IMG/VR virus record: IMGVR_UViG_3300045988_182880
Location: 1 to 64,000 of that record
DNA: 64,000 nt
Origin: a virus
Strand: one strand, 5' to 3'
Positions within the stretch are counted from its first letter, which is position 1. Each line of letters starts with the position of its first letter. This document shows positions 1 through 64,000 of this stretch, piece by piece. A model generated the notes under the pieces. The model saw nothing but the letters and a program-made list of their open reading frames with translations. It did not search any database and had not been told where the DNA came from. Made by a program: the position numbers and the translations under genes.

Positions 1-270
1 GAAAAAACACCCTATGACTTGGGATTTTGCTGAACAAAAATAAGCCTCCGCTCTTTGGCGGGGGCTCTTCTTGTATTCTCAAAAACGTTGAATTCAATTT
101 CACTGAATTCCGATTCAACATTATTTGGCGTGGCTCAGCTTGGCCCGGCAGCACGATGCCATGGCGGTAGAACACAATGATTCTCCAGAACGGGATTCTC
201 GACATTTGGTGCGAATCGCATATAATCTAAATAGTAGATGCTAAAGAAAGAGGAGAGAGGAGAGAGAACC

Positions 271-996
271 ATGAAGGTCTTGGTCATTCCAGACTGCCAC
301 CTGAAATCCTGGATGTTTGCGCAGGCAGATACCATCATGAAAAAAGGCATTGCAGACAAAGCTGTCTGCCTTATGGACCTGGCGGATGATTTCGGGGTTC
401 ATGACGATGCACAGTATCTGGAGACCTATGAAGCCGCAATCACGTTTGCCAAGGAATATCCCGAAACTCTCTGGTGCTACGGGAACCATGACCTGAGCTA
501 CATCTGGGGAAAACCGGAAACCGGATACCATCCGGAAAAAAGAGGGCTGGTGTGTCAAGAAATTAAAAAGTTGACAAATACCTTGTCAAAGAAAAGTCAG
601 CTTGCATATATCCACAAAATTGACAAAACACTTTTCATGCACGGCGGCCTTTCCAACTACTTTGTTAAGTCTCAAATCGCGCCACAGAATCGCAAGAACA
701 TCATTGCTGTTATCAGGGCCATTAACCAGATGGGCAGCGACGCAATGTGGACAATGGACTCTCCTATCTGGTATCGACCGCAGCTTTCTCTGGATTCGGA
801 CGCAAAGCAGCTGTATCGCGGCGGCAAATATCTGCAAGTGGTGGGGCATACGCCTGTGAAAGAAGTTTACCTGGAAGGTGGAGTGCTCTCCTGTGATACT
901 TTTTCAACCTATCGTGATGGGACTCCGTACGGGTCGCAGTCTTTCTGTATTGTGGATACCGTTACCTGGGAATTTGAGACGGTCAAAGTTGCATAA
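271..996 (+). CDS. Calcineurin-like metallophosphoesterase
   Basis: The RBS-like GAGAGAGGAGAGAGAACC precedes the ATG at 271. The protein has DxH(x)nGDxxD-like N-terminal motifs and GNHD (CYGNHDLSY), typical of the metallophosphatase fold. Confidence 0.65.
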   Translation: MKVLVIPDCHLKSWMFAQADTIMKKGIADKAVCLMDLADDFGVHDDAQYLETYEAAITFAKEYPETLWCYGNHDLSYIWGKPETGYHPEKRGLVCQEIKKLTNTLSKKSQLAYIHKIDKTLFMHGGLSNYFVKSQIAPQNRKNIIAVIRAINQMGSDAMWTMDSPIWYRPQLSLDSDAKQLYRGGKYLQVVGHTPVKEVYLEGGVLSCDTFSTYRDGTPYGSQSFCIVDTVTWEFETVKVA

Positions 997-1078
997 GTGC
1001 TGCTAAAACAAACATTGAGAGGAACAGCGCTATATGCTATAATATTCCTATAAATTATTTGTGAAAGGAGGGTGCTTT

Positions 1079-2206
1079 ATGGATTTGGTGCTGAAACAAT
1101 TCGATGATATCCTGCTCCATTTTACAGCCGAACGAACCATTGACGGTATTGACGTTGCCATTACCTCAACAAACAAAGATAAAGCGACGTACCTACCCCT
1201 TGGTATGAAGCCCACCAACGAATCATTGACCCGTTGGCTGCGGCACCGGACGATTCCTGCAAACAGAGCTTATGCTCAGAATTTCCTATCAAAAAATGGC
1301 TTGAGCGAAAATGATTTCATCGGTATCCTACAAATCTGCAAAGGACTCTCCCTAACCGATTGCTATTGGGTCACTTATCCGGATGACCCAAAAACTTTCG
1401 CGCAGGTAAACCTTTTCGACAATCGATTCAGTCAAGTGCTATCGCAAATTGCTTTTACAGGTTATGGCAGTTCTCCTGCATCGAAATTCCGGTCCTCTCC
1501 TGAATTCACAACGAATGGTATGCTACCAAAAGCATGGCGTAGAAAAGACGGTAAAGTTCTGCTTTACAAGGGCGGGACAAGCGGTTTTGCCAATACTGGC
1601 AAAGAACCCTACTCTGAGTTCTATGCCGCACAGGTAGCTGAGGCAATGGGAATTGACCATATCTCTTATGGACTTTCCAAGTGGAAAGGAATGCTTTGTT
1701 CCACCTGTGAGCTGTTCACGAGCAAAGATATTTCCTTCGTTCCGGCATCCATGCTTATTGAAACCTCCAAGATTTCCCAAATCGTTGCTTGGTATGACGC
1801 TCACGGTTGGAAAGATGACTTAGCAGATATGCTGATTCTAGATGCTGTGATTCGAAATACGGACCGACATCTTGGTAACTTCGGCTTCCTGGTAGATAAC
1901 CACACAAATCAATTGCTAAAGCCTGCGCCCATCTTCGATAATGGGTTATCTCTGTACTGTTATGTTATGGATGATGACTTGAACAATCTCTCCGAGCAGG
2001 AAAAGACATTGGCTCCAGCTCTGTATACGGACTTCGATGAAGTTGCTCGCCATGTCATGGGACCAAAACAGAAACAGGAGCTGCGGCATTTGCTGACTTT
2101 CAAGTTTAAGAAACACGGTCGCTACAATCTCAGCAATGAACGGCTCAAAATGGTGGAAGAAGCGGTTCGGGGAAAAGCCAGATACTTACTGGAAACCGCG
2201 CAATAA
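1079..2206 (+). CDS. HipA-like Ser/Thr kinase (HipA_C domain)
   Basis: AAAGGAGGG RBS sits before the ATG at 1079. The C-terminal motif NTDRHLGNFGFLVDN matches the HipA catalytic D-x-H-x-x-N-F signature. Confidence 0.6.
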   Translation: MDLVLKQFDDILLHFTAERTIDGIDVAITSTNKDKATYLPLGMKPTNESLTRWLRHRTIPANRAYAQNFLSKNGLSENDFIGILQICKGLSLTDCYWVTYPDDPKTFAQVNLFDNRFSQVLSQIAFTGYGSSPASKFRSSPEFTTNGMLPKAWRRKDGKVLLYKGGTSGFANTGKEPYSEFYAAQVAEAMGIDHISYGLSKWKGMLCSTCELFTSKDISFVPASMLIETSKISQIVAWYDAHGWKDDLADMLILDAVIRNTDRHLGNFGFLVDNHTNQLLKPAPIFDNGLSLYCYVMDDDLNNLSEQEKTLAPALYTDFDEVARHVMGPKQKQELRHLLTFKFKKHGRYNLSNERLKMVEEAVRGKARYLLETAQ

Positions 2207-2340
2207 CAGTAAAATGCGTACCAATCATATAAATGCAGTCTAAAAAGAAATAGCTGCCATACAAAAATATCAAGAAACGTTTTCAAAATAACAATCAGCG
2301 CGAAAGAGGCGCCTCTTTCCTTACGGAATTCTCCGTAAGG

Positions 2341-3336
2341 ATGAGCTCCGATTGCTTCCTGCGCTGCGCGGGGGTGGCACATCTGGGCAAACTGATTGAC
2401 TTGTATTCTTATCCGGTCAGAACGGCAATGCGGTTTCTGCTGGCAGATAAGACGACAGGTGAAAATATAATCTGGGCAACAAACACTTATGAACGATATG
2501 GCGATGGTTATCGGCAGGATAATCAAATCACGCCAGAGCTGATTTCCGGGGTATATGCCAATCTTATCCAGCCACGCATTTTGAAAGCGGAAGAAGAACA
2601 AGCGGCAAGAACGAAATCCAAAGCCGAGGTCTTTACGCCCTCTTGGGTCGTCTGCTATATGAACAATAAATGCGATGACGATTGGTTTAGACGCGAGAAC
2701 GTATTTAATACGCTGGATGGCGAACACTGGGAGCCAACGAAAGAGTCTATCCACTTTGAAAAAGAGCTGGATTGGCAGCGATATGTTGATTCTCGACGGC
2801 TCGAAATTACTTGCGGCGAGGCTCCCTATCTGGTATCTCGCTATGATGCCGCTACTGGAGAAGAACTTCCGATTGAAAACAGAATCGGGATTCTGGACAG
2901 AAAGCTGCGGGTCGTGAACGAGAACACTGATAATGAAGCTGATTGGCTGAAATGGGCACGGCGGGCATTTGAAAGCACCTATGGGTACGAATATCAGGGT
3001 GACAACCTGCTTGTTGCCCGCATCAACCTGTTGATGACTTTTGTGGACTATATGCAAGAGCAATGGCGGCGGGAGCCGACTGCCAAAGAACTGAACCAGA
3101 TTGCCAATGTAATCTGCTGGAATATCTGGCAGATGGATGAACTGAAAGGGACGATTCCGGGCAAAGAGGTAAACGCTCCAGCTAACTACGAACAACTGTC
3201 CCTATTTATAAATGGATTTGAACAAGATGCGTTGCTTGATAAAGCGGCTAAGCAGAGCAAAAAGTACGAATGTAAAATTCATGATTGGCGTGCAATGAGA
3301 ACAATTACATATAACAAAATGAAGGGAGAAAAGTAG
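2341..3336 (+). CDS. N-terminal half of a gamma-class (Eco57I/PglX-like) N6-adenine DNA methyltransferase (motif X FTP, degenerate motif I), lacking NPPY
   Basis: It carries EVFTPSWVV (motif X) and LEITCGEAPYL (DPACGSG-like motif I, degenerate). There is no NPPY, and it ends 4 nt before the next gene. Confidence 0.5.
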   Translation: MSSDCFLRCAGVAHLGKLIDLYSYPVRTAMRFLLADKTTGENIIWATNTYERYGDGYRQDNQITPELISGVYANLIQPRILKAEEEQAARTKSKAEVFTPSWVVCYMNNKCDDDWFRRENVFNTLDGEHWEPTKESIHFEKELDWQRYVDSRRLEITCGEAPYLVSRYDAATGEELPIENRIGILDRKLRVVNENTDNEADWLKWARRAFESTYGYEYQGDNLLVARINLLMTFVDYMQEQWRREPTAKELNQIANVICWNIWQMDELKGTIPGKEVNAPANYEQLSLFINGFEQDALLDKAAKQSKKYECKIHDWRAMRTITYNKMKGEK

Positions 3337-3340
3337 TGCT

Positions 3341-4378
3341 ATGAAGTTCGATTATGCCATCGGAAACCCACCATACAATGCTGATTTTTCTAGCTCTGGC
3401 GACAACGGAAACTTTGCAGCACCTGTTTACAATCTTTTTATGGATGCGGCTTACACTGTTGCAGATAGGGTTGAACTAATTCATCCAGCACGTTTTTTGT
3501 TTAATGCAGGCAGTACACCAAAGGCATGGAACGAAAAAATGCTAAACAGCCAGCACTTTAAGGTGTGCTTATATGAATCGGACTGCAAAAAAGTCTTCCC
3601 GAATACAGATATTAAAGGCGGTGTAGCAATAACCTATTACGACAGAACACGTGAATTTGCACCTATTCAAGTATTCACTCCCTATGAAGAATTGAATGGA
3701 ATTTTACAGAAGACTAAAGAACATAGTGAAAAAGCAAATGTTGGCGATATAGGCATTTCGAGCTACGCATATCATTTTACAGAAGTGATGCACAAAGAGC
3801 ATCCAGAAGTGAAAGCGCTTCAAAGCAAAGGACACGAAAACGACTTGAAATCAAATATCATAGCCAAACTGCCTATGCTTTTTTACAAGGAAAAGCCAGA
3901 TAATAAAGACTATATTATAATCATGGGGCGGCTAGACAATGAGCGCGTATCAATGTTTATCCAGCGCCCCTATATCAATACAGTTAAGAACCTTGACAAC
4001 TACAAGATTTTTTTACCCAAAGCTAGTGGAGTCGGCGAATTTGGCGAAACACTAGCACCCGCCATTATTGCAGCACCAGGCGTGGGACATACAGAAACAT
4101 TTTTCAGTATTGGCAATTTTAACACCCAACAAGAGGCGGAAAACTTACTTAAATATCTAAAAACAAAATTTGCTCGTGCATTATTGTCAATTTCGAAAAA
4201 GACGCAAATGATTACGCCGAGCAACTTCAAATTTGTTCCGCTCCAAGATTTCACCGCCAACTCCGACATCAACTGGTCAGCCTCTATCTATAACATCGAC
4301 CAGCAGCTTTACAAGAAATATGGCCTTTCTCAGCAGGAAATCGACTTCATCGAATCTCATGTAAAGGAGATGGCATAA
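3341..4378 (+). CDS. C-terminal catalytic half of an N6-adenine DNA methyltransferase (NPPY motif IV at residue 8, Eco57I-type)
   Basis: The protein starts MKFDYAIGNPPYN followed by an Eco57I-like block. It has its own RBS GGGAGAAAAG and ATG, but lacks motifs X and I, which are in the upstream ORF. Confidence 0.65.
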   Translation: MKFDYAIGNPPYNADFSSSGDNGNFAAPVYNLFMDAAYTVADRVELIHPARFLFNAGSTPKAWNEKMLNSQHFKVCLYESDCKKVFPNTDIKGGVAITYYDRTREFAPIQVFTPYEELNGILQKTKEHSEKANVGDIGISSYAYHFTEVMHKEHPEVKALQSKGHENDLKSNIIAKLPMLFYKEKPDNKDYIIIMGRLDNERVSMFIQRPYINTVKNLDNYKIFLPKASGVGEFGETLAPAIIAAPGVGHTETFFSIGNFNTQQEAENLLKYLKTKFARALLSISKKTQMITPSNFKFVPLQDFTANSDINWSASIYNIDQQLYKKYGLSQQEIDFIESHVKEMA

Positions 4379-4379
4379 T

Positions 4380-7300
4380 ATGAGCACCAAAATCGTCATC
4401 AAAACAACGGACCGCGTTGTTCCGATGATTTATGCCTATACCACTCCTGAGATTGCCCGCCATAACGGTTGGACGAAAATCGGCTATACCGAGCAGGACG
4501 TAGACAAGCGTCTGAACCAGCAGACCCATACTGCTGATGTGGAATACAAGGAAGAATGGCGCGGCAATGCCACATTCGAGGACGGTTCCGGCGATACCTT
4601 TACCGACAAGGATTTCCACCGCTATTTGCGCAAGCTGAACATTGAGAACGACCCGAAAAACGAATGGTTCCATGTGACCGGGCCCGTCTCCCGCAACCAC
4701 TTTTATGATTTCCGCAGCAATCGCGGTATCCTGCAAACTCTGACCGCCGCCACGCCGTATAATCTGCGCGAGGAACAGGAAGATGCCGTAGAGAAAACGC
4801 TGGATTACAGCCGCCTGCATACCAAGGGTGAATACCTCTGGAATGCAAAACCGCGCTTCGGTAAGACGCTGACGGCCTATGAACTTTGCAAACAGATGGA
4901 CGCAGACACGGTCCTTATTGTGACGAACCGCCCTGCGATTGCAAACTCGTGGTATTCCGATTATGAGAAATTCCTCGGCCCCGATTCCGGGTATCTGTTT
5001 GTAAGCGATACCAGCTCGTTGCAGGGCAAGCCGTTTGTTGTGACCCGCAAGCAGTATCTGGATATGCTGAACAACGATGACTATAAGTGCATCGAGTTCG
5101 TCAGCTTGCAGGACCTCAAAGGCTCCATTTACTTTGGCGGTGAATTTGAAAAGTTGAAAGAGGTCAATGACATTCATTGGGATGTTCTGATTATTGACGA
5201 AGCCCACGAGGGTGTAGATACCTACAAGACGGATGTGGCGTTCGACCACATTGAACGCAACTTTACGCTGCATCTGTCCGGCACGCCGTTCAAGGCTATT
5301 GCCAGTGAGAAATTCAAAGAGGATGCCATCTATAACTGGACCTATGCCGACGAGCAAAAGAAAAAGCGTGACTGGCAAGGTGACCGGAGTGAGCAGAATC
5401 CCTACGCGAATCTGCCGCAGCTTAATATGTTCACCTATCAGATGTCCGAGGTCGTTCGGGATGAACTGAAACAGGGCATTGAAATCAACGGCGAAACGGA
5501 AGAATGGGCGTTTGACCTGAATGAATTTTTTGCGGTCAATCAGGCCGGAAACTTTGCGCATGACAGCGCCGTGGACAAGTTCCTTGACGCGCTGACAACG
5601 CAGACCAAGTTCCCGTTCTCCACGCCGGAATTACGCGATGAATTAAAGCATACGCTTTGGCTGCTGAACCGTGTGGACAGCGCCAAAGCTCTGGCCCGCA
5701 AGCTGAACAACCATCCTGTTTTCAAGGATTACAAGGTCGTCGCGGCAGTGGGTGACGGCAGGCTGAACGATGATGATTCTGCCAAAAAAGCGTTTGACAG
5801 CGTTACCGAGGCTATCGCCAAGAACGACAAGACGATTACGTTGTCTGTCGGTCAGCTTACCACAGGCGTTACGATTCCGGAATGGACTGCTGTGCTGATG
5901 CTGAGCAGTATCAAGAGCGCATCCCTGTATATGCAGGCGGCGTTCCGTGCGCAGAATCCGTGCTTGTTCCGTGACAAAGGCAAGTTCTACCGCAAGGAGA
6001 ACGCCTATATCTTCGACTTTGACCCGGCACGAACCCTTATGATTTTTGAGGAGTTCGCGAACGACCTGTATGCCAGCACTTCCGATGGTCGCGGTGATAC
6101 CGAAACCCGCAAAAAGCACATCAAGGAGCTGCTGAACTTCTTCCCGGTCATCGGTGAGGATGAAGACGGCGAGATGGTGGAGCTGGATGCAGAAAAGGTG
6201 CTTTCCATTCCGCGAAAGATTCGCTCCACAGAAGTTGTGAATCGCGGATTTATGTCCAATTATCTGTTCCAAAACATTTCCAACATCTTCGGCGCTCCGC
6301 AGGCGGTTGTGGACATTATTACAAAGTTCACCCCCGTGGACGAGCCGAAAAAACAGGAAGTCAAGAAAGAAGATTTGGACCGCGTCCATGTGGATGAAAA
6401 CGGCGATGTCAAAGTAGATGAGGGCTATGTTATCGGTCTGGCCGATGACATTTTTGGCGATAAAATCTATGATACTGTCGGTGAGCAGGTCACGCAGGCT
6501 ATTGATAAAGTCGCTGTTGACAACCAGCCCAAGGATAAGGCGCTGGAAGCGTTGCAGGAGGCTTTCAAGACGCAGGCAGTCAAACCTATCGTTGCTGCTG
6601 CCACCTCCAATTACGGCACGGAAATCAAGACTTCGGATGCCAAGCGCGTAGAAAAGAAGCTGGGCGAGGATGCAGACCGTCTGGTTGCGCGGGCTTACGG
6701 AGATTACCGTATTGAAACCAACCAAATCGAAAAAGAGCGCCATGAGCAGCTGGCTTCTGCCGCGCCTCACGAGCAGGAAAAAATCAATCAGGAGTTCGAC
6801 CAGAAAAAGGCCGAGGCCGCTGAAAAGCTGAAAGTTTCTTTGAATGATACGGTCAGCAGCTTTGTGGAGGATGCCGCCAAAGAGACTGTCCGCAGCTATG
6901 AGACGCAAATCGAGGAGCGCAAAAAGAACGATGTGGAGGATACCATCCGCGACCATTTGCGCGGTTTTGCCCGCACGATTCCGTCGTTCCTGATGGCCTA
7001 CGGCACAGAGGATACCTCCCTTGCCAACTTCGACCAAATCGTTCCAGATGAAGTTTTCCAAGAAGTCACCAGCATCACGCTGGAGCAGTTCCGTTTTCTG
7101 CGTGATGGCGGCGATTACGAGGATACCGCCACAGGCGAGACGAAGCACTTTGACGGAAAGCTGTTTGATGAAGTTGTATTCGATGATTCTATCAAAGAGT
7201 TCCTGCGGTTGAAGCGTGAATTGGCAAACTATTTTGACCCGGCAAATGAGAAGGATATCTTCGACTACATCCCGCCGCAGCGTACGAACCAAATCTTTAC

Positions 7301-7676
7301 ACCGAAAGCAACTGTTGCCGAGATGGTATCACTTTTGGAGGAAGAAAATCCCGGCTGCTTTGACGAACCGGACAAGACCTTTATTGACCTGTACATGAAA
7401 TCGGGCCTGTACATTACCGAAATTGTGAAGCGCCTGTATCAGAGTGAGGGTATGAAAGCTGCGTTCCCTGACCCCAAGGAGCGGCTGGAACATATCTTTG
7501 AAAAGCAGGTCTACGGTCTGGCTCCGTCCGAAATTATCTATCGCATTGCAACCAACTATATTCTCGGATTCTCTGAGGAGCATAACGGAAAGCAGTATAA
7601 CTTCCGTATGTGTGATGCGCTACCCTATGCAAAGGATGGGACGCTGAGCGAGAAGTTGGATGAGTTGTTTGGGTAA
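4380..7676 (+). CDS. T5orf172 (GIY-YIG-like) - SNF2-family helicase with a C-terminal methyltransferase N-half-like domain
   Basis: N-terminal KIGYTEQDVDKRLNQQ marks the T5orf172 domain. Helicase motifs are I PRFGKT, II DEAHEG, III LSGTPF and VI QAAFRAQNP. The C-terminal IFTPKATVAEMV...FIDLYMKSGLYI...VYGLAPSEIIYRIATNYIL is homologous to the FTP/motif-I region of ORF 2341-3336. Confidence 0.7.
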   Translation: MSTKIVIKTTDRVVPMIYAYTTPEIARHNGWTKIGYTEQDVDKRLNQQTHTADVEYKEEWRGNATFEDGSGDTFTDKDFHRYLRKLNIENDPKNEWFHVTGPVSRNHFYDFRSNRGILQTLTAATPYNLREEQEDAVEKTLDYSRLHTKGEYLWNAKPRFGKTLTAYELCKQMDADTVLIVTNRPAIANSWYSDYEKFLGPDSGYLFVSDTSSLQGKPFVVTRKQYLDMLNNDDYKCIEFVSLQDLKGSIYFGGEFEKLKEVNDIHWDVLIIDEAHEGVDTYKTDVAFDHIERNFTLHLSGTPFKAIASEKFKEDAIYNWTYADEQKKKRDWQGDRSEQNPYANLPQLNMFTYQMSEVVRDELKQGIEINGETEEWAFDLNEFFAVNQAGNFAHDSAVDKFLDALTTQTKFPFSTPELRDELKHTLWLLNRVDSAKALARKLNNHPVFKDYKVVAAVGDGRLNDDDSAKKAFDSVTEAIAKNDKTITLSVGQLTTGVTIPEWTAVLMLSSIKSASLYMQAAFRAQNPCLFRDKGKFYRKENAYIFDFDPARTLMIFEEFANDLYASTSDGRGDTETRKKHIKELLNFFPVIGEDEDGEMVELDAEKVLSIPRKIRSTEVVNRGFMSNYLFQNISNIFGAPQAVVDIITKFTPVDEPKKQEVKKEDLDRVHVDENGDVKVDEGYVIGLADDIFGDKIYDTVGEQVTQAIDKVAVDNQPKDKALEALQEAFKTQAVKPIVAAATSNYGTEIKTSDAKRVEKKLGEDADRLVARAYGDYRIETNQIEKERHEQLASAAPHEQEKINQEFDQKKAEAAEKLKVSLNDTVSSFVEDAAKETVRSYETQIEERKKNDVEDTIRDHLRGFARTIPSFLMAYGTEDTSLANFDQIVPDEVFQEVTSITLEQFRFLRDGGDYEDTATGETKHFDGKLFDEVVFDDSIKEFLRLKRELANYFDPANEKDIFDYIPPQRTNQIFTPKATVAEMVSLLEEENPGCFDEPDKTFIDLYMKSGLYITEIVKRLYQSEGMKAAFPDPKERLEHIFEKQVYGLAPSEIIYRIATNYILGFSEEHNGKQYNFRMCDALPYAKDGTLSEKLDELFG

Positions 7677-8399
7677 AACAGTATAGGAATATAGCTAAGC
7701 CGCCAAGCGAGTGAAATCGTTTGGTGGCTTTTCTTTTTGCTACGGAAAAGTAGACATTGTACTTGTCATGAGCTTGTTGCATACTTGCTACGAACTTGCT
7801 AAGCACTTGCTACGCTTCACCTCGAAGCAAGTTCATTTTTTTGCGCGAAAGAATATCGGATAAGTGACGCTTCCCACTCGTATGACCGAAAGAAAACATG
7901 CAAAGACTCTACCATTCTGGTAGGGCTTTTTTGCTGCCCAAAAAGTTGGAAAGATGTCGCAAGCGAACCGCTGAAACTCCGGAATTTTGTCGCAGGCCGC
8001 TCTTCACAAAAGCGAAAGGTACTGCTTCGAATCTGTGATGAGACAACCGGAGCGAGTTAACAGCAGAAGTTCAGCTGTCTCAAATGTTGTCAAGCCCGAA
8101 ACACGAAAATTAAAAGTTCAGTTTTGGAAAGCGCCGATTAAAGGTTTCGCTTTGGAAAATCCAGCAGGGAAGGGAAAGAACTAAAGTATAAATGCACGGA
8201 ATCATACCTCCTGATTTGTGCAATCTAACAAAATAGGTTACATTCTCACGAAAACGAAAAATCCGAAGTGATTCTTGGTGTATAATAGTTCTATTCAAAT
8301 TGAAGGCAGAGTACCCCATCTATAGCTGTAAGGCTTAGGTGGGGGTGAATGCCGCTTTTAAGAGCTGATTTGGTGTCATTATCACTTGCCGTAATGTGC

Positions 8400-10140
8400 G
8401 ATTTGACAATAATTATATTTAGGATGATGTTATCCTAAATCGAAACGAGAGGAGGTGAAATAATGCACAGTGCTACTCAAATCTGCGTGACATCGGACAG
8501 CGAGTTTTATGATTATTTCGCCACTATTACGATGCTGGCAAACAATTTGCGGAATGCTACACTGTTTCGTGTTCGGCAGGTCCTCACAATGGTAGAAAAG
8601 CCTTTTGATAACCTTACTGCCAACGAACTGGAAGTTTACAATGAAATTGCTTGCGCATTACCTTTAATGGGTGACAGGTATAAAATGCCTGTCAAGGGGA
8701 AGCAATTCTTGAACTACTACTTTCTGGAAGCTCTACTCAAAGCAACGAAAAACCCAGATTACTTTGCGGAAAAGCTGCCAAAGCAAACAGCGCAGCAGGT
8801 CCTAAAAGAAGCGGCGAGCGACATGAAAGGCTTTTACGCCGGAATCCGTGCTCTTAAAAAGAATCCGTCCGCTTTTACCGGTAAGCCAAAGCTTCCGCGT
8901 TATGGCACGAAAGGCGGCTATCATACTGCCATTATTTCAAACCAAGATTGTGTCATTTACGCTGTTAAAGACAAGCCCGGCTGTCATGAAGTAAAGTTTC
9001 CAGGTATTCCAAAGCGAATGTTCATTTCCGACATGCCGATGCGCGGGCGCTTAATGCAGGTGACAGTGAAACCGAATCACGGAAACTTTGTGCTGTCTTT
9101 CGTCTTTGAGGATGGGAAAGAGAAACCCGTAACAAAGCCTCCTCACCGTATGGCTGGTATTGACCTTGGAGTAGATAACGCTGCAGCTATCACGAACAAT
9201 TTAGGTTTGCCTTGCCTCTTGTTCAAAGGCGGTGTTATGAAGTCCATCAACCAGCTGTACAACAAAAAGATGGCGAAAATTCAGTCTGAGCAGACAAAAG
9301 GTACAAGCAAAAAGTTTGTGATGACGAAAGAAGCTCATCAACTGTGCGTTTGGCGCAACCGCCGCATTGATGATGTCATCAGCAAAATAGGGAATCGCAT
9401 CATCGACTGGTGCTGCGATAACGATATTGATACTATTATCATTGGCCACAATACCCGCTGGAAGCAAAACGCTAACATGGGCAAAAAGAACAATCAGACT
9501 TTTACACAGCTTCCGCTGTATAAGTTGATTGAAAATATCACCTATCGTGCCGAATGGTGTGGCATCCGCGTTATCGAGCGTGAGGAATCTTACACTTCAA
9601 AAGCCTCTTTCCTGGATAACGATATCATCCCTACATACGGTGAAGCGAAAGAGCCTAAATTCAGCGGCAGGCGCATCAAGCGCGGCTTGTATAAAGCAGC
9701 AGATGGTACTATCATCAACGCTGACTTGAACGGCAGCGCCAATATCCTGCGGAAAGAGTTTCCTGACGCTTTTGCATCTCACCAGCCGGATTTTAGCAGT
9801 GTGGTAATTATTCGCCATCCCGATTTGGAGAGCATCAAACGCAATCGTGAAAAGCAGCTTGCCAAACCGAAAGGTATCAGCAAGTCAAAAATCAAGCGTT
9901 TGAAAGCAAAAGGTAAAATGTAATCCCTCTGGGATAGAGCTTTGTGAATAGCTTTAAGCCCTTACCCTTTAGTTTCGTCTCCTCCAGAAGCCCCGTCTAT
10001 AAGGACGGAACGGAGTGACGTACTTTAGGCGGGGTAATTCACGTAGATGAGACTTTCACTATTAACCCTCAGACAAATTCCTTGACAACATCGGAATAAT
10101 TTGACGCCCTCCTGCGATTAAAATTGTTGGCTTTCCCAGA
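8400..10140 (+). mobile_element. Putative TnpB-only IS (IS1341-like); 3' flank 9924-10140 is a candidate omega/reRNA
   Basis: A hairpin TTTAGGATGATGTTATCCTAAA lies just upstream of tnpB. A structured GC-rich tail follows the stop. The boundaries are approximate. Confidence 0.35.
8463..9923 (+). CDS. tnpB: TnpB-like RNA-guided nuclease (IS200/IS605 OrfB family, standalone)
   Basis: RuvC-I is GIDLGVDNAA and a RuvC-II Glu lies in VIEREESYTSK. There is a Zn-finger region, and RuvC-III is NADLNGSANI. Confidence 0.8.
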   Translation: MHSATQICVTSDSEFYDYFATITMLANNLRNATLFRVRQVLTMVEKPFDNLTANELEVYNEIACALPLMGDRYKMPVKGKQFLNYYFLEALLKATKNPDYFAEKLPKQTAQQVLKEAASDMKGFYAGIRALKKNPSAFTGKPKLPRYGTKGGYHTAIISNQDCVIYAVKDKPGCHEVKFPGIPKRMFISDMPMRGRLMQVTVKPNHGNFVLSFVFEDGKEKPVTKPPHRMAGIDLGVDNAAAITNNLGLPCLLFKGGVMKSINQLYNKKMAKIQSEQTKGTSKKFVMTKEAHQLCVWRNRRIDDVISKIGNRIIDWCCDNDIDTIIIGHNTRWKQNANMGKKNNQTFTQLPLYKLIENITYRAEWCGIRVIEREESYTSKASFLDNDIIPTYGEAKEPKFSGRRIKRGLYKAADGTIINADLNGSANILRKEFPDAFASHQPDFSSVVIIRHPDLESIKRNREKQLAKPKGISKSKIKRLKAKGKM

Positions 10141-10253
10141 CTTCATTTGCGATTTTGCAAATAAAGTTTCACTCTGGAAATATGGTGGAAAAGGAAAACG
10201 CCGAAGCGCTTTTGATGTATAATAGCCTTATACAAAGAAAAAAGGAGAAAATC

Positions 10254-11276
10254 ATGAAAAAAGTTGTATCATTAGCACTTTCGGCTTTGCTTCTTCTTTC
10301 TCTGACCGCCTGTAGCAGCTCTAACACTACCAGTACTGCTGCCAGCAGTGCAGCTACATCTGATGCTGCATCCTCCGAGGAAAGCACCAGCGACTCTTCA
10401 ACGAGTACTGCAAGTAGTGCTGCCGATAGTACAACGGCTGAACCTGACATCCAGTTCGATGAGAGTTTCCAGCCACAGACGATTGCCGACAACGATACCT
10501 GTACCATCATCTTGCAGAGCGTTGGCTATGATGATGACTACGGATACTACTGGAAGATTAACTTCCAGAACAAAACGGATGACAAAACTCTTTGCGCTAT
10601 CACAAGCAGCTCGTCCTTGAATGGAATCCCGGCAGATACCAGTTGGTTCCCGGAAATTGGACCAGGAGTGAAAACCACCGAGGTCGTTTCGTGGGATAAA
10701 GCAGGACTGGAAATCTATGGAGTGAAACCGCAAGACATCGATACCGTCAAACTTCACATCGATGTCTATGATGAAGCAGAATGGGATGTGTCGAATCGTG
10801 ATGACCCTGTCGATGATGACTTTGTGATTTATCCGAAAGGTGAAGAGAACGCGACAGAACCAAAACACGAGATTCAGCCCACGGATATTGTGCTGTTCGA
10901 CAATAATGCCTGCAGCATGGTCATTTGCGGATTCTATTCCGACAGCTTCATGGGCTATACGGCGAAAGCCTACTATCAGAACAAGACGGATGACCGTATC
11001 GATATCATTTTGGACAAAGGCTCTATCAATGGCTTTGAATGTACCCCGGAAGGAGCGGCACTACTGGAACCACATTCCAACGCCTATGTTGACATTCGTT
11101 GGCAAGAATATGCTGAAACTTATGCAGAGAATGGCAACGACCCAACATCCATCACAGAAATTGTAATGCCAGTTTTTGTGAGAAAAGACACAGGGAACAA
11201 TACGGTATACATTGATGCCACTTATTCTATTGACCCGCAGGCAAGAACTGCAACGCCGATAGTGAACCCCCAATGA
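10254..11276 (+). CDS. Lipoprotein with two tandem homologous domains (unknown function)
   Basis: AAGGAG RBS is present. The signal peptide MKKVVSLALSALLLLSLTAC carries a lipobox. A Ser/Thr-rich linker follows. Two repeated about 120-aa domains each contain YxxK(A/I)xxQNKTDD. Confidence 0.6.
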   Translation: MKKVVSLALSALLLLSLTACSSSNTTSTAASSAATSDAASSEESTSDSSTSTASSAADSTTAEPDIQFDESFQPQTIADNDTCTIILQSVGYDDDYGYYWKINFQNKTDDKTLCAITSSSSLNGIPADTSWFPEIGPGVKTTEVVSWDKAGLEIYGVKPQDIDTVKLHIDVYDEAEWDVSNRDDPVDDDFVIYPKGEENATEPKHEIQPTDIVLFDNNACSMVICGFYSDSFMGYTAKAYYQNKTDDRIDIILDKGSINGFECTPEGAALLEPHSNAYVDIRWQEYAETYAENGNDPTSITEIVMPVFVRKDTGNNTVYIDATYSIDPQARTATPIVNPQ

Positions 11277-11410
11277 TAGTCGCATGATTTTCCGAAACCA
11301 AAAAACTTCTGGAATAGCAGCAAAACTTTTCTGAGTTCAGAAAACTTTTGGCATTTTTGGAAAAAGTTTCTGGAATGGGAAAACTCTCCGGCTTTTTGGA
11401 ATGAAAAAAT

Positions 11411-11450
11411 AAAAGCGCTCACCATTTTTCGGTGGGCGCTTTTCTTCATA
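11411..11450. terminator. Bidirectional rho-independent terminator
   Basis: AAAAGCGCTCACCATTTTTCGGTGGGCGCTTTTCTT forms a hairpin with flanking A/T runs between convergent genes. Confidence 0.55.
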
Positions 11451-11475
11451 AATCAGGGCAAGGAGACCCGCGACT

Positions 11476-13020
11476 TTAGTCGTGGGCTATTGACTCTTCA
11501 GTTTTCTTTTTCAGCCATTGTCTTCTCACAAACGGCGTGACATAAGTTTCATCACTCTTCAGCTCATAGCCATAGCTTTCAGCTATCAGGATGGCACGTT
11601 CGCTTGCTTTCTGTCCGGCAGGCAGGTGGCGAATGAAACCATTGATGTTTTTGGACGAAGCATCATATTTGGATTTGTCGAACACCCGCAGCGGCTCGTC
11701 GTCATCATTGCCTTTCTTGCGATAATCGCGGGGCTTTCCGCCAATCATCAGACAACGAATCCCGAATGGAGCATCCGCATGTGTCACAAACGAAGACCGG
11801 AACGACGCATCAGTGGGCAGGACATCCGGCAAATCACAGGCGAGAGAAGTGTACAGCCAGAGAATCAGATTCGTGACGCTGTCAACCAGCTCTGGAAATT
11901 GAGCTCGGTCAGTCAAAATATAAAACCACTCGGTGCTTGTGTTATAGTATCCGGCCAGGTCACCGAACTTGGTTACGATTTTATACAGACACACAATCTC
12001 GTTGTCGCGGCAAGTCTCTTTCAGCTTAATTTCCTGTATCAGCTGGCAGGCATCAAACTGAAACAATGCACCGTTGGCGGGAAGAGTTCTGCGGCGATGG
12101 TGCAGCGTATCTTTCAGAAACTCTGTCGTATATTTGGGTGAGATGGGCTTTGGCCACCAGGACCACATGTTCGGAGTATTCTCAATCAGCGGCTTGTCCG
12201 GCAGCATGTCCACGGTATACTCGTTCACATAGGTAGCCATCGAAAGAACCGTGTTTGTATACAAATGCGAGAGCAAAGCGAGGTCGTTGATGCTATCGAA
12301 ATCTGCTACATTCTCATAGCCATAACGCTTGTAGTACGAAAAGACCATATCCAGGCGTCTATCTTCAGAAATCTGAAAATCGCATTTATCGTATGGCCGA
12401 TTATTGAAAAGGGCTTCACTATAATAGACTGGAACATCCGCAAGGGGATAGGGGTCCCGAATGATAATAGGCTCATTCTCAGTCGAAATGCCAACAATGT
12501 TGTTCACAATGTCAAATTCCTGAGGCTTGAGGTATTCGCTTCCCTGCATCAGCATATCGATTACCGCGTACAAGACAGAATCATTACGTTCCACATTTTC
12601 GTCAATGGATAATCCTGAATGAACACATTCCTGCGCATAGGCAATAGCCTTGAAATACAGAGCATAGTCCTTATTCTTCTTGATGGGCTTTGTGAGCCCC
12701 TGCAAAAACTGATGATAGCCTTTAATGAACTTGTCGGGGTTTGCCATGGCAAGCTCTACCTGAGAGCTGACGGCCTCAATGATGGGTTTGCACTCCTCAG
12801 CTTCACGGACCAGGTGAAAGAGGAAAGTAGATGCTTTCGCAAAATCCATGTCATGCAATGTCGTCGCAACCTGGCAAGCGCTGGACAGGGTTCTTCTCTG
12901 AAATACCCAGATAGACTCGCCCTTGCTCCGATATTTCTTATCCCATACCGGTGCGTATTTATCGACTAAGGTATTACCGAAATCTTCCTGCACTGCCAAA
13001 ACACCATTTTCGTTCTGCAC
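11476..13020 (-). CDS. Hypothetical 514-aa protein, downstream partner of the ART-HD gene (same operon)
   Basis: A long ORF lies 10 nt downstream of the 13031-14491 gene on the same strand. No recognisable motifs were found. Confidence 0.5.
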   Translation of the reverse strand: MQNENGVLAVQEDFGNTLVDKYAPVWDKKYRSKGESIWVFQRRTLSSACQVATTLHDMDFAKASTFLFHLVREAEECKPIIEAVSSQVELAMANPDKFIKGYHQFLQGLTKPIKKNKDYALYFKAIAYAQECVHSGLSIDENVERNDSVLYAVIDMLMQGSEYLKPQEFDIVNNIVGISTENEPIIIRDPYPLADVPVYYSEALFNNRPYDKCDFQISEDRRLDMVFSYYKRYGYENVADFDSINDLALLSHLYTNTVLSMATYVNEYTVDMLPDKPLIENTPNMWSWWPKPISPKYTTEFLKDTLHHRRRTLPANGALFQFDACQLIQEIKLKETCRDNEIVCLYKIVTKFGDLAGYYNTSTEWFYILTDRAQFPELVDSVTNLILWLYTSLACDLPDVLPTDASFRSSFVTHADAPFGIRCLMIGGKPRDYRKKGNDDDEPLRVFDKSKYDASSKNINGFIRHLPAGQKASERAILIAESYGYELKSDETYVTPFVRRQWLKKKTEESIAHD

Positions 13021-13030
13021 GGTATCCTCC

Positions 13031-14491
13031 TTACAACTTTAACTGCCCCACACAACTCTGCGCAGTGGGCAGTAGTTTGTGGGTTATCTCGTTGCGGAAA
13101 TACTTAGGGTCCACGGCCCGCATCCCGAACCGCACACGGTCTAAAGCATCTGCATCCTTGAGAATCGTATATAGCAGCCACACCCGTTCTTTGTCCCGGA
13201 TATTGGATGCTTTGAGGTCTGCAAGAGCTTTGCGGTCGTCTAAGCAATGATATTCGATGAGGAAAGCAGTTGCCGAATTGCATTCGGGAACAGCATCATA
13301 ATAAATGTCATTGGACTTTGCTCCGTGACTGTCATCGACATCATCATTCGTCCGCCCAATATCATGATAAAGAATCGCATCACATAGCTGGTGGGATTCT
13401 TTTTTTGTTAAGGCAATGCCCTGAACCTGAACCAAAAGCAGCGCATCAAAGAGAACTCGCAGCGTATGCTCGGCGTCGTGCTCCTCATCATTAGCCCGGC
13501 CATAAGCATCATACAGAGTGGAAATGCGGCTCCGGTAGCGCTGGTAGAGAGGAAAGAACGCCTGAATTTCATCTGTCAGAGCGTTAATGCCGTATAGTGT
13601 ATCGACCTTTCTATCTTTTACGGCAGCCGGTGGGACAAGAACCTCTTTTTCTTCATCATTCGGAAAATACTCGATGATGTCACATTTGCTGACATGGGCA
13701 GTGATGATTCTGCTGTTCTCGAGACTCGGGATGCGGCAGGCAAAGAAACAGGCTACCTTGTAGCTTGTGGTCCAGGAGAAAGATTTCTCGTATGGAGTTG
13801 ATTTGCTTCCTTCCCCACGATAGATGGTCACAATATCTGGCAGGCTGGATAGCTTCTTTTCAGTGTTCTGCTTTTGTTTCTGAGACTTTCCAGAAAAGAC
13901 TTTCTGAAGGTTATCCTCTTTGAGAGCCGAGAACCCAAAATCACTGGTACGATAGAAGTCCAAAAAAAGTGCGTATAGATTCTCACCCGGACTGGACAAC
14001 TCAATGTATTTAGAAAGAACCGATACACGCAGGCTGTCTTCCAGGGAAAAGAGGTAGCCGCGAATGAAGGGGACGTTTCCCGATGAGATTTTCTCGGCCA
14101 TATCCAGAATTCTCTGCTGAAACTTTTCGTCCGATTCGCTGTTCACAGCCAGACGCTTGTCCCCGTAAATGTTCAGAGAGAGAACAATGGGAACGGTCGT
14201 GCTATCGAGCTCGCAATAATAGAGAGGAGCAAGCATATTGTGCGCAGCATAGATTCTGTCGACAGGAAGCCTCGGATACTTCTTAGCAAATTCGTTGGCC
14301 GTTAAGCCGACACTGTAGCCTTCTTTGTAGTACCGTTCAATATCCGCGCTCGTCTGCACTGCAGTGAGGGGTAGCATCGTCTCGAGACTTGCTTGGTTGA
14401 CGCTTACAAGAATATCCCCGACCGTCATTGTTTTTCGGACTTCCAACTTTTCACGGGTTGCCCCGTTACTCAGTATGGATTTCTGCTTCAT
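13031..14491 (-). CDS. Predicted R-S-E mono-ADP-ribosyltransferase fused to an HD phosphohydrolase domain (N-terminal 230 aa unknown)
   Basis: ART triad: TIYRGEG (Arg), SFSWTTS (STS-like) and NDEEKEVLVPP (E-x-E with the VL-P signature). HD motifs: EHTLRV, LYHDIGR, DSHGAKS, EYHCLDD and KDADALDR. Confidence 0.55.
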   Translation of the reverse strand: MKQKSILSNGATREKLEVRKTMTVGDILVSVNQASLETMLPLTAVQTSADIERYYKEGYSVGLTANEFAKKYPRLPVDRIYAAHNMLAPLYYCELDSTTVPIVLSLNIYGDKRLAVNSESDEKFQQRILDMAEKISSGNVPFIRGYLFSLEDSLRVSVLSKYIELSSPGENLYALFLDFYRTSDFGFSALKEDNLQKVFSGKSQKQKQNTEKKLSSLPDIVTIYRGEGSKSTPYEKSFSWTTSYKVACFFACRIPSLENSRIITAHVSKCDIIEYFPNDEEKEVLVPPAAVKDRKVDTLYGINALTDEIQAFFPLYQRYRSRISTLYDAYGRANDEEHDAEHTLRVLFDALLLVQVQGIALTKKESHQLCDAILYHDIGRTNDDVDDSHGAKSNDIYYDAVPECNSATAFLIEYHCLDDRKALADLKASNIRDKERVWLLYTILKDADALDRVRFGMRAVDPKYFRNEITHKLLPTAQSCVGQLKL

Positions 14492-14585
14492 AGAGCGAAC
14501 TTACCGCAGGCCGCAGCCCTTGATAGAGGCTCACTCTCCACAGACTTTAAGATTCGGTCGTCCTGACCGTACTGTTCGCCTGTGG

Positions 14586-15695
14586 TTATGAGGTGGCTGG
14601 CATAGCCAGCATGTCCATTCCTTTCTTTAGAATATTTTCTGCTGCATTTTTATCCCTATCGTGTGATGTATTACACTTCGGGCAGACCCAATGCCGCACG
14701 TTGAGGCTTTTAACCTCTTTGTTTTGGTATCCGCAGCAGGAACAGGTCTGGCTGCTTGGATAAAAGGTTGGTATTTTCACAACCACTCTTCCTGCCCAAC
14801 TAGATTTGTAATCAAGCTGTCGGAAGAACTCTCCCCAAGAAGCATCGGAAATGCTTTTAGCAAGGTTATGATTACGAACCATACCCTTTACATTGAGGTC
14901 TTCTACACAGATGATTTGGTTTTCTTTCACCAGTGTAGATGACAATTTGTGTAGGGTATCTTTTCGTTTGTTAGCTACTTTTTCGTGGCAGCGAACTACT
15001 TTGATGCGCTGCTTTTCCCAGTTGGCAGAGCCTTTCTTTTTGCGTGACAGCTTTTTCTGTTCGCGCTTTAGTTTAGCTTCCGCTTTCTGAAGATACTTAT
15101 GGTTTGGATGTTCGTTTCCATTGCTGTCAACAGCAAAAGATTTGATGCCAACATCCAAGCCGATAGCGGCATTCTTAACAGGAAGCGGTGCTACTTCTAC
15201 TTCGCAAAGAATGCTTACATAGTATTTTCCGCTTGCTGAACGACGGATTGTTGCCTTGCAAATACGACCTTCAATGTTGCGGCTTTTGCGATAGCGCACC
15301 TTTCCAAGTGTAGGAAGTTGAATGTACTTATCGTCAACTTTAATGCTTTTTGCTTTAGTAGTTGTATAACTTTCTTCTCCTCTTTTTCGTTTGAATTGAG
15401 GGAATCCTTTACCGTCTTTGAAAAAGCCTTTATAGGCATTATCTAACTGACGACAGCTATATTTGAGTGCTTGGCTATCCGCTTCAGCAAGCCAAGGAAG
15501 ATAGGTCTTCATCTGAGGAAGTAGATTTTGCGTATCAATATAGCTCATGCTTTCGCCGCGCCGCCTATAGGCTTTTATTCGCCTATCTAATATAGAGTTA
15601 TATATAAAGCGGCAGCAGCCGAGCGTTTTATTGATTTTTACTTCCTGCTCTTCTGTAGGCTCTAGCCGAAATTTATAGCCTTTATGTACTTTCAA
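14586..15695 (-). CDS. tnpB: TnpB (IS200/IS605 OrfB) RNA-guided nuclease
   Basis: The N-terminus [17 protein letters not shown] is the classic TnpB start. RuvC-I is [12 protein letters not shown] CxxC...CPKC zinc finger is present, and RuvC-III is [10 protein letters not shown]. Confidence 0.85.
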
Positions 15696-15900
15696 GGTGA
15701 TTCACCTCCTTTATGGATTTTTGTACTTGTGAATTGGTCAAACCCCCGGAAAAAGTTGAATAGCCTGTTTTTCTCCTCCCACAATTCTTTCTAACATAAT
15801 TATATCATATTTTACAGATGGACGGGCCAAAATCGCAACTTTGTTCATGAATACTTAACCTTTATGCACGAGATTTATTGTTGCCCTAATATATAAAACG

Positions 15901-15930
15901 AGAGCCCCGTCATCTTGGATGGGGCTCTTG
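15901..15930. terminator. Hairpin terminator GAGCCCCGTCATCTTGGATGGGGCTCTT
   Basis: Perfect 9-bp stem with flanking T/A runs. Confidence 0.4.
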
Positions 15931-16056
15931 AGTTGTAGCTGGAGGTGTATCTCATTTTGTGTCAGGGGTATTGTATGGTAGTTTTCGAAAATGAGTGCAA
16001 AAAAACAAACACCAGAAGTCAAACTCAAAAATATCTTAGTCTTGGCAAGTTTACCC

Positions 16057-16084
16057 TTGCGCCGCTGTGCGAACCTCATAAAAT
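16057..16084 (+). promoter_or_regulatory. Promoter with conserved GTGCGAA spacer box (box k): TTGCGC-16-TAAAAT
   Basis: The spacer cgCTGTGCGAAcctca is a member of the 11-copy motif family. Confidence 0.4.
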
Positions 16085-16223
16085 AGAAATTGTACAAGAG
16101 AAACGGCAAGAGACATTTGTAGTGATTGTAGTTGGTCGCCACGAATCGATGCCGTGTCTGCTTGCGCATAATTACCTCTTTTCGAAGCCCACAGGTCATT
16201 CTCTCACCTGTGGGTTTTGTTTA

Positions 16224-16252
16224 TTGCGGAATCGTGCGAATTGCAGACAATT
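16224..16252 (+). promoter_or_regulatory. Promoter with conserved box (a): TTGCGG-17-ACAATT, spacer aatcGTGCGAATTGCAg
   Basis: Motif family. It precedes the flotillin gene. Confidence 0.5.
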
Positions 16253-16344
16253 AAAGACAGAGCGATTGTGAGATGGGGCGATACCGATGCAGTAGGGATG
16301 AGAATCTTAGCAGCTAAAAAACTGAATGTGGAGAAATAAAAATT

Positions 16345-17988
16345 ATGGTATACGTGATTGGAATTGTAGCAGCCCTGATTATTCTCTTTGGATTTCTCTG
16401 CTACAAGAAAGCTCCGCCCACGGAGGCTATCGTTGTAACTGGCTTTGGCCTGTCTAAGCCTAAAGTGGTTTGCGGAAAGGGTACATTTGTTCTGCCCGTT
16501 CTTCAACGGGCTGACCGACTAAATATGCGCCTTTTGAAAATCGATGTCAAGACTCCTGAAACAGGTGTTAAGACGAAGAACGGCGTAAGTCTCTGGATTG
16601 ACTCTGTTGTCACGATTCAAGTCTACAGCGAAAACTCTACCGTTCTGGATGAAGAAGTGAAGGCATCCGGTCTGAAAGACGCCAAGGCGTACATCATGTC
16701 CCGCCAGCAGGCAGCCATCTCGAACTTTCTCGGCATGAACGAGCAGGGCATCAATGACAAAGTCAATGACGTTCTGCAGGGCAATTTGCGAGAGATTGTC
16801 TCCGATATGACCGTTGACCAAATTCTGACGAACCGCAAGCAGATGGCTGTGAGCGTTATCGAGAATGCTCGCCCCGACCTTGCTAAGATGGGACTTGAGG
16901 TCGTGACTTTTAATGTCCAGGACATCAGGGATGCAGTGGATGTTCAGGGCCACAACCACGGCGTTATCGAAGCTATCGGCATCGAACAGGAAGAGCTCGT
17001 AAAGAAACAGGCTGAAATTGCCCGTGCTCAGGCTGCCCGTGATGTAGCCTGCGCAAAGGCCGATGCTGAGATGGCTGCAAATGCCAAGGAAGTTGAAGCG
17101 CAGACTGCGATTGCAAAACGCAACAATGAATTGCAGCTCGCCAAGGCAAAGCTGAAAGCTGAAGCTGATAAAGCTGCGGCTGACGCAGATGCTGCCGGTC
17201 AGATTCAGATGAATCTCCGCGCCAAAGAAATCAAAGAAGCGGAAGCGGATGCTGAAATCGCCAAGCAGAAGAAAATGGTAGACCTTGCCGCACAGGAAGC
17301 CGAGGTCCAGCAACGCAAACTGGATGCGGAAGTCCGCAAACAGGCAGATGCTGACCTGTACCGCCGCCAGAAAGAGGCAGAAGCCAAGAAATATGAGGCG
17401 GAACGTGCAGCTGAGGCACAGAAGTTCTCCAAGCAGCAGGAAGCAGAAGGCATTGAACTTGTCGGTAAGGCAGAAGCTGAAGCGATTCGTCAGAAAGGCT
17501 TGGCTGAAGCGGAAGCCATGAAACAGAAAGCAGAGGCATATAAGCAGTATAACGATGCGGCTGTGGCTGAAATGCTCATCAAGGTTCTTCCTGACATTGC
17601 CAAGAGCGTGGCTCAGCCTTTGTCCAGCATTGATAAGGTTTCTATCATTGGCGGTGATGCCTCCGGCGTATCCGGCGTTTCCGGGAACGTTCCTATCCTG
17701 ATGGCTCAAACCATGCAGACGGTGAAAGAAGCGACCGGCATTGACATGGGCGAAATTGTCCGTGCCAACAGCATCCAGGCAAAGACCGACCGCAACATCA
17801 ACATTATGACTCAATGTGAACAGCCTGAGAATAACAAAGAGAAAGGAGGTGCCAAGGCAATGGAACGCGTAGAAGGCGGCTATCTGATTCATGAGAAGAG
17901 TCTCAACGGTGAGAAAGTCACTCATTTTCGACCGGATGTGACCGAAGAAGAGAAGGCTATCATGAAAGACAAAAAGGCCAAAGATTAA
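16345..17988 (+). CDS. Flotillin / SPFH (band-7) domain protein with long Ala/Glu/Lys coiled-coil
   Basis: An N-terminal TM segment is followed by an SPFH core (LPVLQRADRLNMRLLKIDV...VVTFNVQDIRD) and then an AEAKAE-rich coiled coil. Confidence 0.8.
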   Translation: MVYVIGIVAALIILFGFLCYKKAPPTEAIVVTGFGLSKPKVVCGKGTFVLPVLQRADRLNMRLLKIDVKTPETGVKTKNGVSLWIDSVVTIQVYSENSTVLDEEVKASGLKDAKAYIMSRQQAAISNFLGMNEQGINDKVNDVLQGNLREIVSDMTVDQILTNRKQMAVSVIENARPDLAKMGLEVVTFNVQDIRDAVDVQGHNHGVIEAIGIEQEELVKKQAEIARAQAARDVACAKADAEMAANAKEVEAQTAIAKRNNELQLAKAKLKAEADKAAADADAAGQIQMNLRAKEIKEAEADAEIAKQKKMVDLAAQEAEVQQRKLDAEVRKQADADLYRRQKEAEAKKYEAERAAEAQKFSKQQEAEGIELVGKAEAEAIRQKGLAEAEAMKQKAEAYKQYNDAAVAEMLIKVLPDIAKSVAQPLSSIDKVSIIGGDASGVSGVSGNVPILMAQTMQTVKEATGIDMGEIVRANSIQAKTDRNINIMTQCEQPENNKEKGGAKAMERVEGGYLIHEKSLNGEKVTHFRPDVTEEEKAIMKDKKAKD

Positions 17989-18110
17989 AGACAACGAATA
18001 AAAAGAGGGTGACTCGAAAGAGCCATCCTTTTTTCTGTTGTGACGCAAACGAAAAGTTCATGGTGGCCATCCAATTTAGGTGACTGTCTTTTTTGCATGT
18101 TAAGACTTTG

Positions 18111-18138
18111 TTGCTGAATTGTGCGAATTGAAGATAAT
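18111..18138 (+). promoter_or_regulatory. Promoter with conserved box (b): TTGCTG-16-GATAAT, spacer aattGTGCGAATTGaa
   Basis: Motif family. Confidence 0.5.
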
Positions 18139-18150
18139 TAAAAACAAAAG

Positions 18151-18996
18151 ATGCTTTGTATCAAATCGATTGAAACCGAAGAGGTGAAGTTAATGCTCGG
18201 CGTGAGTTTGATTATCATAGCAGCGGCTATAGTCTACATGGTCGAAACCTATATCAGCACCTATTACACTATCGAATACATGCACGGAACATCGCTGTTC
18301 CTTATCCTCTTTGCGAAATATGGCACGCCAGTCCTGTTCCTGCTGCTCTGCGCCTACATTGCATATCGCAATTTTCTCAAAAAGCAGAAAGCTGCGGCTT
18401 CTGCTGCATCTGAACGGCCTACAAGCAAAGAAGAGCTGTATACCAACAAAATTCAAACGGCAGTAAAGACAAAAAGCGTCTTCTCCGAGCAGGCTGACCA
18501 AATGCTGTATCAGGTACGGCGCTTCGGGCAAAAAATGGCCGTTGCCTACAGCATGACCCAGGATAGCAAGACATCCGGGGAACAAGCCAAGTGCCTAACG
18601 TTATTGGAATCCGCAGAACGTATCTTCTATGACCGACTGGATGACGCGATTCGCTCGGCTTCAATGTTTGATGAAACGGAATACAAGGCTTTCTGTCAAG
18701 GCTCTATCTCGTTTGGAAACAAAGAGGAAGCTCAGAAAAAGAAGGACATCTACAATGGTATCGTAAGTACCGTGGATAAGGTAGTTCATGACAATGAGCG
18801 CTTAATCCTCCGATTGGATTCTTTAGCATACGCTCTGAACCAACGTTCTGCCCAGAATCCGTGGGATACAGAGGTTGTGCTCGCAATGTCAAAGCTCGAT
18901 GCTGTCATTAACAAGACGACGCAGGATATTGAACAGGATGAAGATATCAGTCGTGAGGCTATGAAACGATATAACAACTTGAAAGGAGAAATTTAA
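18151..18996 (+). CDS. Membrane protein (2 TM + coiled-coil cytoplasmic domain), flotillin-associated
   Basis: The N-terminal half is hydrophobic. The start may be the internal Met at 18193. Confidence 0.45.
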   Translation: MLCIKSIETEEVKLMLGVSLIIIAAAIVYMVETYISTYYTIEYMHGTSLFLILFAKYGTPVLFLLLCAYIAYRNFLKKQKAAASAASERPTSKEELYTNKIQTAVKTKSVFSEQADQMLYQVRRFGQKMAVAYSMTQDSKTSGEQAKCLTLLESAERIFYDRLDDAIRSASMFDETEYKAFCQGSISFGNKEEAQKKKDIYNGIVSTVDKVVHDNERLILRLDSLAYALNQRSAQNPWDTEVVLAMSKLDAVINKTTQDIEQDEDISREAMKRYNNLKGEI

Positions 18997-18997
18997 C

Positions 18998-20692
18998 GTG
19001 ACAAAAAAGAACATTTTCCCTGTAGTTGCAACCATCGCCGTGGTGGGTGTTGTTCTCGGAGTATTTTCGATGACGGTGATGAGGGACTCAAACGTCAGCA
19101 TTAGTACAATGACGTCCGAGCAGGCATATGCCAACTTGAGCAGCAAGATGAAGCGCATCGGCGTGCAGGAGGTCAAGGTCAATCCTCAGCAGCTGGATGT
19201 CTCTGAATTCCTTGATGCAAAGGATGAACTGCCCGACATTGAATCCTCCTACCCATTCGTGGTCGTAGGAAACGGAGATGTGAACATCGAAATCTTTTCC
19301 TCTGGCGAGAAAGCAGCAGAGTCCGGCTCAGATTCTTTCCTGACCGAAATGGCAAAGAAGTTCAACGCCCAGCACAACAAGACTTCCGGAGACAAGACTA
19401 TGAGTGTCTCCCTGCGCTCCATTCCGTCCGGTACGGCGGCTGAGTACATCTCGACGGGAAAGTATCAGCCCGAGTGCTATACCCCCTCAAATACGCTCTT
19501 TGGCGAGCTGGTGAAGAACGAGGGCGTAGAATTGACCGTTGAGGCTGACCGTCTGGTCGGCAATGTGGCGGGTATTCTCGTATCAAAGAAGACAGGGGAT
19601 ATGCTTCGCTCTGAATACGGTGAAGCGTCTGTTTCTTCCGTTCTGAACGCAACCATCGATGGCAAACTCATGATGGGGTATTCCAACCCATATACCAGCG
19701 CAACTGGTCTTAACTTCCTGCTTGCTGCATTGGCAAGCAGCGGCAGCGATACGATTGTCGATACGGCTGCTGTTGAGAATTTCCAGAAATTTCAAGCGAA
19801 CGTCCCTCTCGTATCCTTCACGACCCAGCAGATGGTCCAGTCGGCTGACAAGGGTATCGTGGACGGTGTCGTGATGGAGTACCAGTCTTATCAGAATGAC
19901 CCAACCTTGCAGCGCAACTACGAATTCATCCCGTTCGGTGTACGGCACGATAATCCTCTGTATTCCATCGGGAATGTCTCTGCGGAGAAGAAGGAAGTTA
20001 TTGCTGCCTTCGTTTCCTTCTGCGCTCAGAACCAGGCAGAGGCGACGAAGGACGGGTTCAATGGTCTCGATGACTATGCTTATACAGGCAAGGCATACGA
20101 CGGCAACACCATCGCACAGGCTCAGAGTGTCTGGAAAGAAGAGAAGGATTCCGGCATTCCTATTGTGGCAGAGTTCGTTGTTGATACTTCCGGCTCAATG
20201 CGCGGCGAACCCCTGAATGCCCTGAAAACCGCGATGATAAACACCATCCAGTATATCAATGACGACAACTATATCGGCATCATTGGCTTTGATTCAGATG
20301 TCAGGGAATACCTGCCCATTGACCAGTTCTCTCTGACTCAGAAAACTCTGTATAAGGGTGCCGTGAACTCCCTCGATGCGAACGGCAGCACCGCAATGTA
20401 CAACGGTCTTTGCGTTGCTATGGACCGCATCTACCAGAAATCTCAGGAACTGGGTGGGAATTGCACGCCCATCATCTTTGTGCTCACGGATGGTGACAAC
20501 AATACCGGATATGGCTTCTCCGATACGAAAAACATCATTGCCGGTATGGATATCCCCATCTATACCATCAGCTACAACTACGCGGCAGACAGCCTCTCGG
20601 AACTCGCGTCAATCAACGAGGCGGCTGCTATCGTTGGTAACAGCGAGGATATCACCTACAAGCTCCGCAACTTGTTCAACGCGGAGATGTAA
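18998..20692 (+). CDS. von Willebrand factor type A (vWA) domain protein with N-terminal TM/signal
   Basis: GTG start after an AAAGGAG RBS. The C-terminal half carries the MIDAS motif VVDTSGSM. The ...LTDGDNN segment is a vWA hallmark. Confidence 0.7.
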   Translation: MTKKNIFPVVATIAVVGVVLGVFSMTVMRDSNVSISTMTSEQAYANLSSKMKRIGVQEVKVNPQQLDVSEFLDAKDELPDIESSYPFVVVGNGDVNIEIFSSGEKAAESGSDSFLTEMAKKFNAQHNKTSGDKTMSVSLRSIPSGTAAEYISTGKYQPECYTPSNTLFGELVKNEGVELTVEADRLVGNVAGILVSKKTGDMLRSEYGEASVSSVLNATIDGKLMMGYSNPYTSATGLNFLLAALASSGSDTIVDTAAVENFQKFQANVPLVSFTTQQMVQSADKGIVDGVVMEYQSYQNDPTLQRNYEFIPFGVRHDNPLYSIGNVSAEKKEVIAAFVSFCAQNQAEATKDGFNGLDDYAYTGKAYDGNTIAQAQSVWKEEKDSGIPIVAEFVVDTSGSMRGEPLNALKTAMINTIQYINDDNYIGIIGFDSDVREYLPIDQFSLTQKTLYKGAVNSLDANGSTAMYNGLCVAMDRIYQKSQELGGNCTPIIFVLTDGDNNTGYGFSDTKNIIAGMDIPIYTISYNYAADSLSELASINEAAAIVGNSEDITYKLRNLFNAEM

Positions 20693-20969
20693 TCCAAAAG
20701 CGCGGTTTTGTCCGCGCAGCTGCTCCAAAAGACAGCCTCCACACGGCGAGCAGCGGGAACATGCTGGTCGGAAACGGCACGGTTGTCAGCTACCAGTGCC
20801 ACTCGATGGATGAGGCGGTCGATATGGTCGCCGCCTTGTACAATGGCAGAAAAACAGAAGCAGCGCAAGCATAACCATCCTGCAAAAATATATGCCGTTC
20901 ATCTTTTTGGGTGGACGGCTTTTTGTTTTGTGAATACAGCGATTCAGTGGCGAAGCGAGCCGATTTTAC

Positions 20970-21022
20970 CAGCAGTTTGATATTCTGCGGCATGATTTCC
21001 AGCAGTTTGATACTCTGTGGGC
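20970..21022 (+). repeat. Two direct 22-bp repeats CAGCAGTTTGATA(T/C)TCTG(C/T)GGC (putative regulator binding sites) immediately upstream of promoter box i
   Basis: The two copies are spaced 30 bp start to start. A third copy lies at 28849-28870. Confidence 0.45.
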
Positions 21023-21024
21023 AG

Positions 21025-21052
21025 TTGCACAGCCGTGCAAATTGCATACAAT
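21025..21052 (+). promoter_or_regulatory. Promoter with box variant (i): TTGCAC-16-TACAAT, spacer agcCGTGCaAATTGCA
   Basis: Motif family. Confidence 0.45.
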
Positions 21053-21393
21053 GGGAATTGGAGAACAAAAAAGCGATGCAAGGATGTATTTGCAATAAAT
21101 ATGGCGGCTGTTTTTGGTATTCATGAAACAACACGAAATTAAACGAAACGCGAAGAGGATACAAGAAAAGACGAATGAAATCCGGCTGAGGCGGATAATA
21201 CTTGCGCCGAGTGGTTTGAAGTCCGGACAATGGGACAGCTAAAGTGGTAAAATGAAACTAGGAATACCTAAAATCAGATTTAACCGAAAAAACAAAAACC
21301 ATGAATGAATAATTGGTTGCTAAAAAGTAACCGCTCGCTTTTATACCCAAACCAACAAATGACCCAAATCTGTTTAGGAAGGATAGGCACAAA

Positions 21394-23549
21394 ATGGCAA
21401 GAAGGAAAACAAACGACTTGGAAAATCAGATGTCGCTCATGGACATGATTGCATCGGAAAGCCCCGAATATACCGAAGAAGGCCCGGAAGAACTCTTGGA
21501 CCCCGGCGAGGACATGGGGGACAGTGAAGGGCAGACGGATAAGCCCTTCAAACTCGTGGCGAACAAGACCACGAAGGCAAAGGTGAGCATCTCCACGCAG
21601 GCGCTGAATGTTGTGAAGGCGGTATATGCTGATACGGTCGAAACGAATTGGGAAGAGTTGTTTGACGGGTTCGACAGACTCTATGCTATCACTTTTTCGT
21701 CCGGTATCGAGTTCGTGAATAAGGTCATCAACAAGTTCTCGTATGCGGAAGTCGTGTTCGGCTGCGAGAAAATCATCGCCAACGACATCGCTGCCATCAT
21801 GTCGGTGCAAATCGACAGCGTGCAGCGGCTCGCTAAGTCTAAGTCGGCAGGGAACCTTGCGAACCGCCTCGATGACGGGTCCTTGCAGCTGTATGTATCG
21901 CGGGACACGAAATCGCACGAGAAAATCTTTATCTTGGAGAGCGCTGACCATAAGCGTGTCCGAGTCATCACCGGCAGTGCGAATATGTCGGCATCGGCGT
22001 TTTGCGGCATTCAGCGAGAGAATATCGTCTGCTTCGATGACGAGGCGGCATTTTCGCATTACAAGGTTCTGTTCGAGACCTTCAAGGAGACCTGCTCCGA
22101 CAATGTCTCCTATAAGGCAGTCGTGAACACCATGAACCAGGAAGATTATCTGAAAGAGAACATCAAAGAAGTGCCCGTCTTTCAGTCTATTGAAAAGCAG
22201 AAGCTTGTCTTTCTGGAACAGGCACAGCCTGAGGATGAGGTCGAATACGAGATAGTTGCCGATGTCAAGAAAATGCAGGAACTCGTCAAGCCAATCATGC
22301 CTAAGATGCCGGTACAGGCGAATCGTATTGTAGTGGCAGCGGAACCGATGCGCGTTTTCGGGAAACGATATACCGAGGTGCGGCGTGTGGCAGCTGAGGC
22401 AGTTAAGCAGCTCCCGAAATTACATATCGACTATGATGCCGGGACCATGACCTTCAACGACGAGAATATCGACCTCAATCCGAATCTCAGCGAGGTGGCA
22501 AAGAACATCGAGAGCATCCAGAAGTTCTTCTCAGGCATGGACTACTTTTACGGCGATGTCGAACAGGCCAAGAAGGACTACTTCAAGTACATGACCTGGT
22601 ATCTGGCTACCCCGTTCATGGCGTACCTTCGGTATTTTGCGTCAAGGAACAACTACGATACGAAGCTGTTCCCGATGTACGGCGTAATTTACGGTGACTC
22701 AAACGGCGGCAAGACGACCTTTATAAAATTTCTTGTCAAACTCATGTGCGGTGAGACCGTTAAGATGAACACGACGGAGGATTTCACAGCCACAAGAATC
22801 GACGGCCTCAAACGAGTTTGTGAGGGGCTGCCGCTGAACATCGACGACCTCGCCAAGACCCAGTTTCAGAACGGGTAATCAAGAACGATGAATGGGGTAT
22901 CTCGGACAGGCTCGTGAACTATCCTGCTGTATCTATCACATCGAATAAAATTACCTCGCTGACAAAAGACCTCTCGAAACGTGCTATCATCTGTCGAATT
23001 GGTGCTAAAATCGACAACGAGCGCGGTGCCAAGAACTCGAAGCGTGTGAATGAGAGTATGTCGGAGCTGACAACCGCGTTCTATGGCGAATATGTCCGCC
23101 GAATGCTTGTTTGCATCGATGAGATGACGACGGAAATGCGTGAAAATGCGAATGGCAAGGAATACTTCCCGGATATCTTCCACGCTTCGTCTAGTGTCAT
23201 TGCAGATATCTTCGAGGCATGCGGAATCGATTTGCCGGACTATGTGCGTATCCTGTACTATAACGACTATATGGGTGATGAGAGCATTGGTCGTGCTGCA
23301 ATTGAGAAAATCGAACTGGCATGGCAGGCTGACCCGAGCAAGTTCCGGGTTGATAAGAAGCAGAACAGGCTCATTTACTCCTATCCGCCGGATGGACCGT
23401 GGTACGAACTGAAATACATTGCAGATGAGCTGCCGAACTCCCTCGAAGCAGAGATTTCTGGCGGCAACCAGCTTATCATGAACTACGAGCAGGCACAGGA
23501 ATTGTTCGGCATCAAGTTTCGGCGCTGGCTGGGCATCTTTAACCTCTAA
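21394..23549 (+). pseudogene. P4/VirE-type primase-helicase-like P-loop protein, interrupted by an apparent frameshift near 22870 (ORFs 21394-22878 and 22914-23549)
   Basis: Walker A GDSNGGKTT is present. The downstream ORF's frame stays open upstream across the stop of the first ORF and overlaps it, which indicates a single disrupted gene. Confidence 0.5.
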
Positions 23550-23600
23550 TATGCATGGCAGGTTCTTTTCGGAGCCTGCCTTCTTATTTCGCAAAAATAG

Positions 23601-23629
23601 TTGCCCATTTGTGCGAATTGCAGACAATC
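23601..23629 (+). promoter_or_regulatory. Promoter with conserved box (c): TTGCCC-17-ACAATC, spacer atttGTGCGAATTGCAg
   Basis: Motif family. Confidence 0.5.
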
Positions 23630-23711
23630 AGAAATAAAGCGTAAAGCAAAGAAGCTGAGTACCATCTCAAAATTTGCAAGCAAAAAGTTGATTGAGCGAA
23701 ATTGGAATATC

Positions 23712-23984
23712 ATGAAAGACTACGGCAACGGCTATTCCATTGAGGAGCTTGCCGCAAAATACAGGTTGAGCGTCCGTACATGCTATCGAGCGTTAGACGA
23801 CGCGAAACAGAAGGCCAGAATTCAGTTGGCGCAGGTAGAGGATGCCAGAAAAGCTGAAATCCTTGCGGCATACAAGAACAGTGTCCCTCTCAAGGAAATG
23901 ATTGCGAAATTCAACGTGGCAGGTCAACAACCCCGCCTAAACCGGTTCGCCGGTTATAGACGGGGCTTGCGGGGCAACCCGTAA
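23712..23984 (+). CDS. Small protein with two HTH modules (GYSIEELAAKYRLSVRTCYRAL type)
   Basis: The HTH module resembles those of the 50455-52449 poly-HTH genes. The 3' end may be over-extended into the downstream structured RNA. Confidence 0.45.
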   Translation: MKDYGNGYSIEELAAKYRLSVRTCYRALDDAKQKARIQLAQVEDARKAEILAAYKNSVPLKEMIAKFNVAGQQPRLNRFAGYRRGLRGNP

Positions 23985-24289
23985 GCCCAGTTGATTAGCC
24001 TCAGTGAACGGTAACTTCGGTTGCTGCGAACTCCGTTATGCATTTGATGAGCAATCATCTTCATAATATAGGCACCCCGATATGCTCCACAAGTGTCGGG
24101 CTTTGCGGGCAGTGTATGTATCAATGGCGCAAGCCGTTGATATGTATTACGTTAAAAATCTCTAAGGGTAGGAGATGTGCGGCTGCCATGCCGAAAGGCT
24201 AAAACAGTGCATAACATTGGCGAAGTGGACCACAGGGCGCAAGCCCTGACTTATAGTTTCATTACTATTTTACGAAAGGAGTACCTTGC
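23985..24289 (+). ncRNA. Candidate IscB omega-RNA (structured, multiple GNRA-capped hairpins) 5' of the IscB-like gene
   Basis: Hairpins are present: cggGGCAAcccg, ggcGCAAgcc and gggcGCAAgccc, plus a further GC-rich stem (ggggcttgcgggg). The approximately 300-nt non-coding GC-rich region sits directly upstream of the RRXRR/HNH gene. Confidence 0.4.
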
Positions 24290-25687
24290 ATGAGCACTTG
24301 CGTTTGCGTTCTCAGCAACAGTGGTGAACGCTTAATGCCTACCTTCCGTCTTGGCAAGGTGCGCCATCTTCTGAAAGACGGAAAGGCTAAAATCGTTAAG
24401 CATCACCCGTTTACCATCCAGCTGCTGTATGACAGCAAAACGAACACGCAGCCTATTGAAATCTGCGAGGATGTGGGCTACAACTACATCGGCATCAGTG
24501 TGAAAAGTCAATCTCACGAGTATGTATCTGCTCAATATGATACATTACAGGACGAGAAAGCCTGCCACGACAGTTGTCGTAAGTTGCGCCGTACACGCAG
24601 AAACAGACTGCGTTACCGTAAACCGCGCTTCGATAACCGCAAGCGCGGCGAAGGTTGGCTTGCTCCTTCTTTGAGGCATAAGAAAGAACTCAATGTCAAC
24701 GTTGTCAAGATGTATTGTGCAGTAATGCCCATTACTCATGCAACAGTTGAGGTTGGTTCTTTCGACACAATGCTTGTAAAAGCAATTCAGGAAGGAAAAG
24801 CCATTCCTGAGGGAGCAGACTATCAAAAAGGTCCTCGCTACAATTTGGCAACCTTGCGTGAGGCAGTGTTCTACCGTGATAATTACACCTGCCAAGTTTG
24901 TGGACGCAAAGTCGCGGATGGTGCCATTTTACATATGCACCACATGTTCTACTGGAAAGGTCGTCACGGCGACAGCCTGAACGAACTTCTAACGGTATGC
25001 GAAAAGTGCCATACACCAGCTAACCATCAAAAAGGCGGTAAGCTTTATGGCTTCGGAGAAAATGTAAAGTTTGCCGACCTTTCCGGTGCGGCTTTTATGA
25101 ACACCGTTAGGTGGCAAATTGTCAATGAACTCTATGCTGCTTTTGGAAAAGATTTTGTCACCGTCACTTATGGCGCAATGACAAAAGAAAAGCGTATCGC
25201 ACTTCGACTTGAAAAAAGCCATAATAACGACGCGTATGCAATGGGCGAGTTTCATCCAAACTGCCGCTGTACGTTTGAACATTATGAAAAGGTAAGGCGT
25301 AATAATCGCATCCTTGAAAAGTTTTATGATTCTCGCTACATTGACATTCGTACAGGAGAAATAGCTACTGGAAAAGAACTCTTCAACGGTAGAATTAACC
25401 GTAACCACAAAAAGGATTCGGAAAATTTGCACAGATACCGTGGCAAGAGGACATACGCAGGGCATCGCGCTCTATTACGCAAAAAGGTAAACCTTAATCC
25501 GGGTGATTTAGTCTCTCTCAACGGAGAAGTTCTCGTTGTGCATAGCACTCATACCAATAAAAAGGGTGCTGTAAATGTAGAATTCAAAACACCCGGAAAA
25601 AGCGGTCAAAAATCTGCAAGCCTTAAAAAGCTTAAAATCGTAAAGACGACAGATTCCATGCATTCTGCATGGGAAAAAATATCTTAA
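24290..25687 (+). CDS. iscB: IscB-like RRXRR/HNH endonuclease with degenerate RuvC-I (IGISVKS instead of GIDPGS)
   Basis: PLMP-like N-terminus LSNSGERLMPTFRLGKVRHLLKDGKAKIVKHHPFTIQL. The bridge helix is RRTRRNRLRYRKPRF. The HNH motif is CQVCGRK...HMHH...CEKCH. RuvC-II is TVEVGSFD and RuvC-III is SHNNDAYAMG. Confidence 0.75.
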   Translation: MSTCVCVLSNSGERLMPTFRLGKVRHLLKDGKAKIVKHHPFTIQLLYDSKTNTQPIEICEDVGYNYIGISVKSQSHEYVSAQYDTLQDEKACHDSCRKLRRTRRNRLRYRKPRFDNRKRGEGWLAPSLRHKKELNVNVVKMYCAVMPITHATVEVGSFDTMLVKAIQEGKAIPEGADYQKGPRYNLATLREAVFYRDNYTCQVCGRKVADGAILHMHHMFYWKGRHGDSLNELLTVCEKCHTPANHQKGGKLYGFGENVKFADLSGAAFMNTVRWQIVNELYAAFGKDFVTVTYGAMTKEKRIALRLEKSHNNDAYAMGEFHPNCRCTFEHYEKVRRNNRILEKFYDSRYIDIRTGEIATGKELFNGRINRNHKKDSENLHRYRGKRTYAGHRALLRKKVNLNPGDLVSLNGEVLVVHSTHTNKKGAVNVEFKTPGKSGQKSASLKKLKIVKTTDSMHSAWEKIS

Positions 25688-25819
25688 TCATTTAAAGAAA
25701 GGAGTAGCAAGGTATTTGTGCTAACTGAGTACACTTCAAATTGCCTCTTGGTTAGCGCATTCCTCACCGCCTAAGTTAAGTCGCAAGCGACTATAGACGG
25801 TGTACCCTGCGCACATAAT

Positions 25820-26461
25820 TTGATGAAATGGATTGTGAAGCAAACCAAATCGAAAGGATATGAGTTCACCTTCGATATCGTGAAAGGCAAGGCCGTTATC
25901 GGGCAGGCACACTATATCCCGAAATTGCTACGGCAGGGTTATGGCATCCGGCTGAATGATTCCAAGTTCCTGCTGCAATACATGCCAGCTGCTGACGCAA
26001 GGGCGTACATGCGCGGCATCAACACGAAAGATATTCTGAGACACCCTTTTGCTATCCGTGAGAACAACTGCACGGTAGGCGAGATTTCCGTTGTACGCAC
26101 AAAGACCGGATTTCTCCAAGGATACAACTCTATTGCGATGCAGCTGTATGGCAAGGAGTACCAGAGCTACAAAATCGGCTTTGGAAGAGAAGGCATATGC
26201 TGCCCCGTATTTCTTGGCGGACAGCAAATTGCCCAAATCAACAAGAGTGCGGTAGTCAAGGATAATCTGGATGAATACCTGATTTACGCAGTGGATGAAA
26301 GAGCACTGCTGCCATCCGTCATGTTTGCTATCTACATTGACGGGATGTATTACTCGAACCGGGGTGTGTATGCGGAAGACGCGACAACTGTTAAGTGCGA
26401 GTACTGCCTGAATGAGGATGTCCTGTCTCACTATGACCCGAACTTCATCAAGGGGTTATAA
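25820..26461 (+). CDS. Hypothetical protein
   Basis: Long ORF in the operon context. Confidence 0.4.
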   Translation: MMKWIVKQTKSKGYEFTFDIVKGKAVIGQAHYIPKLLRQGYGIRLNDSKFLLQYMPAADARAYMRGINTKDILRHPFAIRENNCTVGEISVVRTKTGFLQGYNSIAMQLYGKEYQSYKIGFGREGICCPVFLGGQQIAQINKSAVVKDNLDEYLIYAVDERALLPSVMFAIYIDGMYYSNRGVYAEDATTVKCEYCLNEDVLSHYDPNFIKGL

Positions 26462-26494
26462 TTCCAACGCCTGGCATTCACAGACAATATCATG

Positions 26495-26523
26495 TTGCGG
26501 AACTGTGCGAATTGCAGACAATT
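26495..26523 (+). promoter_or_regulatory. Promoter with conserved box (d): TTGCGG-17-ACAATT, spacer aaCTGTGCGAATTGCAg
   Basis: Motif family. Confidence 0.5.
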
Positions 26524-26566
26524 AAAAACAGATGAATTACAAAAGCTACGCTACAGAGGATAAGCT

Positions 26567-27142
26567 ATGAGCTACGAACCTATTATAACACCGGGCAGGA
26601 ATTTTTTTCTTGTTTCAACGGAATATAAAGAGAGCTGCTCTGCCTGGTGCCGCAAGCAAATTGGCACGACACTGAGAACCTGTCAGGGACGAATTATCAT
26701 CATCGATGCGACGGGCGAGTATGCGAACCTGGCGCTTGACCATGACAGACTAATTCGAGAGAAGATTCCGTCCATCATTTACCGGTATAAGTTGGTGGAC
26801 GGGAAACCGTATCTTGCTCACGTCATTGAGGTCGATACGGAAGCAAATGAAGCGCCGCGCCTGATTGTATACGATATCAGCCGAACCTTAATCACCAGCT
26901 GGAAAGTCGGCGTGGAAGCCATCAATAAAATCCTGCAATCTTATGCCGTGATGCAGGACAATGAAATCGCATGGCTGTATGTTCCGTTGGACCTATATAC
27001 CAATGTCAAGCCCGAAAGCGAATCCTGGAACATCCTGGAACGAACCATCAAGGGCAATGAAGGAAAGCTCATGACGGTGCTAACAACACGAAAATTCAAT
27101 ATCGGTACAGTTCAGCGTTGTTTACATATGAATAAAGAATAA
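26567..27142 (+). CDS. Hypothetical protein
   Basis: ORF downstream of promoter box d. Confidence 0.4.
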   Translation: MSYEPIITPGRNFFLVSTEYKESCSAWCRKQIGTTLRTCQGRIIIIDATGEYANLALDHDRLIREKIPSIIYRYKLVDGKPYLAHVIEVDTEANEAPRLIVYDISRTLITSWKVGVEAINKILQSYAVMQDNEIAWLYVPLDLYTNVKPESESWNILERTIKGNEGKLMTVLTTRKFNIGTVQRCLHMNKE

Positions 27143-27158
27143 TATTGGAGGATATTAC

Positions 27159-28046
27159 ATGACAAACGAACAGTTGAGAATCGCATTGACGGCGAATGCC
27201 GTTACCAAACAGACCCGTAACCATTTTGGGTTCAGTGACCCGTGTGGGAAGACTCTGGAAGAGTACAACAAATCTTCAATGCTTTGCTGTGTGACGGCAG
27301 CGCAGAAAATGAACACGCCGGGTTTCGAGCGTGTCCTTGCTGCACAGATTTTCCCCTGCTTCACCATCGGCTGCTGGAACCAGACGAAGACGGTCTATGA
27401 TTTTGACTACGAGTTCCAGAAAATTCTTATGGATACGGATGACATGGCAATTCATCAGGATATCCTGCAGCGGCTTCCGATTCGTGATTTCTTTATCCCG
27501 GTGTATGACAGCTACGACTACAACGGTATGTTCGTGCATGTGGAATTCGAAGAGAAAGAGAAGACCACTGCTTTCGGCATCGTTCTTGTCGGCCCGGCCA
27601 AAGGCAGCCATGATGATTTCACGTTCCTGACTCTGCCTGCCTGGGCCAAAGAAAACCAGAGCTTGACGGAAGCAACTCGGAGCACGAAAGAATACCTGGA
27701 AAAGGCGGCCGGGCAGCGGCAGGTAAATGGTATCAGCGTTCCGGCTGTGATGGAAGCAGTTCCTTCGGTCTTTGACGGCGGCACGCCTTATGTTCGCCTG
27801 GCAATCCTGTGTGCCTACTATCTTGCCAGTAAGAGCCCTGATGTCCGCTTGGAAACTTCCAAAAAGCGTGACCGCCCGGTATTCGTGTTCCAAGGGAAAG
27901 CACAACGCATCAACGTCAAGGCATATACCGTTGGTGAGAATGCGGCCAAAGAATACAAGAAGAACGGGGAAGGCAAAACTCCTCGCTGGCGGCATTACTG
28001 GTGCGGCAATGGCCGGGAACGTCGGGAATGCAAATTCATCTATTGA
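27159..28046 (+). CDS. Hypothetical protein
   Basis: GGAGG RBS. Long ORF. Confidence 0.45.
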   Translation: MTNEQLRIALTANAVTKQTRNHFGFSDPCGKTLEEYNKSSMLCCVTAAQKMNTPGFERVLAAQIFPCFTIGCWNQTKTVYDFDYEFQKILMDTDDMAIHQDILQRLPIRDFFIPVYDSYDYNGMFVHVEFEEKEKTTAFGIVLVGPAKGSHDDFTFLTLPAWAKENQSLTEATRSTKEYLEKAAGQRQVNGISVPAVMEAVPSVFDGGTPYVRLAILCAYYLASKSPDVRLETSKKRDRPVFVFQGKAQRINVKAYTVGENAAKEYKKNGEGKTPRWRHYWCGNGRERRECKFIY

Positions 28047-28064
28047 TGGGATGAGGTAAATATC

Positions 28065-28772
28065 ATGGCTTCCCATACTTATCAGGACCCGATTGGGTTC
28101 TATGAATGGTTCGATGACCTTCCTTATGCTATCCAGGATAGTATTCTGAAACACCTGCCGCATATCGAAGGCGAGGAATGGTTCATCGTCATTATCTTTG
28201 CCGCTCTTATTCTAATGATTCTGGTTTCAGCGTATCTGGGCTTTGCAAGACATAATGTCAAAAAAACGAGTGAACGACTCAACGCTTTGAAAGAACTGAA
28301 CAACACGACTGAATTCATGCCGGTCGAGGCGCAGTACCGCTACTATCTACGTTCTGATACGAAGCTGGAATACGAGGAGTTCTCGCTCCCAAAATTCTTC
28401 CGCCGTGAAGTGAGGGAAAATTTCAAGCTGTACAATACCTTGCTTGGCAATGCTCGAGCGAACACAGTGCTATATGAAACCTATGGCCGTGAAATCCAGG
28501 AACTCCCGGATTGGACAGAATCGGATGACGATTGTGGACGGCATATCCCATTCTTTCTCTACCACAACATCGAGAAGGAACTGTACGATGAAACGGTTCT
28601 GGATTGTCCCGTGACAACTCCTGAATTCATCTGCACGAAAAGCTATCTGCCCAAAGACGCTAAGAATCCGATTGAGATGGAAGAGACCTATACGCTGGAG
28701 GAACTGGAAGAGTACATACGCCGCTTGAAGGTTGCAGCCGATGTCAAGAAGAACAGCCAGAACGCAGGCTGA
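28065..28772 (+). CDS. Hypothetical membrane-anchored protein (1 TM)
   Basis: Hydrophobic segment WFIVIIFAALILMILVSAYLGF. Confidence 0.4.
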   Translation: MASHTYQDPIGFYEWFDDLPYAIQDSILKHLPHIEGEEWFIVIIFAALILMILVSAYLGFARHNVKKTSERLNALKELNNTTEFMPVEAQYRYYLRSDTKLEYEEFSLPKFFRREVRENFKLYNTLLGNARANTVLYETYGREIQELPDWTESDDDCGRHIPFFLYHNIEKELYDETVLDCPVTTPEFICTKSYLPKDAKNPIEMEETYTLEELEEYIRRLKVAADVKKNSQNAG

Positions 28773-28848
28773 AAAAGGCGGTAAACAAATGCAAGAGGCG
28801 AGAGCCCCGGGTTTGTTGGTTCCAGAACGTTTTTCCACCTGAACTTTA

Positions 28849-28870
28849 ACAGCACTTTGATATTCTGCGG
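28849..28870 (+). repeat. Third copy of operator-like repeat CAGCACTTTGATATTCTGCGGC
   Basis: Matches the pair at 20970-21022. Confidence 0.4.
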
Positions 28871-28910
28871 CCATTGACAAACTGCCAAAGATGTGCTTAG
28901 GGCCAGAACT

Positions 28911-28938
28911 CTTGCAAAAACGTGCGATACGCATACAA
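28911..28938 (+). promoter_or_regulatory. Promoter with box variant (j): TTGCAA-16-TACAAT, spacer aaaCGTGCGAtacGCA
   Basis: Motif family. Confidence 0.45.
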
Positions 28939-28978
28939 TAAATAAAAATCCAAGATAGAACGAATAGGAGATATAAAC

Positions 28979-29587
28979 ATGAGTGAACAGAAAGAAAATG
29001 CTCAGCTCGAAGCTTATCGGACTCTCGTTGACGATTTCAAGCGCTTCGTCAGTTCTGAAATTCGGGCAGAGGAAAACAGCTACAGGATTGTGGACATGAC
29101 TTCCGAAGATGCCGAAATCGATGACCCGAGCGTTCCGGTGACTCAACTGGAGGACGAAAAAGCAGAGAAGCTCGCCGGTATCTGCATGGACCTGTCCGAC
29201 GCTACGCTGTGGCTCTACTACAACCGCGACAAGTTTGCGAACGTTGAGTTTATGCCTCTGAAAGAGGAGACTTTGAAGGAATACCAGAAGCAGGCTCAGA
29301 ATGCTCTGAATGAACCGAAGAGCCCTCTGTATCTGAAATCCTGGTATCAGCTCATTGAAATGTTGAGTCAGGAATGTATCCCGCAGCGCTACGAGGACGA
29401 CGGTCAGCGATATACAGACGTCTATGTGAACACCTATATGCTCATGTACCTGACCATGACCCGACTCAAGAACGGCGGAACCTTTACACGCCTTGCAAAC
29501 GGGCAGGGAAGCGATGCTGTGAAAATCACGACCATCGCAATGTACTACTTCTCCAGCCTTTTGACGGTTCTCTGCACTGAATATTAA
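28979..29587 (+). CDS. Hypothetical acidic protein
   Basis: RBS AGGAGAT is present and a terminator follows. Confidence 0.45.
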   Translation: MSEQKENAQLEAYRTLVDDFKRFVSSEIRAEENSYRIVDMTSEDAEIDDPSVPVTQLEDEKAEKLAGICMDLSDATLWLYYNRDKFANVEFMPLKEETLKEYQKQAQNALNEPKSPLYLKSWYQLIEMLSQECIPQRYEDDGQRYTDVYVNTYMLMYLTMTRLKNGGTFTRLANGQGSDAVKITTIAMYYFSSLLTVLCTEY

Positions 29588-29645
29588 GAAATTTTTTCCC
29601 GTGTGAGCAGCGACGCTCATGCGGGAATTTTTTTGTAATTTTCTA

Positions 29646-29673
29646 TTGTCAATCTGTGCGAATTGCGTACAAT
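29646..29673 (+). promoter_or_regulatory. Promoter with conserved box (e): TTGTCA-16-TACAAT, spacer atCTGTGCGAATTGCg
   Basis: Motif family. Confidence 0.5.
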
Positions 29674-29761
29674 GAAAAACATAAACCAAAAATATATCTT
29701 ATCGTTGTCCCGCATGAGTTGTTTGTGCGGGACTTTTTTATTTGCGGAAAGGAAATGCACT

Positions 29762-29959
29762 ATGTACGGTTTATCAGAAGAAAGCTTAACGATTGTTGGT
29801 GTTATTTTGATTGTGGTTGGTGTCGCTATGATTGGTTGGGGATTTGAATGGAATCAGGACATTACCAATGATAAACGGGTCGGAACTGTTGTCAGAGACA
29901 TTGGCGTTTTGGTTTTGGCAACCGGCATTATATTTGTGATGCAGCGGGCAATAAACTAA
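29762..29959 (+). CDS. Small two-TM membrane protein
   Basis: MYGLSEESLTIVGVILIVVGVAMIGWGF...VLVLATGIIFVM. The terminator hairpin AGGCAGGCTCATTTCGGGCCTGCTT follows. Confidence 0.4.
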   Translation: MYGLSEESLTIVGVILIVVGVAMIGWGFEWNQDITNDKRVGTVVRDIGVLVLATGIIFVMQRAIN

Positions 29960-30014
29960 ATTGGGAAAATGTAAGGCAGGCTCATTTCGGGCCTGCTTGT
30001 TTTTTGGGTGAAAT

Positions 30015-32210
30015 ATGATTACAACAAAGAAGATTGACCCACGGCCATATCAGCAGAAAGCTGCTGCGGCGATTCACAGAGAGTGGGATGCCGGAAATAA
30101 GAAAACGCTGGTTGTGATGCCGACCGGAACCGGCAAAACTATTGTGTTTGCAAGCATCGTGAACGACCAGGTGGCAAAGGGCGAACACGTTTTGATTCTT
30201 GCGCACCGGGAAGAGCTTTTACAGCAGGCAAGCGACAAGCTCAAGATGGTGACGGGGCTAGAGACCGCGTTAGAGAAAGCGCAAAGCTCGGCGCTCGATT
30301 CCGATAAGATGGTCGTGGTTGCCAGTGTACAGACTCTCTCTAAGCAGAATCGGTTAATGAAGTATCCGCGTGATTATTTCGGGACTATCATCATTGATGA
30401 AGCGCATCACACGGCAGCCAAAACTTACAAGGGAATTCTCGAGCATTTCATCGATGCCAAAGTGTTGGGCGTGACCGCAACACCCGACCGAAGCGACATG
30501 AAATCCCTATCTGATATCTTTGATAGTCTTGCATTTGAATATAAGCTTCCGGATGCGATTCGGGAAGGGTATCTCTGCAAAATTAACACGAAGACAATTC
30601 CGGTCGAGGTAGACATCAGCAAGGTTCATATCAATGCCGGTGATTTCAGTGCTCAGGACCTCGGCAATGTTCTTGACCTGTATCTGGACACGATTGCGGA
30701 TGCCATTGTGCGAGAATGCCAGAACCGAAAGACTGTCATCTTTACGCCTCTGGTACGAATCAGCAAAAGACTGTGCAATATCCTCAATAAGCGAAACTTC
30801 AAGACCGCAGAAGTCAATGGCGCGTCTGCGGACCGTGAGGACGTTCTGAAAGGGTTTGACAATGGCGAGTACAAGGCGCTGACGAACGCGATGCTCCTGA
30901 CGGAAGGTTGGGATTGCCCGACCGTTGACTGTATCATCTGCTTGCGTCCTACCAAGAGCCGCAGCCTGTATGCGCAGATTGTGGGACGCGGAACACGTCT
31001 GTGTGAAGGGAAAAAGAATCTTCTCGTGCTGGATTTCCTGTGGCTGACAAAGAAACATAGTCTTTGCCATCCTGCTGATATTTTCTGTGAAGACCAGGAA
31101 GTGGCACAAAAGACCACCGATATGCTGGCGGATGCGGCACTCACCGGTTCGAATAGCCAGGAGAATTTCGGGAGTCCTGAATTGGGGCTGATTGAGGCAA
31201 TCGAGGAAGCACAGACTGAGCTGGACGAGGAAAAGCGGAAAGCACTGTGTGAACTCGAAAAGCAGGATACGATTCAGCGCAAGCTCCAGGCACAGCGTCA
31301 AAAGCCGAGAGGATTGGTTGACCCGCTGCAGTATATCTTCAGCATCGAAGCGCCGGAACTCAACGACTATCAGCCGATGTTCGAGAGTGAAAAGCAGGAG
31401 CCGTCCGATGAAATCATCGATAACATCTCGTCTTTCGGCGTGAAAGGCAGTGCCATCAAATCTCAGGGCCTTGCCGAGGCAATTTTCAAACGACTCATTG
31501 CTCGCAGAGCCAGCGGAATGGCTACCCCGAAACAGATTCGGTGTCTTGAAAGTTTCGGGTTCGTCCATGTTGGGCGCTGGACATTGCGCTATGCAAGCAG
31601 CTTTTTGGACATCATCAGTTCTCATGACTGGAAACTTCCGAATGGGTTTGACGCATCCACGCTAGACCCGGAAAAGAATACGGCAGAAGACCTCGCCAAG
31701 CTGTATCCAGACTACAAGGAGGATGAGACGAAGAAAGCACCGCGTGGGGATGCTTTCATCTGCTGCTACTACGATGCAAGCTATAATTTAGCACGCAAGA
31801 AAGTCTGCAACAGTGAAAAAGAAATGCTGAATCTGTATTATTCGCTTTTCAACAATTGCGAAGCAAAGTGCTTCTATTTCACGAAAGAGGCGGATGCCTG
31901 GATGGCAGAAAAACAGAATCTGATTGCCAGAAAGACCGGAACACCGATTCCTGCCGCACAGCCGACTCAGGCAACACCCGCAGTACCGCCTCCCTTTGTC
32001 CCGGCAGCTCCCGCCAAGAGCCACGAATATTATTGCTGCCTTGCCCGATGGGATGGGTCCTACATTGGCTATGAGATTTACAAGAGTGAGCAGGCAGCTC
32101 AGAATGCCCGAAAGCAGATTGCCCGGCGCGGTGAGACGGCAGTGTATGCCACAGTAGAGGAAGCTGAAGCGTGGGTTGACAAGCAGAAGGCCGCAAGAAC
32201 CAGGAGGTAA
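30015..32210 (+). CDS. SF2 DEAD/DEAH-box helicase (type III restriction Res-like) with C-terminal tandem RNase H1-type hybrid-binding-like repeats
   Basis: Helicase motifs are I MPTGTGKT, II IIIDEAHH, III GVTATPDR and VI QIVGRGTR. The C-terminus has two repeats ending FTKEADAWM and VEEAEAWV, resembling the Cauli_VI / RNase H1 N-terminal domain. Confidence 0.7.
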   Translation: MITTKKIDPRPYQQKAAAAIHREWDAGNKKTLVVMPTGTGKTIVFASIVNDQVAKGEHVLILAHREELLQQASDKLKMVTGLETALEKAQSSALDSDKMVVVASVQTLSKQNRLMKYPRDYFGTIIIDEAHHTAAKTYKGILEHFIDAKVLGVTATPDRSDMKSLSDIFDSLAFEYKLPDAIREGYLCKINTKTIPVEVDISKVHINAGDFSAQDLGNVLDLYLDTIADAIVRECQNRKTVIFTPLVRISKRLCNILNKRNFKTAEVNGASADREDVLKGFDNGEYKALTNAMLLTEGWDCPTVDCIICLRPTKSRSLYAQIVGRGTRLCEGKKNLLVLDFLWLTKKHSLCHPADIFCEDQEVAQKTTDMLADAALTGSNSQENFGSPELGLIEAIEEAQTELDEEKRKALCELEKQDTIQRKLQAQRQKPRGLVDPLQYIFSIEAPELNDYQPMFESEKQEPSDEIIDNISSFGVKGSAIKSQGLAEAIFKRLIARRASGMATPKQIRCLESFGFVHVGRWTLRYASSFLDIISSHDWKLPNGFDASTLDPEKNTAEDLAKLYPDYKEDETKKAPRGDAFICCYYDASYNLARKKVCNSEKEMLNLYYSLFNNCEAKCFYFTKEADAWMAEKQNLIARKTGTPIPAAQPTQATPAVPPPFVPAAPAKSHEYYCCLARWDGSYIGYEIYKSEQAAQNARKQIARRGETAVYATVEEAEAWVDKQKAARTRR

Positions 32211-32215
32211 TCATA

Positions 32216-32769
32216 TGCGTACAGACAAAACGGCAAGCCACATTTGCTACGAGCTTGACCACGATGTGCAGGAATATGCGAAACGGCTTTTAGCCAAAAA
32301 AATTCTGCACGCGGCACAGCAGGACAATGCCGTTCCGTTCCCTAATGAAACGGCAAAGAGAATTGCCGAGACAGCGGTGTTTCTGACCGAACGCCTCGCA
32401 CTTTTGTATGAGCTGAATTATGGATTCCGAGGCGTCCAGTTCAGCACTTTCGGAGAACAACCTGCTGTATACACTACCATGGTCCAGCACAATGCCCCGC
32501 TGTATGATGAGCCGATGCTTGGACGGGCCTACAACCTTGCCAACTACCTTACTGCTGATAATGCGGATATCAAAGAATCTGCTTTGATGAAGCACAAAGT
32601 TTTGGCAGCAATTTATAGTGCCGCTGCACACATGAAAGGGCAGACTCCGGAGCGGGGAAAAATCTCGGTTCAGAGCCAGCTGTTTGTGTCTACGGCAGTT
32701 GAGTTGTTTGATGGTCTTTTGAGTGCAGCAGTAGAGAAAAAGAACAGCGGCAATAAAACCGCCGCATGA
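32216..32769 (+). CDS. Hypothetical protein (184 aa) between helicase and NADAR genes
   Basis: AGGAGG RBS. The 5-nt intergenic gap suggests translational coupling. Confidence 0.45.
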
Positions 32770-32790
32770 GATAGAGAATAGGAGATTCGC

Positions 32791-33282
32791 ATGATTCGAT
32801 TCAGAAAAGATACCCCTCGCTATTGGTTTATGAGCAACTATTACCCTTGCGAATTTGTGATGAATGGGATTCGTTACAAGAACGCCGAGGCAGCATTCCA
32901 GAGTCACAAGGTCCCGCTGGAAGAGCGCAGACAGTTTGCGGACATGCCACCGGCTTCTGCCAAGCGTTTTGGCCGCAATGTGGCTATCCCCGCAAACTGG
33001 GACAAAACTCGGGACGATGTAATGCGCCGCGTGGTGATGGCTAAATTCGAACAGAATGAAGACCTCAAGCAGCGTCTCCTCGAAACGGGTACGCAGCCTA
33101 TTGAGGAAGATACCACCAGCTGGCATGACAACTATTGGGGCAACTGCCACTGTCCGAAATGCCGGAACATCCCAGGCCAGAATCGGCTTGGAACTATTCT
33201 GATGGAAACGAGGGATAAATTGAAAAAGCAAGCTGGCAGCCTACACGATACCGGGAATGCGTTCGGAAGGAACGACCTATGA
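32791..33282 (+). CDS. NADAR (YbiA-like, DUF1768) ADP-ribosyl hydrolase family protein
   Basis: It aligns along its full length to E. coli YbiA. The N-terminal WFMSNYYPCEFVMNGIRYKNAEAAFQSHK block matches the NADAR motif and a conserved AKFEQN is present. The C-terminal GQNRLGTILMETRDKL matches YbiA GKNRLGYLLMELREQL. Confidence 0.85.
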   Translation: MIRFRKDTPRYWFMSNYYPCEFVMNGIRYKNAEAAFQSHKVPLEERRQFADMPPASAKRFGRNVAIPANWDKTRDDVMRRVVMAKFEQNEDLKQRLLETGTQPIEEDTTSWHDNYWGNCHCPKCRNIPGQNRLGTILMETRDKLKKQAGSLHDTGNAFGRNDL

Positions 33283-33808
33283 TGTTCCGACTTACTCGGC
33301 ACTGAAAGGTGCAATGGATTCTATCTACAAACATGTCGGTATGGAAGCAATTCCTTCGGCAGTGTACATTCACTCTCCCATTAAAAAGACCCGTATCCTG
33401 CTGCGAAACATTGAGAATATCGGAGGAATACGGTCCCGCGAATGCTTAACGGATGTTTGCTACACGGTCGTTGTACGAATCGTGAGAATGGACAACATGG
33501 CCTTGGAGAGTGACCTCGCAGTGCAGTACAGAAATTTCTTAGAATATGTTTCCGATAGCTGTGGGATGGGATATCCGTATCTTGGCGTGATGGAAACACC
33601 CATGTATTTTCATCCTGTGGCGGAAACGGAAATTCTTCCAACACTGCCCATTACCGCTGACTTGTGCAATATGCCTTTGACACCGGATTATACGAACAAA
33701 TTTGAACCGGATTTGGTTTGTAGGCATCTTCACATTGAGAATGGTATCATCGATTTTACGAAAGGGGAGTATTTTCGCTGCTATGGATATTCTGAATGCG
33801 CTGGTTAA
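33257..33808 (+). CDS. cas5: Cas5 (Cas5d/Cas5c, type I-C family), N-terminally short; overlaps NADAR gene by 26 nt
   Basis: TYDVPTYSALKGAMDSIY matches Cas5d SYSVPTYQALKGIAESIY, and DVCYTVVVRI matches DVHYQVKAHF. An in-frame stop at 33221-33223 fixes the start. Confidence 0.7.
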   Translation: MRSEGTTYDVPTYSALKGAMDSIYKHVGMEAIPSAVYIHSPIKKTRILLRNIENIGGIRSRECLTDVCYTVVVRIVRMDNMALESDLAVQYRNFLEYVSDSCGMGYPYLGVMETPMYFHPVAETEILPTLPITADLCNMPLTPDYTNKFEPDLVCRHLHIENGIIDFTKGEYFRCYGYSECAG

Positions 33809-35729
33809 GCACTATGATGCGATGGCAGCAGCTGGAAATGCAACGCCTTTCGGCTGGACACACAAGTTTGCTCAGTATGCCGTCGAACTAAACGATGACG
33901 GGGAAATCGATAGGATTTTCGCTCTCGGTGATTTATCCGATAAAAAGAACAAAGGCGAGGAATTCGAGATGCCAACACGCAGGCCACGGTCTGGCAAGCT
34001 GCCGATTCCGTATGTGTTCTGTGATGATGCGGAACATCTTCTCGGCAAAGTCGGTGAAGCGAGCAATCTTGTTCGATACACTATGATGCGCGACGCAGTC
34101 TTTATGCTGCGTGACCTGTTGGGACATTCTAAAGCCTTAGATGTCGTCTACAAGTTCTACGAAACGTGGGACCCAGAAAAGGCGCTTGACAATAAATGTG
34201 TCAGCGACGTAATGGAGGCGAAAGGCCAGGAAAAGAAAACCTTTATCCTGTTCTACAATGGCGTTCCAGTTTTTGATGATGAGACATTTCGCAAAAGCTA
34301 TGCGGCGATTGTCAATAAATATGGGGAAATGCCGATTGATACACTCAAGGGCGGTGAAATTGCTCTGTTGCCGGAACCTATCAGGATTCGAAGCATGATA
34401 AGCGGCAATATCGGGTTTAAGGCTCGCTTGTTTCGAGCCATCACGGCATGGGGAAACAAAAAGAATGGCCCGGTCACAAACACTCTTTTGTCCAACAACA
34501 AAGCAAACACCGAGTATTTCGGACGTCAGCAGGGCAACGCCATCCCCATCACAATGCAAGATGAACATAAGATTTACGAAGCGGCTACAGATTTGCTCAG
34601 CTCCAAGCATCGGTTTTCGGTCCCGGTCACTTCACAGTCGCTTTATTCAAAGAACCAAATCATCTGGTCGGATGATATGCCGACAAAGCTAGAAGACGCG
34701 GTCATTGACCTGTGCTGCTGCCGTAGTGATAAAGCCAAAATTATCTCTCAGGCAAATGAATCGGGTTCTGAGACCACTATCAGAATCCTTGAAAAAGCAA
34801 AACTCTATCAGGGACGAATCACGGTTCTTTCGGACACTGAAAAAAACTTAGTCGTCAACGTTTGGAATCTTGATATGAATGATAAGGGATGTTCTGCATC
34901 CAGCTTTACACAGATGACGCTTGGCGAGCTGCTTGGAAACTTTGCCAAGCATTACACTGACATGGAAATTGACCGAAGCCAGACTTGCCGAGATGCGGAT
35001 GGAACCAGCCGAGATTTTGCAAGAGCCATCAACATCTACAACTCACTTTTCGCCAAGAACAGTGATGGAAGCACGAATTCTTTCAACAACGCTCTTTGGA
35101 AACAACTGAGTATCAGCATTTATTCCGGAACAAAGTATCCGGAGCAAGTCCTTTCCCTGGCACTGCTTCGGTCCTGCCGTTTGCTTCAGCAAAATAAGAA
35201 AGGCAAAGAAAATCGCATCACGGCGTCTTTGGCCGGTATCACAAAAGCGTTCTTGATTCGCAATTACGGGGAGAATATGACCATGGGACTCGACCAGAAC
35301 AACACCAGTCCTGCTTATATCACGGGACGAATCTTCGCGCATATGGAAAGTGCGCAGAGAAAGATTGACCCCAACAACCAAACCACTTACGCTAAACGGT
35401 TCTTTGAGCGAGTTATGATGAACCCGGCAAAAACCATGCCGGAGCTTCACAAGAGTTTCCTTCTTTTGAAGAACAAGGCTAAAGCGAATGGCATGAGAGG
35501 TCTTTATAATTCCTGCGACAAGAAAATTATGGCTCTTATCGATATGCTGGATGGCAACTATCCCGACCATCTATCCGAAAAGCAAAAAGGTGAATATCTC
35601 GTCGGATACTATCAGCAGCGAAGCGCAAACATCAAGGATGCCGAGGAGAAGAAAAACCGGAAAGCCGCCAAAATTGAAACTAATAATACGGATACTGCGA
35701 CAACCGTTGCAACACAAAAGGAGAAGTAA
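33783..35729 (+). CDS. cas8c: Cas8c (Csd1) large subunit, type I-C
   Basis: AAAGGGGAG RBS before the ATG at 33783. MDILNALVKHYDAM...PFGW...ELNDDGEI...PIPYVFCDDAEHLLG matches the Cas8c N-terminal consensus ILQALYDYYER...P.G...iD.dG...vP...lwD...YvLG. Confidence 0.8.
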   Translation: MDILNALVKHYDAMAAAGNATPFGWTHKFAQYAVELNDDGEIDRIFALGDLSDKKNKGEEFEMPTRRPRSGKLPIPYVFCDDAEHLLGKVGEASNLVRYTMMRDAVFMLRDLLGHSKALDVVYKFYETWDPEKALDNKCVSDVMEAKGQEKKTFILFYNGVPVFDDETFRKSYAAIVNKYGEMPIDTLKGGEIALLPEPIRIRSMISGNIGFKARLFRAITAWGNKKNGPVTNTLLSNNKANTEYFGRQQGNAIPITMQDEHKIYEAATDLLSSKHRFSVPVTSQSLYSKNQIIWSDDMPTKLEDAVIDLCCCRSDKAKIISQANESGSETTIRILEKAKLYQGRITVLSDTEKNLVVNVWNLDMNDKGCSASSFTQMTLGELLGNFAKHYTDMEIDRSQTCRDADGTSRDFARAINIYNSLFAKNSDGSTNSFNNALWKQLSISIYSGTKYPEQVLSLALLRSCRLLQQNKKGKENRITASLAGITKAFLIRNYGENMTMGLDQNNTSPAYITGRIFAHMESAQRKIDPNNQTTYAKRFFERVMMNPAKTMPELHKSFLLLKNKAKANGMRGLYNSCDKKIMALIDMLDGNYPDHLSEKQKGEYLVGYYQQRSANIKDAEEKKNRKAAKIETNNTDTATTVATQKEK

Positions 35730-35731
35730 CA

Positions 35732-36694
35732 ATGTCTGAACTCGTTAAGAATCCTATCACCATTGTTCTAGCGTTTGATGCGCAGAACTGTAATCCCAAT
35801 GGGGACCCCGACAACGACAACAACCCGCGTCAGTTTGAGGATGGAATCGGGTACATGTCGTCCGAAAGCATCAAATATAAGATTCGCAGCTACATCCGTG
35901 ACAAGGTCTTGTTTGACGGTCTGGAAAAGAACAGCTATGCACTATATTGCAGCCCCGATACTTTTTCCATTGAGCGCAGCGTTAAAGAGTGCCTGGAGCC
36001 TATCATCGGCAAAAAAACCAAAGGCATCCCCGATGACCAACAGCTGGAGGCTTATAAAGAGCTGTGCCGGTACTACTATGATACTCGCATGTTTGGGCTT
36101 GTGAATACGAGTTATTCCAACTGCAGCCTTCTAAGCCGCATCAAGGGTGCCTGCCAGGTATCTATGCCGATGTCCTATGACCCTATCGAAATCATCCCGA
36201 TGACGATTACTCGCTGCTGCGTTGCTTCCGATGCTGAACGCAAAGGCGAAGATAAAGGCGCCAAGAAGGGCGTCAGTATCGACGAAAGCGACGATGGAGC
36301 CGAAAAGAAGACGAAAGACCGCATGATAGGCCGTCGAAGCATTATCAGATATGGGCTGTATCACATGAGCATTCAAATCAACAGTGCAATGGCACAGCGT
36401 AACGGTGTTACGATGGATGACGTTAATTTGTTGATTGATGCGCTGCAGCATATGTTCGAGGAAGATATGAGCTCCAGCAGAGCCCTAACGCTGCGTAAGT
36501 TGATTGTCGTTGAGCACACCAAACCGATGGGAAATGCTTATCGGGACACCATTGAGCGGGCACTGGCGGCTCGACTGAAGCAACCTAATGATGCACCTAC
36601 ATCTTATGAGGATTACGAGGTGACTTATCACCGCGAAATGCTGCCTGATGAGGTCAAGGTGACTGAGTATAATTATAACAGTCAAAGCGTTTGA
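35732..36694 (+). CDS. cas7: Cas7 (Csd2) backbone subunit, type I-C
   Basis: IVLAFDAQNCNPNGDPDNDNNPRQFEDGIGYMSSESIKYKIRSYI carries the hallmark NPNGDPD...PR...G...S...KRKIR motif of Csd2/DevR. Confidence 0.85.
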   Translation: MSELVKNPITIVLAFDAQNCNPNGDPDNDNNPRQFEDGIGYMSSESIKYKIRSYIRDKVLFDGLEKNSYALYCSPDTFSIERSVKECLEPIIGKKTKGIPDDQQLEAYKELCRYYYDTRMFGLVNTSYSNCSLLSRIKGACQVSMPMSYDPIEIIPMTITRCCVASDAERKGEDKGAKKGVSIDESDDGAEKKTKDRMIGRRSIIRYGLYHMSIQINSAMAQRNGVTMDDVNLLIDALQHMFEEDMSSSRALTLRKLIVVEHTKPMGNAYRDTIERALAARLKQPNDAPTSYEDYEVTYHREMLPDEVKVTEYNYNSQSV

Positions 36695-36990
36695 CAAAAA
36701 CTAATAATTGCTGGTCAACACAACTGTATAAGATTGAAAACACAATAGTCTGCCTCTTGTTGATACGTTGCAAGCGAGAACCTGCGGGACTACAAAAGTG
36801 ATGCACTATGCTACATATGATTGAAACGATATTTTGCTATGGTGCGAAAATGCAGCGGCTGCAGGTAACACAACTGCCGTAAGAAAGGCTACAAAGCGGC
36901 CCATGAGGTCGCGTAAGATTATGCGCCCATCTGCAAACGCGGGTGAACGTTCTTTTTTGCCAAACCCAAAAATAAAACGTGATAAAAACC

Positions 36991-37018
36991 TTGCACATCT
37001 GTGCGAATCAGATATAAT
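36991..37018 (+). promoter_or_regulatory. Promoter with conserved box (f): TTGCAC-16-TATAAT, spacer atCTGTGCGAATcaga
   Basis: Motif family. It precedes the UvrD-like helicase. Confidence 0.5.
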
Positions 37019-37104
37019 AACCCTAATAAGATAAAAATTGTGCCCTGACGGCATCTGAACTGGATGCTGCCGGGGTATTTTTTGTTGTTGAGGAGATTAG
37101 AGTT

Positions 37105-39825
37105 ATGACACTGAACGACTTGTCAAGCGAACAGCAGGAATTCGTACATTTGGCATTGTCGGGCAAAAACGTATTGTGTGACGCCTGCATCGGCAGCGGA
37201 AAAACATCGACTATCAACGTACTCTGCGATGCATATCCACCAGAACGGCGTATTTTGTACTTGACCTACAACCGATTACTCAAACTTGATGCCAAAGACA
37301 AAATCAAGAATGGCAATGTCCTGGTTCAGAACTATCATGGATTTGCAAGCCTGCTGCTGAACAAAAAGGGAATCCGGAATTGCGGACAGGGCGAACAGCT
37401 TGCTATGGTGCTGGAAAAGAAGGTTCCGATTCCGCCGATTGATACCCTTATCATCGACGAATACCAGGATATCAATGACGAGATTGCGGAACTGCTCAAA
37501 TATATTCGTTCTCAGAATCCGGGCCTTCAAATCGTCGCAGTGGGCGATATGAAGCAGAAAATCTACGATGATACAGCGCTGGATGTCTGGGAGTTCATGC
37601 AGGATTTTCTCGGCCGCCATGAACAGGTGGTTTTCACGAAATGCTTCCGTATTTCTCATGACTTGGCAGAACGACTCGGCAATATCTGGGGCAAGACCAT
37701 CAACGGCGTAAATGGTTCCTGCATCGTGGAACAGATGTCGGTCGATGAGGTAACAGAGTTCCTGGATAAACAGAACCCGAAAGATGTTTTGTGTCTGGGC
37801 GCTCGAATCGGAGCCATGACAAAGGTGCTCAATGACCTGGAAAATCGGCCCGGAAACCTCTATGACAAGCATCACGTCTATGCAAGTATCGCGGACAATG
37901 ACGGGGATAAGGCGGTAGCACCTTCCTCAGATGTTGGTATCTTCACAACATTTGACGGCAGTAAAGGTATGGAGCGACCTATCTGTGTCGTGTTCGATTT
38001 CACTGAGGAATACTGGTCGTCCCGCACAAGCAAGCCAATGTCACGATATGAGATTCTTCGGAATCTGTTTTGTGTCGCAGCAAGCCGAGGAAAGCAGCGG
38101 ATTATCTTCGTGAACTATGACCATCCGTTGAGCGATAAATCCCTGATGACTCCGACTGGAATGAATTGCGTGTTCCGGCATCCGTTTTCGTTCTCCGAGA
38201 TGTTCGACCACAAATTCATCGAAGATGTGGATGCTTGCTATAAGCTGCTGGAAGTCACACCGATTGAGCACAACGACAATACGACCATCGATGTGCAGGC
38301 AGCGGATGCCATGATTGATTTATCCCCCTGTATCAGCATCTATATGCAAGCAGGGTTCTTCAACTACTACGACATTGATGACGCACTTGCATATTATATG
38401 GACCTGCATGATGATATGCAGTATTTGAAAATCAAGAAAGGCGCAACGGTCGAGGATAAGGTTCTGCTGCTCACGGCGCTTGAAACGAATCAGTGCCGGT
38501 ATGTAAAACAGGTCAAGCCTCCTTTTGTGAACGCAAAAGCCAAAATGTCGCTGAGTATGCGGCTTGGCACCGTGTTCACTCCTGATGAGTATGTTCAGGC
38601 ACGCGGAGATATCGACATCCATACTAATGACCATAAAGTGATTTATACTTCGGGCCTTGCGGATGTCGTAAAGAACAACACCGTCTACTGCATCAAGTTC
38701 ATCAGCAGTCTGGCACACAAGCATTTTCTGCAGTGTGCGTGTTCTATGATTGCGCTGGGTCTTCCATATGGCGTTGTCTGGAACGTGAAAAGTAACCTGA
38801 TGTACAGCGTAAAAATCAAGGATAAGGACGCTCTGATTGACGCAATCCTCAAGTGCATCACGAAACGAGCTTACAACGGCGCGGATTATTACACCTGCCG
38901 AAAAGGCTTTGTACAGGATACGGCATCGATTATCGACCGCTGGACTGACGACGGATATGCGGAAGAACCCACCGCCATCACTTCCGGCGACGGTATCGCC
39001 ATCATCAAGCAGGGAACTCGCTATTTTGTGATGGACGGGGCACGCCGAAACACTCTGAACGATAATTTTGGGCTTGGTTTTGCCGATGTGAAAGACGCTT
39101 GTCTTGCTTATGCGAAGAGTTGCGAACTTCAAAAGACTGTGGACCATGATTCTCCTTATTCCGAAGTCGAGTTCTGGCTCGACCAGAACAAGGCGTTTGA
39201 GGAATACATGACACAGGTGAGTCACGAAATCACACAGCACAAAGAAGGACCGTATGCAAAGTACAAGTCTTTCGCTACACCCGTTATCCGAAAAATGCTG
39301 GCCGAAAAAGGACTTGCCATCACATTCCCGGAAAAGGTCCTCATCAAGGTTTGGAAGATGCGCCGCGCCGAAGATGCCATGTATCAGAAAATCGAAGAAG
39401 CAAATAAGCAGAACAATTCCAATGTGCCGCTCGATGAGGCGTTCTTTGACTCTGAACTGGTGGATTCCGTTGAGGGAAATACCAAAAGTGCCAAGGCAAA
39501 AGCCAAACCCCAAAAGGAATCCGCATTGCCGTTTTCCAAGTACGGTGCAGATGAAAAGAAGAGTTACCGTGTTGTGAAGAGTCCTGAACTTTCAAAGCCC
39601 AATCAGCCGCGCTATGTTGTGGTCGAGACGGCTACCGATAAGGTCCTGGACAACGCCAACGGATACGGATACCTATCCTATCAGGCTGCCTGGAAAGGGT
39701 ATTCGTACAAGAGCAAGCATCATCTGGATGGGGCAAAGAAGCCTATGAGCAAGAGCGCAAAAGAACGGGCTAAGAAAAAGGCAGCTTTCTTCTCGACCGA
39801 TTCGGAACAGCTCAGTTTCGGCTGA
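37105..39825 (+). CDS. UvrD/Rep-like SF1 helicase with 450-aa C-terminal extension
   Basis: Motifs: I GSGKTST, II IIDEYQD, III VGDMKQKIY and V TFDGSKGMERP. The ASRGKQRII segment resembles motif VI. The extreme C-terminus has a basic tail. Confidence 0.75.
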   Translation: MTLNDLSSEQQEFVHLALSGKNVLCDACIGSGKTSTINVLCDAYPPERRILYLTYNRLLKLDAKDKIKNGNVLVQNYHGFASLLLNKKGIRNCGQGEQLAMVLEKKVPIPPIDTLIIDEYQDINDEIAELLKYIRSQNPGLQIVAVGDMKQKIYDDTALDVWEFMQDFLGRHEQVVFTKCFRISHDLAERLGNIWGKTINGVNGSCIVEQMSVDEVTEFLDKQNPKDVLCLGARIGAMTKVLNDLENRPGNLYDKHHVYASIADNDGDKAVAPSSDVGIFTTFDGSKGMERPICVVFDFTEEYWSSRTSKPMSRYEILRNLFCVAASRGKQRIIFVNYDHPLSDKSLMTPTGMNCVFRHPFSFSEMFDHKFIEDVDACYKLLEVTPIEHNDNTTIDVQAADAMIDLSPCISIYMQAGFFNYYDIDDALAYYMDLHDDMQYLKIKKGATVEDKVLLLTALETNQCRYVKQVKPPFVNAKAKMSLSMRLGTVFTPDEYVQARGDIDIHTNDHKVIYTSGLADVVKNNTVYCIKFISSLAHKHFLQCACSMIALGLPYGVVWNVKSNLMYSVKIKDKDALIDAILKCITKRAYNGADYYTCRKGFVQDTASIIDRWTDDGYAEEPTAITSGDGIAIIKQGTRYFVMDGARRNTLNDNFGLGFADVKDACLAYAKSCELQKTVDHDSPYSEVEFWLDQNKAFEEYMTQVSHEITQHKEGPYAKYKSFATPVIRKMLAEKGLAITFPEKVLIKVWKMRRAEDAMYQKIEEANKQNNSNVPLDEAFFDSELVDSVEGNTKSAKAKAKPQKESALPFSKYGADEKKSYRVVKSPELSKPNQPRYVVVETATDKVLDNANGYGYLSYQAAWKGYSYKSKHHLDGAKKPMSKSAKERAKKKAAFFSTDSEQLSFG

Positions 39826-40134
39826 TTATTACTGCCGATGAGAGGGGGTGTATCAAGCGCAGCTTCAGGACGTTGCGCATTGTTTTCCAACACAAATAAA
39901 ATCACAAATCGGAAAATCCTTCTGAATATCACATAACAAATATCAGACATATGCCCACATAGGCAGAAAGGAATTACAACCCCTGCGCCGGGAAAGCCCA
40001 CTCCGTGAGGGGTGGGATGAAAGGCGCGTTGGAAATTTCAAGAAATTCATAAGGTGTTAACCGATTTTGTAGCAATTTGTGGTATAATATGCTATATGAT
40101 TAGAGATTATAGACGAACTGCAACAACTGTGTCT

Positions 40135-40500
40135 ATGGTGAATTATCATTTTGTGTTTTGCCCGCGCTATCGAAGAAAAATATTCTTAATAGATGGTGTA
40201 GAAGCGCGATTCAAAGAACTTGTACACCAAATTTGCGAGCAAAACGATTTTGATATATTAGCTATGGAATGCTACATTGACCATTGCCACTTGTTTTTGA
40301 ATGTTCCTCCAACAGTAAGTCCCTCTGATGTCATGCGTATCATTAAAACGAATACATCAAGGGTGCTGCTCAAGGAATTTTCTGAAGCAATTAAAACAAA
40401 AACCATTTGGACACGCAGTTATTTTGTCAGTACCGCCGGTGATGTATCTGCTGCTATGATACGCCGCTATATAGAAACCCAAAAGACTCGAGGTGTGTAA
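40135..40500 (+). CDS. tnpA: IS200/IS605 TnpA (Y1 HUH transposase)
   Basis: MVNYHFVFCPRYRRKIF, HUH motif DHCHLFL, and catalytic Tyr region RSYFVSTAG. An extended -10 TGGTATAAT lies upstream. Confidence 0.8.
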   Translation: MVNYHFVFCPRYRRKIFLIDGVEARFKELVHQICEQNDFDILAMECYIDHCHLFLNVPPTVSPSDVMRIIKTNTSRVLLKEFSEAIKTKTIWTRSYFVSTAGDVSAAMIRRYIETQKTRGV

Positions 40501-42043
40501 TTTGCCATACGGTCAAAAATCAAAAATGGATACCTTTATCCTGACGTTGCCGCTTATTACGAATTCGCACGATGAGGCGGAACTGTATTCCAGCTTTGAA
40601 AAATATTGCAAAGCATATAATTGGCTCGTTCAAAAAACCACGGAGATGTGGCATCAGGTGCGCAAAACTCGCAAATATCGCGATTTGGTTTCTGCTATTG
40701 CTGATACGGCTCCAAAAAGCAAAGAACGAAAAGCATTGTATAAGGAACGTACAAAGCTGCTCGAATCGTACGGTTTCACAAGCGTATCGTTCGAGAAGAA
40801 GCTTAAAGCGTATGCGAAATACTACCATCTGCATTCAGCCATCACGCAAAAGATTGCCGCTCGTGTCTGGGATTCGTGGTACAAGTTCTTCTATAAGAAC
40901 GGAAAATCCGTCCATTATAAAAAGCTAGACGATTTCGTTAGTTTTGCGGGCAAAACCAACAATACAGGCATTCAGTTCCTCGACAATAATGGTTTGTATA
41001 TTAAATTCCGTGGACGCTGCATTCCGGTTAAGCTGCGCAAAGGCAATACCGCATGGTATCAGCAGGAAGCGCTCAAACGGAAAGTTAAGTTCTGCACCAT
41101 CAAGCGCGAAATGATTCGGGGACAATGGCGCTACTTTGTACAGCTCGCCTTGGAAGGCAATCCCCCCATCAAATGCGACAGTAACGGCGTTATGAAGCAT
41201 CCTGTTAAGCAAGGCCGCATTGGTATAGATATCGGAACACAAACCATCGCGTTTAGCGGTAATGATGTTTGCGACCTCCGTGTGCTTGCACCGTCTGCTA
41301 TAGCAGAAGTCCGCAATGGTCTCACTAAGGAAATCGCTCGCGTTATGCGGCAAATGGACCGTTCGCGCCGGGCGATGAATCCGCAGTATTATAACGAAAA
41401 CGGAACCATCAAACGGCTAAAGCGCAAGAATGGACATAAGCAAATTCGTCATTGGAACTATAGCAAAAACTATTATCGGCTGCTGCATAAATTGCAGGAT
41501 TTGAACCGTAAGCTTGCTGCCGTACGCAAGACGGAACACTATATTCTTGCCAACGAGTTGCTGACATACGGCAACGAATTCGTGGTTGAAGATATGAACT
41601 ACAAAGCCTTGCAGAAGCGCAGTAAGAAAACGAAAATCAACCCCAAAACTGGTAGAGCGTATACCAAAAAGCGATTCGGTAAATCTATCGGTCGCTGTGC
41701 CCCGGCTTTGTTTATCGCCATTTTAGGACAAAAAGTAAAGTGCAGTGGCGGCAACATTATCAAGGTCAGCACTTTTGAAACGAAAGCCTCGCAGTTTGAC
41801 CACACCGATGACAGCTATACCAAAAAGAAATTGTCCCAGCGTTTTGCTAAACTCTCCAACGGAACCGTTGTCCAGCGGGATATGTATTCCGCATTTCTTT
41901 TAACGCATTTAGATGAAAGCCTTCAAGGCTACGATAAAGAAGCCATCGATAAAGATTTTCAACAGTTTATGAAACTGCACAACGAGGCAAAAGAACGCTT
42001 GCAAAACAGCCACGAGTGGCTGCCTTCTAGCGTAGGATTCTGA
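40493..42043 (+). CDS. tnpB: TnpB-like RNA-guided nuclease (IS605 OrfB), overlapping tnpA end
   Basis: RuvC-I is GIDIGTQTIAF, RuvC-II is VVEDMNYK and RuvC-III is QRDMYSAFLL. Confidence 0.8.
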   Translation: MCNLPYGQKSKMDTFILTLPLITNSHDEAELYSSFEKYCKAYNWLVQKTTEMWHQVRKTRKYRDLVSAIADTAPKSKERKALYKERTKLLESYGFTSVSFEKKLKAYAKYYHLHSAITQKIAARVWDSWYKFFYKNGKSVHYKKLDDFVSFAGKTNNTGIQFLDNNGLYIKFRGRCIPVKLRKGNTAWYQQEALKRKVKFCTIKREMIRGQWRYFVQLALEGNPPIKCDSNGVMKHPVKQGRIGIDIGTQTIAFSGNDVCDLRVLAPSAIAEVRNGLTKEIARVMRQMDRSRRAMNPQYYNENGTIKRLKRKNGHKQIRHWNYSKNYYRLLHKLQDLNRKLAAVRKTEHYILANELLTYGNEFVVEDMNYKALQKRSKKTKINPKTGRAYTKKRFGKSIGRCAPALFIAILGQKVKCSGGNIIKVSTFETKASQFDHTDDSYTKKKLSQRFAKLSNGTVVQRDMYSAFLLTHLDESLQGYDKEAIDKDFQQFMKLHNEAKERLQNSHEWLPSSVGF

Positions 42044-42417
42044 AACTTATATAGTTTCAATTTTATAGTATCAAAGGGAAACGACGCCGCCCTCGGCACT
42101 GCTGGGTGATTGCATCTTCGGATGCATGAGGTCAGTGAAACTCCTTAACTGGAGGATGTGTACCCAAGCGCTACTTTCGGCATAAAGATAAGTTGTTAAA
42201 CCACCAGCATACATGCAACCGGCTTTGCGCGGTACATGAGTCTATGCATCGGTTTATTGAAACTGCTGAACGAGAGGCGAAAGCCTGTAGTTCAGCAAGT
42301 CAAAGGTCAGCTCTAACATGGCTGTGAATTCAACGCGGTTGCGAAGAAAAGCCTCCAACCATCTTTTGTTGCAGAGAGCGAGAATCCCACTCCGTAAGGG
42401 GTGGGAGTGCGTCAAAG

Positions 42418-43284
42418 ATGGGACGCTATAATTTTAATCAGAGAACTCGGGACGGCTACGAAATCTCGCCCGAACAGGCGGCAAGATGGCTTGAAAGAAA
42501 CGACAATAATCGAAACATCAACGTCGCTAAAGTCAAAAAGATGGCAAAGGACATGAGAGAAGGGCATTGGGATACAACGCATCAGGGTATTGCCATCGCC
42601 TCCGATGGTACTCTGGTTGATGGGCAGCATCGGCTGCTCGCTATCGTTGAGTCCGGTGTGACCGTGCGTATGAACGTGACCTTTAATGCCGCCAAGTCTC
42701 AGCACATCGATTCCGGAAACATCCGCTCCATGGCAAATCGCGTGCAGATGTCTGAGTACGATATGAGCTGGACAAACAATACGATTCTCTCCGCAGCAAA
42801 TCTCATTGGCCGCGTATTCACGGGTTCCAACCTCAGTCACGAGGAAGCCTTGAGTGAATGGCTGATGAAATACCGCACGCAAATCGAATCCGCCACCAAG
42901 TGCATCAAGAAGGCTACACTGCCGGGACTCAATTCCGCAGGCACAACAGCCGCTATCATTGTAGCCGCCATGAACGATGTCCCCGCCATCTACATTGAGA
43001 AATTCATGGACGTGTTCTATTCTGGATTCACCAACAACGAAGCCGAGCATTATGCTATCACGCTGCGGGACGAACTGCTGCGCGAAAATCGTGTCAAGCG
43101 CGGCACACAGTACGCAAGATTTGCCTTTTTCCGTACTGCCAACCGACTGAACCAGTATTACAAGACTGCCACCGGGCAGCGGGTTGCCAAACGCGTCAAT
43201 AACGGCGATTTTCCGTACAATGTTTACGACGCCAACGGCGGTATCGTGAAACCCGAAACCAAGAAAACCAAGAAGGCTGTGTAA
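42418..43284 (+). CDS. ParB-like nuclease domain (ParBc/DGQHR) protein
   Basis: LVDGQHRLLAI motif. The gene starts immediately after the IS605 right end. Confidence 0.5.
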   Translation: MGRYNFNQRTRDGYEISPEQAARWLERNDNNRNINVAKVKKMAKDMREGHWDTTHQGIAIASDGTLVDGQHRLLAIVESGVTVRMNVTFNAAKSQHIDSGNIRSMANRVQMSEYDMSWTNNTILSAANLIGRVFTGSNLSHEEALSEWLMKYRTQIESATKCIKKATLPGLNSAGTTAAIIVAAMNDVPAIYIEKFMDVFYSGFTNNEAEHYAITLRDELLRENRVKRGTQYARFAFFRTANRLNQYYKTATGQRVAKRVNNGDFPYNVYDANGGIVKPETKKTKKAV

Positions 43285-43497
43285 TTTCAAAATGGCTTGA
43301 ATCTTTGAGGCTGTATATATGTTGCAAAGTTCAGATACAACCAAAAAAATTCCGATAAATCGCATAAAAGGAGAAATAAATGAAGAAGTTTTTGAAAATC
43401 ATCATTTTCGCTATCCTGGCCGGACTTGGTGCTTTCTGGTATGCAGAAACTCGAAAGCGCCGGACCATGATTCCGCTCGAATTTCGAGGCGAGTGAG

Positions 43498-43710
43498 ATG
43501 CGAAAAGACATCAAAATTGTGCTGGAAACCATTTGGTATCTGGTTCTGCCGGTGGTGGTTCTTGTGCTCTACATCAAATACTGGCATGGATATCTTGCGA
43601 ATCCCGGCTGGTCCTTAACTCACCCGTCGTATATCGTTCTCGGATTTGTCTTGAGTGCTACACTATGCTTTGAACTTATTTATTTCGATGTCAAGTTCGA
43701 TAAGAAATGA
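43498..43710 (+). CDS. Small membrane protein (70 aa); a 38-aa membrane peptide ORF lies at 43380-43496
   Basis: Hydrophobic segments. The two small ORFs are tightly coupled. Confidence 0.3.
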   Translation: MRKDIKIVLETIWYLVLPVVVLVLYIKYWHGYLANPGWSLTHPSYIVLGFVLSATLCFELIYFDVKFDKK

Positions 43711-43852
43711 GCACTTGCTATATTATTCGAATCCAGTACAATAAATAGTGTGAACGGATACTAAACAATCAGTAAGATTCACAATCTGTATTTTAAGCGG
43801 ACTTATCCCATAGCGGGGTAGGTCCGCTTTTTTTGTTGAAAGGAGAAAAAAC

Positions 43853-45002
43853 ATGAAAATCAAAAACAATCTATTTCGGAGCACAGCGGCAATCATCGCT
43901 GCGCTCTTTGCACTCAGCTTCACCGGCTGCGGTCAGAGTCCGATAATATCGGAAAGTCCATCCAGTATTGGGGTCGTCTCAGAAAGCACTGCAAGCAGTG
44001 AGCAGACGGCTGGCGATTCGGTGGACGGCAGCTTTACGATTCACTTTTTAGACGTAGGACAGGCGGATTCCGCTCTTGTTACCTGCGACGGCCACTCAAT
44101 GCTGATTGATGGCGGCAATGTGGATGATTCTAACCTCTTATTCTCTGTTATGCAACGAGAAACCGATGGGCACCTGGATTATGTCGTTGGGACTCACGCG
44201 CACGAAGACCACATCGGCGGCTTGTGAAGCCGTTACTGCGGACATGACTCTATGCCCTGTGACAGAATACGACAGCAAAGCATTTCGGAACTTTGCAAGC
44301 CACGCGGAACAGAAAAGCGGCGGCATTACGATACCGGATGTGGGGGATACCTATACTTTGGGAGAAGCGGAATTCACGATAGTTGGTGTTAATTCTGTTT
44401 CCGATGATACGAACAATGCATCGATTGTTCTGCGCATCGTTTATGGGGATACTTCGTTCCTCTTTACTGGTGATGCTGAACAGGAAGCCGAAAATGTGAT
44501 ACTTGCATCGGGACAAGACATTCAGTCAACGGTTCTGAAAGTGGGTCATCACGGCTCAAGCACATCTACCTCAGAGGCTTTTCTGGACGCAGTGAATCCG
44601 ACCTATGCCGTAATATCTTGTGGAGCAGGGAACAGCTATGGCCACCCACATCAGGAAACACTCGACAAGCTGCAAAACAAGGGTGTTGTGGTTTATCGTA
44701 CAGACCTGCTGGGTGATATTTACTGCACCTCGGATGGCAAAGAGGTAAGTTTCACTTCCGGCGAATATCATGATGAGAATCGGATTGAAGCGGGTTCTGC
44801 TGCAGAGTCCAATGATGAACAAAACAGCAAACCTCTTGTAATAGACGAAACATACGTTCTGAATACAAGTACCATGAAGTTTCACAAACCCGATTGCTCT
44901 GTAGTCGAATCGATGAGCCAGAAGAACCGAATCAACTATATGGGCTCACGTGACGAGCTCATCCAGGAAGGGTATTCGGCGTGCGGGATTTGTAAGCCTT
45001 AA
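43853..45002 (+). pseudogene. ComEC/Rec2-type metallo-beta-lactamase-fold lipoprotein, apparent -1 frameshift after HAHEDHIGGL (about 44225)
   Basis: The signal peptide carries a lipobox (ALSFTGC). Motifs HFLDVGQADS...LIDGG and HAHEDHIGG are present. Then a stop occurs, and the continuation VLKVGHHGSSTS...NSYGHP is in another frame. Confidence 0.6.
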
Positions 45003-45020
45003 AAATCGTACCTGATTTAC

Positions 45021-45048
45021 TCGACAAGCTGTGCGAACTGACTACAAT
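45021..45048 (+). promoter_or_regulatory. Promoter with conserved box (g): TCGACA-16-TACAAT, spacer agCTGTGCGAAcTGac
   Basis: Motif family. Confidence 0.45.
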
Positions 45049-45192
45049 AAAAAATGTACGATAGATAACAAACATCGAAAAAGGCATTCTGCCTTTCGTA
45101 CAATTCACAATTCTGCAGACATAAGGCAGACTCACCGTCTTGGTGGGCCTGCCTTTTTTGTTTGCGCAACTATAAAAAAGGAGTATAACGCA

Positions 45193-45933
45193 ATGTTCAA
45201 AATTCACAATGACAAAGTCTATTTCGTCGCCGAGACCCCCGATATCAACAAAGTTATCGAAATCTTTCTACCCAAGGATGACCATGGCACCATTATGGAT
45301 TCACACGAAATCCGTGTGGACCTGTGCCGTGCCGTCATTCACATGGAGAAGAAGGGTGTCCGTGTCTTGAAGGTCCGCAACATTGAGGATACCAACAAGG
45401 CAAACATCGACGTCTGGCACATGCCGGAATATCAGGAGGCTGCAGAGTCTCCCACGAGCGATGTGGTCGATGCCTGCATCGAGTCCAACTTTGATTCCGG
45501 CGCAACGTTCAACCTGCCCTGCAAAGCAAACCGCAAGACTCGCGAAGTCTTCGCCATTGAATGCGGCGCTTGCCCTAATGACGATGACAAGTTCAGCTAT
45601 GCAGAGGTTAAAGTTAATGGATGGCACTATCCGGTCAACAACATCACCGACATTATGGAGGAAAACGATGTTGACAGTGCGTTGGATGAGCTCTACCGCA
45701 TCCAGCAGAAAGGCGAGTATTGGGAAGCATACGAGGGCAAATCGCTCACGGATGCCATCCATGAATTCCGCTGGGCTATCCTGAAGGATGCCATTCAGAA
45801 GCGCGGACATGAGGCTGTTGCTGATTTTGTCGGAACCGACATTTCCAGTGACGCTTATGACCGCGTGATGGACGAAACCGAAACCCAGATGCCGAACGAA
45901 GAATTCGAGCGCTTCTGGGAAAAGTACATCTAA
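45193..45933 (+). CDS. Hypothetical protein
   Basis: AAAGGAG RBS. ORF after promoter box g. Confidence 0.45.
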   Translation: MFKIHNDKVYFVAETPDINKVIEIFLPKDDHGTIMDSHEIRVDLCRAVIHMEKKGVRVLKVRNIEDTNKANIDVWHMPEYQEAAESPTSDVVDACIESNFDSGATFNLPCKANRKTREVFAIECGACPNDDDKFSYAEVKVNGWHYPVNNITDIMEENDVDSALDELYRIQQKGEYWEAYEGKSLTDAIHEFRWAILKDAIQKRGHEAVADFVGTDISSDAYDRVMDETETQMPNEEFERFWEKYI

Positions 45934-45968
45934 GAAACATCTCACACACAGAAAGGGAGCATATTACT

Positions 45969-46295
45969 ATGGCTATTTTCAATACCAACGAATTTCTCCG
46001 CAAAACCTTCAGCAAGACCATTTTTGGTACTGCTGCACTTCGTCCGGAAGCGGTTTGTGCAGACGGCTTCACCCTGTCTATTCAGGCAAGCGGCATGCAC
46101 TACTGCATACCGAACGAAGACCTGTCGGACGGCGATTACTCTAAGGTCGAACTCAGCTACTTGTCTGAGAAGGTCGAAGAGTTTCTGCCGTTTGCTGAAG
46201 ACGACGAGGCACCGCTGGCTACGGTCTACGGGTATGTGCCCGTAGAAATCGTGGACGCGGTTCTGGCCAAGCATGGCGGCATCGTCAACGTTTAA
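45969..46295 (+). CDS. Hypothetical protein
   Basis: ORF with RBS. Confidence 0.4.
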   Translation: MAIFNTNEFLRKTFSKTIFGTAALRPEAVCADGFTLSIQASGMHYCIPNEDLSDGDYSKVELSYLSEKVEEFLPFAEDDEAPLATVYGYVPVEIVDAVLAKHGGIVNV

Positions 46296-46310
46296 GAAGG
46301 AGGAATACCA

Positions 46311-46637
46311 ATGTTAAAGACTTTTACTGTCGTTGCCAATGAAGTTATTGGCTTATCCGCAACGGAATGCACGCTGATGCAGTTCAACTACAATCCGGAA
46401 CAGATTCATGACCCCGAAACCGTTCTGCGCAGTGCCGTTAAGGACTATCTCCTGACGGATGAAGGCAAGCGTCAGTTGGAACTCAACTGTGGCTGCTGGA
46501 ACTGGGGCGATGTCGATGACATTCCCGACTCGTTCTTCTTGGACTACGGTTTGGCAAAAGTCGCACCGTTCGATGCGGATATTGTCGTTGACCGAAACGA
46601 AAGTTTTGCGGACGACTACGACGAAGACGAGGAGTAA
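46311..46637 (+). CDS. Hypothetical acidic protein
   Basis: AAGGAGG RBS. Confidence 0.4.
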   Translation: MLKTFTVVANEVIGLSATECTLMQFNYNPEQIHDPETVLRSAVKDYLLTDEGKRQLELNCGCWNWGDVDDIPDSFFLDYGLAKVAPFDADIVVDRNESFADDYDEDEE

Positions 46638-46641
46638 TACG

Positions 46642-46800
46642 ATGAGCAAATTATACATTAACGGCAAAGTTGTGCAGAACGCTATTGGCTGGCGCTTGAC
46701 CGCAGTTCCCGAACTGGGTTGGGCTATTTTGTTCAGTGATGGCACACAGAGCTTTATTCCGAAAACAGAAATCAAATCCATTTACAAAGGAGATGAATAA
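46642..46800 (+). CDS. Small protein (52 aa) immediately upstream of radical-SAM gene
   Basis: MSKLYINGKVVQNAIGWRLTAVPELGWAILFSDGTQSFIPKTEIKSIYKGDE. The stop overlaps the RBS region of the next gene. Confidence 0.3.
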   Translation: MSKLYINGKVVQNAIGWRLTAVPELGWAILFSDGTQSFIPKTEIKSIYKGDE

Positions 46801-46801
46801 C

Positions 46802-47542
46802 ATGCACATTTGCAGTGTGAGCAATGTGGTCATAGAAATCACGCGCCGGTGCAATATGTGCTGTGCGCACTGCATACGCGGAGATGCCGAAAATGTCGAT
46901 ATTCAGGAAAAATACATCGACGCTTTTCTCGATAGCTTCGATAAAGGCGCTTGTATCAGCTCTATCGTCTTTAGTGGCGGAGAAATCTCTCTGAATATCC
47001 CGGCAATTCGGTATATTCTGAAAGCCGTCAAAGAGCGAAACATCTCGGTTGGCAGCTTCTATATGGTCACCAATGGCAAGGCTGTCGATAAGATGGCGGA
47101 CCTTGCTCTCGCGAGTCTTGAGTGGTGGAATTACTGCGACAACAAAGACGACGATATGTGCGGCCTTTGTGTCAGCAGCGACAACTTCCACGAGAAAATC
47201 CCGCATGAAAGCGAAGGCTTCTTTAGTGGCTTGAAATACAGCCACGACGATAAGGTGACGGACTTTCGCTTTCATTCCCTTATCAACGAAGGCCGCGCCA
47301 AAACCATCAATTCGAGTCTCTACAAAAAATGCGAACCATGTGTGAAAAAGCTTGAATACAGAATCAACGAAGACAGCGGTATCGATTTCTGGTGCAGCGA
47401 AATGTACCTGAACGCTGTTGGCGACGTTGTTTCCGGTTGTGACTGGTCCTATGAGTCACAGAAGAAGTACCGTCTTGGCAATGTGATGGACAAGAACTGG
47501 CTGGATAATATTCCCGACAGCGAATGGTGCATTGCGAACTAA
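46802..47542 (+). CDS. Radical SAM enzyme with C-terminal Cys-rich (SPASM/twitch-like) region
   Basis: The CxxxCxxC cluster is RRCNMCCAHC. A GGE motif FSGGEISL is present. The C-terminal cysteines sit in CDNKDDDMCGLC...CEPC...C...C. Confidence 0.65.
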   Translation: MHICSVSNVVIEITRRCNMCCAHCIRGDAENVDIQEKYIDAFLDSFDKGACISSIVFSGGEISLNIPAIRYILKAVKERNISVGSFYMVTNGKAVDKMADLALASLEWWNYCDNKDDDMCGLCVSSDNFHEKIPHESEGFFSGLKYSHDDKVTDFRFHSLINEGRAKTINSSLYKKCEPCVKKLEYRINEDSGIDFWCSEMYLNAVGDVVSGCDWSYESQKKYRLGNVMDKNWLDNIPDSEWCIAN

Positions 47543-47615
47543 AAATATCATCAACAAATAGCCACCGCCTCCTTAACGGGAACGGTGGCCTTTTTTTCAA
47601 AAAGGAGACCAACAA

Positions 47616-49049
47616 ATGGCTGAAATTAAGAACATGCTTGCACAAATCGGTGCAATGCTGACCAAAAAGGAAGATAAACCATTTTCTTACGAAGAACTTG
47701 CAGCAATGCTCAAAACCGACCCGGATGCTCTCAAGACCTTTGATGAAGTTTATAAGACTCAGGTCCTGGAAAGCCGAGAACTGCATGAGAACATGCTCCA
47801 GTGGAATTCGGCTACTATCAAAGCAATCCTCGACAAAAAGGTCTATTTTCCGCCAGAACTCAATTCACTGATTGACCGCATCGTTGATGAACTGATTCCT
47901 GAAACGCGTCTGTATATCTACAATGCGAAACACGGCGGTTATTACGTGAAATACTCTGCCAACCGCGATTTTATGACGGAGGTTACAAACGAGGAGCTCA
48001 ATCGTTATCCTGAGGAACTTCGTCCGCAGCTTACCGGAAAGTTGATGATGGTTGATGTTTCGGAGCCGTCGTACAAGTCACTGCTCCAGAATTACGCAGA
48101 ATACAAGAACGCCAAAAACGACCGCATGAAAATGCTCTACTACAACCTCTTCCGTCAGGGTCTTGATATCCTTGACCTTGACGACTTCACTTATCAGATG
48201 TTGGAGATGAATCCCATTTCTATGGGCTTCTGGCTCCCGCCTCTGGTAGAAGGGCTGTACGGTAACAAGTTCTTCAAAGTGCCGGATACGAAGATTCTTC
48301 ACGTTCCCATCACAATGCTGCAGCTTACCCGTCTTGGCTTTGAGACTCTGAATCCCGTAACGAAAGAAATCGTGAACCGCTATTGCCAGAAAGTCTTCCA
48401 TCTCGACAGACACGAAGATTATTTCATTAAGACGGGCACGTACTCCTCCAAATACGAATTCCGAAACGCTCATATCCACGAGCCTAAGGAAGTCGATGAG
48501 ATGGGCGAGTATTTCCTGCTCCTAAATCATCTGACTTGCTCTATGGCAGCTCCCACGAATAACCGCAGTTTCTACGGCGCAAACACCACCAATGAGTGGG
48601 TTGTCAGAGAATATATCAAGGATAAGGAAAGTAACCCTACTATCTACAACGGTTTGCCACTTCATACCGAATACCGCGTGTTTGTGGATTTCGATATGAA
48701 AGAAATCCTCGGCGTGAGTCCCTATTGGCGCAGCGACGTCATGAAGAACAAGTTCAAGGAAGTAAGCGGTCCTCAGGAGCGTCACGACTATGTCGTCTAC
48801 CTGATGCACGAAGACGTTCTGAACAAGCGCTACAATGAGAGCGTCCAGACCGTTCTGAATGAGATGGAAAAGGTCATTCCTCGAATTAAGCTGACAGGGC
48901 AGTGGAGTATTGATGTGATGCGCAATGGTGATAACTACTATATCATCGACATGGCCCTTGCTGAACATTCCGCTCTGAACGACTGCGTACCGAAGAATCT
49001 GCTTCGAGCTTATCCGCAGCAGTGGCTGCCGGGTGAATCGAACGGCTGA
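47616..49049 (+). CDS. ATP-grasp-like enzyme (phage R2K-type) candidate
   Basis: The C-terminal half contains EYRVFVDFDMKEILGVSPYW and WSIDVMRNGDNYYIIDMALAEHS, resembling ATP-grasp B- and C-domain strands. Confidence 0.45.
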   Translation: MAEIKNMLAQIGAMLTKKEDKPFSYEELAAMLKTDPDALKTFDEVYKTQVLESRELHENMLQWNSATIKAILDKKVYFPPELNSLIDRIVDELIPETRLYIYNAKHGGYYVKYSANRDFMTEVTNEELNRYPEELRPQLTGKLMMVDVSEPSYKSLLQNYAEYKNAKNDRMKMLYYNLFRQGLDILDLDDFTYQMLEMNPISMGFWLPPLVEGLYGNKFFKVPDTKILHVPITMLQLTRLGFETLNPVTKEIVNRYCQKVFHLDRHEDYFIKTGTYSSKYEFRNAHIHEPKEVDEMGEYFLLLNHLTCSMAAPTNNRSFYGANTTNEWVVREYIKDKESNPTIYNGLPLHTEYRVFVDFDMKEILGVSPYWRSDVMKNKFKEVSGPQERHDYVVYLMHEDVLNKRYNESVQTVLNEMEKVIPRIKLTGQWSIDVMRNGDNYYIIDMALAEHSALNDCVPKNLLRAYPQQWLPGESNG

Positions 49050-49085
49050 TTACAAACAACAAATAACATTTTGGAGGGTAAAATT

Positions 49086-50165
49086 ATGGCCACTATTAAC
49101 GACGTAAAATATCTGACAGAAGAAGGAATTTATGAATTTCTTCACAACCCGAACGAAAATTATCTTGAGGGGTTCGCGGTAGATAAGGAACCCGCTTTCT
49201 ATTGCCCTAGCAACTGCGAAGATGGAACGTATCTAAGGCTCTTCAAGGCCCCGGTTAACAGTAGGATGACAGAGTTGCTTATGCAGAATTTTAGATGGAG
49301 CGCACGAGAAGGCTGTTACAACACGCCGCTCCCTGAAGACTGCACAATCAGCTTTAAGCGTGCCGGATTTATTGCCGATTCATCCAAGTTCTGGATTCTG
49401 TCGGATTATCTTCTTAAAGTTTGCCCTAAATTGAAACCTGAATTAACAGATTTCCGTCAGCAGTTTGAACGGGCATTCTGCAAGAAAATTCTCGACGATT
49501 TCAGTATGAGCCGTGACCTAATCAATAGCAAAAAAGCAGAAGGACGTGCAGAGCAGTATGCCATCTATGCTATGCTCAAGAAGAAACCGGTTTATCATGA
49601 ATATGTAATTGACGATGCAATGAGTATTGTTCGCAGTTTTGGCTTTAGAAGCATGGCAAACTATATCCTTGACGCGAATGATTATCTTGAAAGTGCATTA
49701 GCCAACCTCAAAGATAGAGTAATAAGAAGCTTTGTTTTTCAAGGAGTATGGTACAGCAGACGAGCATGTGAATTTCCTAAAAAAGTTGAAGCTGCAAGAC
49801 TGGCTGATAAAATTGCACATACGTTCATTGCTGCCGATAATGACTCTCAACGTATTGCAAAAAGTGTATGTGCATATTGCTCACGGGAACTTAATGATAG
49901 AAAAAACGTGACCATCACGATTGGAACCAGCGATGATAACGGTATTCCCGTTAAAGTTTCTTGCGATACCCTGCTTCATTATGAGCCAACCTCCAAAGAG
50001 ATTTTTATCAATGTCAAATCCGCAAACAAGAATGAGCGTGAAAAAATCAATCAGTACGTAAAAGATAACGGCGCTTTTGTAAGCGAAGACCTTGTTCCAA
50101 TGAACCTTTTACAGTCTGTTATCTCCTACGGTTGGGAACATTGGAATCGAGACTTTCCTGAATAA
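49086..50165 (+). CDS. Hypothetical protein
   Basis: GGAGGG RBS. Long ORF. Confidence 0.4.
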   Translation: MATINDVKYLTEEGIYEFLHNPNENYLEGFAVDKEPAFYCPSNCEDGTYLRLFKAPVNSRMTELLMQNFRWSAREGCYNTPLPEDCTISFKRAGFIADSSKFWILSDYLLKVCPKLKPELTDFRQQFERAFCKKILDDFSMSRDLINSKKAEGRAEQYAIYAMLKKKPVYHEYVIDDAMSIVRSFGFRSMANYILDANDYLESALANLKDRVIRSFVFQGVWYSRRACEFPKKVEAARLADKIAHTFIAADNDSQRIAKSVCAYCSRELNDRKNVTITIGTSDDNGIPVKVSCDTLLHYEPTSKEIFINVKSANKNEREKINQYVKDNGAFVSEDLVPMNLLQSVISYGWEHWNRDFPE

Positions 50166-50315
50166 TAATCCTAGATATTTGTATCATTCATACAAGGCCG
50201 GAAAACTACTGGATTGATTTTCAAAAGCAATGGCAATCAAGACCACTGCCCCGAAAAGGGTAGTGGTCTTATTTTTTTGCACAATATTTACCATAAATTA
50301 CCAGAAAGAAAAACG

Positions 50316-50343
50316 TTGTGCATCTGTGCGAATTGCATATAAT
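50316..50343 (+). promoter_or_regulatory. Promoter with conserved box (h): TTGTGC-16-TATAAT, spacer atCTGTGCGAATTGCa
   Basis: Motif family. It precedes the poly-HTH genes. Confidence 0.5.
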
Positions 50344-50454
50344 ACAAAATATAGAACGAAAGGCATCAAAAAATATCGTTGGTCGGGCAAAATCGGACCA
50401 AAAGGCTAGAGCGGGCTCAGTTTTGAACCTGCTCTTTCTTTTTACGGAGGCTTT

Positions 50455-50982
50455 ATGTCAAACAAAGAAGAACGCATTAACCGCAATAAAAGCATCATCG
50501 AAGATTACAAAAATGGAAAGTCGATTTTAGAAATCTCGTGGAAATATAATCTCTCAGAAACAATGTGCTACAAGATTCTAAAAGGCACGCAGGAGCCGCC
50601 TCGTTATTTTGAAAAAAAGGGGAAGAGACTTACCGCTCGAAATGAGCAAATTGTTAAACAGTATAAAGGCGGTATGACGGCCAGAGAATTGGGCAAGATG
50701 TACGGCATTTCCATGCAGCGTATTTATGCAATCTTGCATTCGAGCGGAGAGTACGAAAGCCAAAAATACAATCATATTGAAACGGCTCTCAAAAAAGAGA
50801 AAAAGATGCGGAACCAAACTTTTCTTGATGCTTACAAGAAAAATCCTCAAAAATCGATTATCGAGTTGAGCAGGGAGGTAAATATCAGCCCTTCACTAGG
50901 TTACCTTATCCTTCATCAAAATGGGATTTACCAGTATAACGTAAAAACCAGAGCCAAGGAGAATAGCGAAAATGCCGATTAA
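50455..50982 (+). CDS. Protein made of three tandem 45-aa HTH modules
   Basis: Three repeats of the type IIEDYKNGKSILEISWKYNLSETMCYKIL. Confidence 0.5.
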   Translation: MSNKEERINRNKSIIEDYKNGKSILEISWKYNLSETMCYKILKGTQEPPRYFEKKGKRLTARNEQIVKQYKGGMTARELGKMYGISMQRIYAILHSSGEYESQKYNHIETALKKEKKMRNQTFLDAYKKNPQKSIIELSREVNISPSLGYLILHQNGIYQYNVKTRAKENSENAD

Positions 50983-51484
50983 CAAGATTACCCACGTGTG
51001 TCTAACTCATGACAAAGTCAAAGCACGAAATGAAAAGATGCTGGAGGATGCCAAGGACGGTATGTCCCAGGAACAGCTGGCTGAAAAGTATCAAATCTGT
51101 GTTTCTACTGTCCGATATAGTCTGAAGGACTTTTACGAAGAACAGGCCCGACAGAAGAAGGCAAAGAAGGAAGCCTGGCAAACCCAGATGATTCATGAAT
51201 ATGAGATGGGCGCAAAATCTCCGGAGCTTCAGGAAAAATACGGCATCAGTGGAACGCTCTTTTATCGGATTCTTCATGCGCACGGAAAGAATGGCCGACA
51301 AATCCACAGCCAAAACCGTATCGAGACTGGCAAGAAAAGAAATGCCGAGATGGTCAGGAAATACAAAAACGGCGTTTCTGTCAAAGAGCTTGCGCAAGAA
51401 TACGGGCTCAAAAAGGGAAGCGTATATCGCGCCATGAAGCGGTATAGTCCAGGCCCCAAAAAAAGCAAAAAGTCGGCAAAGTGA
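50972..51484 (+). CDS. Protein made of three tandem HTH modules
   Basis: Three repeats of the type LEDAKDGMSQEQLAEKYQICVSTVRYSL. Confidence 0.5.
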   Translation: MPINKITHVCLTHDKVKARNEKMLEDAKDGMSQEQLAEKYQICVSTVRYSLKDFYEEQARQKKAKKEAWQTQMIHEYEMGAKSPELQEKYGISGTLFYRILHAHGKNGRQIHSQNRIETGKKRNAEMVRKYKNGVSVKELAQEYGLKKGSVYRAMKRYSPGPKKSKKSAK

Positions 51485-52449
51485 GAGGTGAGTACGTGGT
51501 TGCATCAAAGAAAGATGTTGCGAAGCAGCAGGTAAAAGAAGACCGCGAAAAGGTCCGGGAAATGTATCTTTCTGGCAAAACTGTCAAGGAAATCGCCAAG
51601 GAAACGTATTTTTCAAGCTCTTATTGCTATGCCATGGTGAGAGACCTAGCGAAAGAAAAGAATCTTGCAAAGAAAGCAAAAAGAGCACCTCTCAACGAAG
51701 CTATGATTCAAGATGCGAAAGCCGGGATGACGGTTGCTGAAATCGCAAAGAAGCATGGCGTGACCTATCAGCAGTGCTACTATACTGTTTCTGAATACGC
51801 TCAAGCTACGATTAAGAAGAACAAGAAAAAGCAGTCTGCTGCCACGAAAGTTCGCAATGCGGCTATGTTGGAAGATGCGAAAGCCGGAATGACTGATAAG
51901 GAAATCGCCAAAAAATACTTTTTGTCTCGAAGTAGTGTTCGTACCGTCCTTGCAGGGCATTTACATACAAATTCCAAAAAGTTGGATGAAAGGCGCAAGG
52001 CGATTCTTGCGGATTATGAGGCAGGAACGTCCTCAAAAGACATCTGTGAGAAATACGGTATTTCAAAATCCACTCTTTACAAGGACATGCGCCAAGTTGG
52101 AAAAACCTGTCAGGAATACTATCACAAGGCGCTGAAAGACAAGACCAATCAAAGGAATTCCGATATTCGAAGCAAAATCGAAAGAGGGGTCTCGGTCAGC
52201 ACTATTGCCAAGGAATACGGAATCTCTAAAACGGCGATTTATGAAACCTTTCATCAGGAAAATGTCAGAGCTGGAATTTTGCAGAAACGCGGCCGTCCGC
52301 GAAAAAACACGGAACGTAATGCACTGATTGCTAAACGCCACAGGGAAGGCGAGGCAATACAGGCACTTGCTACCGAATATAATCTCTCTATTTCGACGGT
52401 AAACACTATTTGCAGCAGAAACAAAAATCAGAATATTGCATCATATTAA
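51481..52449 (+). CDS. Protein made of six tandem HTH modules
   Basis: Six repeats of the type (E/Q)DAKAGMT(D/V)KEIAKKY...S(T/S)V(R/Y). Confidence 0.5.
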   Translation: MRGEYVVASKKDVAKQQVKEDREKVREMYLSGKTVKEIAKETYFSSSYCYAMVRDLAKEKNLAKKAKRAPLNEAMIQDAKAGMTVAEIAKKHGVTYQQCYYTVSEYAQATIKKNKKKQSAATKVRNAAMLEDAKAGMTDKEIAKKYFLSRSSVRTVLAGHLHTNSKKLDERRKAILADYEAGTSSKDICEKYGISKSTLYKDMRQVGKTCQEYYHKALKDKTNQRNSDIRSKIERGVSVSTIAKEYGISKTAIYETFHQENVRAGILQKRGRPRKNTERNALIAKRHREGEAIQALATEYNLSISTVNTICSRNKNQNIASY

Positions 52450-52496
52450 CAGGCTGCCATTTGGCGGCCTGTTTCTTTTTTTGGAGGAAAATAACA

Positions 52497-53411
52497 ATGA
52501 CCGATGACGTACGAAATTTGATTCGATTTGTGGTGGATGGCGATATTCGAAATGCACAGACTCAGTGCCGAATCATGCTTGAAAAAAATGTCCCTGAAAA
52601 AGATGCCCGGTTTAAGGAGGCTGAACTCAAAAAGCTGAATCTTCTGAAACCGGAACTCATTCAGCTGCCTGCCAACCTGGAAAGTCTCTTGATTGCGGAA
52701 GATGCCACAAACTTCCCGGAAAGCCGGTTCCTGCTCCTTGAAGAGGAAGAAACTGTCATCAACAAGCTCTTGGCTACCAGAAAAGCAGCTCTTGCCATCA
52801 AGGAGCTTGGCATCCACTATACCTGCTCTTTGCTCTTGACGGGCCTTCCTGGCGTCGGCAAGACCGAATTGGCCCGTTACATTGCACACAAGGCAAATTT
52901 GCCGTTTGTTTTCCTGAAATTCTCTGGCTTGGTCGATTCCGCTCTTGGTCGTACACAGCAGAATATCGGCAGGGTATTCGACTATGCAAAACGCACGCCT
53001 TGCGTTCTCTGTGTTGACGAAATTGATGCCATCGGAATGTGCCGTGGCGGCCGCGATGACGTCGCTGAAATGAGCCGTGTCACCATTGCTTTGATGCAGG
53101 AATTGGACCGGCTCCCAAACGATGTCATTCTCATCGGCACCACTAACCGCGTCGATAATTTGGATGAAGCGCTCATTCGCCGATTTACTTTCAAACACCG
53201 GGTTAAGCCTTTAAGCGACGATGACATGAAAGAGCTGTGCAAGAAGTTCCTTGCTTCGGCAGACTACCCCTTCACGGAATCTGAACTTGACGAGCTCTGT
53301 CATTTGCTCCGTGAGCAGCGGACTGCCAGCGCCGTTGTCAATGCTTGTACAGAACATATCGTTGCACATATCGTATCGCAGATGCCTGAAAATACGGCGG
53401 ATGCCCTGTAA
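52497..53411 (+). CDS. Classical AAA+ ATPase
   Basis: Walker A is GLPGVGKT and Walker B is VLCVDEIDA. The SRH segment IGTTNRVDNLDEALIRRF is present. Confidence 0.75.
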   Translation: MTDDVRNLIRFVVDGDIRNAQTQCRIMLEKNVPEKDARFKEAELKKLNLLKPELIQLPANLESLLIAEDATNFPESRFLLLEEEETVINKLLATRKAALAIKELGIHYTCSLLLTGLPGVGKTELARYIAHKANLPFVFLKFSGLVDSALGRTQQNIGRVFDYAKRTPCVLCVDEIDAIGMCRGGRDDVAEMSRVTIALMQELDRLPNDVILIGTTNRVDNLDEALIRRFTFKHRVKPLSDDDMKELCKKFLASADYPFTESELDELCHLLREQRTASAVVNACTEHIVAHIVSQMPENTADAL

Positions 53412-53415
53412 GGCT

Positions 53416-54114
53416 ATGGTAGCCTGGGAAGAAGGCCCTCGTCAGTTCAAGATGTCCAAGCAGCTTGATGAGGGGAAATTCGGAGAAGACTTGGCTCGCA
53501 AATTCCTCAATGACCCGATTATCAAAGTAAATCATGGCATTAGTCATTACGATGACGTGACTCAGGACAGAACGTACCAGGACAAAGATACGGATTTCAT
53601 TGTCTGGAAAAAGAACGGCAAAACTTTCGGCCTGGAAGCAAAGGTAGACAGTCACAATACCGGAAATCTCTACTTAGAGACCTCAGTGGACTACTTCACC
53701 ATGGTGCCGGACGCCCTGAACGAACAACGGGTAGCGCGGCAGTTTCGGGATGGCATCGACCCTCTATGGCACACCCCCGGCTGGATATACAGGAGTGGTG
53801 CAGACCAGATTTTCTATTATTTTAAGACTACGCAGCTTCTTTACATTTTCTCCCGTGTGGATGTCTGGTTCTATGCCGAAAAGCTGATGCGCGGTGGAAT
53901 CCATCTTGACCCCGAAATCAGAAAACCGAAGATGTATTCGGCCGAAAACACCAGCGAACGTGATGGCTCTACGCTCTTCTTTGCCAATGGCTTATGCGTG
54001 AATGCCGAGCAGACATACAAGGCTTTAGGAGCTCAAAAAAGAGTCATCAAATACCAGGTAGAAAACCCTGATTCAGACGTTCCAACGTTCAGCTTTTGCC
54101 CTTTCAAATTATGA
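53416..54114 (+). CDS. Predicted PD-(D/E)xK-fold nuclease-like protein
   Basis: DKDTDFIVW...GLEAKVD has D...(D)...ExK spacing. It starts 4 nt after the AAA+ gene. Confidence 0.4.
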   Translation: MVAWEEGPRQFKMSKQLDEGKFGEDLARKFLNDPIIKVNHGISHYDDVTQDRTYQDKDTDFIVWKKNGKTFGLEAKVDSHNTGNLYLETSVDYFTMVPDALNEQRVARQFRDGIDPLWHTPGWIYRSGADQIFYYFKTTQLLYIFSRVDVWFYAEKLMRGGIHLDPEIRKPKMYSAENTSERDGSTLFFANGLCVNAEQTYKALGAQKRVIKYQVENPDSDVPTFSFCPFKL

Positions 54115-54198
54115 ATTTTTCGCTAACAATCGTCAAAAAATCACACTTCAGTCTGACGGAAGAGTATAATTAAAGTATGGAAAGAGAGGACAAAAATC

Positions 54199-54627
54199 AT
54201 GAACCAAATCAACGTTGTGACGATTGGAAAACTCATTGAAGCACATCGAGACGGTGACGAGCAGAAGTTCAAAGCATACGTCGATTTTATTGTCAAAGCC
54301 TACGAAGAGCAGGAGAATGACCGTGCCGCACGAATCATTCGAAGCAGCTATACGGGTGACTACGGTGAGCAGGGGAAAGTTGTTCTGGATGAAGCAGGCG
54401 AGCAGACTGTATACTATGAAACGGGTTGGTACGAACCAGAAATTTTAGGTTCTGGTGGTTCCTATCGCGGAGTTACAAAAACAAGCTCGGAGGAAGAAGC
54501 TCTGCAGCGGATTCAGAAGAACGCTGCAAACTACGCACATCGTATCACTGTATATAAGAAAGACGGCAAAACCGTAAAGCGAGAAATTGCCGAGTATGAC
54601 CAGCGAGAAAAAGAATGGTTGGATTAG
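54199..54627 (+). CDS. Hypothetical protein
   Basis: ORF with RBS. Confidence 0.4.
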   Translation: MNQINVVTIGKLIEAHRDGDEQKFKAYVDFIVKAYEEQENDRAARIIRSSYTGDYGEQGKVVLDEAGEQTVYYETGWYEPEILGSGGSYRGVTKTSSEEEALQRIQKNAANYAHRITVYKKDGKTVKREIAEYDQREKEWLD

Positions 54628-55115
54628 TCATGAAGCATAAAATTTCGGAAACCGGCGCTCGGATGCTCAAATATCAGGAGCAGCTTGCCGACGAATACAA
54701 GTATAAACCTATCCCGCGAACTTTCTTCAAGGATGTACGAGCGGAGTTCAAGGAAGCTTTGCCGGAATGGTGCAGCATGTCCGGGGATACGACCAAGCTC
54801 GAAACGAGAAACGGCACGGTCATTGCCAGCGGGTATAACCGAATCGTGATTGGCGACTACGGCGCATTCGTTGAGTTTTCGCGTGCCCAAGCAAATGCAC
54901 GTCATTTGAAAATCAAAGAGGGGCAGAGCTATCGTATCGAAGACCCGCGCTATGCTGAGCACGTCAAGTATCTTTGGCTCACGGCGGACGATGACTCAGA
55001 CGTGAAAGTATATGACCAAAAACGCTTGGTTGAGTACGCTGACTACAAGCCGGGGATGCTGTATGTCAGCGTGTACGAGGTGTTTCCAGCGGAAACTAAT
55101 GCCGGATTATCATGA
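54615..55115 (+). CDS. Hypothetical protein
   Basis: Overlaps the preceding ORF by 13 nt. Confidence 0.4.
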   Translation: MVGLVMKHKISETGARMLKYQEQLADEYKYKPIPRTFFKDVRAEFKEALPEWCSMSGDTTKLETRNGTVIASGYNRIVIGDYGAFVEFSRAQANARHLKIKEGQSYRIEDPRYAEHVKYLWLTADDDSDVKVYDQKRLVEYADYKPGMLYVSVYEVFPAETNAGLS

Positions 55116-55683
55116 CGAGCACTGTGCTTTCGACAGCAAGCCAATCAAGCGTATACAGTGGGTGCGTTTTCTTGGGAAGGACTAACCATAGGGGCAAAAA
55201 GATTCCATTGCCGACCTGTACGCAAAGAGTGGTGCCGTGGTTTCACAGGTGGGTTCGGCTAAAGATTTGCTGACTTTCCTGCAATCTGCCGGAACCACAA
55301 GGCATTTTTGATGCGCTTGCCCAAACCACTAGATATAGTGGTATCTTAATGTTTGTTTACAATTTAGACACTATATATTGTGTCTTTTCATTGACCGGAT
55401 ACCACATATATGGTATAATACAATTGTTCTCAGGAAGAGGAACGGCTCCTGAGACATCAAGGTTTTCCTTTCCCCAATCTTGGTCGCATGGCTTCATTTG
55501 AGCTGACACAGGTGAAGCGTGAAAATCATCCGTTTCATAGTAATATCCTTCCTTTCTTACCTCTTTATTTCCCATTTGGCGCGGGTAACTCCGCGCCAGC
55601 CGTTCAAACAAACAGCCTCCACGCGGCGGACGGTGGACAACAGATGTTTCCGTGTTCCGGGCATCTGGCTAATGTTTGTATTT

Positions 55684-55759
55684 GCTGGTTTAGCTCAGCT
55701 GGTAGAGCAACTGATTTGTAATCAGTCGGTCATCGGTTCAAGTCCGATTTCCAGCTCCA
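55684..55759 (+). tRNA. tRNA-Thr (anticodon UGU); acceptor stem with two U-U mismatches
   Basis: Cloverleaf: D-arm TAGCTCAGCTGGTAGAGCA, anticodon loop TTTGTAA, T-arm GGTTCAAGTCC, and CCA encoded. Confidence 0.7.
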
Positions 55760-56232
55760 GACGCTATCCGTTGGATGTATCGAAATCACATGATACGATG
55801 CTATACACAACATCTGGCGGACAGCATGCCACCCATTAAGGCGGCCTCCTCGTGGCGGGTGGTGGACAGTGACTCTAGCAGTTGCTGACGAATGTCTTAA
55901 AAGCATGCAGACGTACGAGCATCCCCGTTAAGCCGGGGCGCAGCCAGACGCGACACAGCCGTAAAGGCGGGACTGCTGCACGGCAACTGGTAAGTTTCGC
56001 CGCAGTCTCACACACAGCCCAACGACAACCGTTAACCCGATTTGACAGGGAATCAACGACAGGGCTCAAAATTTGAAGTTGACCAACACCCAAGCGCTTT
56101 CTTGGATTCTCACGCATAGTCAACGATGAGATTCGCAAGATTGTCAGGTGGTGTAAAGATGGCGTTCGGGGCCGACTACCTCCTAAACGAACATCATGGC
56201 GGGGCTAAGTGAGGGTTCACCCGCAATCTTAT

Positions 56233-56307
56233 GCAGGTATCGTATAACGGCTAATACTCCGCCCCTCCAAGGCGGAGACGCGGGTTCGACCCCCGCTACT
56301 TGCTCCA
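56233..56307 (+). tRNA. tRNA-Gly-like (anticodon UCC) with C at position 33
   Basis: The cloverleaf fits, the acceptor is gcaggta/tacttgc, and the T-loop is TTCGACC. The anticodon loop is CCTCCAA. Confidence 0.45.
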
Positions 56308-56581
56308 CACGTCGCAGTCACCGTACACCACGACGTTAAACTGGTGAGCATGGTCCACATGTGGTCCGCTGTCGAATGCCAATGGACAGCCTATAAAAGA
56401 ATCGGCAAACAGGTGCTGTGCCTGAGAGTATCCGAAAGTCCCGGTGTCAGTCGCGAATGAGACCGGAAAACGGCGGAGAGGGTACAATACAGACTCCGTC
56501 GGCGTGGCTGCCGAATGGTGCTGGACGCGGGGTTGGCTTCCTCGCTGAAGGGGTGATAACCAGCATAAAACACCCTGCCGT

Positions 56582-56657
56582 GCTAGTGTAGCTCAGTTGG
56601 TAGAGCAGCTGATTCGTAATCAGCAGGCCGTCAGTTCAAATCTGACTATTAGCCCCA
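56582..56657 (+). tRNA. tRNA-Thr (anticodon CGU)
   Basis: Canonical cloverleaf. The loop is TTCGTAA and CCA is encoded. Confidence 0.8.
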
Positions 56658-56696
56658 TTACCCGATGAAACAATAAATAGAAAGGAGATGAAACTT

Positions 56697-57080
56697 ATGG
56701 AACAGGCAATTATCAATGTTGAAGGTACGACTACCATAGAAACCGCTGCAGCAGCAAAAAAGCTGATTATGATGTTTGGCAACCGGAACATCCGCGCCAT
56801 CGCTGTCAACCGTGTAAACGACAAGAGCGACGAGGTCATTGTTGAACTTGATTTCGTACCGGGTTTGGCACCGCATCTGCACGGCTTCACGCTTCAGGTC
56901 AATGGCTTGACCTGCGGTTATGCTGGCACCGGTCCTTCCAATCTGTATGAAGTCCTGCAGGCGGCTGGCGTGAGTGAAGCTCAGGTAGCACGCGAGGACA
57001 TCACTCAGAAGAGCACAAAAACCATTCCTCTGCGCCTGGAACGTGCAGTCACACAGTACGGCGACTTCCAGTTTGCGTAA
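56697..57080 (+). CDS. Hypothetical small protein inside tRNA cluster
   Basis: AAGGAG RBS. A terminator hairpin lies at 57090-57108. Confidence 0.4.
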   Translation: MEQAIINVEGTTTIETAAAAKKLIMMFGNRNIRAIAVNRVNDKSDEVIVELDFVPGLAPHLHGFTLQVNGLTCGYAGTGPSNLYEVLQAAGVSEAQVAREDITQKSTKTIPLRLERAVTQYGDFQFA

Positions 57081-57110
57081 AGCTATTTGGCGGGCTTGAC
57101 CCGCCATCAT

Positions 57111-57186
57111 GGAGGGATAGCTTAGCTGGATAAAGCACCTGCCGCAAAGCAGGGTATCGATGGTTCGAGGCCATCTCCCTTCTCCA
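57111..57186 (+). tRNA. tRNA-like with non-canonical anticodon arm (5-bp stem + 6-nt loop CGCAAA, or 4-bp + 8-nt loop)
   Basis: Acceptor, D and T arms and CCA are canonical. The anticodon arm is 16 nt rather than 17. Confidence 0.35.
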
Positions 57187-57546
57187 TCCAGACACCCTTT
57201 CGCTTCCTTTCGCCAAAGGTATCTGGGGTATTGTACTGCATTGCGTGTAGTACGGCCAATCAGGCGCAGAACTCCGAAACCATACCACGAAGAATTTTAT
57301 CCTCTCCGCGCAGCATGGACATGCGATTTTACGGGGATAAATTCAAACCGAAATTGTGTCGAGTGGCGAAGACGGTTGCGGCACTGGCGAAGCACATATC
57401 TGCTTCGTCAACCATCTATGAGAAAGCCTCCACGTGGCAGATGGTGGGCAACGCAGCAATACTGCGGCTGATTTCTCTCCGAATCGGTATCTGAATAAAT
57501 GCAGATAAATAGACGAAAAAATCAAAAAAGCAAAGGAGTACACAGC

Positions 57547-58680
57547 ATGAGTAATCAGAAAATCATCAAAGCAATCGCAGGGATTGCAGCAGCCGGTATG
57601 ATGGCAACTTGTCTGCCTGTCGCAGCATTCGCAGCCACCGGTGACACCTATCATTTCTCTTTCAGCAACGGCTCTTCCCAGGACCTGGCTCCGGGCGGCT
57701 CTATGACGTTCCCGGCAAGCCAGTATGACTACGGCTACTGGATTACCCTGCAGGGCCATGGCGGTTACACCTACAACTACTATCCCGGCGACACTCTGCC
57801 GTACGATGCAGTTGACCAGTGGTTCACCGCTGACGGCATCACTTCCTGCTATGCGGCCGAAGGTAATCCGCGTTCCATCACCATCAACTATCAGATTGAT
57901 GGCAACACGGTGCTGACCGAGACTGATACCGCTACTTTCCCCGGCAATGTTGACGGTCAGAGTGTTGAAGCCTGGACCACCGATTCCGGTGATACTTACA
58001 CCGCATCCAGCAAGAGCCTGAACCACGACCGCCTGTTCTACTACCTGGGCGACGACATCCACGACAATGTCCTGACCCTGAAAGCCACTTCTGCATCCAC
58101 TCCCGATGATGGCAAGGATGACAACAAGGGCGATGACAAGGGTGATGTTACCAACCCCGACGATAAGGGCGACAACAAGGGCGACAATACCGGCGACAGC
58201 GGCACCACCACTCCTGATGACAAAGGTGACGTTGTGACCCCCGACAAGGACAACACCGGTAAGGACAACACTTCTACCGGCTCCAACAAGGGCAACGGTA
58301 CTACCACCACTACTCCGACCGCTCCTCGCAAGAACGTTGAAGTCTCTGAACACGGTGAAATTGCCGCCGCTATTGCCAATGGCACCTGGGGCAATGAGTA
58401 CACCGTCTGCACCAGCTGTGGCTATCACAACTGGACCCGCAAGGGTAACGTTTACGTCTGTGACCATTGTGGTCACGAAGTCCTGACTGTCAAGGGCGCT
58501 GATGGCGTCAAGGGTTATGCTGGCACTCTGGCTGGCAATGAACCCCAGTACGCTTCTACCTCTGAAGCTCAGGCTGCTGCCGAAAAGCGTGAAGCCGCTT
58601 ATGCTGCTTCTATCGCTGCTCTGCAGGCACAGGTTGCCGCTCGTGAAGCTGCTTATGCCGCTTCCCTGGGCATCCACTAA
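57547..58680 (+). CDS. Secreted/cell-surface protein with KGD-rich low-complexity region and C-terminal CxxC...CxxC zinc-ribbon-like segment
   Basis: The signal peptide is MSNQKIIKAIAGIAAAGMMATCLPVAAFAAT. The KGDDKGD repeats are present. The zinc-ribbon segment is CTSCGYHNW...CDHCGHEV. Confidence 0.5.
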   Translation: MSNQKIIKAIAGIAAAGMMATCLPVAAFAATGDTYHFSFSNGSSQDLAPGGSMTFPASQYDYGYWITLQGHGGYTYNYYPGDTLPYDAVDQWFTADGITSCYAAEGNPRSITINYQIDGNTVLTETDTATFPGNVDGQSVEAWTTDSGDTYTASSKSLNHDRLFYYLGDDIHDNVLTLKATSASTPDDGKDDNKGDDKGDVTNPDDKGDNKGDNTGDSGTTTPDDKGDVVTPDKDNTGKDNTSTGSNKGNGTTTTTPTAPRKNVEVSEHGEIAAAIANGTWGNEYTVCTSCGYHNWTRKGNVYVCDHCGHEVLTVKGADGVKGYAGTLAGNEPQYASTSEAQAAAEKREAAYAASIAALQAQVAAREAAYAASLGIH

Positions 58681-58760
58681 TTTGCCATCCTCTGACGGTA
58701 ATCGATAGTTTTTTCTCCTTGGAATGGGGCGAGGTTTTGGCCTCGCCTCATTTCTTTTGT

Positions 58761-58849
58761 GGTCAGGTGCCCGAATGGTTTAAGGAACTGGTCTTGAAAA
58801 CCAGCGACGCTAAAAACGTCCGTGGGTTCGAATCCCACTCTGACCGCCA
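58761..58849 (+). tRNA. tRNA-Ser (anticodon UGA), class II
   Basis: Long variable arm. The loop is CTTGAAA and CCA is encoded. Confidence 0.8.
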
Positions 58850-58962
58850 GATTTTGCCGGGGCTTCCCGGCTTTTTGTTTTTGTGAGTAACACAAGAAAA
58901 TGAGTTGCTGTATCGAATAGAGCAAAGTATACTAAGGAAAAAGCAGATTGAGAGGAAACGCC

Positions 58963-59667
58963 ATGACAAAACAGTCTGACATCGAAATGGTTGCCAAAGC
59001 CAGAGCTTGGGCTATTAAGGCTCATGCTGGGCAAAAGGACAAAGCGGGAAAGGACTATTTCCAAGCACACGTTGCGGTCGTGGCGGAGGGAGTAAAAGGA
59101 GACCCTGTGGCCGAAGCGGTGGCGTTTCTGCATGATACAATCGAGGATACAACAGTCACCATAGCAGATATCAGAACGGGGTTCCCAAAAGAAGTCGCTG
59201 ATGCTGTAAAAACACTGACCCATAGCAAAGGTGTGCCGTATGCCGAGTATCTTTGGTATATCCAGCAAAATCCTATTGCCGTCAAAGTTAAACTCTCAGA
59301 CCTGCGCAGCAACATGGATTTGACCAGGCTCCCTCACGCTCCAACTGAAAAGGACTTGGAAAGAACCAGAAAATACAAGCGGGCATATACGATTCTATCG
59401 TCGGCGAATGGTGTAAACGCTATCAATCCGTATGCGCTGTACGACTACTTGCTGGCAAGAAACTGGAGTGTTGATAGGAAAAGCACAAGGACACCCGTTC
59501 TGGAAGCGACAGATGGCTCTACTGAAATCACGGTGCCCATCGACCTGGCTTGGGCTGACTATGAGTCCAGGATGGAAGATGCTTTAGGCGCGTTGTGCTC
59601 GTATGAGGGCGTACCACTTTCGGATGCAATAGCGCGGATTGTGGCTTGGAAGCCAGACAAACAATAA
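58963..59667 (+). CDS. HD-domain (RelA/SpoT-type (p)ppGpp hydrolase-like, small alarmone hydrolase-like) protein
   Basis: AIKAHAGQKDKAGKDYFQAHVAVVA...AVAFLHDTIEDT matches the RelA/SpoT HD hydrolase motifs. Confidence 0.55.
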   Translation: MTKQSDIEMVAKARAWAIKAHAGQKDKAGKDYFQAHVAVVAEGVKGDPVAEAVAFLHDTIEDTTVTIADIRTGFPKEVADAVKTLTHSKGVPYAEYLWYIQQNPIAVKVKLSDLRSNMDLTRLPHAPTEKDLERTRKYKRAYTILSSANGVNAINPYALYDYLLARNWSVDRKSTRTPVLEATDGSTEITVPIDLAWADYESRMEDALGALCSYEGVPLSDAIARIVAWKPDKQ

Positions 59668-59696
59668 GCATGGGCCTGCTATTATTTTTATGAAAA

Positions 59697-59726
59697 GCCT
59701 TGACTTTGCCTTTTACACATTGTATA
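59697..59726 (+). promoter_or_regulatory. Strong sigma-70 promoter TTGACT-17-TATAAT
   Basis: ttgactttgccttttacacattgtataat. This is a near-consensus match. Confidence 0.5.
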
Positions 59727-59763
59727 ATTAAGACACTGAATTTGATGAAAGGAAAAACGCACG

Positions 59764-59883
59764 ATGTTTGCTGCTATGATGAACAAACAGAATAAGTTGC
59801 AAGAGCTGTGGAGCAATTCGAATCTCTTCGGCTGTTTTGTGTTGTCTGTTTGTGCAAATCATAGTGCAATGATGGTTGAATAA
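59764..59883 (+). CDS. Small ORF (39 aa, MFAAMMNKQNKLQELWSNSNLFGCFVLSVCANHSAMMVE) with own promoter and terminator
   Basis: The terminator GCACCTGTCAGACGCACAACGCCTGATGGGTGCTTTTTT follows. Confidence 0.25.
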   Translation: MFAAMMNKQNKLQELWSNSNLFGCFVLSVCANHSAMMVE

Positions 59884-60147
59884 AATCATCCAAGTATCGG
59901 TTGTTTTCCATACTCTGCACGATATGAGCACCTGTCAGACGCACAACGCCTGATGGGTGCTTTTTTGTTGCAGAAAATCAGAATCAGGTCATTCTAATGC
60001 CGCTGTAGTAAATTCCAGCCAGGTTTATTAAAGTGTTTCGTGTTATACAAGTTGTATAGTGCGACCAATGCTCACTTTCATGCGCATCGGAAGTGAGCTT
60101 CCTCAAAACCGTGCTCCCATAAGCAAGGCACGGCAGATGCGCAACAA

Positions 60148-60223
60148 GTGCTCGTAACTCAACTGGTAGAGTAATCGACTTTTAATCGATAAGTTCGGGA
60201 TTCGATTTCCCGCGAGCGCACCA
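60148..60223 (+). tRNA. tRNA-Lys (anticodon UUU)
   Basis: Canonical cloverleaf. The loop is CTTTTAA and CCA is encoded. Confidence 0.85.
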
Positions 60224-60253
60224 TGCCCGGCAGAGTATCATCTGCCACTTTTG

Positions 60254-60329
60254 TGGGTGCATAGCTCAGTTGGCAGAGCAGCGGACCGTTAATCCGTTTG
60301 TCGCAGGTTCAAATCCTGCTATGCCCGCC
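60254..60329 (+). tRNA. tRNA-Asn (anticodon GUU) with C33 (loop CCGTTAA)
   Basis: The cloverleaf resembles E. coli tRNA-Asn except for U33C. The acceptor has one mismatch. Confidence 0.65.
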
Positions 60330-60332
60330 ACA

Positions 60333-60410
60333 TGCTCCTCTGGTGGAATCGGCAGACACAGTGCGCTCAAACCGCACTTATTTGAGGGTTCAAGTCCCTC
60401 GGGGAGTACC
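60333..60410 (+). tRNA. tRNA-like, anticodon CAA (Leu-type) but short variable arm (class I)
   Basis: Acceptor gctcctc/ggggagt, T-loop TTCAAGT, 6-bp anticodon stem, and CCA encoded. It is a paralogue of the element at 60520. Confidence 0.35.
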
Positions 60411-60440
60411 ATGTCCGGCAGTACAACAACTGCCACTTGT

Positions 60441-60516
60441 GGGTTGTTAGCTCAGCTGGCAGAGCAACGGACCGTTAATTCGTAGGCCGCAGGTTCAACC
60501 CCTGCACAACCCGCCA
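60441..60516 (+). tRNA. tRNA-Asn (anticodon GUU) with C33 (loop CCGTTAA), perfect acceptor stem
   Basis: Canonical cloverleaf with CCA encoded. Confidence 0.75.
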
Positions 60517-60519
60517 TAT

Positions 60520-60594
60520 GCTCCAGTGGCGAAGCTGGCAAACGCAGCGGATTTAAGTCCCGCTTATTTCTGAGTTCGACTCTCAGCTGGAGCA
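60520..60594 (+). tRNA. tRNA-like, anticodon UAA (Leu-type) with short variable arm; no encoded CCA
   Basis: The acceptor gctccag/ctggagc is perfect. The T-loop is TTCGACT. Confidence 0.35.
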
Positions 60595-60602
60595 TTAAAT
60601 AT

Positions 60603-60675
60603 AGGGGTGTAGCTCAAGTGGTAGAGCAGCGGTCTCCAAAACCGCGTGTTGCATGTTCGAGTCGCGTCGCCCCTC
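60603..60675 (+). tRNA. tRNA-Trp (anticodon CCA)
   Basis: AGGGGTGTAGCTCAAGTGGTAGAGCAGCGGTCTCCAAAACCGC matches the bacterial tRNA-Trp pattern. A terminator hairpin follows at 60687-60725. Confidence 0.7.
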
Positions 60676-60827
60676 CTGCCACAACAAGAAAAGCCGTCCT
60701 CGCAAAAGAGGCGGCTTTTTGTTTTGAATAGTATACAGACTAAAAAAACTAAACCACAAGTTGATTGCAGATTCACAAAAACATGGTATAATAATATCAG
60801 AACGAAACGAAAGGAGATACCCCAAAA

Positions 60828-60967
60828 TGCTGTGCAACACTGTTAATGTCATGTCGTATGAGTATAGTTACGAATATTCTGAGTTCATGTCCTTTGAACG
60901 CAGTTTTATTTCTCATACTCCTCGACAGGCAAAAACAGACCATGTACAGATGCGGTGCGTCTTCTAA
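60828..60967 (+). CDS. Small ORF (46 aa, MLCNTVNVMSYEYSYEYSEFMSFERSF...) with RBS and terminator
   Basis: AAAGGAG RBS. The terminator GGCAGGCAGCTTTTTTGTTGCC follows. Confidence 0.25.
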
Positions 60968-61051
60968 GCGATAACTGCATGTCATAGCTGCTTGTCGAGA
61001 TTTCGGCAGGCAGCTTTTTTGTTGCCTGCAATACAGAAAGGCAGCAAGAAA

Positions 61052-61273
61052 ATGAACGTTCCTACTATCGATATTCAGAAAACCGGTGCCAACATTAAGA
61101 CGCTGCGAAAAGCAGCAGGTATCAAGGTGAAAGATGTGGCAGATACACTCGGCGTATCCACGCAGGCAGTTGCCAAATGGCAAGCTGGAACCGCGCTTCC
61201 AACCATTGATAACCTTGTGATATTGGCAGCGATGCTGGATACCAAGATAGATGACATCTTAGTCATCGCATAA
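61052..61273 (+). CDS. XRE-family (Cro/CI-type) HTH transcriptional regulator
   Basis: IKTLRKAAGIKVKDVADTLGVSTQAVAKWQAG is the classic XRE HTH. Confidence 0.6.
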   Translation: MNVPTIDIQKTGANIKTLRKAAGIKVKDVADTLGVSTQAVAKWQAGTALPTIDNLVILAAMLDTKIDDILVIA

Positions 61274-61300
61274 TCCCCGCCGCATGATGCGGCATCATAT

Positions 61301-61377
61301 GGCCTGCTCGACGAATTGGTCAAGTCGTCAGTTTCTCAAACTGAAGGTTGTGGGTTCGACTCCCGCGCAGGTCACCA
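61301..61377 (+). tRNA. tRNA-Glu (anticodon CUC)
   Basis: Cloverleaf with acceptor ggcctgc/gcaggtc and loop TTCTCAA. CCA is encoded. Confidence 0.6.
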
Positions 61378-61380
61378 TGT

Positions 61381-61456
61381 GCTTCTGTAGCTCAGCTGGT
61401 AGAGCAGTGGTCTGAAGAACCGCGTGCCGTTGGTTCGATTCCAACCGGAAGCACCA
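61381..61456 (+). tRNA. tRNA-Phe (anticodon GAA)
   Basis: Canonical cloverleaf with loop CTGAAGA. CCA is encoded. Confidence 0.9.
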
Positions 61457-61459
61457 CAT

Positions 61460-61544
61460 GTGTCGGTATGCAAGAGGTTAAAGCAGGCAGTCTGTAAAAC
61501 TGTTCCGTTACGGTTCGCTGGTTCGAATCCAGTCCGACACACCA
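61460..61544 (+). tRNA. tRNA-Tyr (anticodon GUA), class II
   Basis: The loop is CTGTAAA. A long variable arm is present and CCA is encoded. Confidence 0.8.
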
Positions 61545-61548
61545 ATAT

Positions 61549-61622
61549 GGCCCCTTCGACAAATTGGTCCAAGTCACCACGCTTTCACCGTGGAGTTAGC
61601 AGTTCGAGTCTGCTAGGGGTCA
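61549..61622 (+). tRNA. tRNA-Glu (anticodon UUC), no encoded CCA
   Basis: The loop is CTTTCAC. The D-arm is similar to the tRNA at 61301. Confidence 0.75.
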
Positions 61623-61654
61623 CTACGTCGCACCTACGTTAAAAGGTGCATTAT

Positions 61655-61744
61655 GCAGAGGTCGCCTAACGGTAGGGCAGCAGCTTGCTAAGCTGCCGTC
61701 GCGGAAATCGCGGCATGTGAGTTCGAATCTCACCCTCTGCGCCA
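61655..61744 (+). tRNA. tRNA-Ser (anticodon GCU), class II
   Basis: The loop is TTGCTAA. A long variable arm is present and CCA is encoded. Confidence 0.85.
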
Positions 61745-61747
61745 TCT

Positions 61748-61832
61748 GCTTGCTTGTCCGAGAGGTTAATGGAATCGGTCCAGAAAACCGACGATGGGAA
61801 ACTGTCCGAAGGTTCGAATCCTTCAGCAAGCG
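61748..61832 (+). tRNA. Class II tRNA-Ser-like with unusual anticodon loop CCAGAAA (C33, A34; anticodon AGA?)
   Basis: The acceptor gcttgct/agcaagc is perfect. A long variable arm is present. The terminator at 61838-61880 follows. Confidence 0.5.
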
Positions 61833-62194
61833 TCACTGCCCTCATTCTGTGCGGTATCCGTGCAGGTGAGGGCTTTTTCTTTTGCTTTTCGCTTCGAATT
61901 TCGGACCCGAATGGCGTTAATGGTCGGGTATTCCTGATTGTACATGCCCTTGCTATATGGCAAATAGCTCCAAACGGTATTGGTTTTCATGCCCATTTCT
62001 TCTGCAATTTCCGGAACCGACATACCGTTCGAACGCATCTTTCCGATTTTTTCTGATGTTTCATCTGACCAGGCCCCGGCCGTAATCAATATTTTGCGCA
62101 CTTTCTGCAATGAGATGCCTGCACGTTTGGCAATGGTTCTTCTAGGTATACCTTGCTCATGGAGACGGAGAACCGTCTGCATTGTCACGTCCAT
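61823..62194 (-). CDS. HTH-domain protein (resolvase/sigma-70 region-4-like modules)
   Basis: RRTIAKRAGISLQKVRKIL and MSVPEIAEEMGMKTNTVWSYL HTH modules. The 3' end overlaps the tRNA, so the true stop may be earlier. Confidence 0.4.
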   Translation of the reverse strand: MDVTMQTVLRLHEQGIPRRTIAKRAGISLQKVRKILITAGAWSDETSEKIGKMRSNGMSVPEIAEEMGMKTNTVWSYLPYSKGMYNQEYPTINAIRVRNSKRKAKEKALTCTDTAQNEGSDAC

Positions 62195-62632
62195 TTTGAT
62201 TGTACCTCGCCGTTATCGTTCCTTGTATCACTCTAATTGTTGTACTTTTATCATACAGCAAAACAATGAAACTGTCCAGGAACCAAAAGCATCTTCATTT
62301 ATCACTGATTTATCTGTTCGGAACGATATCGAAAATACCTTGATATTATTCCGATGCAATATTCCGATAAGCCGACTTTGTTCCGCAAATTGTGGATTGG
62401 ATTCCTACCAAAGTTTGAAAGCATGAATGTTTCATCTATAGCTGCAAGGCTTTGGTGAGGAAGTTCACGGAATCAGTCCGTAAATCTAACGGCAGGATAC
62501 TGCTCAGAGGTACAAATCCTTCAGCAAACGTCACAATCTCCAAAGTCAGCGGTTGTTCGTAAATTTATGGGGGACTGCTTTCTTGTTTAGCACCACAATT
62601 TGTGATATAATAGCGAAAGAAAACAATGAATA

Positions 62633-62884
62633 ATGGAGTGCCATAAAATGCAGAAATACGATTTCATCAAGAAGCAATATACGCCGTACACCCCACCTCA
62701 GAACGGGCATTGCGACATCATGGTTCATGCCAACGAAGAACTCAATTGTGCTGCGTGCGGACGTACCATCAACAAGCACAACGCATATACGTCTGCGGCC
62801 ATCCAGAACGATATTGGCATTGGCTATCTGATTTGCAAAAGCTGCTATGAGCACGAGCTCGAAATCAGAAAAGCTGTAAAATAA
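62633..62884 (+). CDS. Small zinc-ribbon protein (CxxC...CxxC)
   Basis: C-AACGRTINKHN...CKSCYEHE. The terminator GGTCCAGCCGCTTCC...GGCGGCTTTTTTG follows. Confidence 0.4.
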   Translation: MECHKMQKYDFIKKQYTPYTPPQNGHCDIMVHANEELNCAACGRTINKHNAYTSAAIQNDIGIGYLICKSCYEHELEIRKAVK

Positions 62885-63024
62885 GGGTCCAGCCGCTTCC
62901 ATAAGGAGGCGGCTTTTTTGTTTGCAAAAATATGTATAAACTGTTACCATTTGATGCTTTCCGTTGTGAGAAATTGCGAATCGCGGTATAATGAAAGGGT
63001 AAAAAGTGAAAGGAATTTTGCCGT

Positions 63025-63714
63025 ATGTACATTGATTTCACGAGCAAGCAGTACTTCTTCATTCTGCACGCTCTTGCTGTTATGATAACGTTTTACAACA
63101 ACGATTTTTCCTCTATCTGCAAGGAAGTTGGAGAAGCCTATGGTGCAAGCGAGGAGAACATTGCAAGTGCTTGTGCTATGCTGACGGCTGTGAACGTAAC
63201 GGCACCTATCAAAAGCTTATCTGATAAGTGCAGCGACATTCTGGAAGACGTGCTGCATCATGCGCGGGAGCTGCCCGAAAAGGATGCTCCGTATAAATAC
63301 AGGATTGGCTTAGATGCTTCTTCTTGGAAAGTCGTTGCCGATGCCCTGGATACATACTCTCGGATTTTGATGGGGCAGTTTGGTATCATCTTCGAGTCTT
63401 TGGACATCGCAGCCAACTACGACTACGGGAAGCTCCGCCTGCTTCGACTGCAGGCTTACCATGATGCACGCTGGAATGGAGTAGGAGTCATCGAAGCTCG
63501 TGACCTTCTGATTCCGCAGCTTAAAAAGATGGGCATTGGCTGGAACGGGAACTTTGGCATTTCAAATTCTGAGCTTGCCTACAACAGCAAGCTGGCATAC
63601 GAAATTCTTAAAGCTATTCGATATGTGACAGAGAGCCGAGATAGTTCCGTTCTGAAAGTCACCGACGAACCGCTGCCGCATGTCGAGGGCTCTTTCCAAA
63701 TCAAAGCACTGTGA
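63025..63714 (+). CDS. Hypothetical protein
   Basis: Long ORF. Confidence 0.4.
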   Translation: MYIDFTSKQYFFILHALAVMITFYNNDFSSICKEVGEAYGASEENIASACAMLTAVNVTAPIKSLSDKCSDILEDVLHHARELPEKDAPYKYRIGLDASSWKVVADALDTYSRILMGQFGIIFESLDIAANYDYGKLRLLRLQAYHDARWNGVGVIEARDLLIPQLKKMGIGWNGNFGISNSELAYNSKLAYEILKAIRYVTESRDSSVLKVTDEPLPHVEGSFQIKAL

Positions 63715-64000
63715 ACGAGATTGGAGGTTTTCCGGGGTGGGCGACCACATCATTTCTTTCTTAGATATCTGCGCAATGCGCGGTCAGCTGGTTTTGGCAA
63801 AGGCACCGTCCATCCCGGCTATCAATAACAAAACTGTGTATTGTACCGGAGCTCACAAGCGCGGGGAGGACCGCTGCATCGTCCTCAACGGCGAGGAGTA
63901 CAGCCAGATTCTCTTTGTTGACGGGACAATAAAATTGTGTTGGCAGTGAGGTAAAGCCATGGACAATATCATCGTGAACAGTGCTCTCTGGTATGCCGAG

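Follow-up and report, generated by a model that had tools for sequence, protein, structure and literature searches.

How does a phage that carries a type I-C Cascade operon, and no evident CRISPR array beside it, supply the complex with a guide? The question arises from the IMG/VR virus record IMGVR_UViG_3300045988_182880, of which we analysed positions 1 to 64,000 (64 kb, hereafter the window). A preliminary description of this DNA had presented a Cascade-only locus, in which cas7 is followed by a 410-bp gap holding only isolated repeat-like words and a promoter box. Our analysis leads to another answer, namely that this gap is, with a probability of roughly three in four, the eroded trailer end of a small CRISPR array that belonged to a phage-borne type I-C variant system.

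Genes found in the window include 15 for tRNAs and others of PHROG phage type, and its cas7 has counterparts of 99% identity on viral contigs of IMG/VR (47-154 kb) and on human-gut metagenome contigs (up to 267 kb), indicating that the window belongs to a large gut phage. Megablast of positions 33000-40000 against INPHARED phages and PLSDB plasmids returned no match. The Cas7 protein falls in a phage clade with members at 99, 90, 79, 68, 64 and 47% identity, while bacterial I-C Cas7 proteins reach at most 34%. The genes of the operon are the following (L numbers denote related loci):

33224-33808, + strand: cas5 (Cas5d-like), 5'-truncated, equivalent to residues 43-236 of the 236-aa orthologue by tblastn and blastn against L001 and L005
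33801-35729, + strand: cas8c (Csd1), full length (Pfam Cas_Csd1, 3.5e-69)
35732-36694, + strand: cas7 (Csd2), full length (Pfam Cas_Cas7, 1.4e-53)

The set of Cas5d, Cas8c (Csd1) and Cas7 (Csd2) is thus represented, with the truncated cas5 matching Cas_Cas5d at 0.0012, below the cut-off; the full-length Cas5 of relatives matches Cas5d and solved Cas5d structures. Window Cas8c is 98% identical to the L001 orthologue over residues 1-642. With cas8 and cas7 intact in the window, a truncated or host Cas5 could conceivably serve.

The length of the gap (36695-37104, 410 bp) was confirmed by the end of the Pfam-supported cas7 at 36694 and the start of a UvrD-like helicase ORF at 37105. The sequence GATTGAAA is present in five copies on the + strand of the window and in none on the - strand, with about 1.5 expected per strand, and two of the five + strand copies fall within the gap. 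Both of the words noticed earlier exist, although they start at 36731 (AGATTGAAAAC) and 36818 (TGATTGAAACG) rather than at 36733 and 36826, which places them 87 nt apart and not 93. We agree that they are type I-C repeat tails and that they stand out of register. The repeat of this family, GTAGCAGCCnnnGAGGCTGCGTAAGATTGAAAT, has the I-C layout of a hairpin followed by an ...ATTGAAA(C/T) tail, as is seen in canonical I-C repeats.

In line with the preliminary description, neither a direct-repeat search nor TRF (Tandem Repeats Finder) detected repeat-spacer periodicity in the 64 kb, and R1, a covariance model built from 12 repeats of this family in L013, L007 and L009 and run with filters off on both strands, found no regular array across the same 64 kb. 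At gathering thresholds Rfam reported only tRNAs and an HDV-like ribozyme, with no CRISPR-DR family, and the fold of the whole 5' region of the gap was no more stable than that of shuffled sequence (z = -0.23). The best two R1 matches in the window (128 kb over both strands) both lie inside the gap, less than 200 nt apart and directly after cas7: the best at 36896-36920 (21.6 bits, E 0.002), and the second at 36726-36740, comprising the handle only (15.7 bits, E 0.12). The gap therefore contains more than isolated words, since it has a unit with a hairpin and GTAAGATT at 36893-36925 and a handle-only unit at 36726-36740. Together with two further candidates, these units are:

36708-36740, + strand: U1, degenerate repeat; hairpin lost, handle TAAGATTGAAAA kept; R1 match at 36726-36740
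36795-36827, + strand: U2, degenerate repeat of the canonical 33-nt length; AAA, a weak 17-nt hairpin and ATATGATTGAAAC, read from the sequence
36858-36891, + strand: U3, tentatively read by eye as a decayed repeat; GCAG/CTGC stem followed by CGTAAGAAAGG
36893-36925, + strand: U4, terminal (trailer-end) repeat; hairpin GCGGCC-CATGA-GGTCGC, GTAAGATT and a diverged tail ATGCG; best R1 match

All units lie directly 3' of cas7 on the strand of the cas genes, and their repeat matches the subtype of the operon, as in a canonical array. At least three near-identical direct repeats, another canonical feature, are absent from the window, where U4 is the sole unit with both hairpin and handle and the others are partial. 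The unit starts at 36708, 36795, 36858 and 36893 give spacings of 87, 63 and 35 nt, so that a regular period with unique spacers, which in relatives is 64-69 nt, is absent from the window. U1 retains only TG.TATAAGATTGAAAA. U2, which falls below the covariance-model threshold, is presumed to be a repeat from a rare 9-mer and from its MAFFT alignment to the handle ACGTAAGATTGAAAT of a one-spacer unit in L005. The + strand of the window holds two copies of GATTGAAAC, the other of which lies in an unrelated 5' UTR at 18168. U3, which alone likewise fails the threshold, abuts U4 with zero spacer and has GGT(C)AACACAACTG..TAAGA in common with U1, 150 nt away.

U4 is the best preserved of the four. 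Its 6-bp stem (GCGGCC/GGTCGC) is structurally intact and its hairpin is predicted in both the MFE and the centroid fold, while its last five bases have diverged (GATTATGCG versus GATTGAAAT). Over nine repeats, including four terminal-type units, 98% of stem cells are paired, with compensatory changes at two stem positions; in the window lineage the change is from A-T to G-C. This compensatory change hints at selection on the RNA itself and not just on the neighbouring terminator, which runs counter to the reading favoured here. U4 is retained in 31 of the 31 related loci that cover the position, even in those from which the phage cas genes have been deleted.

The sequence between the units behaves differently. 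U2 and U4 of the window are separated by 65 nt, against 37 nt in L005 and 22 nt in L270; between U2 and U3 of the window there are 30 nt. L270 carries a 46-nt deletion between U2 and U3 that removes part of U3, and the U1 handle is mutated in L255; these variants within the 99% clade point to relaxed constraint on the 5' half of the gap. We had also considered the 54- and 65-nt intervals as spacers lengthened in 6-nt steps, and dropped this idea as intervals of 54, 65, 37 and 22 nt vary freely among close relatives.

The origin of the units is apparent from the relatives. In L013, whose Cas7 is 79% identical, cas7 is separated from the same helicase by an array of seven repeats (28-53 bits), the first of them degenerate and the other six of the form GTAGCAGCCnnnGAGGCTGCGTAAGATTGAAAT. 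The repeats recur every 67-69 nt, the spacers measure 34-36 nt, and a terminator, a promoter, a leader hairpin and the UvrD-like helicase follow. When the window, L005, L013 and L014 are aligned, U4 falls column for column on the last repeat of L013, and the terminator, promoter and leader hairpin align as well. In L005, with a Cas7 of 90% identity, a one-spacer unit is found here: an AT-rich leader is followed by the handle ACGTAAGATTGAAAT, a spacer of 37 nt and a repeat of the U4 type, and the two GTAAGATT motifs stand 68 nt apart. Blastn homology between the window and L005 ends at the end of cas7 and restarts exactly at U4; the stretch that begins with U4 and runs up to the helicase ATG is 84% identical in both, the 5' half of the gap cannot be aligned, and dS in the cas genes is about 0.5. 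The R1 matches, the synteny with L013 and the alignment of U4, terminator and promoter together identify the gap, on sequence grounds, as derived from an array. The view that no array follows cas7 thus holds in so far as no working-looking array is found in the window, and fails in that the gap is homologous to the trailer of the L013 array. Bona fide repeat-spacer units beside the operon are found in relatives (L013 and L005, and upstream of cas5 in L001 and L005), while those of the window are degenerate.

The 3' part of the gap and the gene beyond it contain the following:

36928-36958, + strand: intrinsic terminator of the cas/array transcript, stem CATCTGC-AAAC-GCGGGTG followed by a T-run, from a terminator scan and fold
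36991-37018, + strand: phage promoter for the helicase gene (TTGCAC, ATCTGTGCGAATCAGA, TATAAT), from a motif match
37041-37084, + strand: promoter-proximal hairpin and T-run in the helicase 5' UTR, read as attenuator-like, a putative function
37105-39825, + strand: UvrD/AAA_19-type helicase, 906 aa, from Pfam, PHROG (DNA helicase) and synteny

The terminator stem (36928-45) is conserved in L005 and L013 with wobble-compatible changes. The promoter box reported earlier is real: TTGCAC-16-TATAAT is an exact copy of the motif TTGnnnnnnnGTGCGAWTnnnnTAHAAT, of which the + strand of the window holds 14 copies against 0.1 expected. It is identical at 27 of 28 positions in L005, is also present in L013 and L014, and serves the helicase rather than an array. 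The stem at 37041-37084 covaries among the window, L005, L013 and L014 and is located before the helicase ribosome-binding site; other copies of the promoter motif are likewise trailed by promoter-proximal terminators. The predicted helicase transcript starts at about 37026 with ATAAGATAAAAAT, which resembles a crRNA handle. The UvrD-like helicase gene is found next to cas7 throughout the close clade as well as in L013-L015. Because it possesses a promoter of its own, and L014 contains it together with Cas3, we regard it as a neighbouring gene rather than a demonstrated substitute for Cas3. The block of U4, terminator and promoter probably survives as neighbour and servant of this retained gene.

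Contrary to the notion of an intact Cascade-only locus, cas5 in the window lacks its first 42 codons. The N-terminus is absent in the alignment to orthologues, and the lost part includes strand beta1, as judged by alignment to the solved Cas5d structures 3VZH and 3KG4. An in-frame stop lies just upstream of the remnant, and its first in-frame ATG, at 33257, has no good ribosome-binding site. Positions 31785-33231 of the window match L001 2-1448, and positions 33224-39827 match L001 7493-14094, so that the two L001 matches overlap by 8 nt at the deletion junction (33224-33231). About 6 kb are missing relative to intact relatives, comprising the RlaP gene, an upstream mini-array, the cas promoter (at L001:7295, of the same motif as the promoter at 36991) and cas5 codons 1-42. 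This comparison shows the window to be a deletion variant, in which the event that truncated cas5 also took away the cas promoter together with the other guide unit; the module most likely no longer forms a working crRNA-guided complex.

Cas3 was not found either, as the Cas3 of L014 (Pfam Cas3-like_C_2) has no match in the window or in L001-L004, and the close clade keeps a single 53-aa relic of cas3, in L005. A ResIII helicase at 30015-32210 was considered as Cas3', the Cas3 of relatives being of similar size, and was rejected because tblastn gave no match to the Cas3 of L007, L009 or L014. We did not see cas1, cas2 or cas4 in the operon-flanking ORFs or in the Pfam lists of the relatives' neighbourhoods. 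Between L001 and L005, both without cas3, the dN/dS of cas5, cas8 and cas7 is about 0.1, indicating that a Cas3-less Cascade has been under purifying selection for much of the history of the clade, and such a complex may still act in intact relatives.

The deletion in the window is one of many. Among 32 related loci, cas5, cas8 and cas7 are all intact in 17, and at least 10 have lost sequence from the NADAR side onwards, through differing deletions with endpoints in cas5, cas8 (residues 515, 543, 548 and 563) or cas7 (residues 69, 130, 162, 225 and 252). In addition, L270 is frameshifted, and L284 has cas8 cut at residue 388, adjoining a transposase gene. Protein clusters in which Cas7 is fused to NADAR, recombinase, RRXRR or Csd1 fragments are in line with this piecewise deletion of the operon.

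What the deletion removed can be seen in L001, L003, L004, L005 and 13 other intact members, in which another one-spacer mini-array precedes cas5 by about 270 nt. Its parts are TATAAATAG(T/C)GCAAGATTGAAAT, a spacer of 40-42 nt, a repeat that forms a hairpin and carries GTAAGATTAT, and a terminator (score 30.1 bits, E 4e-5). The first 14 nt of the spacer, which starts GTCACAAAGGACGG..., are identical in L001 and L005, and the hairpin shows a compensatory change between these two loci. In L009 the corresponding place, which directly follows the RlaP gene, is taken by the upstream array. Searched as a degenerate pattern, the conserved spacer was found in IMG/VR relatives only and in none of the GTDB representative genomes.

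Elsewhere in the family the array is placed differently. L009-L012 have arrays of three to five repeats upstream of cas3, all of the same repeat family, and the array of L014 is probably also upstream of cas3, the contig beginning inside the terminal repeat; in L007 a three- to five-repeat array of this family lies 6 kb downstream. A Cas3-like gene (Pfam Cas3-like_C_2) occurs in L007, L009 and L014. In 30 close relatives, the surrounding 20 kb hold the two operon-flanking mini-arrays and no others. No IMG/VR contig contained two in-register repeats of the pattern GTAAGATTGAAA N48-62 GTAAGATTGAAA. Scans of IMG/VR with the 14-mer GCGTAAGATTGAAA and with the looser AGATTGAAA...AGATTGAAA gave mostly chance hits among the matches listed; those of the looser scan include contigs with real small arrays of the same family, and huge-phage contigs with two or more such arrays also occur among the IMG/VR matches listed. 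In GTDB representative genomes, paired TAAGATTGAAA was found at 38 loci, none with an R1 match, and hence no bacterial array of this repeat family was recovered there.

We also looked for targets. All spacers and pseudo-spacers, concatenated, gave no match in INPHARED at E <= 1, and exact 18-mers of the window and L005 pseudo-spacers occurred in IMG/VR only on their own contigs. A seed-anchored scan of the window and L005, in which weak matches are hard to detect, returned chance-level prefixes of 9-12 nt lacking a TTC PAM, and no spacer partly complementary to the promoter of a cas, toxin or defence gene. One seed match of 14/15, at L005:15303, falls within a coding region, lacks a TTC PAM and was set aside as chance.

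These observations can be drawn together as follows. From left to right the gap would consist of U1, U2 and perhaps U3, each preserved mainly as its 3' handle ...TAAGATTGAAA(C), then U4, the terminator, the promoter and the hairpin. In the ancestral state, of the kind seen in L013, read-through from cas7 would have yielded pre-crRNA, with Cas5d cutting each repeat at the 3' base of its hairpin and transcription ending at this terminator; this processing is modelled on type I-C biology (Nam 2012 and Garside 2012, as cited in PMC10651486). In the close clade cas3 was presumably lost and the arrays reduced to one-spacer units flanking cas5-cas8-cas7. A 6-kb microhomology deletion then stripped the window genome of its upstream one-spacer unit and cas promoter and of codons 1-42 of cas5; the independent phage promoter and its promoter-proximal hairpin would drive and regulate the helicase gene. 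As the Cascade is damaged and its upstream guide unit deleted, the puzzle of a Cascade without guide largely dissolves.

Several other readings have to be weighed against this one. The remnant might be a working mini-array. Its transcript would lead from the U2 handle (ATGATTGAAAC) across 36828-36892 as far as the U4 hairpin, or across 30 nt to the U3 stem, and would be loaded into the Cas3-less Cascade, so that the complex binds DNA without cutting it and represses a host or phage gene in the manner of CRISPRi. The purifying selection on the Cascade genes without cas3 would fit, as would the canonical 33-nt length of U2, the well-formed one-spacer units that flank the operon of relatives on either side and begin with a repeat reduced to its handle, and the 14 conserved spacer nucleotides and compensated hairpin of the upstream unit; repression by nuclease-less phage systems has been proposed (Al-Shayeb 2020; PMC7162821). 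We nevertheless consider it unlikely, given a cas5 without beta1, the loss of the cas promoter, a U2-U4 interval conserved neither in length nor in sequence, the absence of a target or seed match above chance in the window, IMG/VR and INPHARED, and the deletion of the operon in many natural variants. A broader form of the idea would apply to the whole clade: the Cas3-less Cascade would have been domesticated as a fixed-guide repressor served by one-spacer units whose first repeat is a handle, with U2...U4 or the handle-like helicase leader feeding or titrating the complex, and the deletions would represent an on/off polymorphism rather than decay. This we regard as quite unlikely. It is decidedly unlikely, too, that the gap is irrelevant because the guides have another source, be it an array of the same phage beyond the window or the arrays of the host. 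The position of the array does vary in the family (upstream of cas3 in L009-L012 and L014, 6 kb downstream in L007), other huge-phage contigs hold two or more small arrays, and the window is part of a genome that is likely larger than 130-260 kb, of which 64 kb are covered and which may contain another array. Against this, the neighbourhoods of the close relatives contain just the two operon-flanking mini-arrays, neither the in-register search of IMG/VR nor the search of GTDB representatives for a host array was successful, and the repeat relics in the gap would be left unexplained.

U4 could instead act independently of the phage cas genes, as a Racr-like RNA decoy or a viral crRNA-like regulator that soaks up or redirects the Cas5d/Cas7 of a host I-C system. 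It is a solitary, structurally intact repeat mimic that persists in 31 of 31 loci, including cas-deleted ones; a type I-C Racr has been demonstrated by experiment (RacrIC1; PMC10651486), and viral crRNA-like regulators have been described (bioRxiv 10.1101/2024.10.29.618823). Such a role is very improbable, however, as U4 has no promoter directly upstream and ends the cas transcript, no bacterial array of its repeat family was found in GTDB representative genomes, and its retention can also be explained by closeness to the helicase terminator and promoter. Moreover, bacterial I-C Cas7 proteins share no more than 34% identity with the phage Cas7, which indicates that the U4 repeat belongs to a phage-specific lineage. 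Finally, the words could be chance AT-rich intergenic sequence of no CRISPR ancestry. U2 and U3 do score below the model threshold, and a further GATTGAAAC exists in the unrelated 5' UTR at 18168, but the placing of the top two R1 matches of 128 kb within 200 nt directly after cas7, the column-by-column homology to a real array trailer and the exact 68-nt register of the L005 unit make coincidence scarcely credible. We thus favour a vestigial array in an eroding phage type I-C variant, in which there is still room for a residual guide or decoy role.

The system resembles the type I-C variants of huge phages (Al-Shayeb 2020, Nature 578:425; PMC7162821) in its phage-borne Cas5d-like, Cas8c and Cas7 proteins, in its compact arrays with no cas1, cas2 or cas4 seen beside the operon, in the absence of Cas3 from the close clade together with a non-Cas3 helicase neighbour, and in its setting in a human-gut huge phage with many tRNAs; the comparison with the two phages of that paper is one of features. 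It differs in that distant members of the present family (L007, L009 and L014) have a Cas3-like gene and in that the system in the window is partly deleted. A divergent last repeat has been reported to remain at lost V-A loci (Shmakov et al. 2023, bioRxiv 10.1101/2023.03.03.530964), and the gap is similar in keeping a terminal repeat with a diverged 3' tail while upstream repeats have decayed and relatives are intact. Unlike those relics, the one described here is in a phage, beside intact cas7 and cas8, and is tied to the terminator and promoter of the next gene.

A likeness to the CreA/CreR/crlRNA mini-arrays (Shmakov 2023; Liu et al., bioRxiv 10.1101/2024.10.29.618823), in which two repeat-like sequences, one of them strongly degenerate, flank one spacer in a cas locus and are conserved among related loci, is clear for the upstream units of L001 and L005 and the downstream unit of L005. 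Their spacings are 40-42 nt (L001 and L005 upstream) and 37 nt (L005 downstream), compared to 65 nt (U2-U4) or 30 nt (U2-U3) in the window. The present loci differ from those mini-arrays in that no partial promoter match was found, the 65-nt spacing of the window is unconserved and its well-formed upstream unit is gone, and the system is phage-encoded and without Cas3. As a single repeat-like hairpin in a viral genome, U4 is also reminiscent of a Racr (Camara-Wilpert et al. 2023, PMC10651486), of which an I-C example exists. Racrs are typically found just after a promoter and unlinked to cas genes (PMC10651486), whereas U4 stands at the end of a cas operon, derives from the array of this operon and has the only strong promoter, at 36991, downstream of it. 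U4 accordingly lacks these Racr features, and no matching host repeat was found in GTDB representatives.

Taken together, our results remove the apparent anomaly of a Cascade without guide, since a guide locus exists in eroded form and the Cascade operon is itself truncated. What is seen is a phage CRISPR module being deleted piece by piece, a decay of known kind and no new guide-less system, and the window itself presents nothing new in kind. The series from a seven-repeat array through one-spacer units to relics, with at least 10 independent deletions in gut populations, documents the shrinkage and loss of such a module, and the intact relatives L001 and L005 are where a nuclease-less Cascade with a single conserved guide could be tested as a repressor.

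Comparison of window positions 32791-36694 with 32 related loci (L001-L006, L253-L276 and L284) revealed at least 10 different deletions that form a nested series in the cas operon. All of them come in from the side of a gene encoding a NADAR domain, and every one ends short of the 3' end of cas7. The distance from the NADAR gene to cas5 ranges from ~0.8 to 5.9 kb among these loci. The overall pattern resembles that of a hot spot for recombination or deletion. The final 14 codons of the NADAR gene in the window were themselves made by the deletion junction with cas5, and that same deletion removed a one-spacer mini-array that is seen in L001 and L005:

window 32791-33282: NADAR-domain gene (domain match 7.8e-27)
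L001:7012-7130 and L005:6940-7070: one-spacer mini-array upstream of cas5, lost from the window at 33224-33231

In both L001 and L005, the first 'repeat' of the mini-array consists of the handle alone, and the unit has a terminator of its own. The spacer is 40-42 nt long and its first 14 nt are conserved, although dS is ~0.5, and the hairpin shows a compensatory change. A search for targets of this spacer found none.

Downstream of the operon, several close relatives carry an insertion of 1.3-1.8 kb between the terminator that follows the array relic U4, a terminal CRISPR repeat, and the UvrD-like helicase gene, which for instance starts at 12712 in L003 (with the insertion) versus 11372 in L001:

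L003, L257, L260, L261, L265-L267, L270 and L272: insertion 3' of the U4 terminator, ahead of the helicase gene

In L005 the helicase is present as two ORFs (11296-14017; residues 1-152 and 151-906), reflecting a frameshift or, alternatively, an error in the assembly.

The helicase gene is preceded by a copy (36991) of a conserved phage promoter motif, TTGnnnnnnnGTGCGAWTnnnnTAHAAT, that occurs at 14 plus-strand sites in the window where 0.1 would be expected by chance:

199, 8386, 16057, 16224, 18111, 21025 and 23601, plus strand: promoter motif
26495, 28912, 29646, 36991, 43715, 45021 and 50316, plus strand: promoter motif

Several copies (29646, 36991, 43715 and L001:4646) are followed within 20-70 nt by a GC-rich hairpin and T-run, units that may represent attenuators or small RNAs. 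The leader RNA of the helicase gene is predicted to start with ATAAGATAAAAAT (window 37026-37040), which shares 9/11 identity with the crRNA 5' handle, AAGATTGAAAT. This handle-like start is kept as GTAAGATAAATAA at L013:2477-2492 and as GTAAACTACAAAAT at L014:6236-6250, and is absent from the remaining 13 promoters of the motif in the window. It could be a coincidence, a further repeat relic or a Cascade-binding leader.

A more distant relative, L007 (64%), has an anti-CRISPR-like gene upstream of its cas3:

L007:3801-4742: AcrVA2-like gene (Pfam PF26125, precomputed annotation)

Also within the 64-kb window are three genes for RNA-guided nucleases or transposases of the IS200/IS605 type:

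8463-9923: TnpB (OrfB_IS605 and Cas12f1-like TNB)
24290-25687: IscB-like protein (RRXRR and HNH)
40054-42043: IS200 Y1 TnpA, then a 516-aa transposase (PHROG-506)

The 516-aa transposase gave no Pfam match; a 78% homologue of its gene adjoins the cas8 break in L284.

Finally, a ribozyme match lies beside the tRNA genes of the window:

55599-55679, plus strand: HDV-F-prausnitzii ribozyme (Rfam, 48.4 bits; gathering score 44)

Because this match is located directly 5' of the tRNA at 55684-55756, the first in a cluster of 15 (55684-61741), it suggests that tRNA 5' processing in this phage is assisted by the ribozyme.

Follow-up and report, generated by a model that had tools for sequence, protein, structure and literature searches.

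What kind of protein is built almost entirely of helix-turn-helix (HTH) units, and why would a phage carry three such genes side by side? This question is raised by positions 50455-52449 of a 64,000-nucleotide stretch of viral DNA (IMGVR_UViG_3300045988_182880, positions 1-64000, hereafter the window), in which three adjacent, co-directional open reading frames on the + strand, here called A, B and C, had been described as encoding 3, 3 and 6 tandem HTH units. All 12 units were recovered by profile in the present analysis, and the genes were examined for their transcription signals, unit composition, selection, variation among relatives and likeness to known families.

Gene organization, transcription signals and phage context

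Gene A (50455-50982, + strand) carries the ribosome-binding site GGAGG and encodes a protein of 175 amino acids, pI 9.65, with 3 HTH units, the cores of which occupy nt 50479-50586, 50635-50742 and 50806-50919. Gene B (50972-51484, + strand; 170 amino acids, pI 9.84, 3 HTH units with cores at nt 51023-51130, 51173-51280 and 51335-51442) starts inside the end of A, giving an overlap of 11 nt. Gene C (51496-52449, + strand) encodes 317 amino acids from GTG 51496, pI 9.82, with 6 HTH units; the first three cores lie at nt 51541-51648, 51688-51795 and 51850-51957, and the last three at nt 51988-52095, 52144-52251 and 52306-52413 (all + strand). The start of C was placed at GTG 51496 because about 100 close homologues are likewise 317 amino acids long with first residues MAASKK, corresponding to this codon, and because GAGGTG lies directly 5′ of it. 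The alternative start, GTG 51481, would give a protein of 322 amino acids, for which an exact protein look-up returned no match. With C starting at GTG 51496, B and C are separated by a gap of 11 nt, so that of the 4-11 nt overlaps given in the first-pass annotation the 11 nt between A and B stand, whereas the 4 nt between B and C would apply only if the less likely start at 51481 were used. The net charges of A, B and C are +13, +18 and +30, respectively.

The upstream transcription unit is closed by a strong intrinsic terminator (50239-50279, + strand; 13-bp stem followed by a T-run), and A-B-C ends in a second strong one (52448-52483, + strand; 11-bp stem, T-run), which overlaps the C stop codon. 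Between the first terminator and gene A lies a sigma-A-like promoter (50316-50345, + strand) composed of TTGTGC (-35), the conserved spacer element TGTGCGAATTGCA and TATAAT (-10). It contains a copy of the box GTGCGAA-N6-ANAAT (50326-50343, with TTGTGC at -35) at a distance of 110 nt from gene A. The three genes thus form one operon, bracketed by terminators and placed behind a box promoter. That the trio is driven by a multi-copy box, as first proposed, was borne out by this copy and by a total of 13 intergenic + strand copies in the window (TTGY at -35); a search of the window with the box pattern gave 15 matches, compared to 4.3 expected by chance. In 1.39 Mb of related loci, 128 boxes were found on the gene strand and 0 on the opposite strand, and in relatives a box copy was always present about 130 nt upstream of gene A. 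An Rfam search in and around the operon gave nothing credible.

The window also carries 17 tRNA genes, helicases, an HNH endonuclease, TnpB-like genes and a type I-C cas3-cas8c-cas7 set at 30-36.7 kb, 14 kb upstream of the operon; a search of the 64 kb for CRISPR arrays found none. The neighbours of the operon encode an AAA ATPase, a radical SAM protein and a metallo-beta-lactamase-fold protein. In MT835520 and MT836731, two distant phages that share the AAA ATPase, no HTH array was found beside the ATPase gene. Related sequences, most of them from human gut samples, were viral contigs in IMG/VR, the longest 222 kb, and metagenome contigs, the longest 281 kb; one 90% cluster of protein C alone contains 2,572 member sequences. 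When the locus and 20 kb of the window were compared with 50,697 phage genomes for DNA similarity, no match was obtained, and tblastn of C against the same genomes likewise gave none. From its gut relatives and the lack of a GenBank phage DNA match, the source is a prevalent, uncultured, large gut phage. In genome collections, scans for C and P0105 turned up no host or isolate that carries either.

Composition, predicted structure and variation of the arrays

In a leave-one-protein-out test, the units of two proteins were made into an HMM that was searched against the third. It detected 3 domains in A (83 bits for the whole protein), 3 in B (89 bits) and 6 in C (129 bits); the top score among 500 shuffles per protein was 6-10 bits. 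The consensus of the hand-delimited units, xxRNxxIxxxYxxGxSxxEIAxxYGISxSTVYxxL, agrees with the unit pattern noted earlier, and the unit period in A, B and C is 46-57 residues. The Pfam models matched were HTH_23, HTH_28, HTH_7 and Mor, the last in its C-terminal part, and as many as 5 separate stretches of C were matched. The earlier description of the proteins as pure HTH concatenations held, in that the Pfam scan of A, B and C found no non-HTH domain; units cover about 75-80% of each protein and the remainder is basic linker.

Pairwise identity among units is 9-42%, which indicates that the duplications are old. A and B align collinearly across three units (33% identity, E 1e-11), and the two halves of C are likewise collinear with A and B, at 24-33%. 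Since off-register alignments among A, B and the halves of C score about as well, these sequence comparisons are only suggestive of a locus that may consist of a 3-unit module in four copies.

An AlphaFold2 model of C, made from an alignment with 19 orthologues, contained 18 helices (6 x 3), with pLDDT values of 75-86 in the units and below 60 in the linkers; a single unit modelled alone reached 87.7. With a pTM of 0.28, the C model predicts no fixed placement of the units relative to one another. A Foldseek search of the PDB with the whole model of C gave nothing significant, as expected of a beads-on-a-string model. The linkers are 10-21 residues long, rich in lysine and arginine and predicted to be disordered. 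The linker between units C5 and C6 contains the AT-hook-like sequence KRGRPRKN (52285-52308, + strand; C residues 264-271), which has the R-G-R-P core and basic flanks of an AT-hook; of these residues only R265 varies among the 19 aligned orthologues, K264 and G266-N271 being invariant.

Estimates of dN/dS were 0.26 for A (47 distinct alleles) and 0.20 for C (54 distinct alleles), showing purifying selection on the array genes. The lowest value, 0.07, was obtained for the recognition helix of A, compared with 0.28-0.40 for linkers; because orthologues are at least about 85% identical outside deletions, these values are built on shallow divergence. Recognition helices are distinct among units and conserved among orthologues.

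The 3+3+6 layout in three ORFs with unchanged gene boundaries was present in 57 of the 65 related IMG/VR loci. Among the variants, C alleles of 263-264 amino acids (3+3+5) carry a precise, in-register deletion of 54 amino acids that fuses C2 and C3 and maps to a pair of 63-nt direct DNA repeats in these units (51690-51752 and 51852-51914, + strand; 76% identical, 162 nt apart). In two samples, a single gene of 321 amino acids, composed of A1, A2, an A3/C3 chimera, C4, C5 and C6, replaces the trio between unchanged flanking genes. Units are thus lost through in-frame deletions that join two units. Other contigs have split ORFs, an insertion of TnpB, or the first units of C fused to the ATPase that follows. 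The array is therefore under maintaining selection, yet plastic and at least partly dispensable, as the 6- and 11-unit variants and the split genes indicate; partial dispensability is a poor fit with the role of a master regulator.

Comparison with known families and with a wider class

The unit is a generic fold of the sigma-4, LuxR, resolvase and Mor C-terminal type. A, B and C were compared with the Mor, Cbp1, small terminase, sigma and transposase families, none of which was matched in full. In keeping with the view first taken of the locus, no multi-repeat family with an assigned function was matched, the best named matches all being partial or below cut-off.

Mor/C proteins consist of an N-terminal dimerisation domain plus one C-terminal HTH in about 100-140 amino acids, and activate middle or late promoters through a dyad just upstream of the -35 element. 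Against the Mor profile (PF08765), A, B and C scored 34.2, 31.1 and 40.7 bits, above the gathering score of 24.9, but only profile positions ~57-101 of 107 were matched, repeatedly, the C-terminal HTH of the model lying at 57-95, and the full-length Mor architecture is absent. Like Mor/C of phage Mu (PF08765; PDB 1RR7, 9L0X), the arrays are phage-encoded and share the motif RNxxI...G.S..EIA..YG.S; unlike them, they have no N-terminal dimerisation half and carry tandem covalent repeats in place of a dimer. When the unit profile was searched against solved structures, Mu Mor was not retrieved at E <=1, and the closest natural solved relative was Cbp2, with two linked HTHs (E 2e-10).

The CRISPR repeat-binding proteins Cbp1 and Cbp2 (PDB 2LVS; NF040595) are, like A, B and C, small basic proteins of linked homeodomain-like HTH repeats. 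The three phage proteins consist solely of linked HTH repeats with basic linkers, as do Cbp1/Cbp2, and the alignment of A with Cbp1 is collinear over all three repeats; scores against the Cbp1/Cbp2 model (NF040595) were, however, 24.2, 23.7 and 52.1 bits, below its cut-off of 140. Cbp1/Cbp2 are archaeal and have 2-3 units, whereas the present arrays belong to a bacterial-type phage, with 3+3+6 units in three co-transcribed genes. In Cbp1, the three HTHs align 5′ to 3′ on the 24-bp CRISPR repeat and the protein forms chromatin-like structures (PMC10883916); the two domains of Cbp2 are held together by a basic linker (PMC3597662).

Sigma-70 family membership failed on both score and architecture. 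A and B scored 19.4 and 17.5 bits against Sigma70_r4 (cut-off 24.1), and the 36.2 bits of C are a sum only, no single stretch passing the cut-off; sigma region 2 is absent from A, B and C (TIGR02937 below cut-off). LuxR, resolvase and DeoR HTHs match the units as well as sigma region 4 does. Membership in the transposase HTH arrays (IS630, IS21, IS3, IS481) was also rejected, with scores of 17-44 bits against NCBIfam cut-offs of 100-224 and no catalytic domain in A, B or C. PADLOC gave generic HTH matches only for the three proteins. Members of the CD3324 family are 82-amino-acid proteins with a single unit. Against the model of this family (NF040785; cut-off 65), A and B scored 49 and 58 bits, and C scored 85.5 bits as the sum of 4 stretches at profile positions ~39-82; these scores reflect a shared unit type, not membership. 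A search of the literature on CD3324 found nothing relevant. Pipsqueak (4 Psq repeats), Myb R1R2R3 and paired/Tc3 proteins differ in being eukaryotic, with 2-4 repeats and with HTHs usually embedded in larger proteins, and no orthology to them is implied. A-B-C belongs among the linked-HTH DNA binders, a kind already known; it stands out for the number of its units, for its organization in three genes, for the recombination visible at the level of units and for the size of the unnamed class to which it belongs.

This class was delineated by searching the unit profile against 1.84 billion protein cluster representatives, which gave 10,505 matches at E <=1e-3 and 1,174 at E <=1e-10. Of the best 146 matches, most have 4-9 units, the median period is close to 50 amino acids, and many are pure arrays; among the strong matches, many carry 5-13 units. 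Examples include P0103 (632 amino acids, 12 units) and P0104 (1,557 amino acids, 21 matched stretches), and the 10 representatives that were looked up were all unnamed. Neither P0103 nor P0115 was found when IMG/VR was scanned for them. Poly-HTH proteins, held to be unusual in the first-pass annotation, are so in the literature, where a full-text search on prokaryotic or phage poly-HTH arrays found no paper, but not in sequence space, given the 1,174 representatives at E <=1e-10.

Cultured examples are gp454 of Caulobacter phage J4 (312 kb) and its relatives, and, on the Clostridium baratii plasmid pCBJ, four tandem paralogues situated 1.4 kb downstream of the gene for the replication initiator; these are annotated just as 'hypothetical' or 'helix-turn-helix domain-containing'. 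P0103, P0104, J4 gp454 and the pCBJ cluster share with A-B-C the unit type and the period of ~50 amino acids, and are often pure arrays. Three of the four pCBJ paralogues score as 3 HTH units followed by a C-terminal domain of ~190 amino acids without a Pfam match, an extra domain that A, B and C lack. Many of the metagenomic arrays have near-identical units, whereas those of A, B and C are old and divergent. No unit-by-unit collinearity was found between arrays of the wider class and A-B-C, which indicates that the arrays expanded independently; twelve-unit orthology with P0103 was rejected on the same ground.

Candidate functions

We read A-B-C as a tri-cistronic operon of multivalent, sequence-reading DNA-binding proteins that would act head-to-tail on long sites in a regulatory role, an interpretation that we regard as evenly poised between right and wrong. 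DNA binding, its geometry and the regulatory role are inferred as follows, and of the roles considered a regulatory one is the most likely. Each unit has a tri-helical HTH core of ~36 residues preceded by a basic arm. By analogy with Cbp1, the modules may be arranged head-to-tail along one DNA molecule, with the third helix of each in the major groove and the linkers, including the AT-hook, and the basic arms running along the minor groove; at Cbp1 spacing, A and B would span about 25-30 bp each and C about 50-60 bp. Covalent linkage would then replace the dimerisation of single-HTH regulators such as Mor. Because the recognition helices differ by unit and are conserved by orthologue, the target is expected to be long and asymmetric, or to comprise several different sites, instead of consisting of identical repeats, and purely non-specific coating is disfavoured. 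The proteins may serve accessory, non-essential transcriptional regulation or host take-over (phage gene timing, accessory-gene control), and they would be expressed in a promoter class common to the phage's replication and cas genes. A search of the window and locus L001 for tandem DNA repeats that could be targets gave nothing suitable. The 27-nt repeats at 20965, 20995 and 28845, upstream of two promoters, were also considered as array targets and were rejected because they contain the dyad CAGCAG-N9-CTGCGG, typical of a dimeric regulator.

The sole multi-copy element found was the promoter box, and its reader may be none other than the host's sigma factor. Were the arrays instead to bind this box (~30-35 bp, TTGc-N6-GTGCGAA-N6-AnAAT), they could switch a whole promoter class, including their own operon. 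The excess of the 13 intergenic + strand boxes over about 4 chance pattern matches and the confinement of all 128 boxes in related loci to the gene strand are consistent with such a reader, as is the resemblance of the unit to the DNA-binding part of Mor-type activators, and the three conserved blocks of the box, about one helical turn apart, could suit a 3-HTH protein, although this match of box geometry to unit number is conjecture. The -35 and -10 blocks, however, resemble ordinary sigma-A elements, the box is still present in variants with half of the units deleted or with split genes, and the relatives are all near-identical. The 11-unit, 6-unit and disrupted alleles argue against an essential function and thereby weaken the idea, which we consider unlikely. 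It is quite unlikely that the proteins are abundant, basic DNA binders of low specificity, serving to compact or shield the phage's DNA or to silence that of the host. The high values of pI and net charge, a flexible and multivalent design, the AT-hook linker and the tolerated changes in unit number would all suit an architectural or coating protein, and Cbp1 offers a precedent in its chromatin-like structures (PMC10883916). Against this stand the twelve distinct recognition helices, that of A being its most constrained part (dN/dS 0.07), a constraint to be expected if bases are contacted specifically, but not if the backbone is bound. HTH folds, moreover, are typically sequence-specific.

Binding to replication or partition sites, or an origin as homing-endonuclease targeting remnants whose catalytic partner was lost or never present, is very unlikely in our judgement. 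Tri-HTH modules elsewhere act as long-site DNA-targeting domains, the 3-HTH paralogues of pCBJ lie near a replication initiator gene, and A and B weakly match homing endonucleases in PADLOC (E 3e-4 and 2e-5) and endonuclease PHROGs. Yet A, B and C have no catalytic domain, a scan of the immediate neighbour ORFs gave no nuclease-domain match, the HNH gene being 25 kb away, no iterons were found in the window or L001, and purifying selection together with the conserved architecture speaks against decay. A further reading takes the arrays for mimics of sigma region 4 that act on RNA polymerase (beta-flap) or on anti-sigma or co-factor partners instead of DNA and so redirect host transcription. 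A and B fall below the Sigma70_r4 cut-off and C passes it only by the summing of its stretches, the HTHs of LuxR, resolvase and DeoR match equally, and the basic arms and AT-hook indicate a nucleic acid partner; this reading is highly improbable. The terminase-small-subunit-like recognition array for packaging proposed in the first-pass annotation is left with almost no probability: A, B and C have no oligomerisation core, packaging genes, that for the large terminase included, are absent from the neighbourhood of the operon, which lies instead among the AAA ATPase, radical SAM and metallo-beta-lactamase-fold genes, and half of the units are missing in otherwise intact variant contigs.

If the preferred reading, in which linked HTHs read long DNA sites module by module, is true, the unit would be a natural, compact scaffold (about 50 amino acids per module) for long DNA sites, and the arrays a previously unnoticed regulatory device in large phages and other mobile elements. 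In a broader form, tandem HTH arrays would be the counterpart, widespread in prokaryotes and phages yet unrecognised, of zinc-finger or TALE arrays, with a sub-site of ~8-10 bp per unit, 3-21 units reading 25-200 bp and specificity rewired by unit gain, loss and shuffling, this phage using three of them as a combinatorial targeting set. We offer this extension as speculation and consider it unlikely; the in-register unit changes seen here are the 3+3+5 and chimeric 6-unit alleles. The 1,174 cluster representatives at E <=1e-10 define a testable protein class, and the gut phage is a handy entry point to it because its natural 12-, 11- and 6-unit alleles can be compared.

Promoter box and associated element

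The promoter box TTGY-N6-GTGCGAA-N6-ANAAT lies on the + strand of the window at 209, 8396, 16067, 16234, 18121, 21035, 23611, 26505, 28922, 29656, 37001, 45031 and 50326, and no copies were found on the opposite strand of the window. In the related loci, 128 copies lie on the gene strand and 0 on the opposite strand. The motif is a phage-specific promoter box in which an element of the spacer, GTGCGAA, is conserved. Two variant box promoters (-10 CATACAAT) have copies of a 27-nt element, TTTACCAGCAGTTTGATATTCTGCGGC, approximately 15–50 bp upstream. This element occurs in three copies (20965–21021 and 28845–28871), two of which are spaced by 30 bp, and contains the dyad CAGCAG-N9-CTGCGG. The element resembles a site at which a dimeric regulator would act, either as an operator or for activation.

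A box promoter also lies directly upstream of a 127-aa ORF (23601–23984) containing HTH units of the array type, one clear and one partial (RNWNIMKDYGNGYSIEELAAKYRLSVRTCYRAL); this ORF is a candidate further small regulator.

Genes flanking the array

Directly downstream of the array, an AAA ATPase gene (52497–53411) was matched by PADLOC to IetA, a component of the anti-phage defence system IetAS (E 4.8e-56), and also to PHROG 3757; no protease partner for this IetA-like ATPase was evident. In some metagenomic proteins, the first 2–3 units of gene C (51496–52449), the last gene of the array, are fused to the downstream AAA ATPase. Two genes upstream of the array (44106–45002 and 46736–47542) encode a protein with a metallo-beta-lactamase fold and a radical SAM protein. 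The metallo-beta-lactamase-fold homologue in the relatives (386 aa; 2496–3656 of contig L001) gave a faint match to Anti-Pycsar Apyc1, and the region may be an anti-defence neighbourhood.

Array relatives in other replicons

In the 192-kb NCBI contig L005 (GCA_009741515.1 VOFJ01003468.1), the same 12 array units are distributed over six short ORFs (8695–10750) containing 1, 2, 2, 1, 1 and 5 units. Many of the adjoining genes are likewise short, and the splitting looks like the result of indel errors in the assembly, not biology.

Among cultured replicons, the C. baratii plasmid pCBJ (L083) carries four tandem paralogues (4841–8971), with the replication initiator 1.4 kb upstream of them. Three of these paralogues score as 3 HTH units followed by a ~190-aa domain of unknown type. 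Caulobacter phage J4 (L084) encodes gp454 (3923–4681; 252 aa), a pure HTH-array protein annotated as hypothetical, in which the profile built from the window's units detects 2 units and Pfam HTH models match at further positions along the protein.

CRISPR-Cas, TnpB-like and tRNA genes

The phage encodes a type I-C-like CRISPR-Cas effector gene set (30015–36694) with a box promoter upstream at 29656. The set consists of genes for a Cas3-like helicase (30015–32210), Cas8c/Csd1 (33702–35729; Pfam 3.5e-69) and Cas7 (35732–36694; Pfam 1.4e-53). Neither cas1, cas2 or cas4 nor a CRISPR array was found within the 64-kb window. Three TnpB/IS605-like ORFs (8463–9923; 14586–15695, on the - strand; 40493–42043) match PHROG 506, the best with E 2e-134, and a C-terminal fragment of TnpB is fused into one metagenomic allele of gene C (P0075). 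Seventeen tRNA genes are clustered between 55684 and 61834, all on the + strand; one ARAGORN call in this region, at 57111–57186, has an odd, two-base anticodon and the amino acid undetermined.

Follow-up and report, generated by a model that had tools for sequence, protein, structure and literature searches.

The window analysed here is a stretch of 64,000 nucleotides, positions 1 to 64,000 of IMG/VR virus record IMGVR_UViG_3300045988_182880. Between 55684 and 61834 on its plus strand lies an island of 17 tRNA genes, found with ARAGORN and the Rfam tRNA model RF00005, against which all 17 score 46–68 bits (gathering score 29). The original prediction of about 17 such genes within 6 kb is borne out, and its isotype list (Thr, Asn and Glu twice, Ser three times, Gly, Lys, Trp, Phe and Tyr once, plus three odd members) agrees with the ARAGORN and Rfam isotypes. 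The three odd genes, previously called tRNA-like, are present, but two are Leu tRNAs (CAA and UAA) with a short variable arm and the third, at 57111–57186, is a tRNA with a 6-nt anticodon loop. All 17 are working-type tRNAs. The family of large phages to which the island belongs includes contigs as long as 389 kb and is probably of human-gut origin with a Bacillota host; we compared 62 of its main-clade and 17 of its sister-clade loci.

The tRNA genes are arranged in several blocks, delimited by sigma-70-type promoter-like and terminator-like sites. A putative promoter at 55391..55419 (+; TTGACC-17-TATAAT with an upstream TG, 11/12 consensus matches) precedes the first block. Downstream of it, tRNA-Thr(UGU) (55684..55759, loop UUUGUAA, CCA encoded, 63.5 bits) is followed by tRNA-Gly(UCC) (56233..56307, loop CCUCCAA, U73, CCA encoded, 56 bits), tRNA-Thr(CGU) (56582..56657, loop UUCGUAA, 67.7 bits), the 6-nt-loop tRNA (57111..57186, loop C-GCAAA, U73, CCA encoded, 46.4 bits) and tRNA-Ser(UGA) (58761..58849, loop CUUGAAA). 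A second putative promoter (59700..59728, +, 11/12 matches) precedes a tiny ORF and a Lys-Asn-Leu-Asn-Leu-Trp block: tRNA-Lys(UUU) (60148..60223, loop CUUUUAA, 64.9 bits), tRNA-Asn(GUU) copy 1 (60255..60330, loop CCGUUAA, 61.5 bits), tRNA-Leu(CAA) (60334..60411, 48.4 bits), tRNA-Asn(GUU) copy 2 (60441..60516, loop CCGUUAA, 63.4 bits), tRNA-Leu(UAA) (60520..60595, Rfam start 60520, A73, CCA not encoded, 50.1 bits) and tRNA-Trp(CCA) (60603..60676, 51.3 bits). The last genes are tRNA-Glu(CUC) (61301..61377, 58 bits), tRNA-Phe(GAA) (61381..61456, 65.8 bits), tRNA-Tyr(GUA) (61460..61544, loop CUGUAAA), tRNA-Glu(UUC) (61549..61623) and tRNA-Ser(GCU) (61655..61744), both with U33 in the window, and tRNA-Ser(AGA) (61748..61834, loop CCAGAAA, G73, long variable arm, 46.5 bits). 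The Asn and Leu genes form a module that was duplicated in tandem, the copies being 73% identical. Both Leu tRNAs have a class-I shape: tRNA-Leu(CAA), kept in the main and sister clades, combines a Leu-type D arm and A73 with a variable region of just 6 nt, and tRNA-Leu(UAA) has an A31-C39 mismatch at the base of the anticodon stem.

Three HDV-like self-cleaving ribozyme candidates are embedded on the same strand. Candidate 1 (55599..55679; 48.4 bits with RF02682, gathering score 44) ends 4 nt upstream of tRNA-Thr, and this ribozyme-then-tRNA order is also found in related loci L295 and L340. The weak candidate 2 (55828..55895, 28.8 bits, below gathering) coincides with a junction at which relatives carry an extra module of ribozyme, U33 tRNA-Asn and tRNA-Met; by BLAST, about 630 nt are absent there relative to L295. 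Candidate 3 (57411..57478, 42.1 bits, just under gathering) lies about 70 nt upstream of a 377-aa ORF (57547..58680, +). The translation of this ORF has a signal-peptide-like N-terminus, a low-complexity middle rich in D, K, G and T and a C-terminal part with a CxxC...CxxC pattern, and matches no family in Pfam, PHROG or PADLOC. Nor does a 130-aa ORF (56688..57080, +) match these three collections; it is conserved in both clades (78% nucleotide identity to L340), and its AlphaFold2 model is unusable (pLDDT 36). Terminator-like hairpins follow the 377-aa ORF (58721–58754) and tRNA-Ser(UGA) (58856–58871). Further downstream lie a small-alarmone-hydrolase-type HD protein (58963..59667, +; PF13328 HD_4; match to PDB 7smg, "(p)ppApp hydrolase", E = 1e-24), which joins an N-terminal domain like that of the (p)ppApp hydrolase Aph1 to an additional C-terminal domain and is encoded in 184 related viral stretches, and, between tRNA blocks, an HTH_3 (Cro/CI-type) regulator ORF (60992..61273, +; PF01381, E = 5e-11). 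Counter-defence-type genes are close by: the Aph1-like hydrolase, a NADAR-domain protein and, downstream in relatives, AcrVA2-like genes. The island had been placed at the edge of a mobile element, as in an integration hot spot. It is in fact internal to the phage: in relatives it sits mid-contig in contigs of 95–222 kb, with phage genes (AcrVA2-like, lysozyme) persisting downstream.

Uridine at tRNA position 33 is almost universal. In the window, covariance-model alignments and ARAGORN structure strings place C32-C33 in Gly-UCC, both Asn-GUU copies and Ser-AGA. The four C33 tRNAs of the original prediction therefore stand, and its worry about an off-by-one loop registration is answered, as the two methods concur without a shift. 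The labels "Gly-like" and "Ser-like" do not hold, both tRNAs being ordinary save for position 33 (and A34 in Ser). The 6-nt loop at 57111–57186, in which position 33 is a model gap, is a fifth anomaly that the earlier list did not contain; it brings the non-U33 total to 5 of 17 genes. As a control we used 909 distinct 7-nt loops from 158 unrelated viral loci, of which 883 have U33 and 21 (2.3%) C33. At that rate, C33 in 4 of 16 window loops has P = 4e-4, and the non-U33 test with the two Asn paralogues merged gives P = 8e-3; across the phage family the C33 tally is 50/289 versus 21/909 in controls.

More than 90 related contigs of viral origin, from several assemblies and as long as 389 kb, have the same C33 loops. 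Gly-UCC has C33 in 52/52 main-clade and 12/13 sister-clade cases and Ser-AGA in 55/55 and 13/13, whereas Asn has C33 in 104/107 in the main clade and U33 in 34/34 in the sister clade. Asn C33 is thus derived, since the sister-clade homologues have U33, and each of the two window copies aligns to a sister-clade U33 Asn. Because the main clade is shallow, the fact that it conserves Asn C33 and the 6-nt loop counts for little alone. Both Asn paralogues retain C33 despite 27% divergence. Counted over distinct family sequences, Ser-AGA has C33 in 10/10, the whole loop being unchanged over three backbones with differing anticodon stems, and Asn in 24/35, none of the 24 coming from the sister-clade sample, as against 0 of about 150 for Phe, Tyr, Lys, Trp, Leu, Ser-UGA, Thr-CGU and Glu-CUC. 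A or G at position 33 was never seen among family sequences; all changes are transitions. C33 also occurs on the Glu-UUC backbone in some sister-clade phages, in a subgroup of Ser-GCU relatives together with a compensatory stem change, and in a sister-clade tRNA-Met(CAU) with a C1-A72 mismatch. By the isoacceptor counts position 33 is not neutral; its state is heritable, conserved and dependent on the isoacceptor.

How far does this variant extend beyond these phages? A census of 185,579 bacterial and archaeal species genomes, confined to tRNA-Asn with a CGGA/UCCG anticodon stem, gave 7 matches to the C33-Asn pattern, as against 91 viral stretches. Just two of the seven are clear C33 tRNA-Asn genes, and one of the seven is an array of 18 tRNAs, four of them with C33. 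On the viral side, C33-Asn spans at least three other tRNA-Asn backbones, and at least four unrelated phage backbones overall. The suggestion of variants specific to mobile elements is upheld by these counts. That the C33 tRNAs might simply be ordinary and common, the alternative which the prediction itself had named, holds in part: they are high-scoring and common in the phage lineage, but out of the ordinary elsewhere.

The 6-nt loop of the gene at 57111–57186 is common to 132/132 homologues and occurs in 53 copies in the 62 main-clade loci. The gene stands at the place that tRNA-Ala(UGC) takes in the sister clade. Relative to that Ala gene, both partners of pairs 6:67, 13:22 and 51:63 have changed, A73 has been replaced by U73 and G3-U70 is lost. 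U73 and the GCA anticodon are Cys features, and their gain together with three repaired stem pairs points to an identity switch, not decay. Most likely, the gene began as tRNA-Ala and has been remoulded in the direction of Cys, as judged from U73 and GCA only.

What might C33 do in these tRNAs? Since several bacterial anticodon-loop enzymes read U33 directly, our proposal is that C33 serves as an anti-determinant, which would shield selected phage tRNAs from such host enzymes. The E. coli TsaBCDE enzyme (t6A37) fails on U33C tRNA (PMC8887486), TGT, which gives Q34, needs U33-G34-U35 (PMC8136771), TadA (U33-A34-C35-G36) makes base-specific contacts to U33 (PMC10586758), and the nucleases PrrC and RloC cut 3' of U33 (PMC2610378). 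The outcome could be a private phage pool of under-modified tRNAs, maybe nuclease-resistant too, in which the pyrimidine at 33 should leave decoding possible. The likely benefit would be counter-defence, in line with the idea that phage tRNAs evade nucleases through anticodon-loop changes (PMC10264068, PMC11464382); altered wobble reading is a second possibility. Against this, colicin E5 (specificity YGUN) and gamma-toxin, the two anticodon nucleases tested with U33C, cut C33 substrates normally, and the site read by the PARIS nuclease AriB, U36AAUC|A41, lies on the opposite side of the loop and is retained exactly by the window Thr-UGU. Moreover, no single modification or known nuclease unites Asn, Gly-UCC, Ser-AGA and Cys, and Tyr (GUA) and Lys (UUU) still have U33. 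On balance, we regard it as plausible, though somewhat short of probable, that C33 bars host enzymes which read U33 (TGT, t6A and possibly nucleases).

Mis-registered loops or assembly errors can practically be dismissed as the source of C33: we found no support for them, the 7-nt loop is fixed by symmetric anticodon stems of 5–7 bp, two methods concur, and more than 90 independent contigs, drawn from several assemblies, have identical bases. It is also very unlikely that the C33 and 6-nt-loop genes stand outside translation, as decaying copies or as mimics that soak up enzymes or toxins, a proposal of the original prediction for the C33 genes. The window does show lesions, namely a C6-A67 acceptor-stem mismatch in Asn copy 1 (one non-standard pair flagged), 3 extra nt before CCA in tRNA-Trp relative to related loci L002 and L021, and TCA in place of the relatives' CCA in Ser-AGA, and the CGCAAA loop, read from its sequence, may close as a GCAA tetraloop, with no 7-nt-loop relative among its homologues. 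However, the C33 genes score 46–63 bits, have the expected discriminators (U73 in Gly; G73 in Ser and Asn), mostly encode CCA and retain their pairing through compensation among relatives: Asn stems are paired in 98.6% of cells with 14/21 pairs altered on both sides, Ser-AGA stems in 99.2% with compensatory change in 13/26, and Gly stems in 97.3% with 16/22 compensated, including all six anticodon-stem pairs. The 6-nt-loop gene, for its part, gained its new features alongside stem repairs. A pseudogene status thus does not fit the C33 genes; the changes are inherited and conserved, as in a maintained viral variant and not as in decay.

Tolerated drift, in which a pyrimidine at 33 is near-neutral in the host and functionless U-to-C transitions hitch-hiked in a successful phage lineage, is an unlikely explanation but one of some weight. 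It would fit the restriction to transitions, the shallow main clade, the rare polymorphic C33 in Glu-UUC, Gln-UUG and Thr-UGU at a Hamming distance of 1–3 from near-identical backbones, the C33 among control phage tRNAs and the mycobacteriophage Val tRNAs with C33 in published tables; unchanged cleavage by colicin E5 and gamma-toxin hints, weakly and indirectly, that the loop tolerates C33. Yet C33 is fixed by isoacceptor and not scattered, it persists through the divergence of the Asn paralogues, and C33-Asn recurs on at least four unrelated phage backbones while nearly absent from the species genomes of the census. Selection for changed codon reading, with defence not involved, appears improbable. 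Here G34, U34 or A34 would be left unmodified or the U-turn altered, so that Gly-UCC could read four-way and Asn favour AAC. In Mycoplasma, four-way reading has been linked to C32 and unmodified U34 in tRNA-Gly(UCC). The sole Gly tRNA of the island is UCC with C32, one Ser has an unmodified-type A34, and modifiers of positions 34 and 37 require U33 (PMC8887486, PMC8136771, PMC10586758, PMC11096365). However, Tyr-GUA of the same island has U33 despite its GUN anticodon, so avoidance of Q34 is not general.

The island resembles the tRNA clusters of T4, T5, cluster C1 mycobacteriophages and huge phages in being a dense same-strand array in a large phage, with interspersed small ORFs and its own (here putative) promoters and terminators. 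It differs in its unusually high share of non-canonical loops (5/17) and in having Leu tRNAs of class-I shape, HDV-like ribozyme candidates within the cluster and a gene of the alarmone-hydrolase type. With phage tRNAs for which evasion of tRNA-targeting defences has been proposed or shown (van den Berg et al. 2023, PMC10264068; T5 tRNA-Lys and PARIS, PMC11464382, PMC12409363) it shares intact tRNAs, changes in the anticodon arm relative to ancestral or host-type tRNAs and adjacent counter-defence genes, but here the near-invariant U33 is replaced by C or deleted, in contrast to known sites such as 36–41, and no matching nuclease is known, colicin E5 and gamma-toxin tolerating C33. The initiator tRNA-Met of multicellular eukaryotes is another functional tRNA with a natural, conserved C33, and C33 is experimentally an anti-determinant for the bacterial and yeast t6A37 enzymes (PMC8887486); there, however, it concerns a single eukaryotic initiator, whereas here a bacterial virus has it in elongators (Asn, Gly, Ser).

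Remoulding of tRNAs, or alloacceptor shift, is best known in organelle genomes. Likewise, a gene in a conserved slot here has turned from Ala to Cys-like in its anticodon and its identity elements, with its fold kept; the product differs in its 6-nt anticodon loop, and its new identity is suggested solely by U73 and GCA. Finally, theta or minimal HDV-like ribozymes (Kienbeck et al. 2024, PMC10879173; RF02682) also occur in phage tRNA clusters, and one candidate here attains the Rfam gathering score. Theta ribozymes have been described directly 3' of gut-phage tRNAs, often CCA-less suppressor tRNAs (PMC10879173), whereas the candidates here are found 4 nt ahead of a tRNA or 68–224 nt downstream of one, in a window with no suppressor tRNA and with CCA encoded in most tRNAs.

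Seventeen tRNA genes, all on the plus strand, are found by ARAGORN between positions 55684 and 61834 of the window, and all 17 align to the Rfam model RF00005 as full-length cloverleafs (model positions 1-71) at 46.4-67.7 bits, above the gathering score of 29 bits. Their isotypes, which agree with those listed in the original prediction, are Thr-UGU, Gly-UCC, Thr-CGU, a gene with a 6-nt anticodon loop to which ARAGORN gives no isotype, Ser-UGA, Lys-UUU, Asn-GUU, Leu-CAA, Asn-GUU, Leu-UAA, Trp-CCA, Glu-CUC, Phe-GAA, Tyr-GUA, Glu-UUC, Ser-GCU and Ser-AGA. The three elements described as tRNA-like are among these 17 and pass RF00005 as tRNA genes: one is the 6-nt-loop gene, and the other two, Leu-CAA (60334-60411) and Leu-UAA (60520-60595), combine a Leu-type D arm and A73 with a variable region of only 6 nt, a class-I shape that is kept in both clades of the phage family. 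Twelve of the 17 genes have a 7-nt loop with U33, whereas four carry C33, as read from both the model alignment and the ARAGORN structure strings: Gly-UCC (56233-56307, loop CCUCCAA), the two copies of Asn-GUU (60255-60330 and 60441-60516, both CCGUUAA) and Ser-AGA (61748-61834, CCAGAAA). These are the four C33 loops originally predicted; the fifth anomaly, the 6-nt loop at 57111-57186, had been overlooked. Each C33 loop caps a symmetric 5-7 bp anticodon stem, so C33 is real; stems and model alignments together pin the loops and rule out an off-by-one registration, and an annotation artefact can practically be dismissed.

How unusual is such a set? As controls we took 158 fetched unrelated viral loci with 909 distinct 7-nt loops, in place of a baseline scan of viral contigs for U33 that gave at least 120 matches. 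U33 is present in 883/909 control loops and C33 in 21/909, in agreement with the published value of ~97% of tRNAs with U33 (PMC11096365). Against this control rate, four C33 loops among 16 in the window have P ~4e-4, and non-U33 loops, with the two Asn copies counted once, P = 8e-3. U33 in a 7-nt loop is a near-universal property of tRNAs, not a defining one.

Searching by protein, independently of the state of position 33, yielded 184 related viral stretches. They fall into a main clade, which includes the window (82-86% identity; contigs of up to 222 kb), and a sister clade (60-63% identity; contigs of up to 389 kb), and we counted the state of position 33 in 62 main-clade and 17 sister-clade loci. 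Asn-GUU has C33 in 104/107 main-clade genes and U33 in 34/34 sister-clade genes, whereas C33 is shared by both clades in Gly-UCC (52/52 and 12/13) and Ser-AGA (55/55 and 13/13). Ser-GCU has C33 in 8/55 main-clade copies and U33 in the single sister-clade copy; Glu-UUC is U33 in 68/68 main-clade genes and C33 in 5/14 of the sister clade. U33 thus occurs in the homologous Asn genes of the sister clade and in one Gly lineage, and the window tRNAs, compared at the sequence level, differ in the anticodon loop from these U33 counterparts. Both Asn copies of the window, a tandem duplicate with 73% identity, align to the single U33 Asn of the sister clade; the change from U to C thus came before the duplication and was then kept in both copies. 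A Met-CAU in which C1 and A72 are mismatched and the loop is CCCAUAC has C33 in one main-clade copy and 13 sister-clade copies. This Met, with C33 and C38, is kept on three backbones and is found, for example, in locus L340 (5681-5755) and other loci of the sister clade and in the related locus L022 (4584-4658); we read its C1-A72 mismatch as putatively initiator-like.

The gene at 57111-57186, present in 53 main-clade copies and absent from the sister clade in the same counts, has the loop CGCAAA, in which the RF00005 alignment places a gap at position 33. It carries U73, and its anticodon reads GCA provided that position 33 is the base that has gone (model posterior ~0.5-0.6). In the sister clade its slot, the interval between Thr-CGU and Ser-UGA, is occupied by a tRNA-Ala(UGC) with 78% identity and an identical anticodon stem; relative to this Ala, G3-U70 is gone, A73 has become U73, GCA appears in the loop, and the pairs 6:67, 13:22 and 51:63, as read from the alignment, have changed on both sides. 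This looks like a switch of identity from Ala towards Cys with the fold retained, not like decay. The same loop is found in 132/132 homologues, with no 7-nt-loop relative among them, so variation within the clade is uninformative on the 6-nt loop. In seven main-clade loci (L275-type), a tRNA on a Gln(UUG) backbone (cgaggattcgccaaacggtaaggcatcagg...) has UUC in place of UUG, and this one-base anticodon switch from Gln to Glu is a possible second case of identity remoulding in the phage family.

Few bases in biology are as conserved as U33, and the reason for this beyond U-turn formation is debated. What, then, accounts for its loss here? The suggestion that the unusual genes are pseudo-tRNAs or decoys fares badly and we consider it very improbable, since scores are well over threshold and pairing holds in 97-99% of stem cells, 13-16 pairs per tRNA family having changed on both sides. 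Among 14 divergent C33-Asn sequences, 98.6% of stem cells are paired and 14/21 pairs have changed on both sides; the corresponding values are 99.2% and 13/26 for Ser-AGA, and 97.3% and 16/22, including all anticodon-stem pairs, for Gly-UCC. Judged by this covariation, the C33 Asn, Ser-AGA and Gly-UCC genes are maintained tRNAs. The marks of a tRNA pseudogene (broken stems, low score, no compensatory evolution) are not found, and the 6-nt-loop gene has its three compensated pairs relative to the sister Ala. Some window copies do carry small lesions without counterpart in the clade majority: the first Asn (60255-60330) combines a C6-A67 mismatch with a G5-U68 pair, Trp (60603-60676) has a 3-nt 'cct' insertion before CCA, and Ser-AGA ends in TCA where the clade majority has CCA.

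Tolerated drift at position 33 is a rival explanation that we regard as somewhat unlikely. C33 occurs in 50/289 distinct tRNAs of the family, namely in 10/10 Ser-AGA, 24/35 Asn (none of the 24 from the sister-clade sample, which is U33 in 34/34), 7/9 Gly and 4/10 Met-CAU sequences (all four with the loop CCCAUAC, and the C1-A72 mismatch in the three listed), among others, and in 0 of ~150 sequences of Phe, Tyr, Lys, Trp, Leu, Ser-UGA, Thr-CGU and Glu-CUC. A mixture would be expected at a neutral site, whereas here the state is set by the isoacceptor, and position 33 is therefore not neutral. Only pyrimidines occur at this position in the family, and a few recent changes from U33 to C33 on near-identical backbones (Glu-UUC, Gln-UUG, Ser-GCU, Thr-UGU) indicate that the replacement is still arising. 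That C33 serves to tune decoding seems improbable to us.

We tentatively favor the possibility, short of probable, that C33 lets phage tRNAs escape host enzymes that read U33, as a form of counter-defence. TsaBCDE of E. coli forms no t6A37 on U33C tRNA (PMC8887486), TGT requires U33-G34-U35 within a 7-base loop (PMC8136771), TadA makes base-specific contacts to U33 (PMC10586758), eukaryotic Elongator requires U33, and PrrC and RloC cleave 3' of U33 (PMC2610378). Because TGT and TsaBCDE depend on U33, Asn with C33 would be expected to lack Q34 and t6A37, and C33 may also shut out further anticodon-loop enzymes. Against evasion, no one enzyme connects the affected isoacceptors, and colicin E5 and gamma-toxin cleave C33 substrates normally, so that escape from these two toxins is ruled out. 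Escape from PARIS is ruled out as well, as AriB reads U36AAUC|A41, a site across the loop from position 33 that is kept in Thr-UGU of the window. A broader version, which we think unlikely, would make the change from U33 to C, and once the deletion of U33, a general off switch that hides chosen viral tRNAs from U33-reading host enzymes; the phage would then own a private, under-modified and nuclease-insensitive decoding set, including the Ala-derived 6-nt-loop tRNA-Cys, and would evade Q34 insertion, t6A37 synthesis, wobble deamination and PrrC/RloC-type cleavage.

The original prediction of variants specific to mobile elements is upheld by a census of C33-Asn, in which 91 viral stretches stand against seven matches among 185,579 bacterial and archaeal species (one genome each). 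The census pattern combined the C33-Asn anticodon arm with the T loop and covered Asn genes with the CGGA/UCCG anticodon stem; within this pattern C33-Asn appears mobile-element-specific. About 79 of the viral stretches come from this phage family, and the remaining ones lie in unrelated phages, on no fewer than three further tRNA-Asn backbones. At least four of the seven genome matches are non-tRNA; one is a lone gene in Nioella and another belongs to an 18-tRNA array of an Actinomycetota MAG contig (CAWKKG010000047.1, locus L144, 5088-7097) with C33 in Val-UAC, Asp-GUC, Asn-GUU and Leu-CAG.

The island had been placed at the edge of a mobile element, which the relatives contradict: their copies of the island sit in the middle of contigs, both in IMG/VR (up to 389 kb) and in ENA (95-145 kb), and have phage-type genes as neighbors (late activator, HNH, AcrVA2-like, lysozyme). 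Metagenome contigs up to 145 kb encode a protein identical to the Aph1-like one of the island, and there too the island is internal and followed by AcrVA2-like and lysozyme genes. This internal position and the 184 related stretches identify it as the tRNA island of a family of very large phages. No capsid or terminase genes were seen in the contig parts examined, and 50,697 phage records contain no near-identical isolated phage, their matches being tRNA-sized only. The window encodes helicases, an HNH endonuclease, late-activator-like regulators, TnpB-like genes, a Cas8c-Cas7 pair and a NADAR-domain gene. One helicase, with 51% amino-acid identity to that of Faecalibacterium phage FP_Lugh, is the best host lead and, together with matches to human faecal phage contigs and a ribozyme family of the F. 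prausnitzii type, hints weakly at the gut as origin and at Bacillota as host.

Two strong sigma-70-type promoter-like sites by consensus match (55391-55419 and 59700-59728) and several terminator-like hairpins split the island into blocks. Three HDV-like ribozyme candidates were scored with RF02682 (gathering score 44 bits; 45-60 bits in relatives). Candidate 1 (55599-55679, 48.4 bits, above the gathering score) ends 4 nt 5' of tRNA-Thr, candidate 2 (55828-55895, 28.8 bits, below it) lies 68 nt 3' of the same tRNA, and candidate 3 (57411-57478, 42.1 bits, also below it) lies 224 nt 3' of the 6-nt-loop tRNA. The layout of ribozyme followed by tRNA, often at a distance of 4-15 nt, recurs in relatives, which have RF02682 ribozymes at L295 4165-4245 and 4394-4468 and at L340 8892-8964 and 12578-12652; in L340 a weak tRNA-like element abuts a ribozyme. 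Candidate 2 stands at the site of an extra ribozyme-Asn(U33)-Met module of relatives that the window lacks. A 130-aa ORF inside the island has no Pfam, PHROG or PADLOC match and a single-sequence AlphaFold2 pLDDT of 36. The homologous island of sister-clade phages (contigs 240-389 kb) contains a tmRNA gene (RF00023, 82-88 bits; L333 11645-12044, L340 11644-12043, L343 11641-12040, L349 15310-15710), with the tag DNNRYASPIAA in L340. Just upstream of the window island, Mor/late-activator-like HTH repeats occur in three consecutive ORFs (50455-52449); direct repeats internal to this stretch lie at 51580-51926. The window also has two genes of the IS605 OrfB/TnpB-like type (8463-9923, plus strand; 14586-15695, minus strand), which, together with a HEARO (omega-type) RNA inside the L295 island (7976-8234), suggest that TnpB elements are active in the phage family.

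Is the neighborhood compatible with counter-defence? The ORF at 58963-59667, inside the island, is of the Aph1-like (p)ppApp/small-alarmone hydrolase type (PF13328), and its residues 14-151 match PDB 7smg (E = 1e-24); given this similarity in the HD domain to a (p)ppApp hydrolase of known structure, it is a predicted small alarmone hydrolase/Aph1. The N-terminus of the PADLOC candidate PDC-M02B matches an additional C-terminal domain of this ORF (residues ~150-232). ToxSAS toxins act by pyrophosphorylating the CCA ends of tRNAs, and Aph1-like hydrolases can counter them. The NADAR family reverses DNA ADP-ribosylation; the NADAR-domain protein encoded at 32791-33282 (PF08719, E = 8e-27), immediately upstream of the cas genes, may thus serve in counter-defence against DarT. 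Cas8c (PF09709, E = 3.5e-69) and Cas7 (PF05107, E = 1.4e-53) adjoin, with a ResIII/DEAD helicase beside them (33702-36694, also 33257-33808 and 30015-32210); no CRISPR array and no Cas1, Cas2 or Cas3 was recognized within the 64-kb window. An AAA ATPase (52410-53411) strongly matches the PADLOC IetA model (E = 6e-56), the radical SAM protein encoded at 46736-47542 has no match to a particular family, and no phage-encoded tRNA-modifying enzyme or nuclease was recognized in the window. The Aph1-like hydrolase, the NADAR protein and the AcrVA2-like genes downstream in relatives make the neighborhood fit counter-defence.

The C33 observation is solid and its function directly testable. The phage family offers natural matched U33/C33 pairs of homologous tRNAs and one tRNA without base 33, with which one can test whether a tRNA with C33 is uncoupled from the modification enzymes of the host or from anticodon nucleases and whether phage tRNA islands serve counter-defence or codon supply. 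A general off switch, if true, would be a new principle in phage-host tRNA conflict and a natural test of the universality of U33, and C33 or position-33-less tRNAs could find use as orthogonal or nuclease-resistant parts. Neither tRNA islands in phages nor the concept of escape variants of the anticodon loop is new; our full-text literature search returned no report of a phage family with an isoacceptor-specific, conserved and repeatedly arising change from U33 to C, of an Ala-remoulded tRNA without position 33, or of C33 tRNA-Asn as a recurrent phage-specific variant.

Several known systems invite comparison. Theta ribozymes lie directly 3' of tRNAs (PMC10879173), unlike the ribozyme candidates of the window. 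The C33 of the phage Met(CAU) recalls that of eukaryotic initiator tRNAs. C33 is present, unremarked, in published mycobacteriophage Val tRNAs, and the Asn of the Actinomycetota array resembles the tRNA-Asn of cluster C1 mycobacteriophages listed in PMC10264068. T5 tRNA-Lys escapes PARIS (PMC11464382, PMC12409363), and anticodon-loop changes have been proposed to let phage tRNAs evade host tRNases (PMC10264068). With those nuclease-evading tRNAs the window genes share an anticodon loop that differs from that of an ancestral-type counterpart, here the U33 genes of the sister clade.
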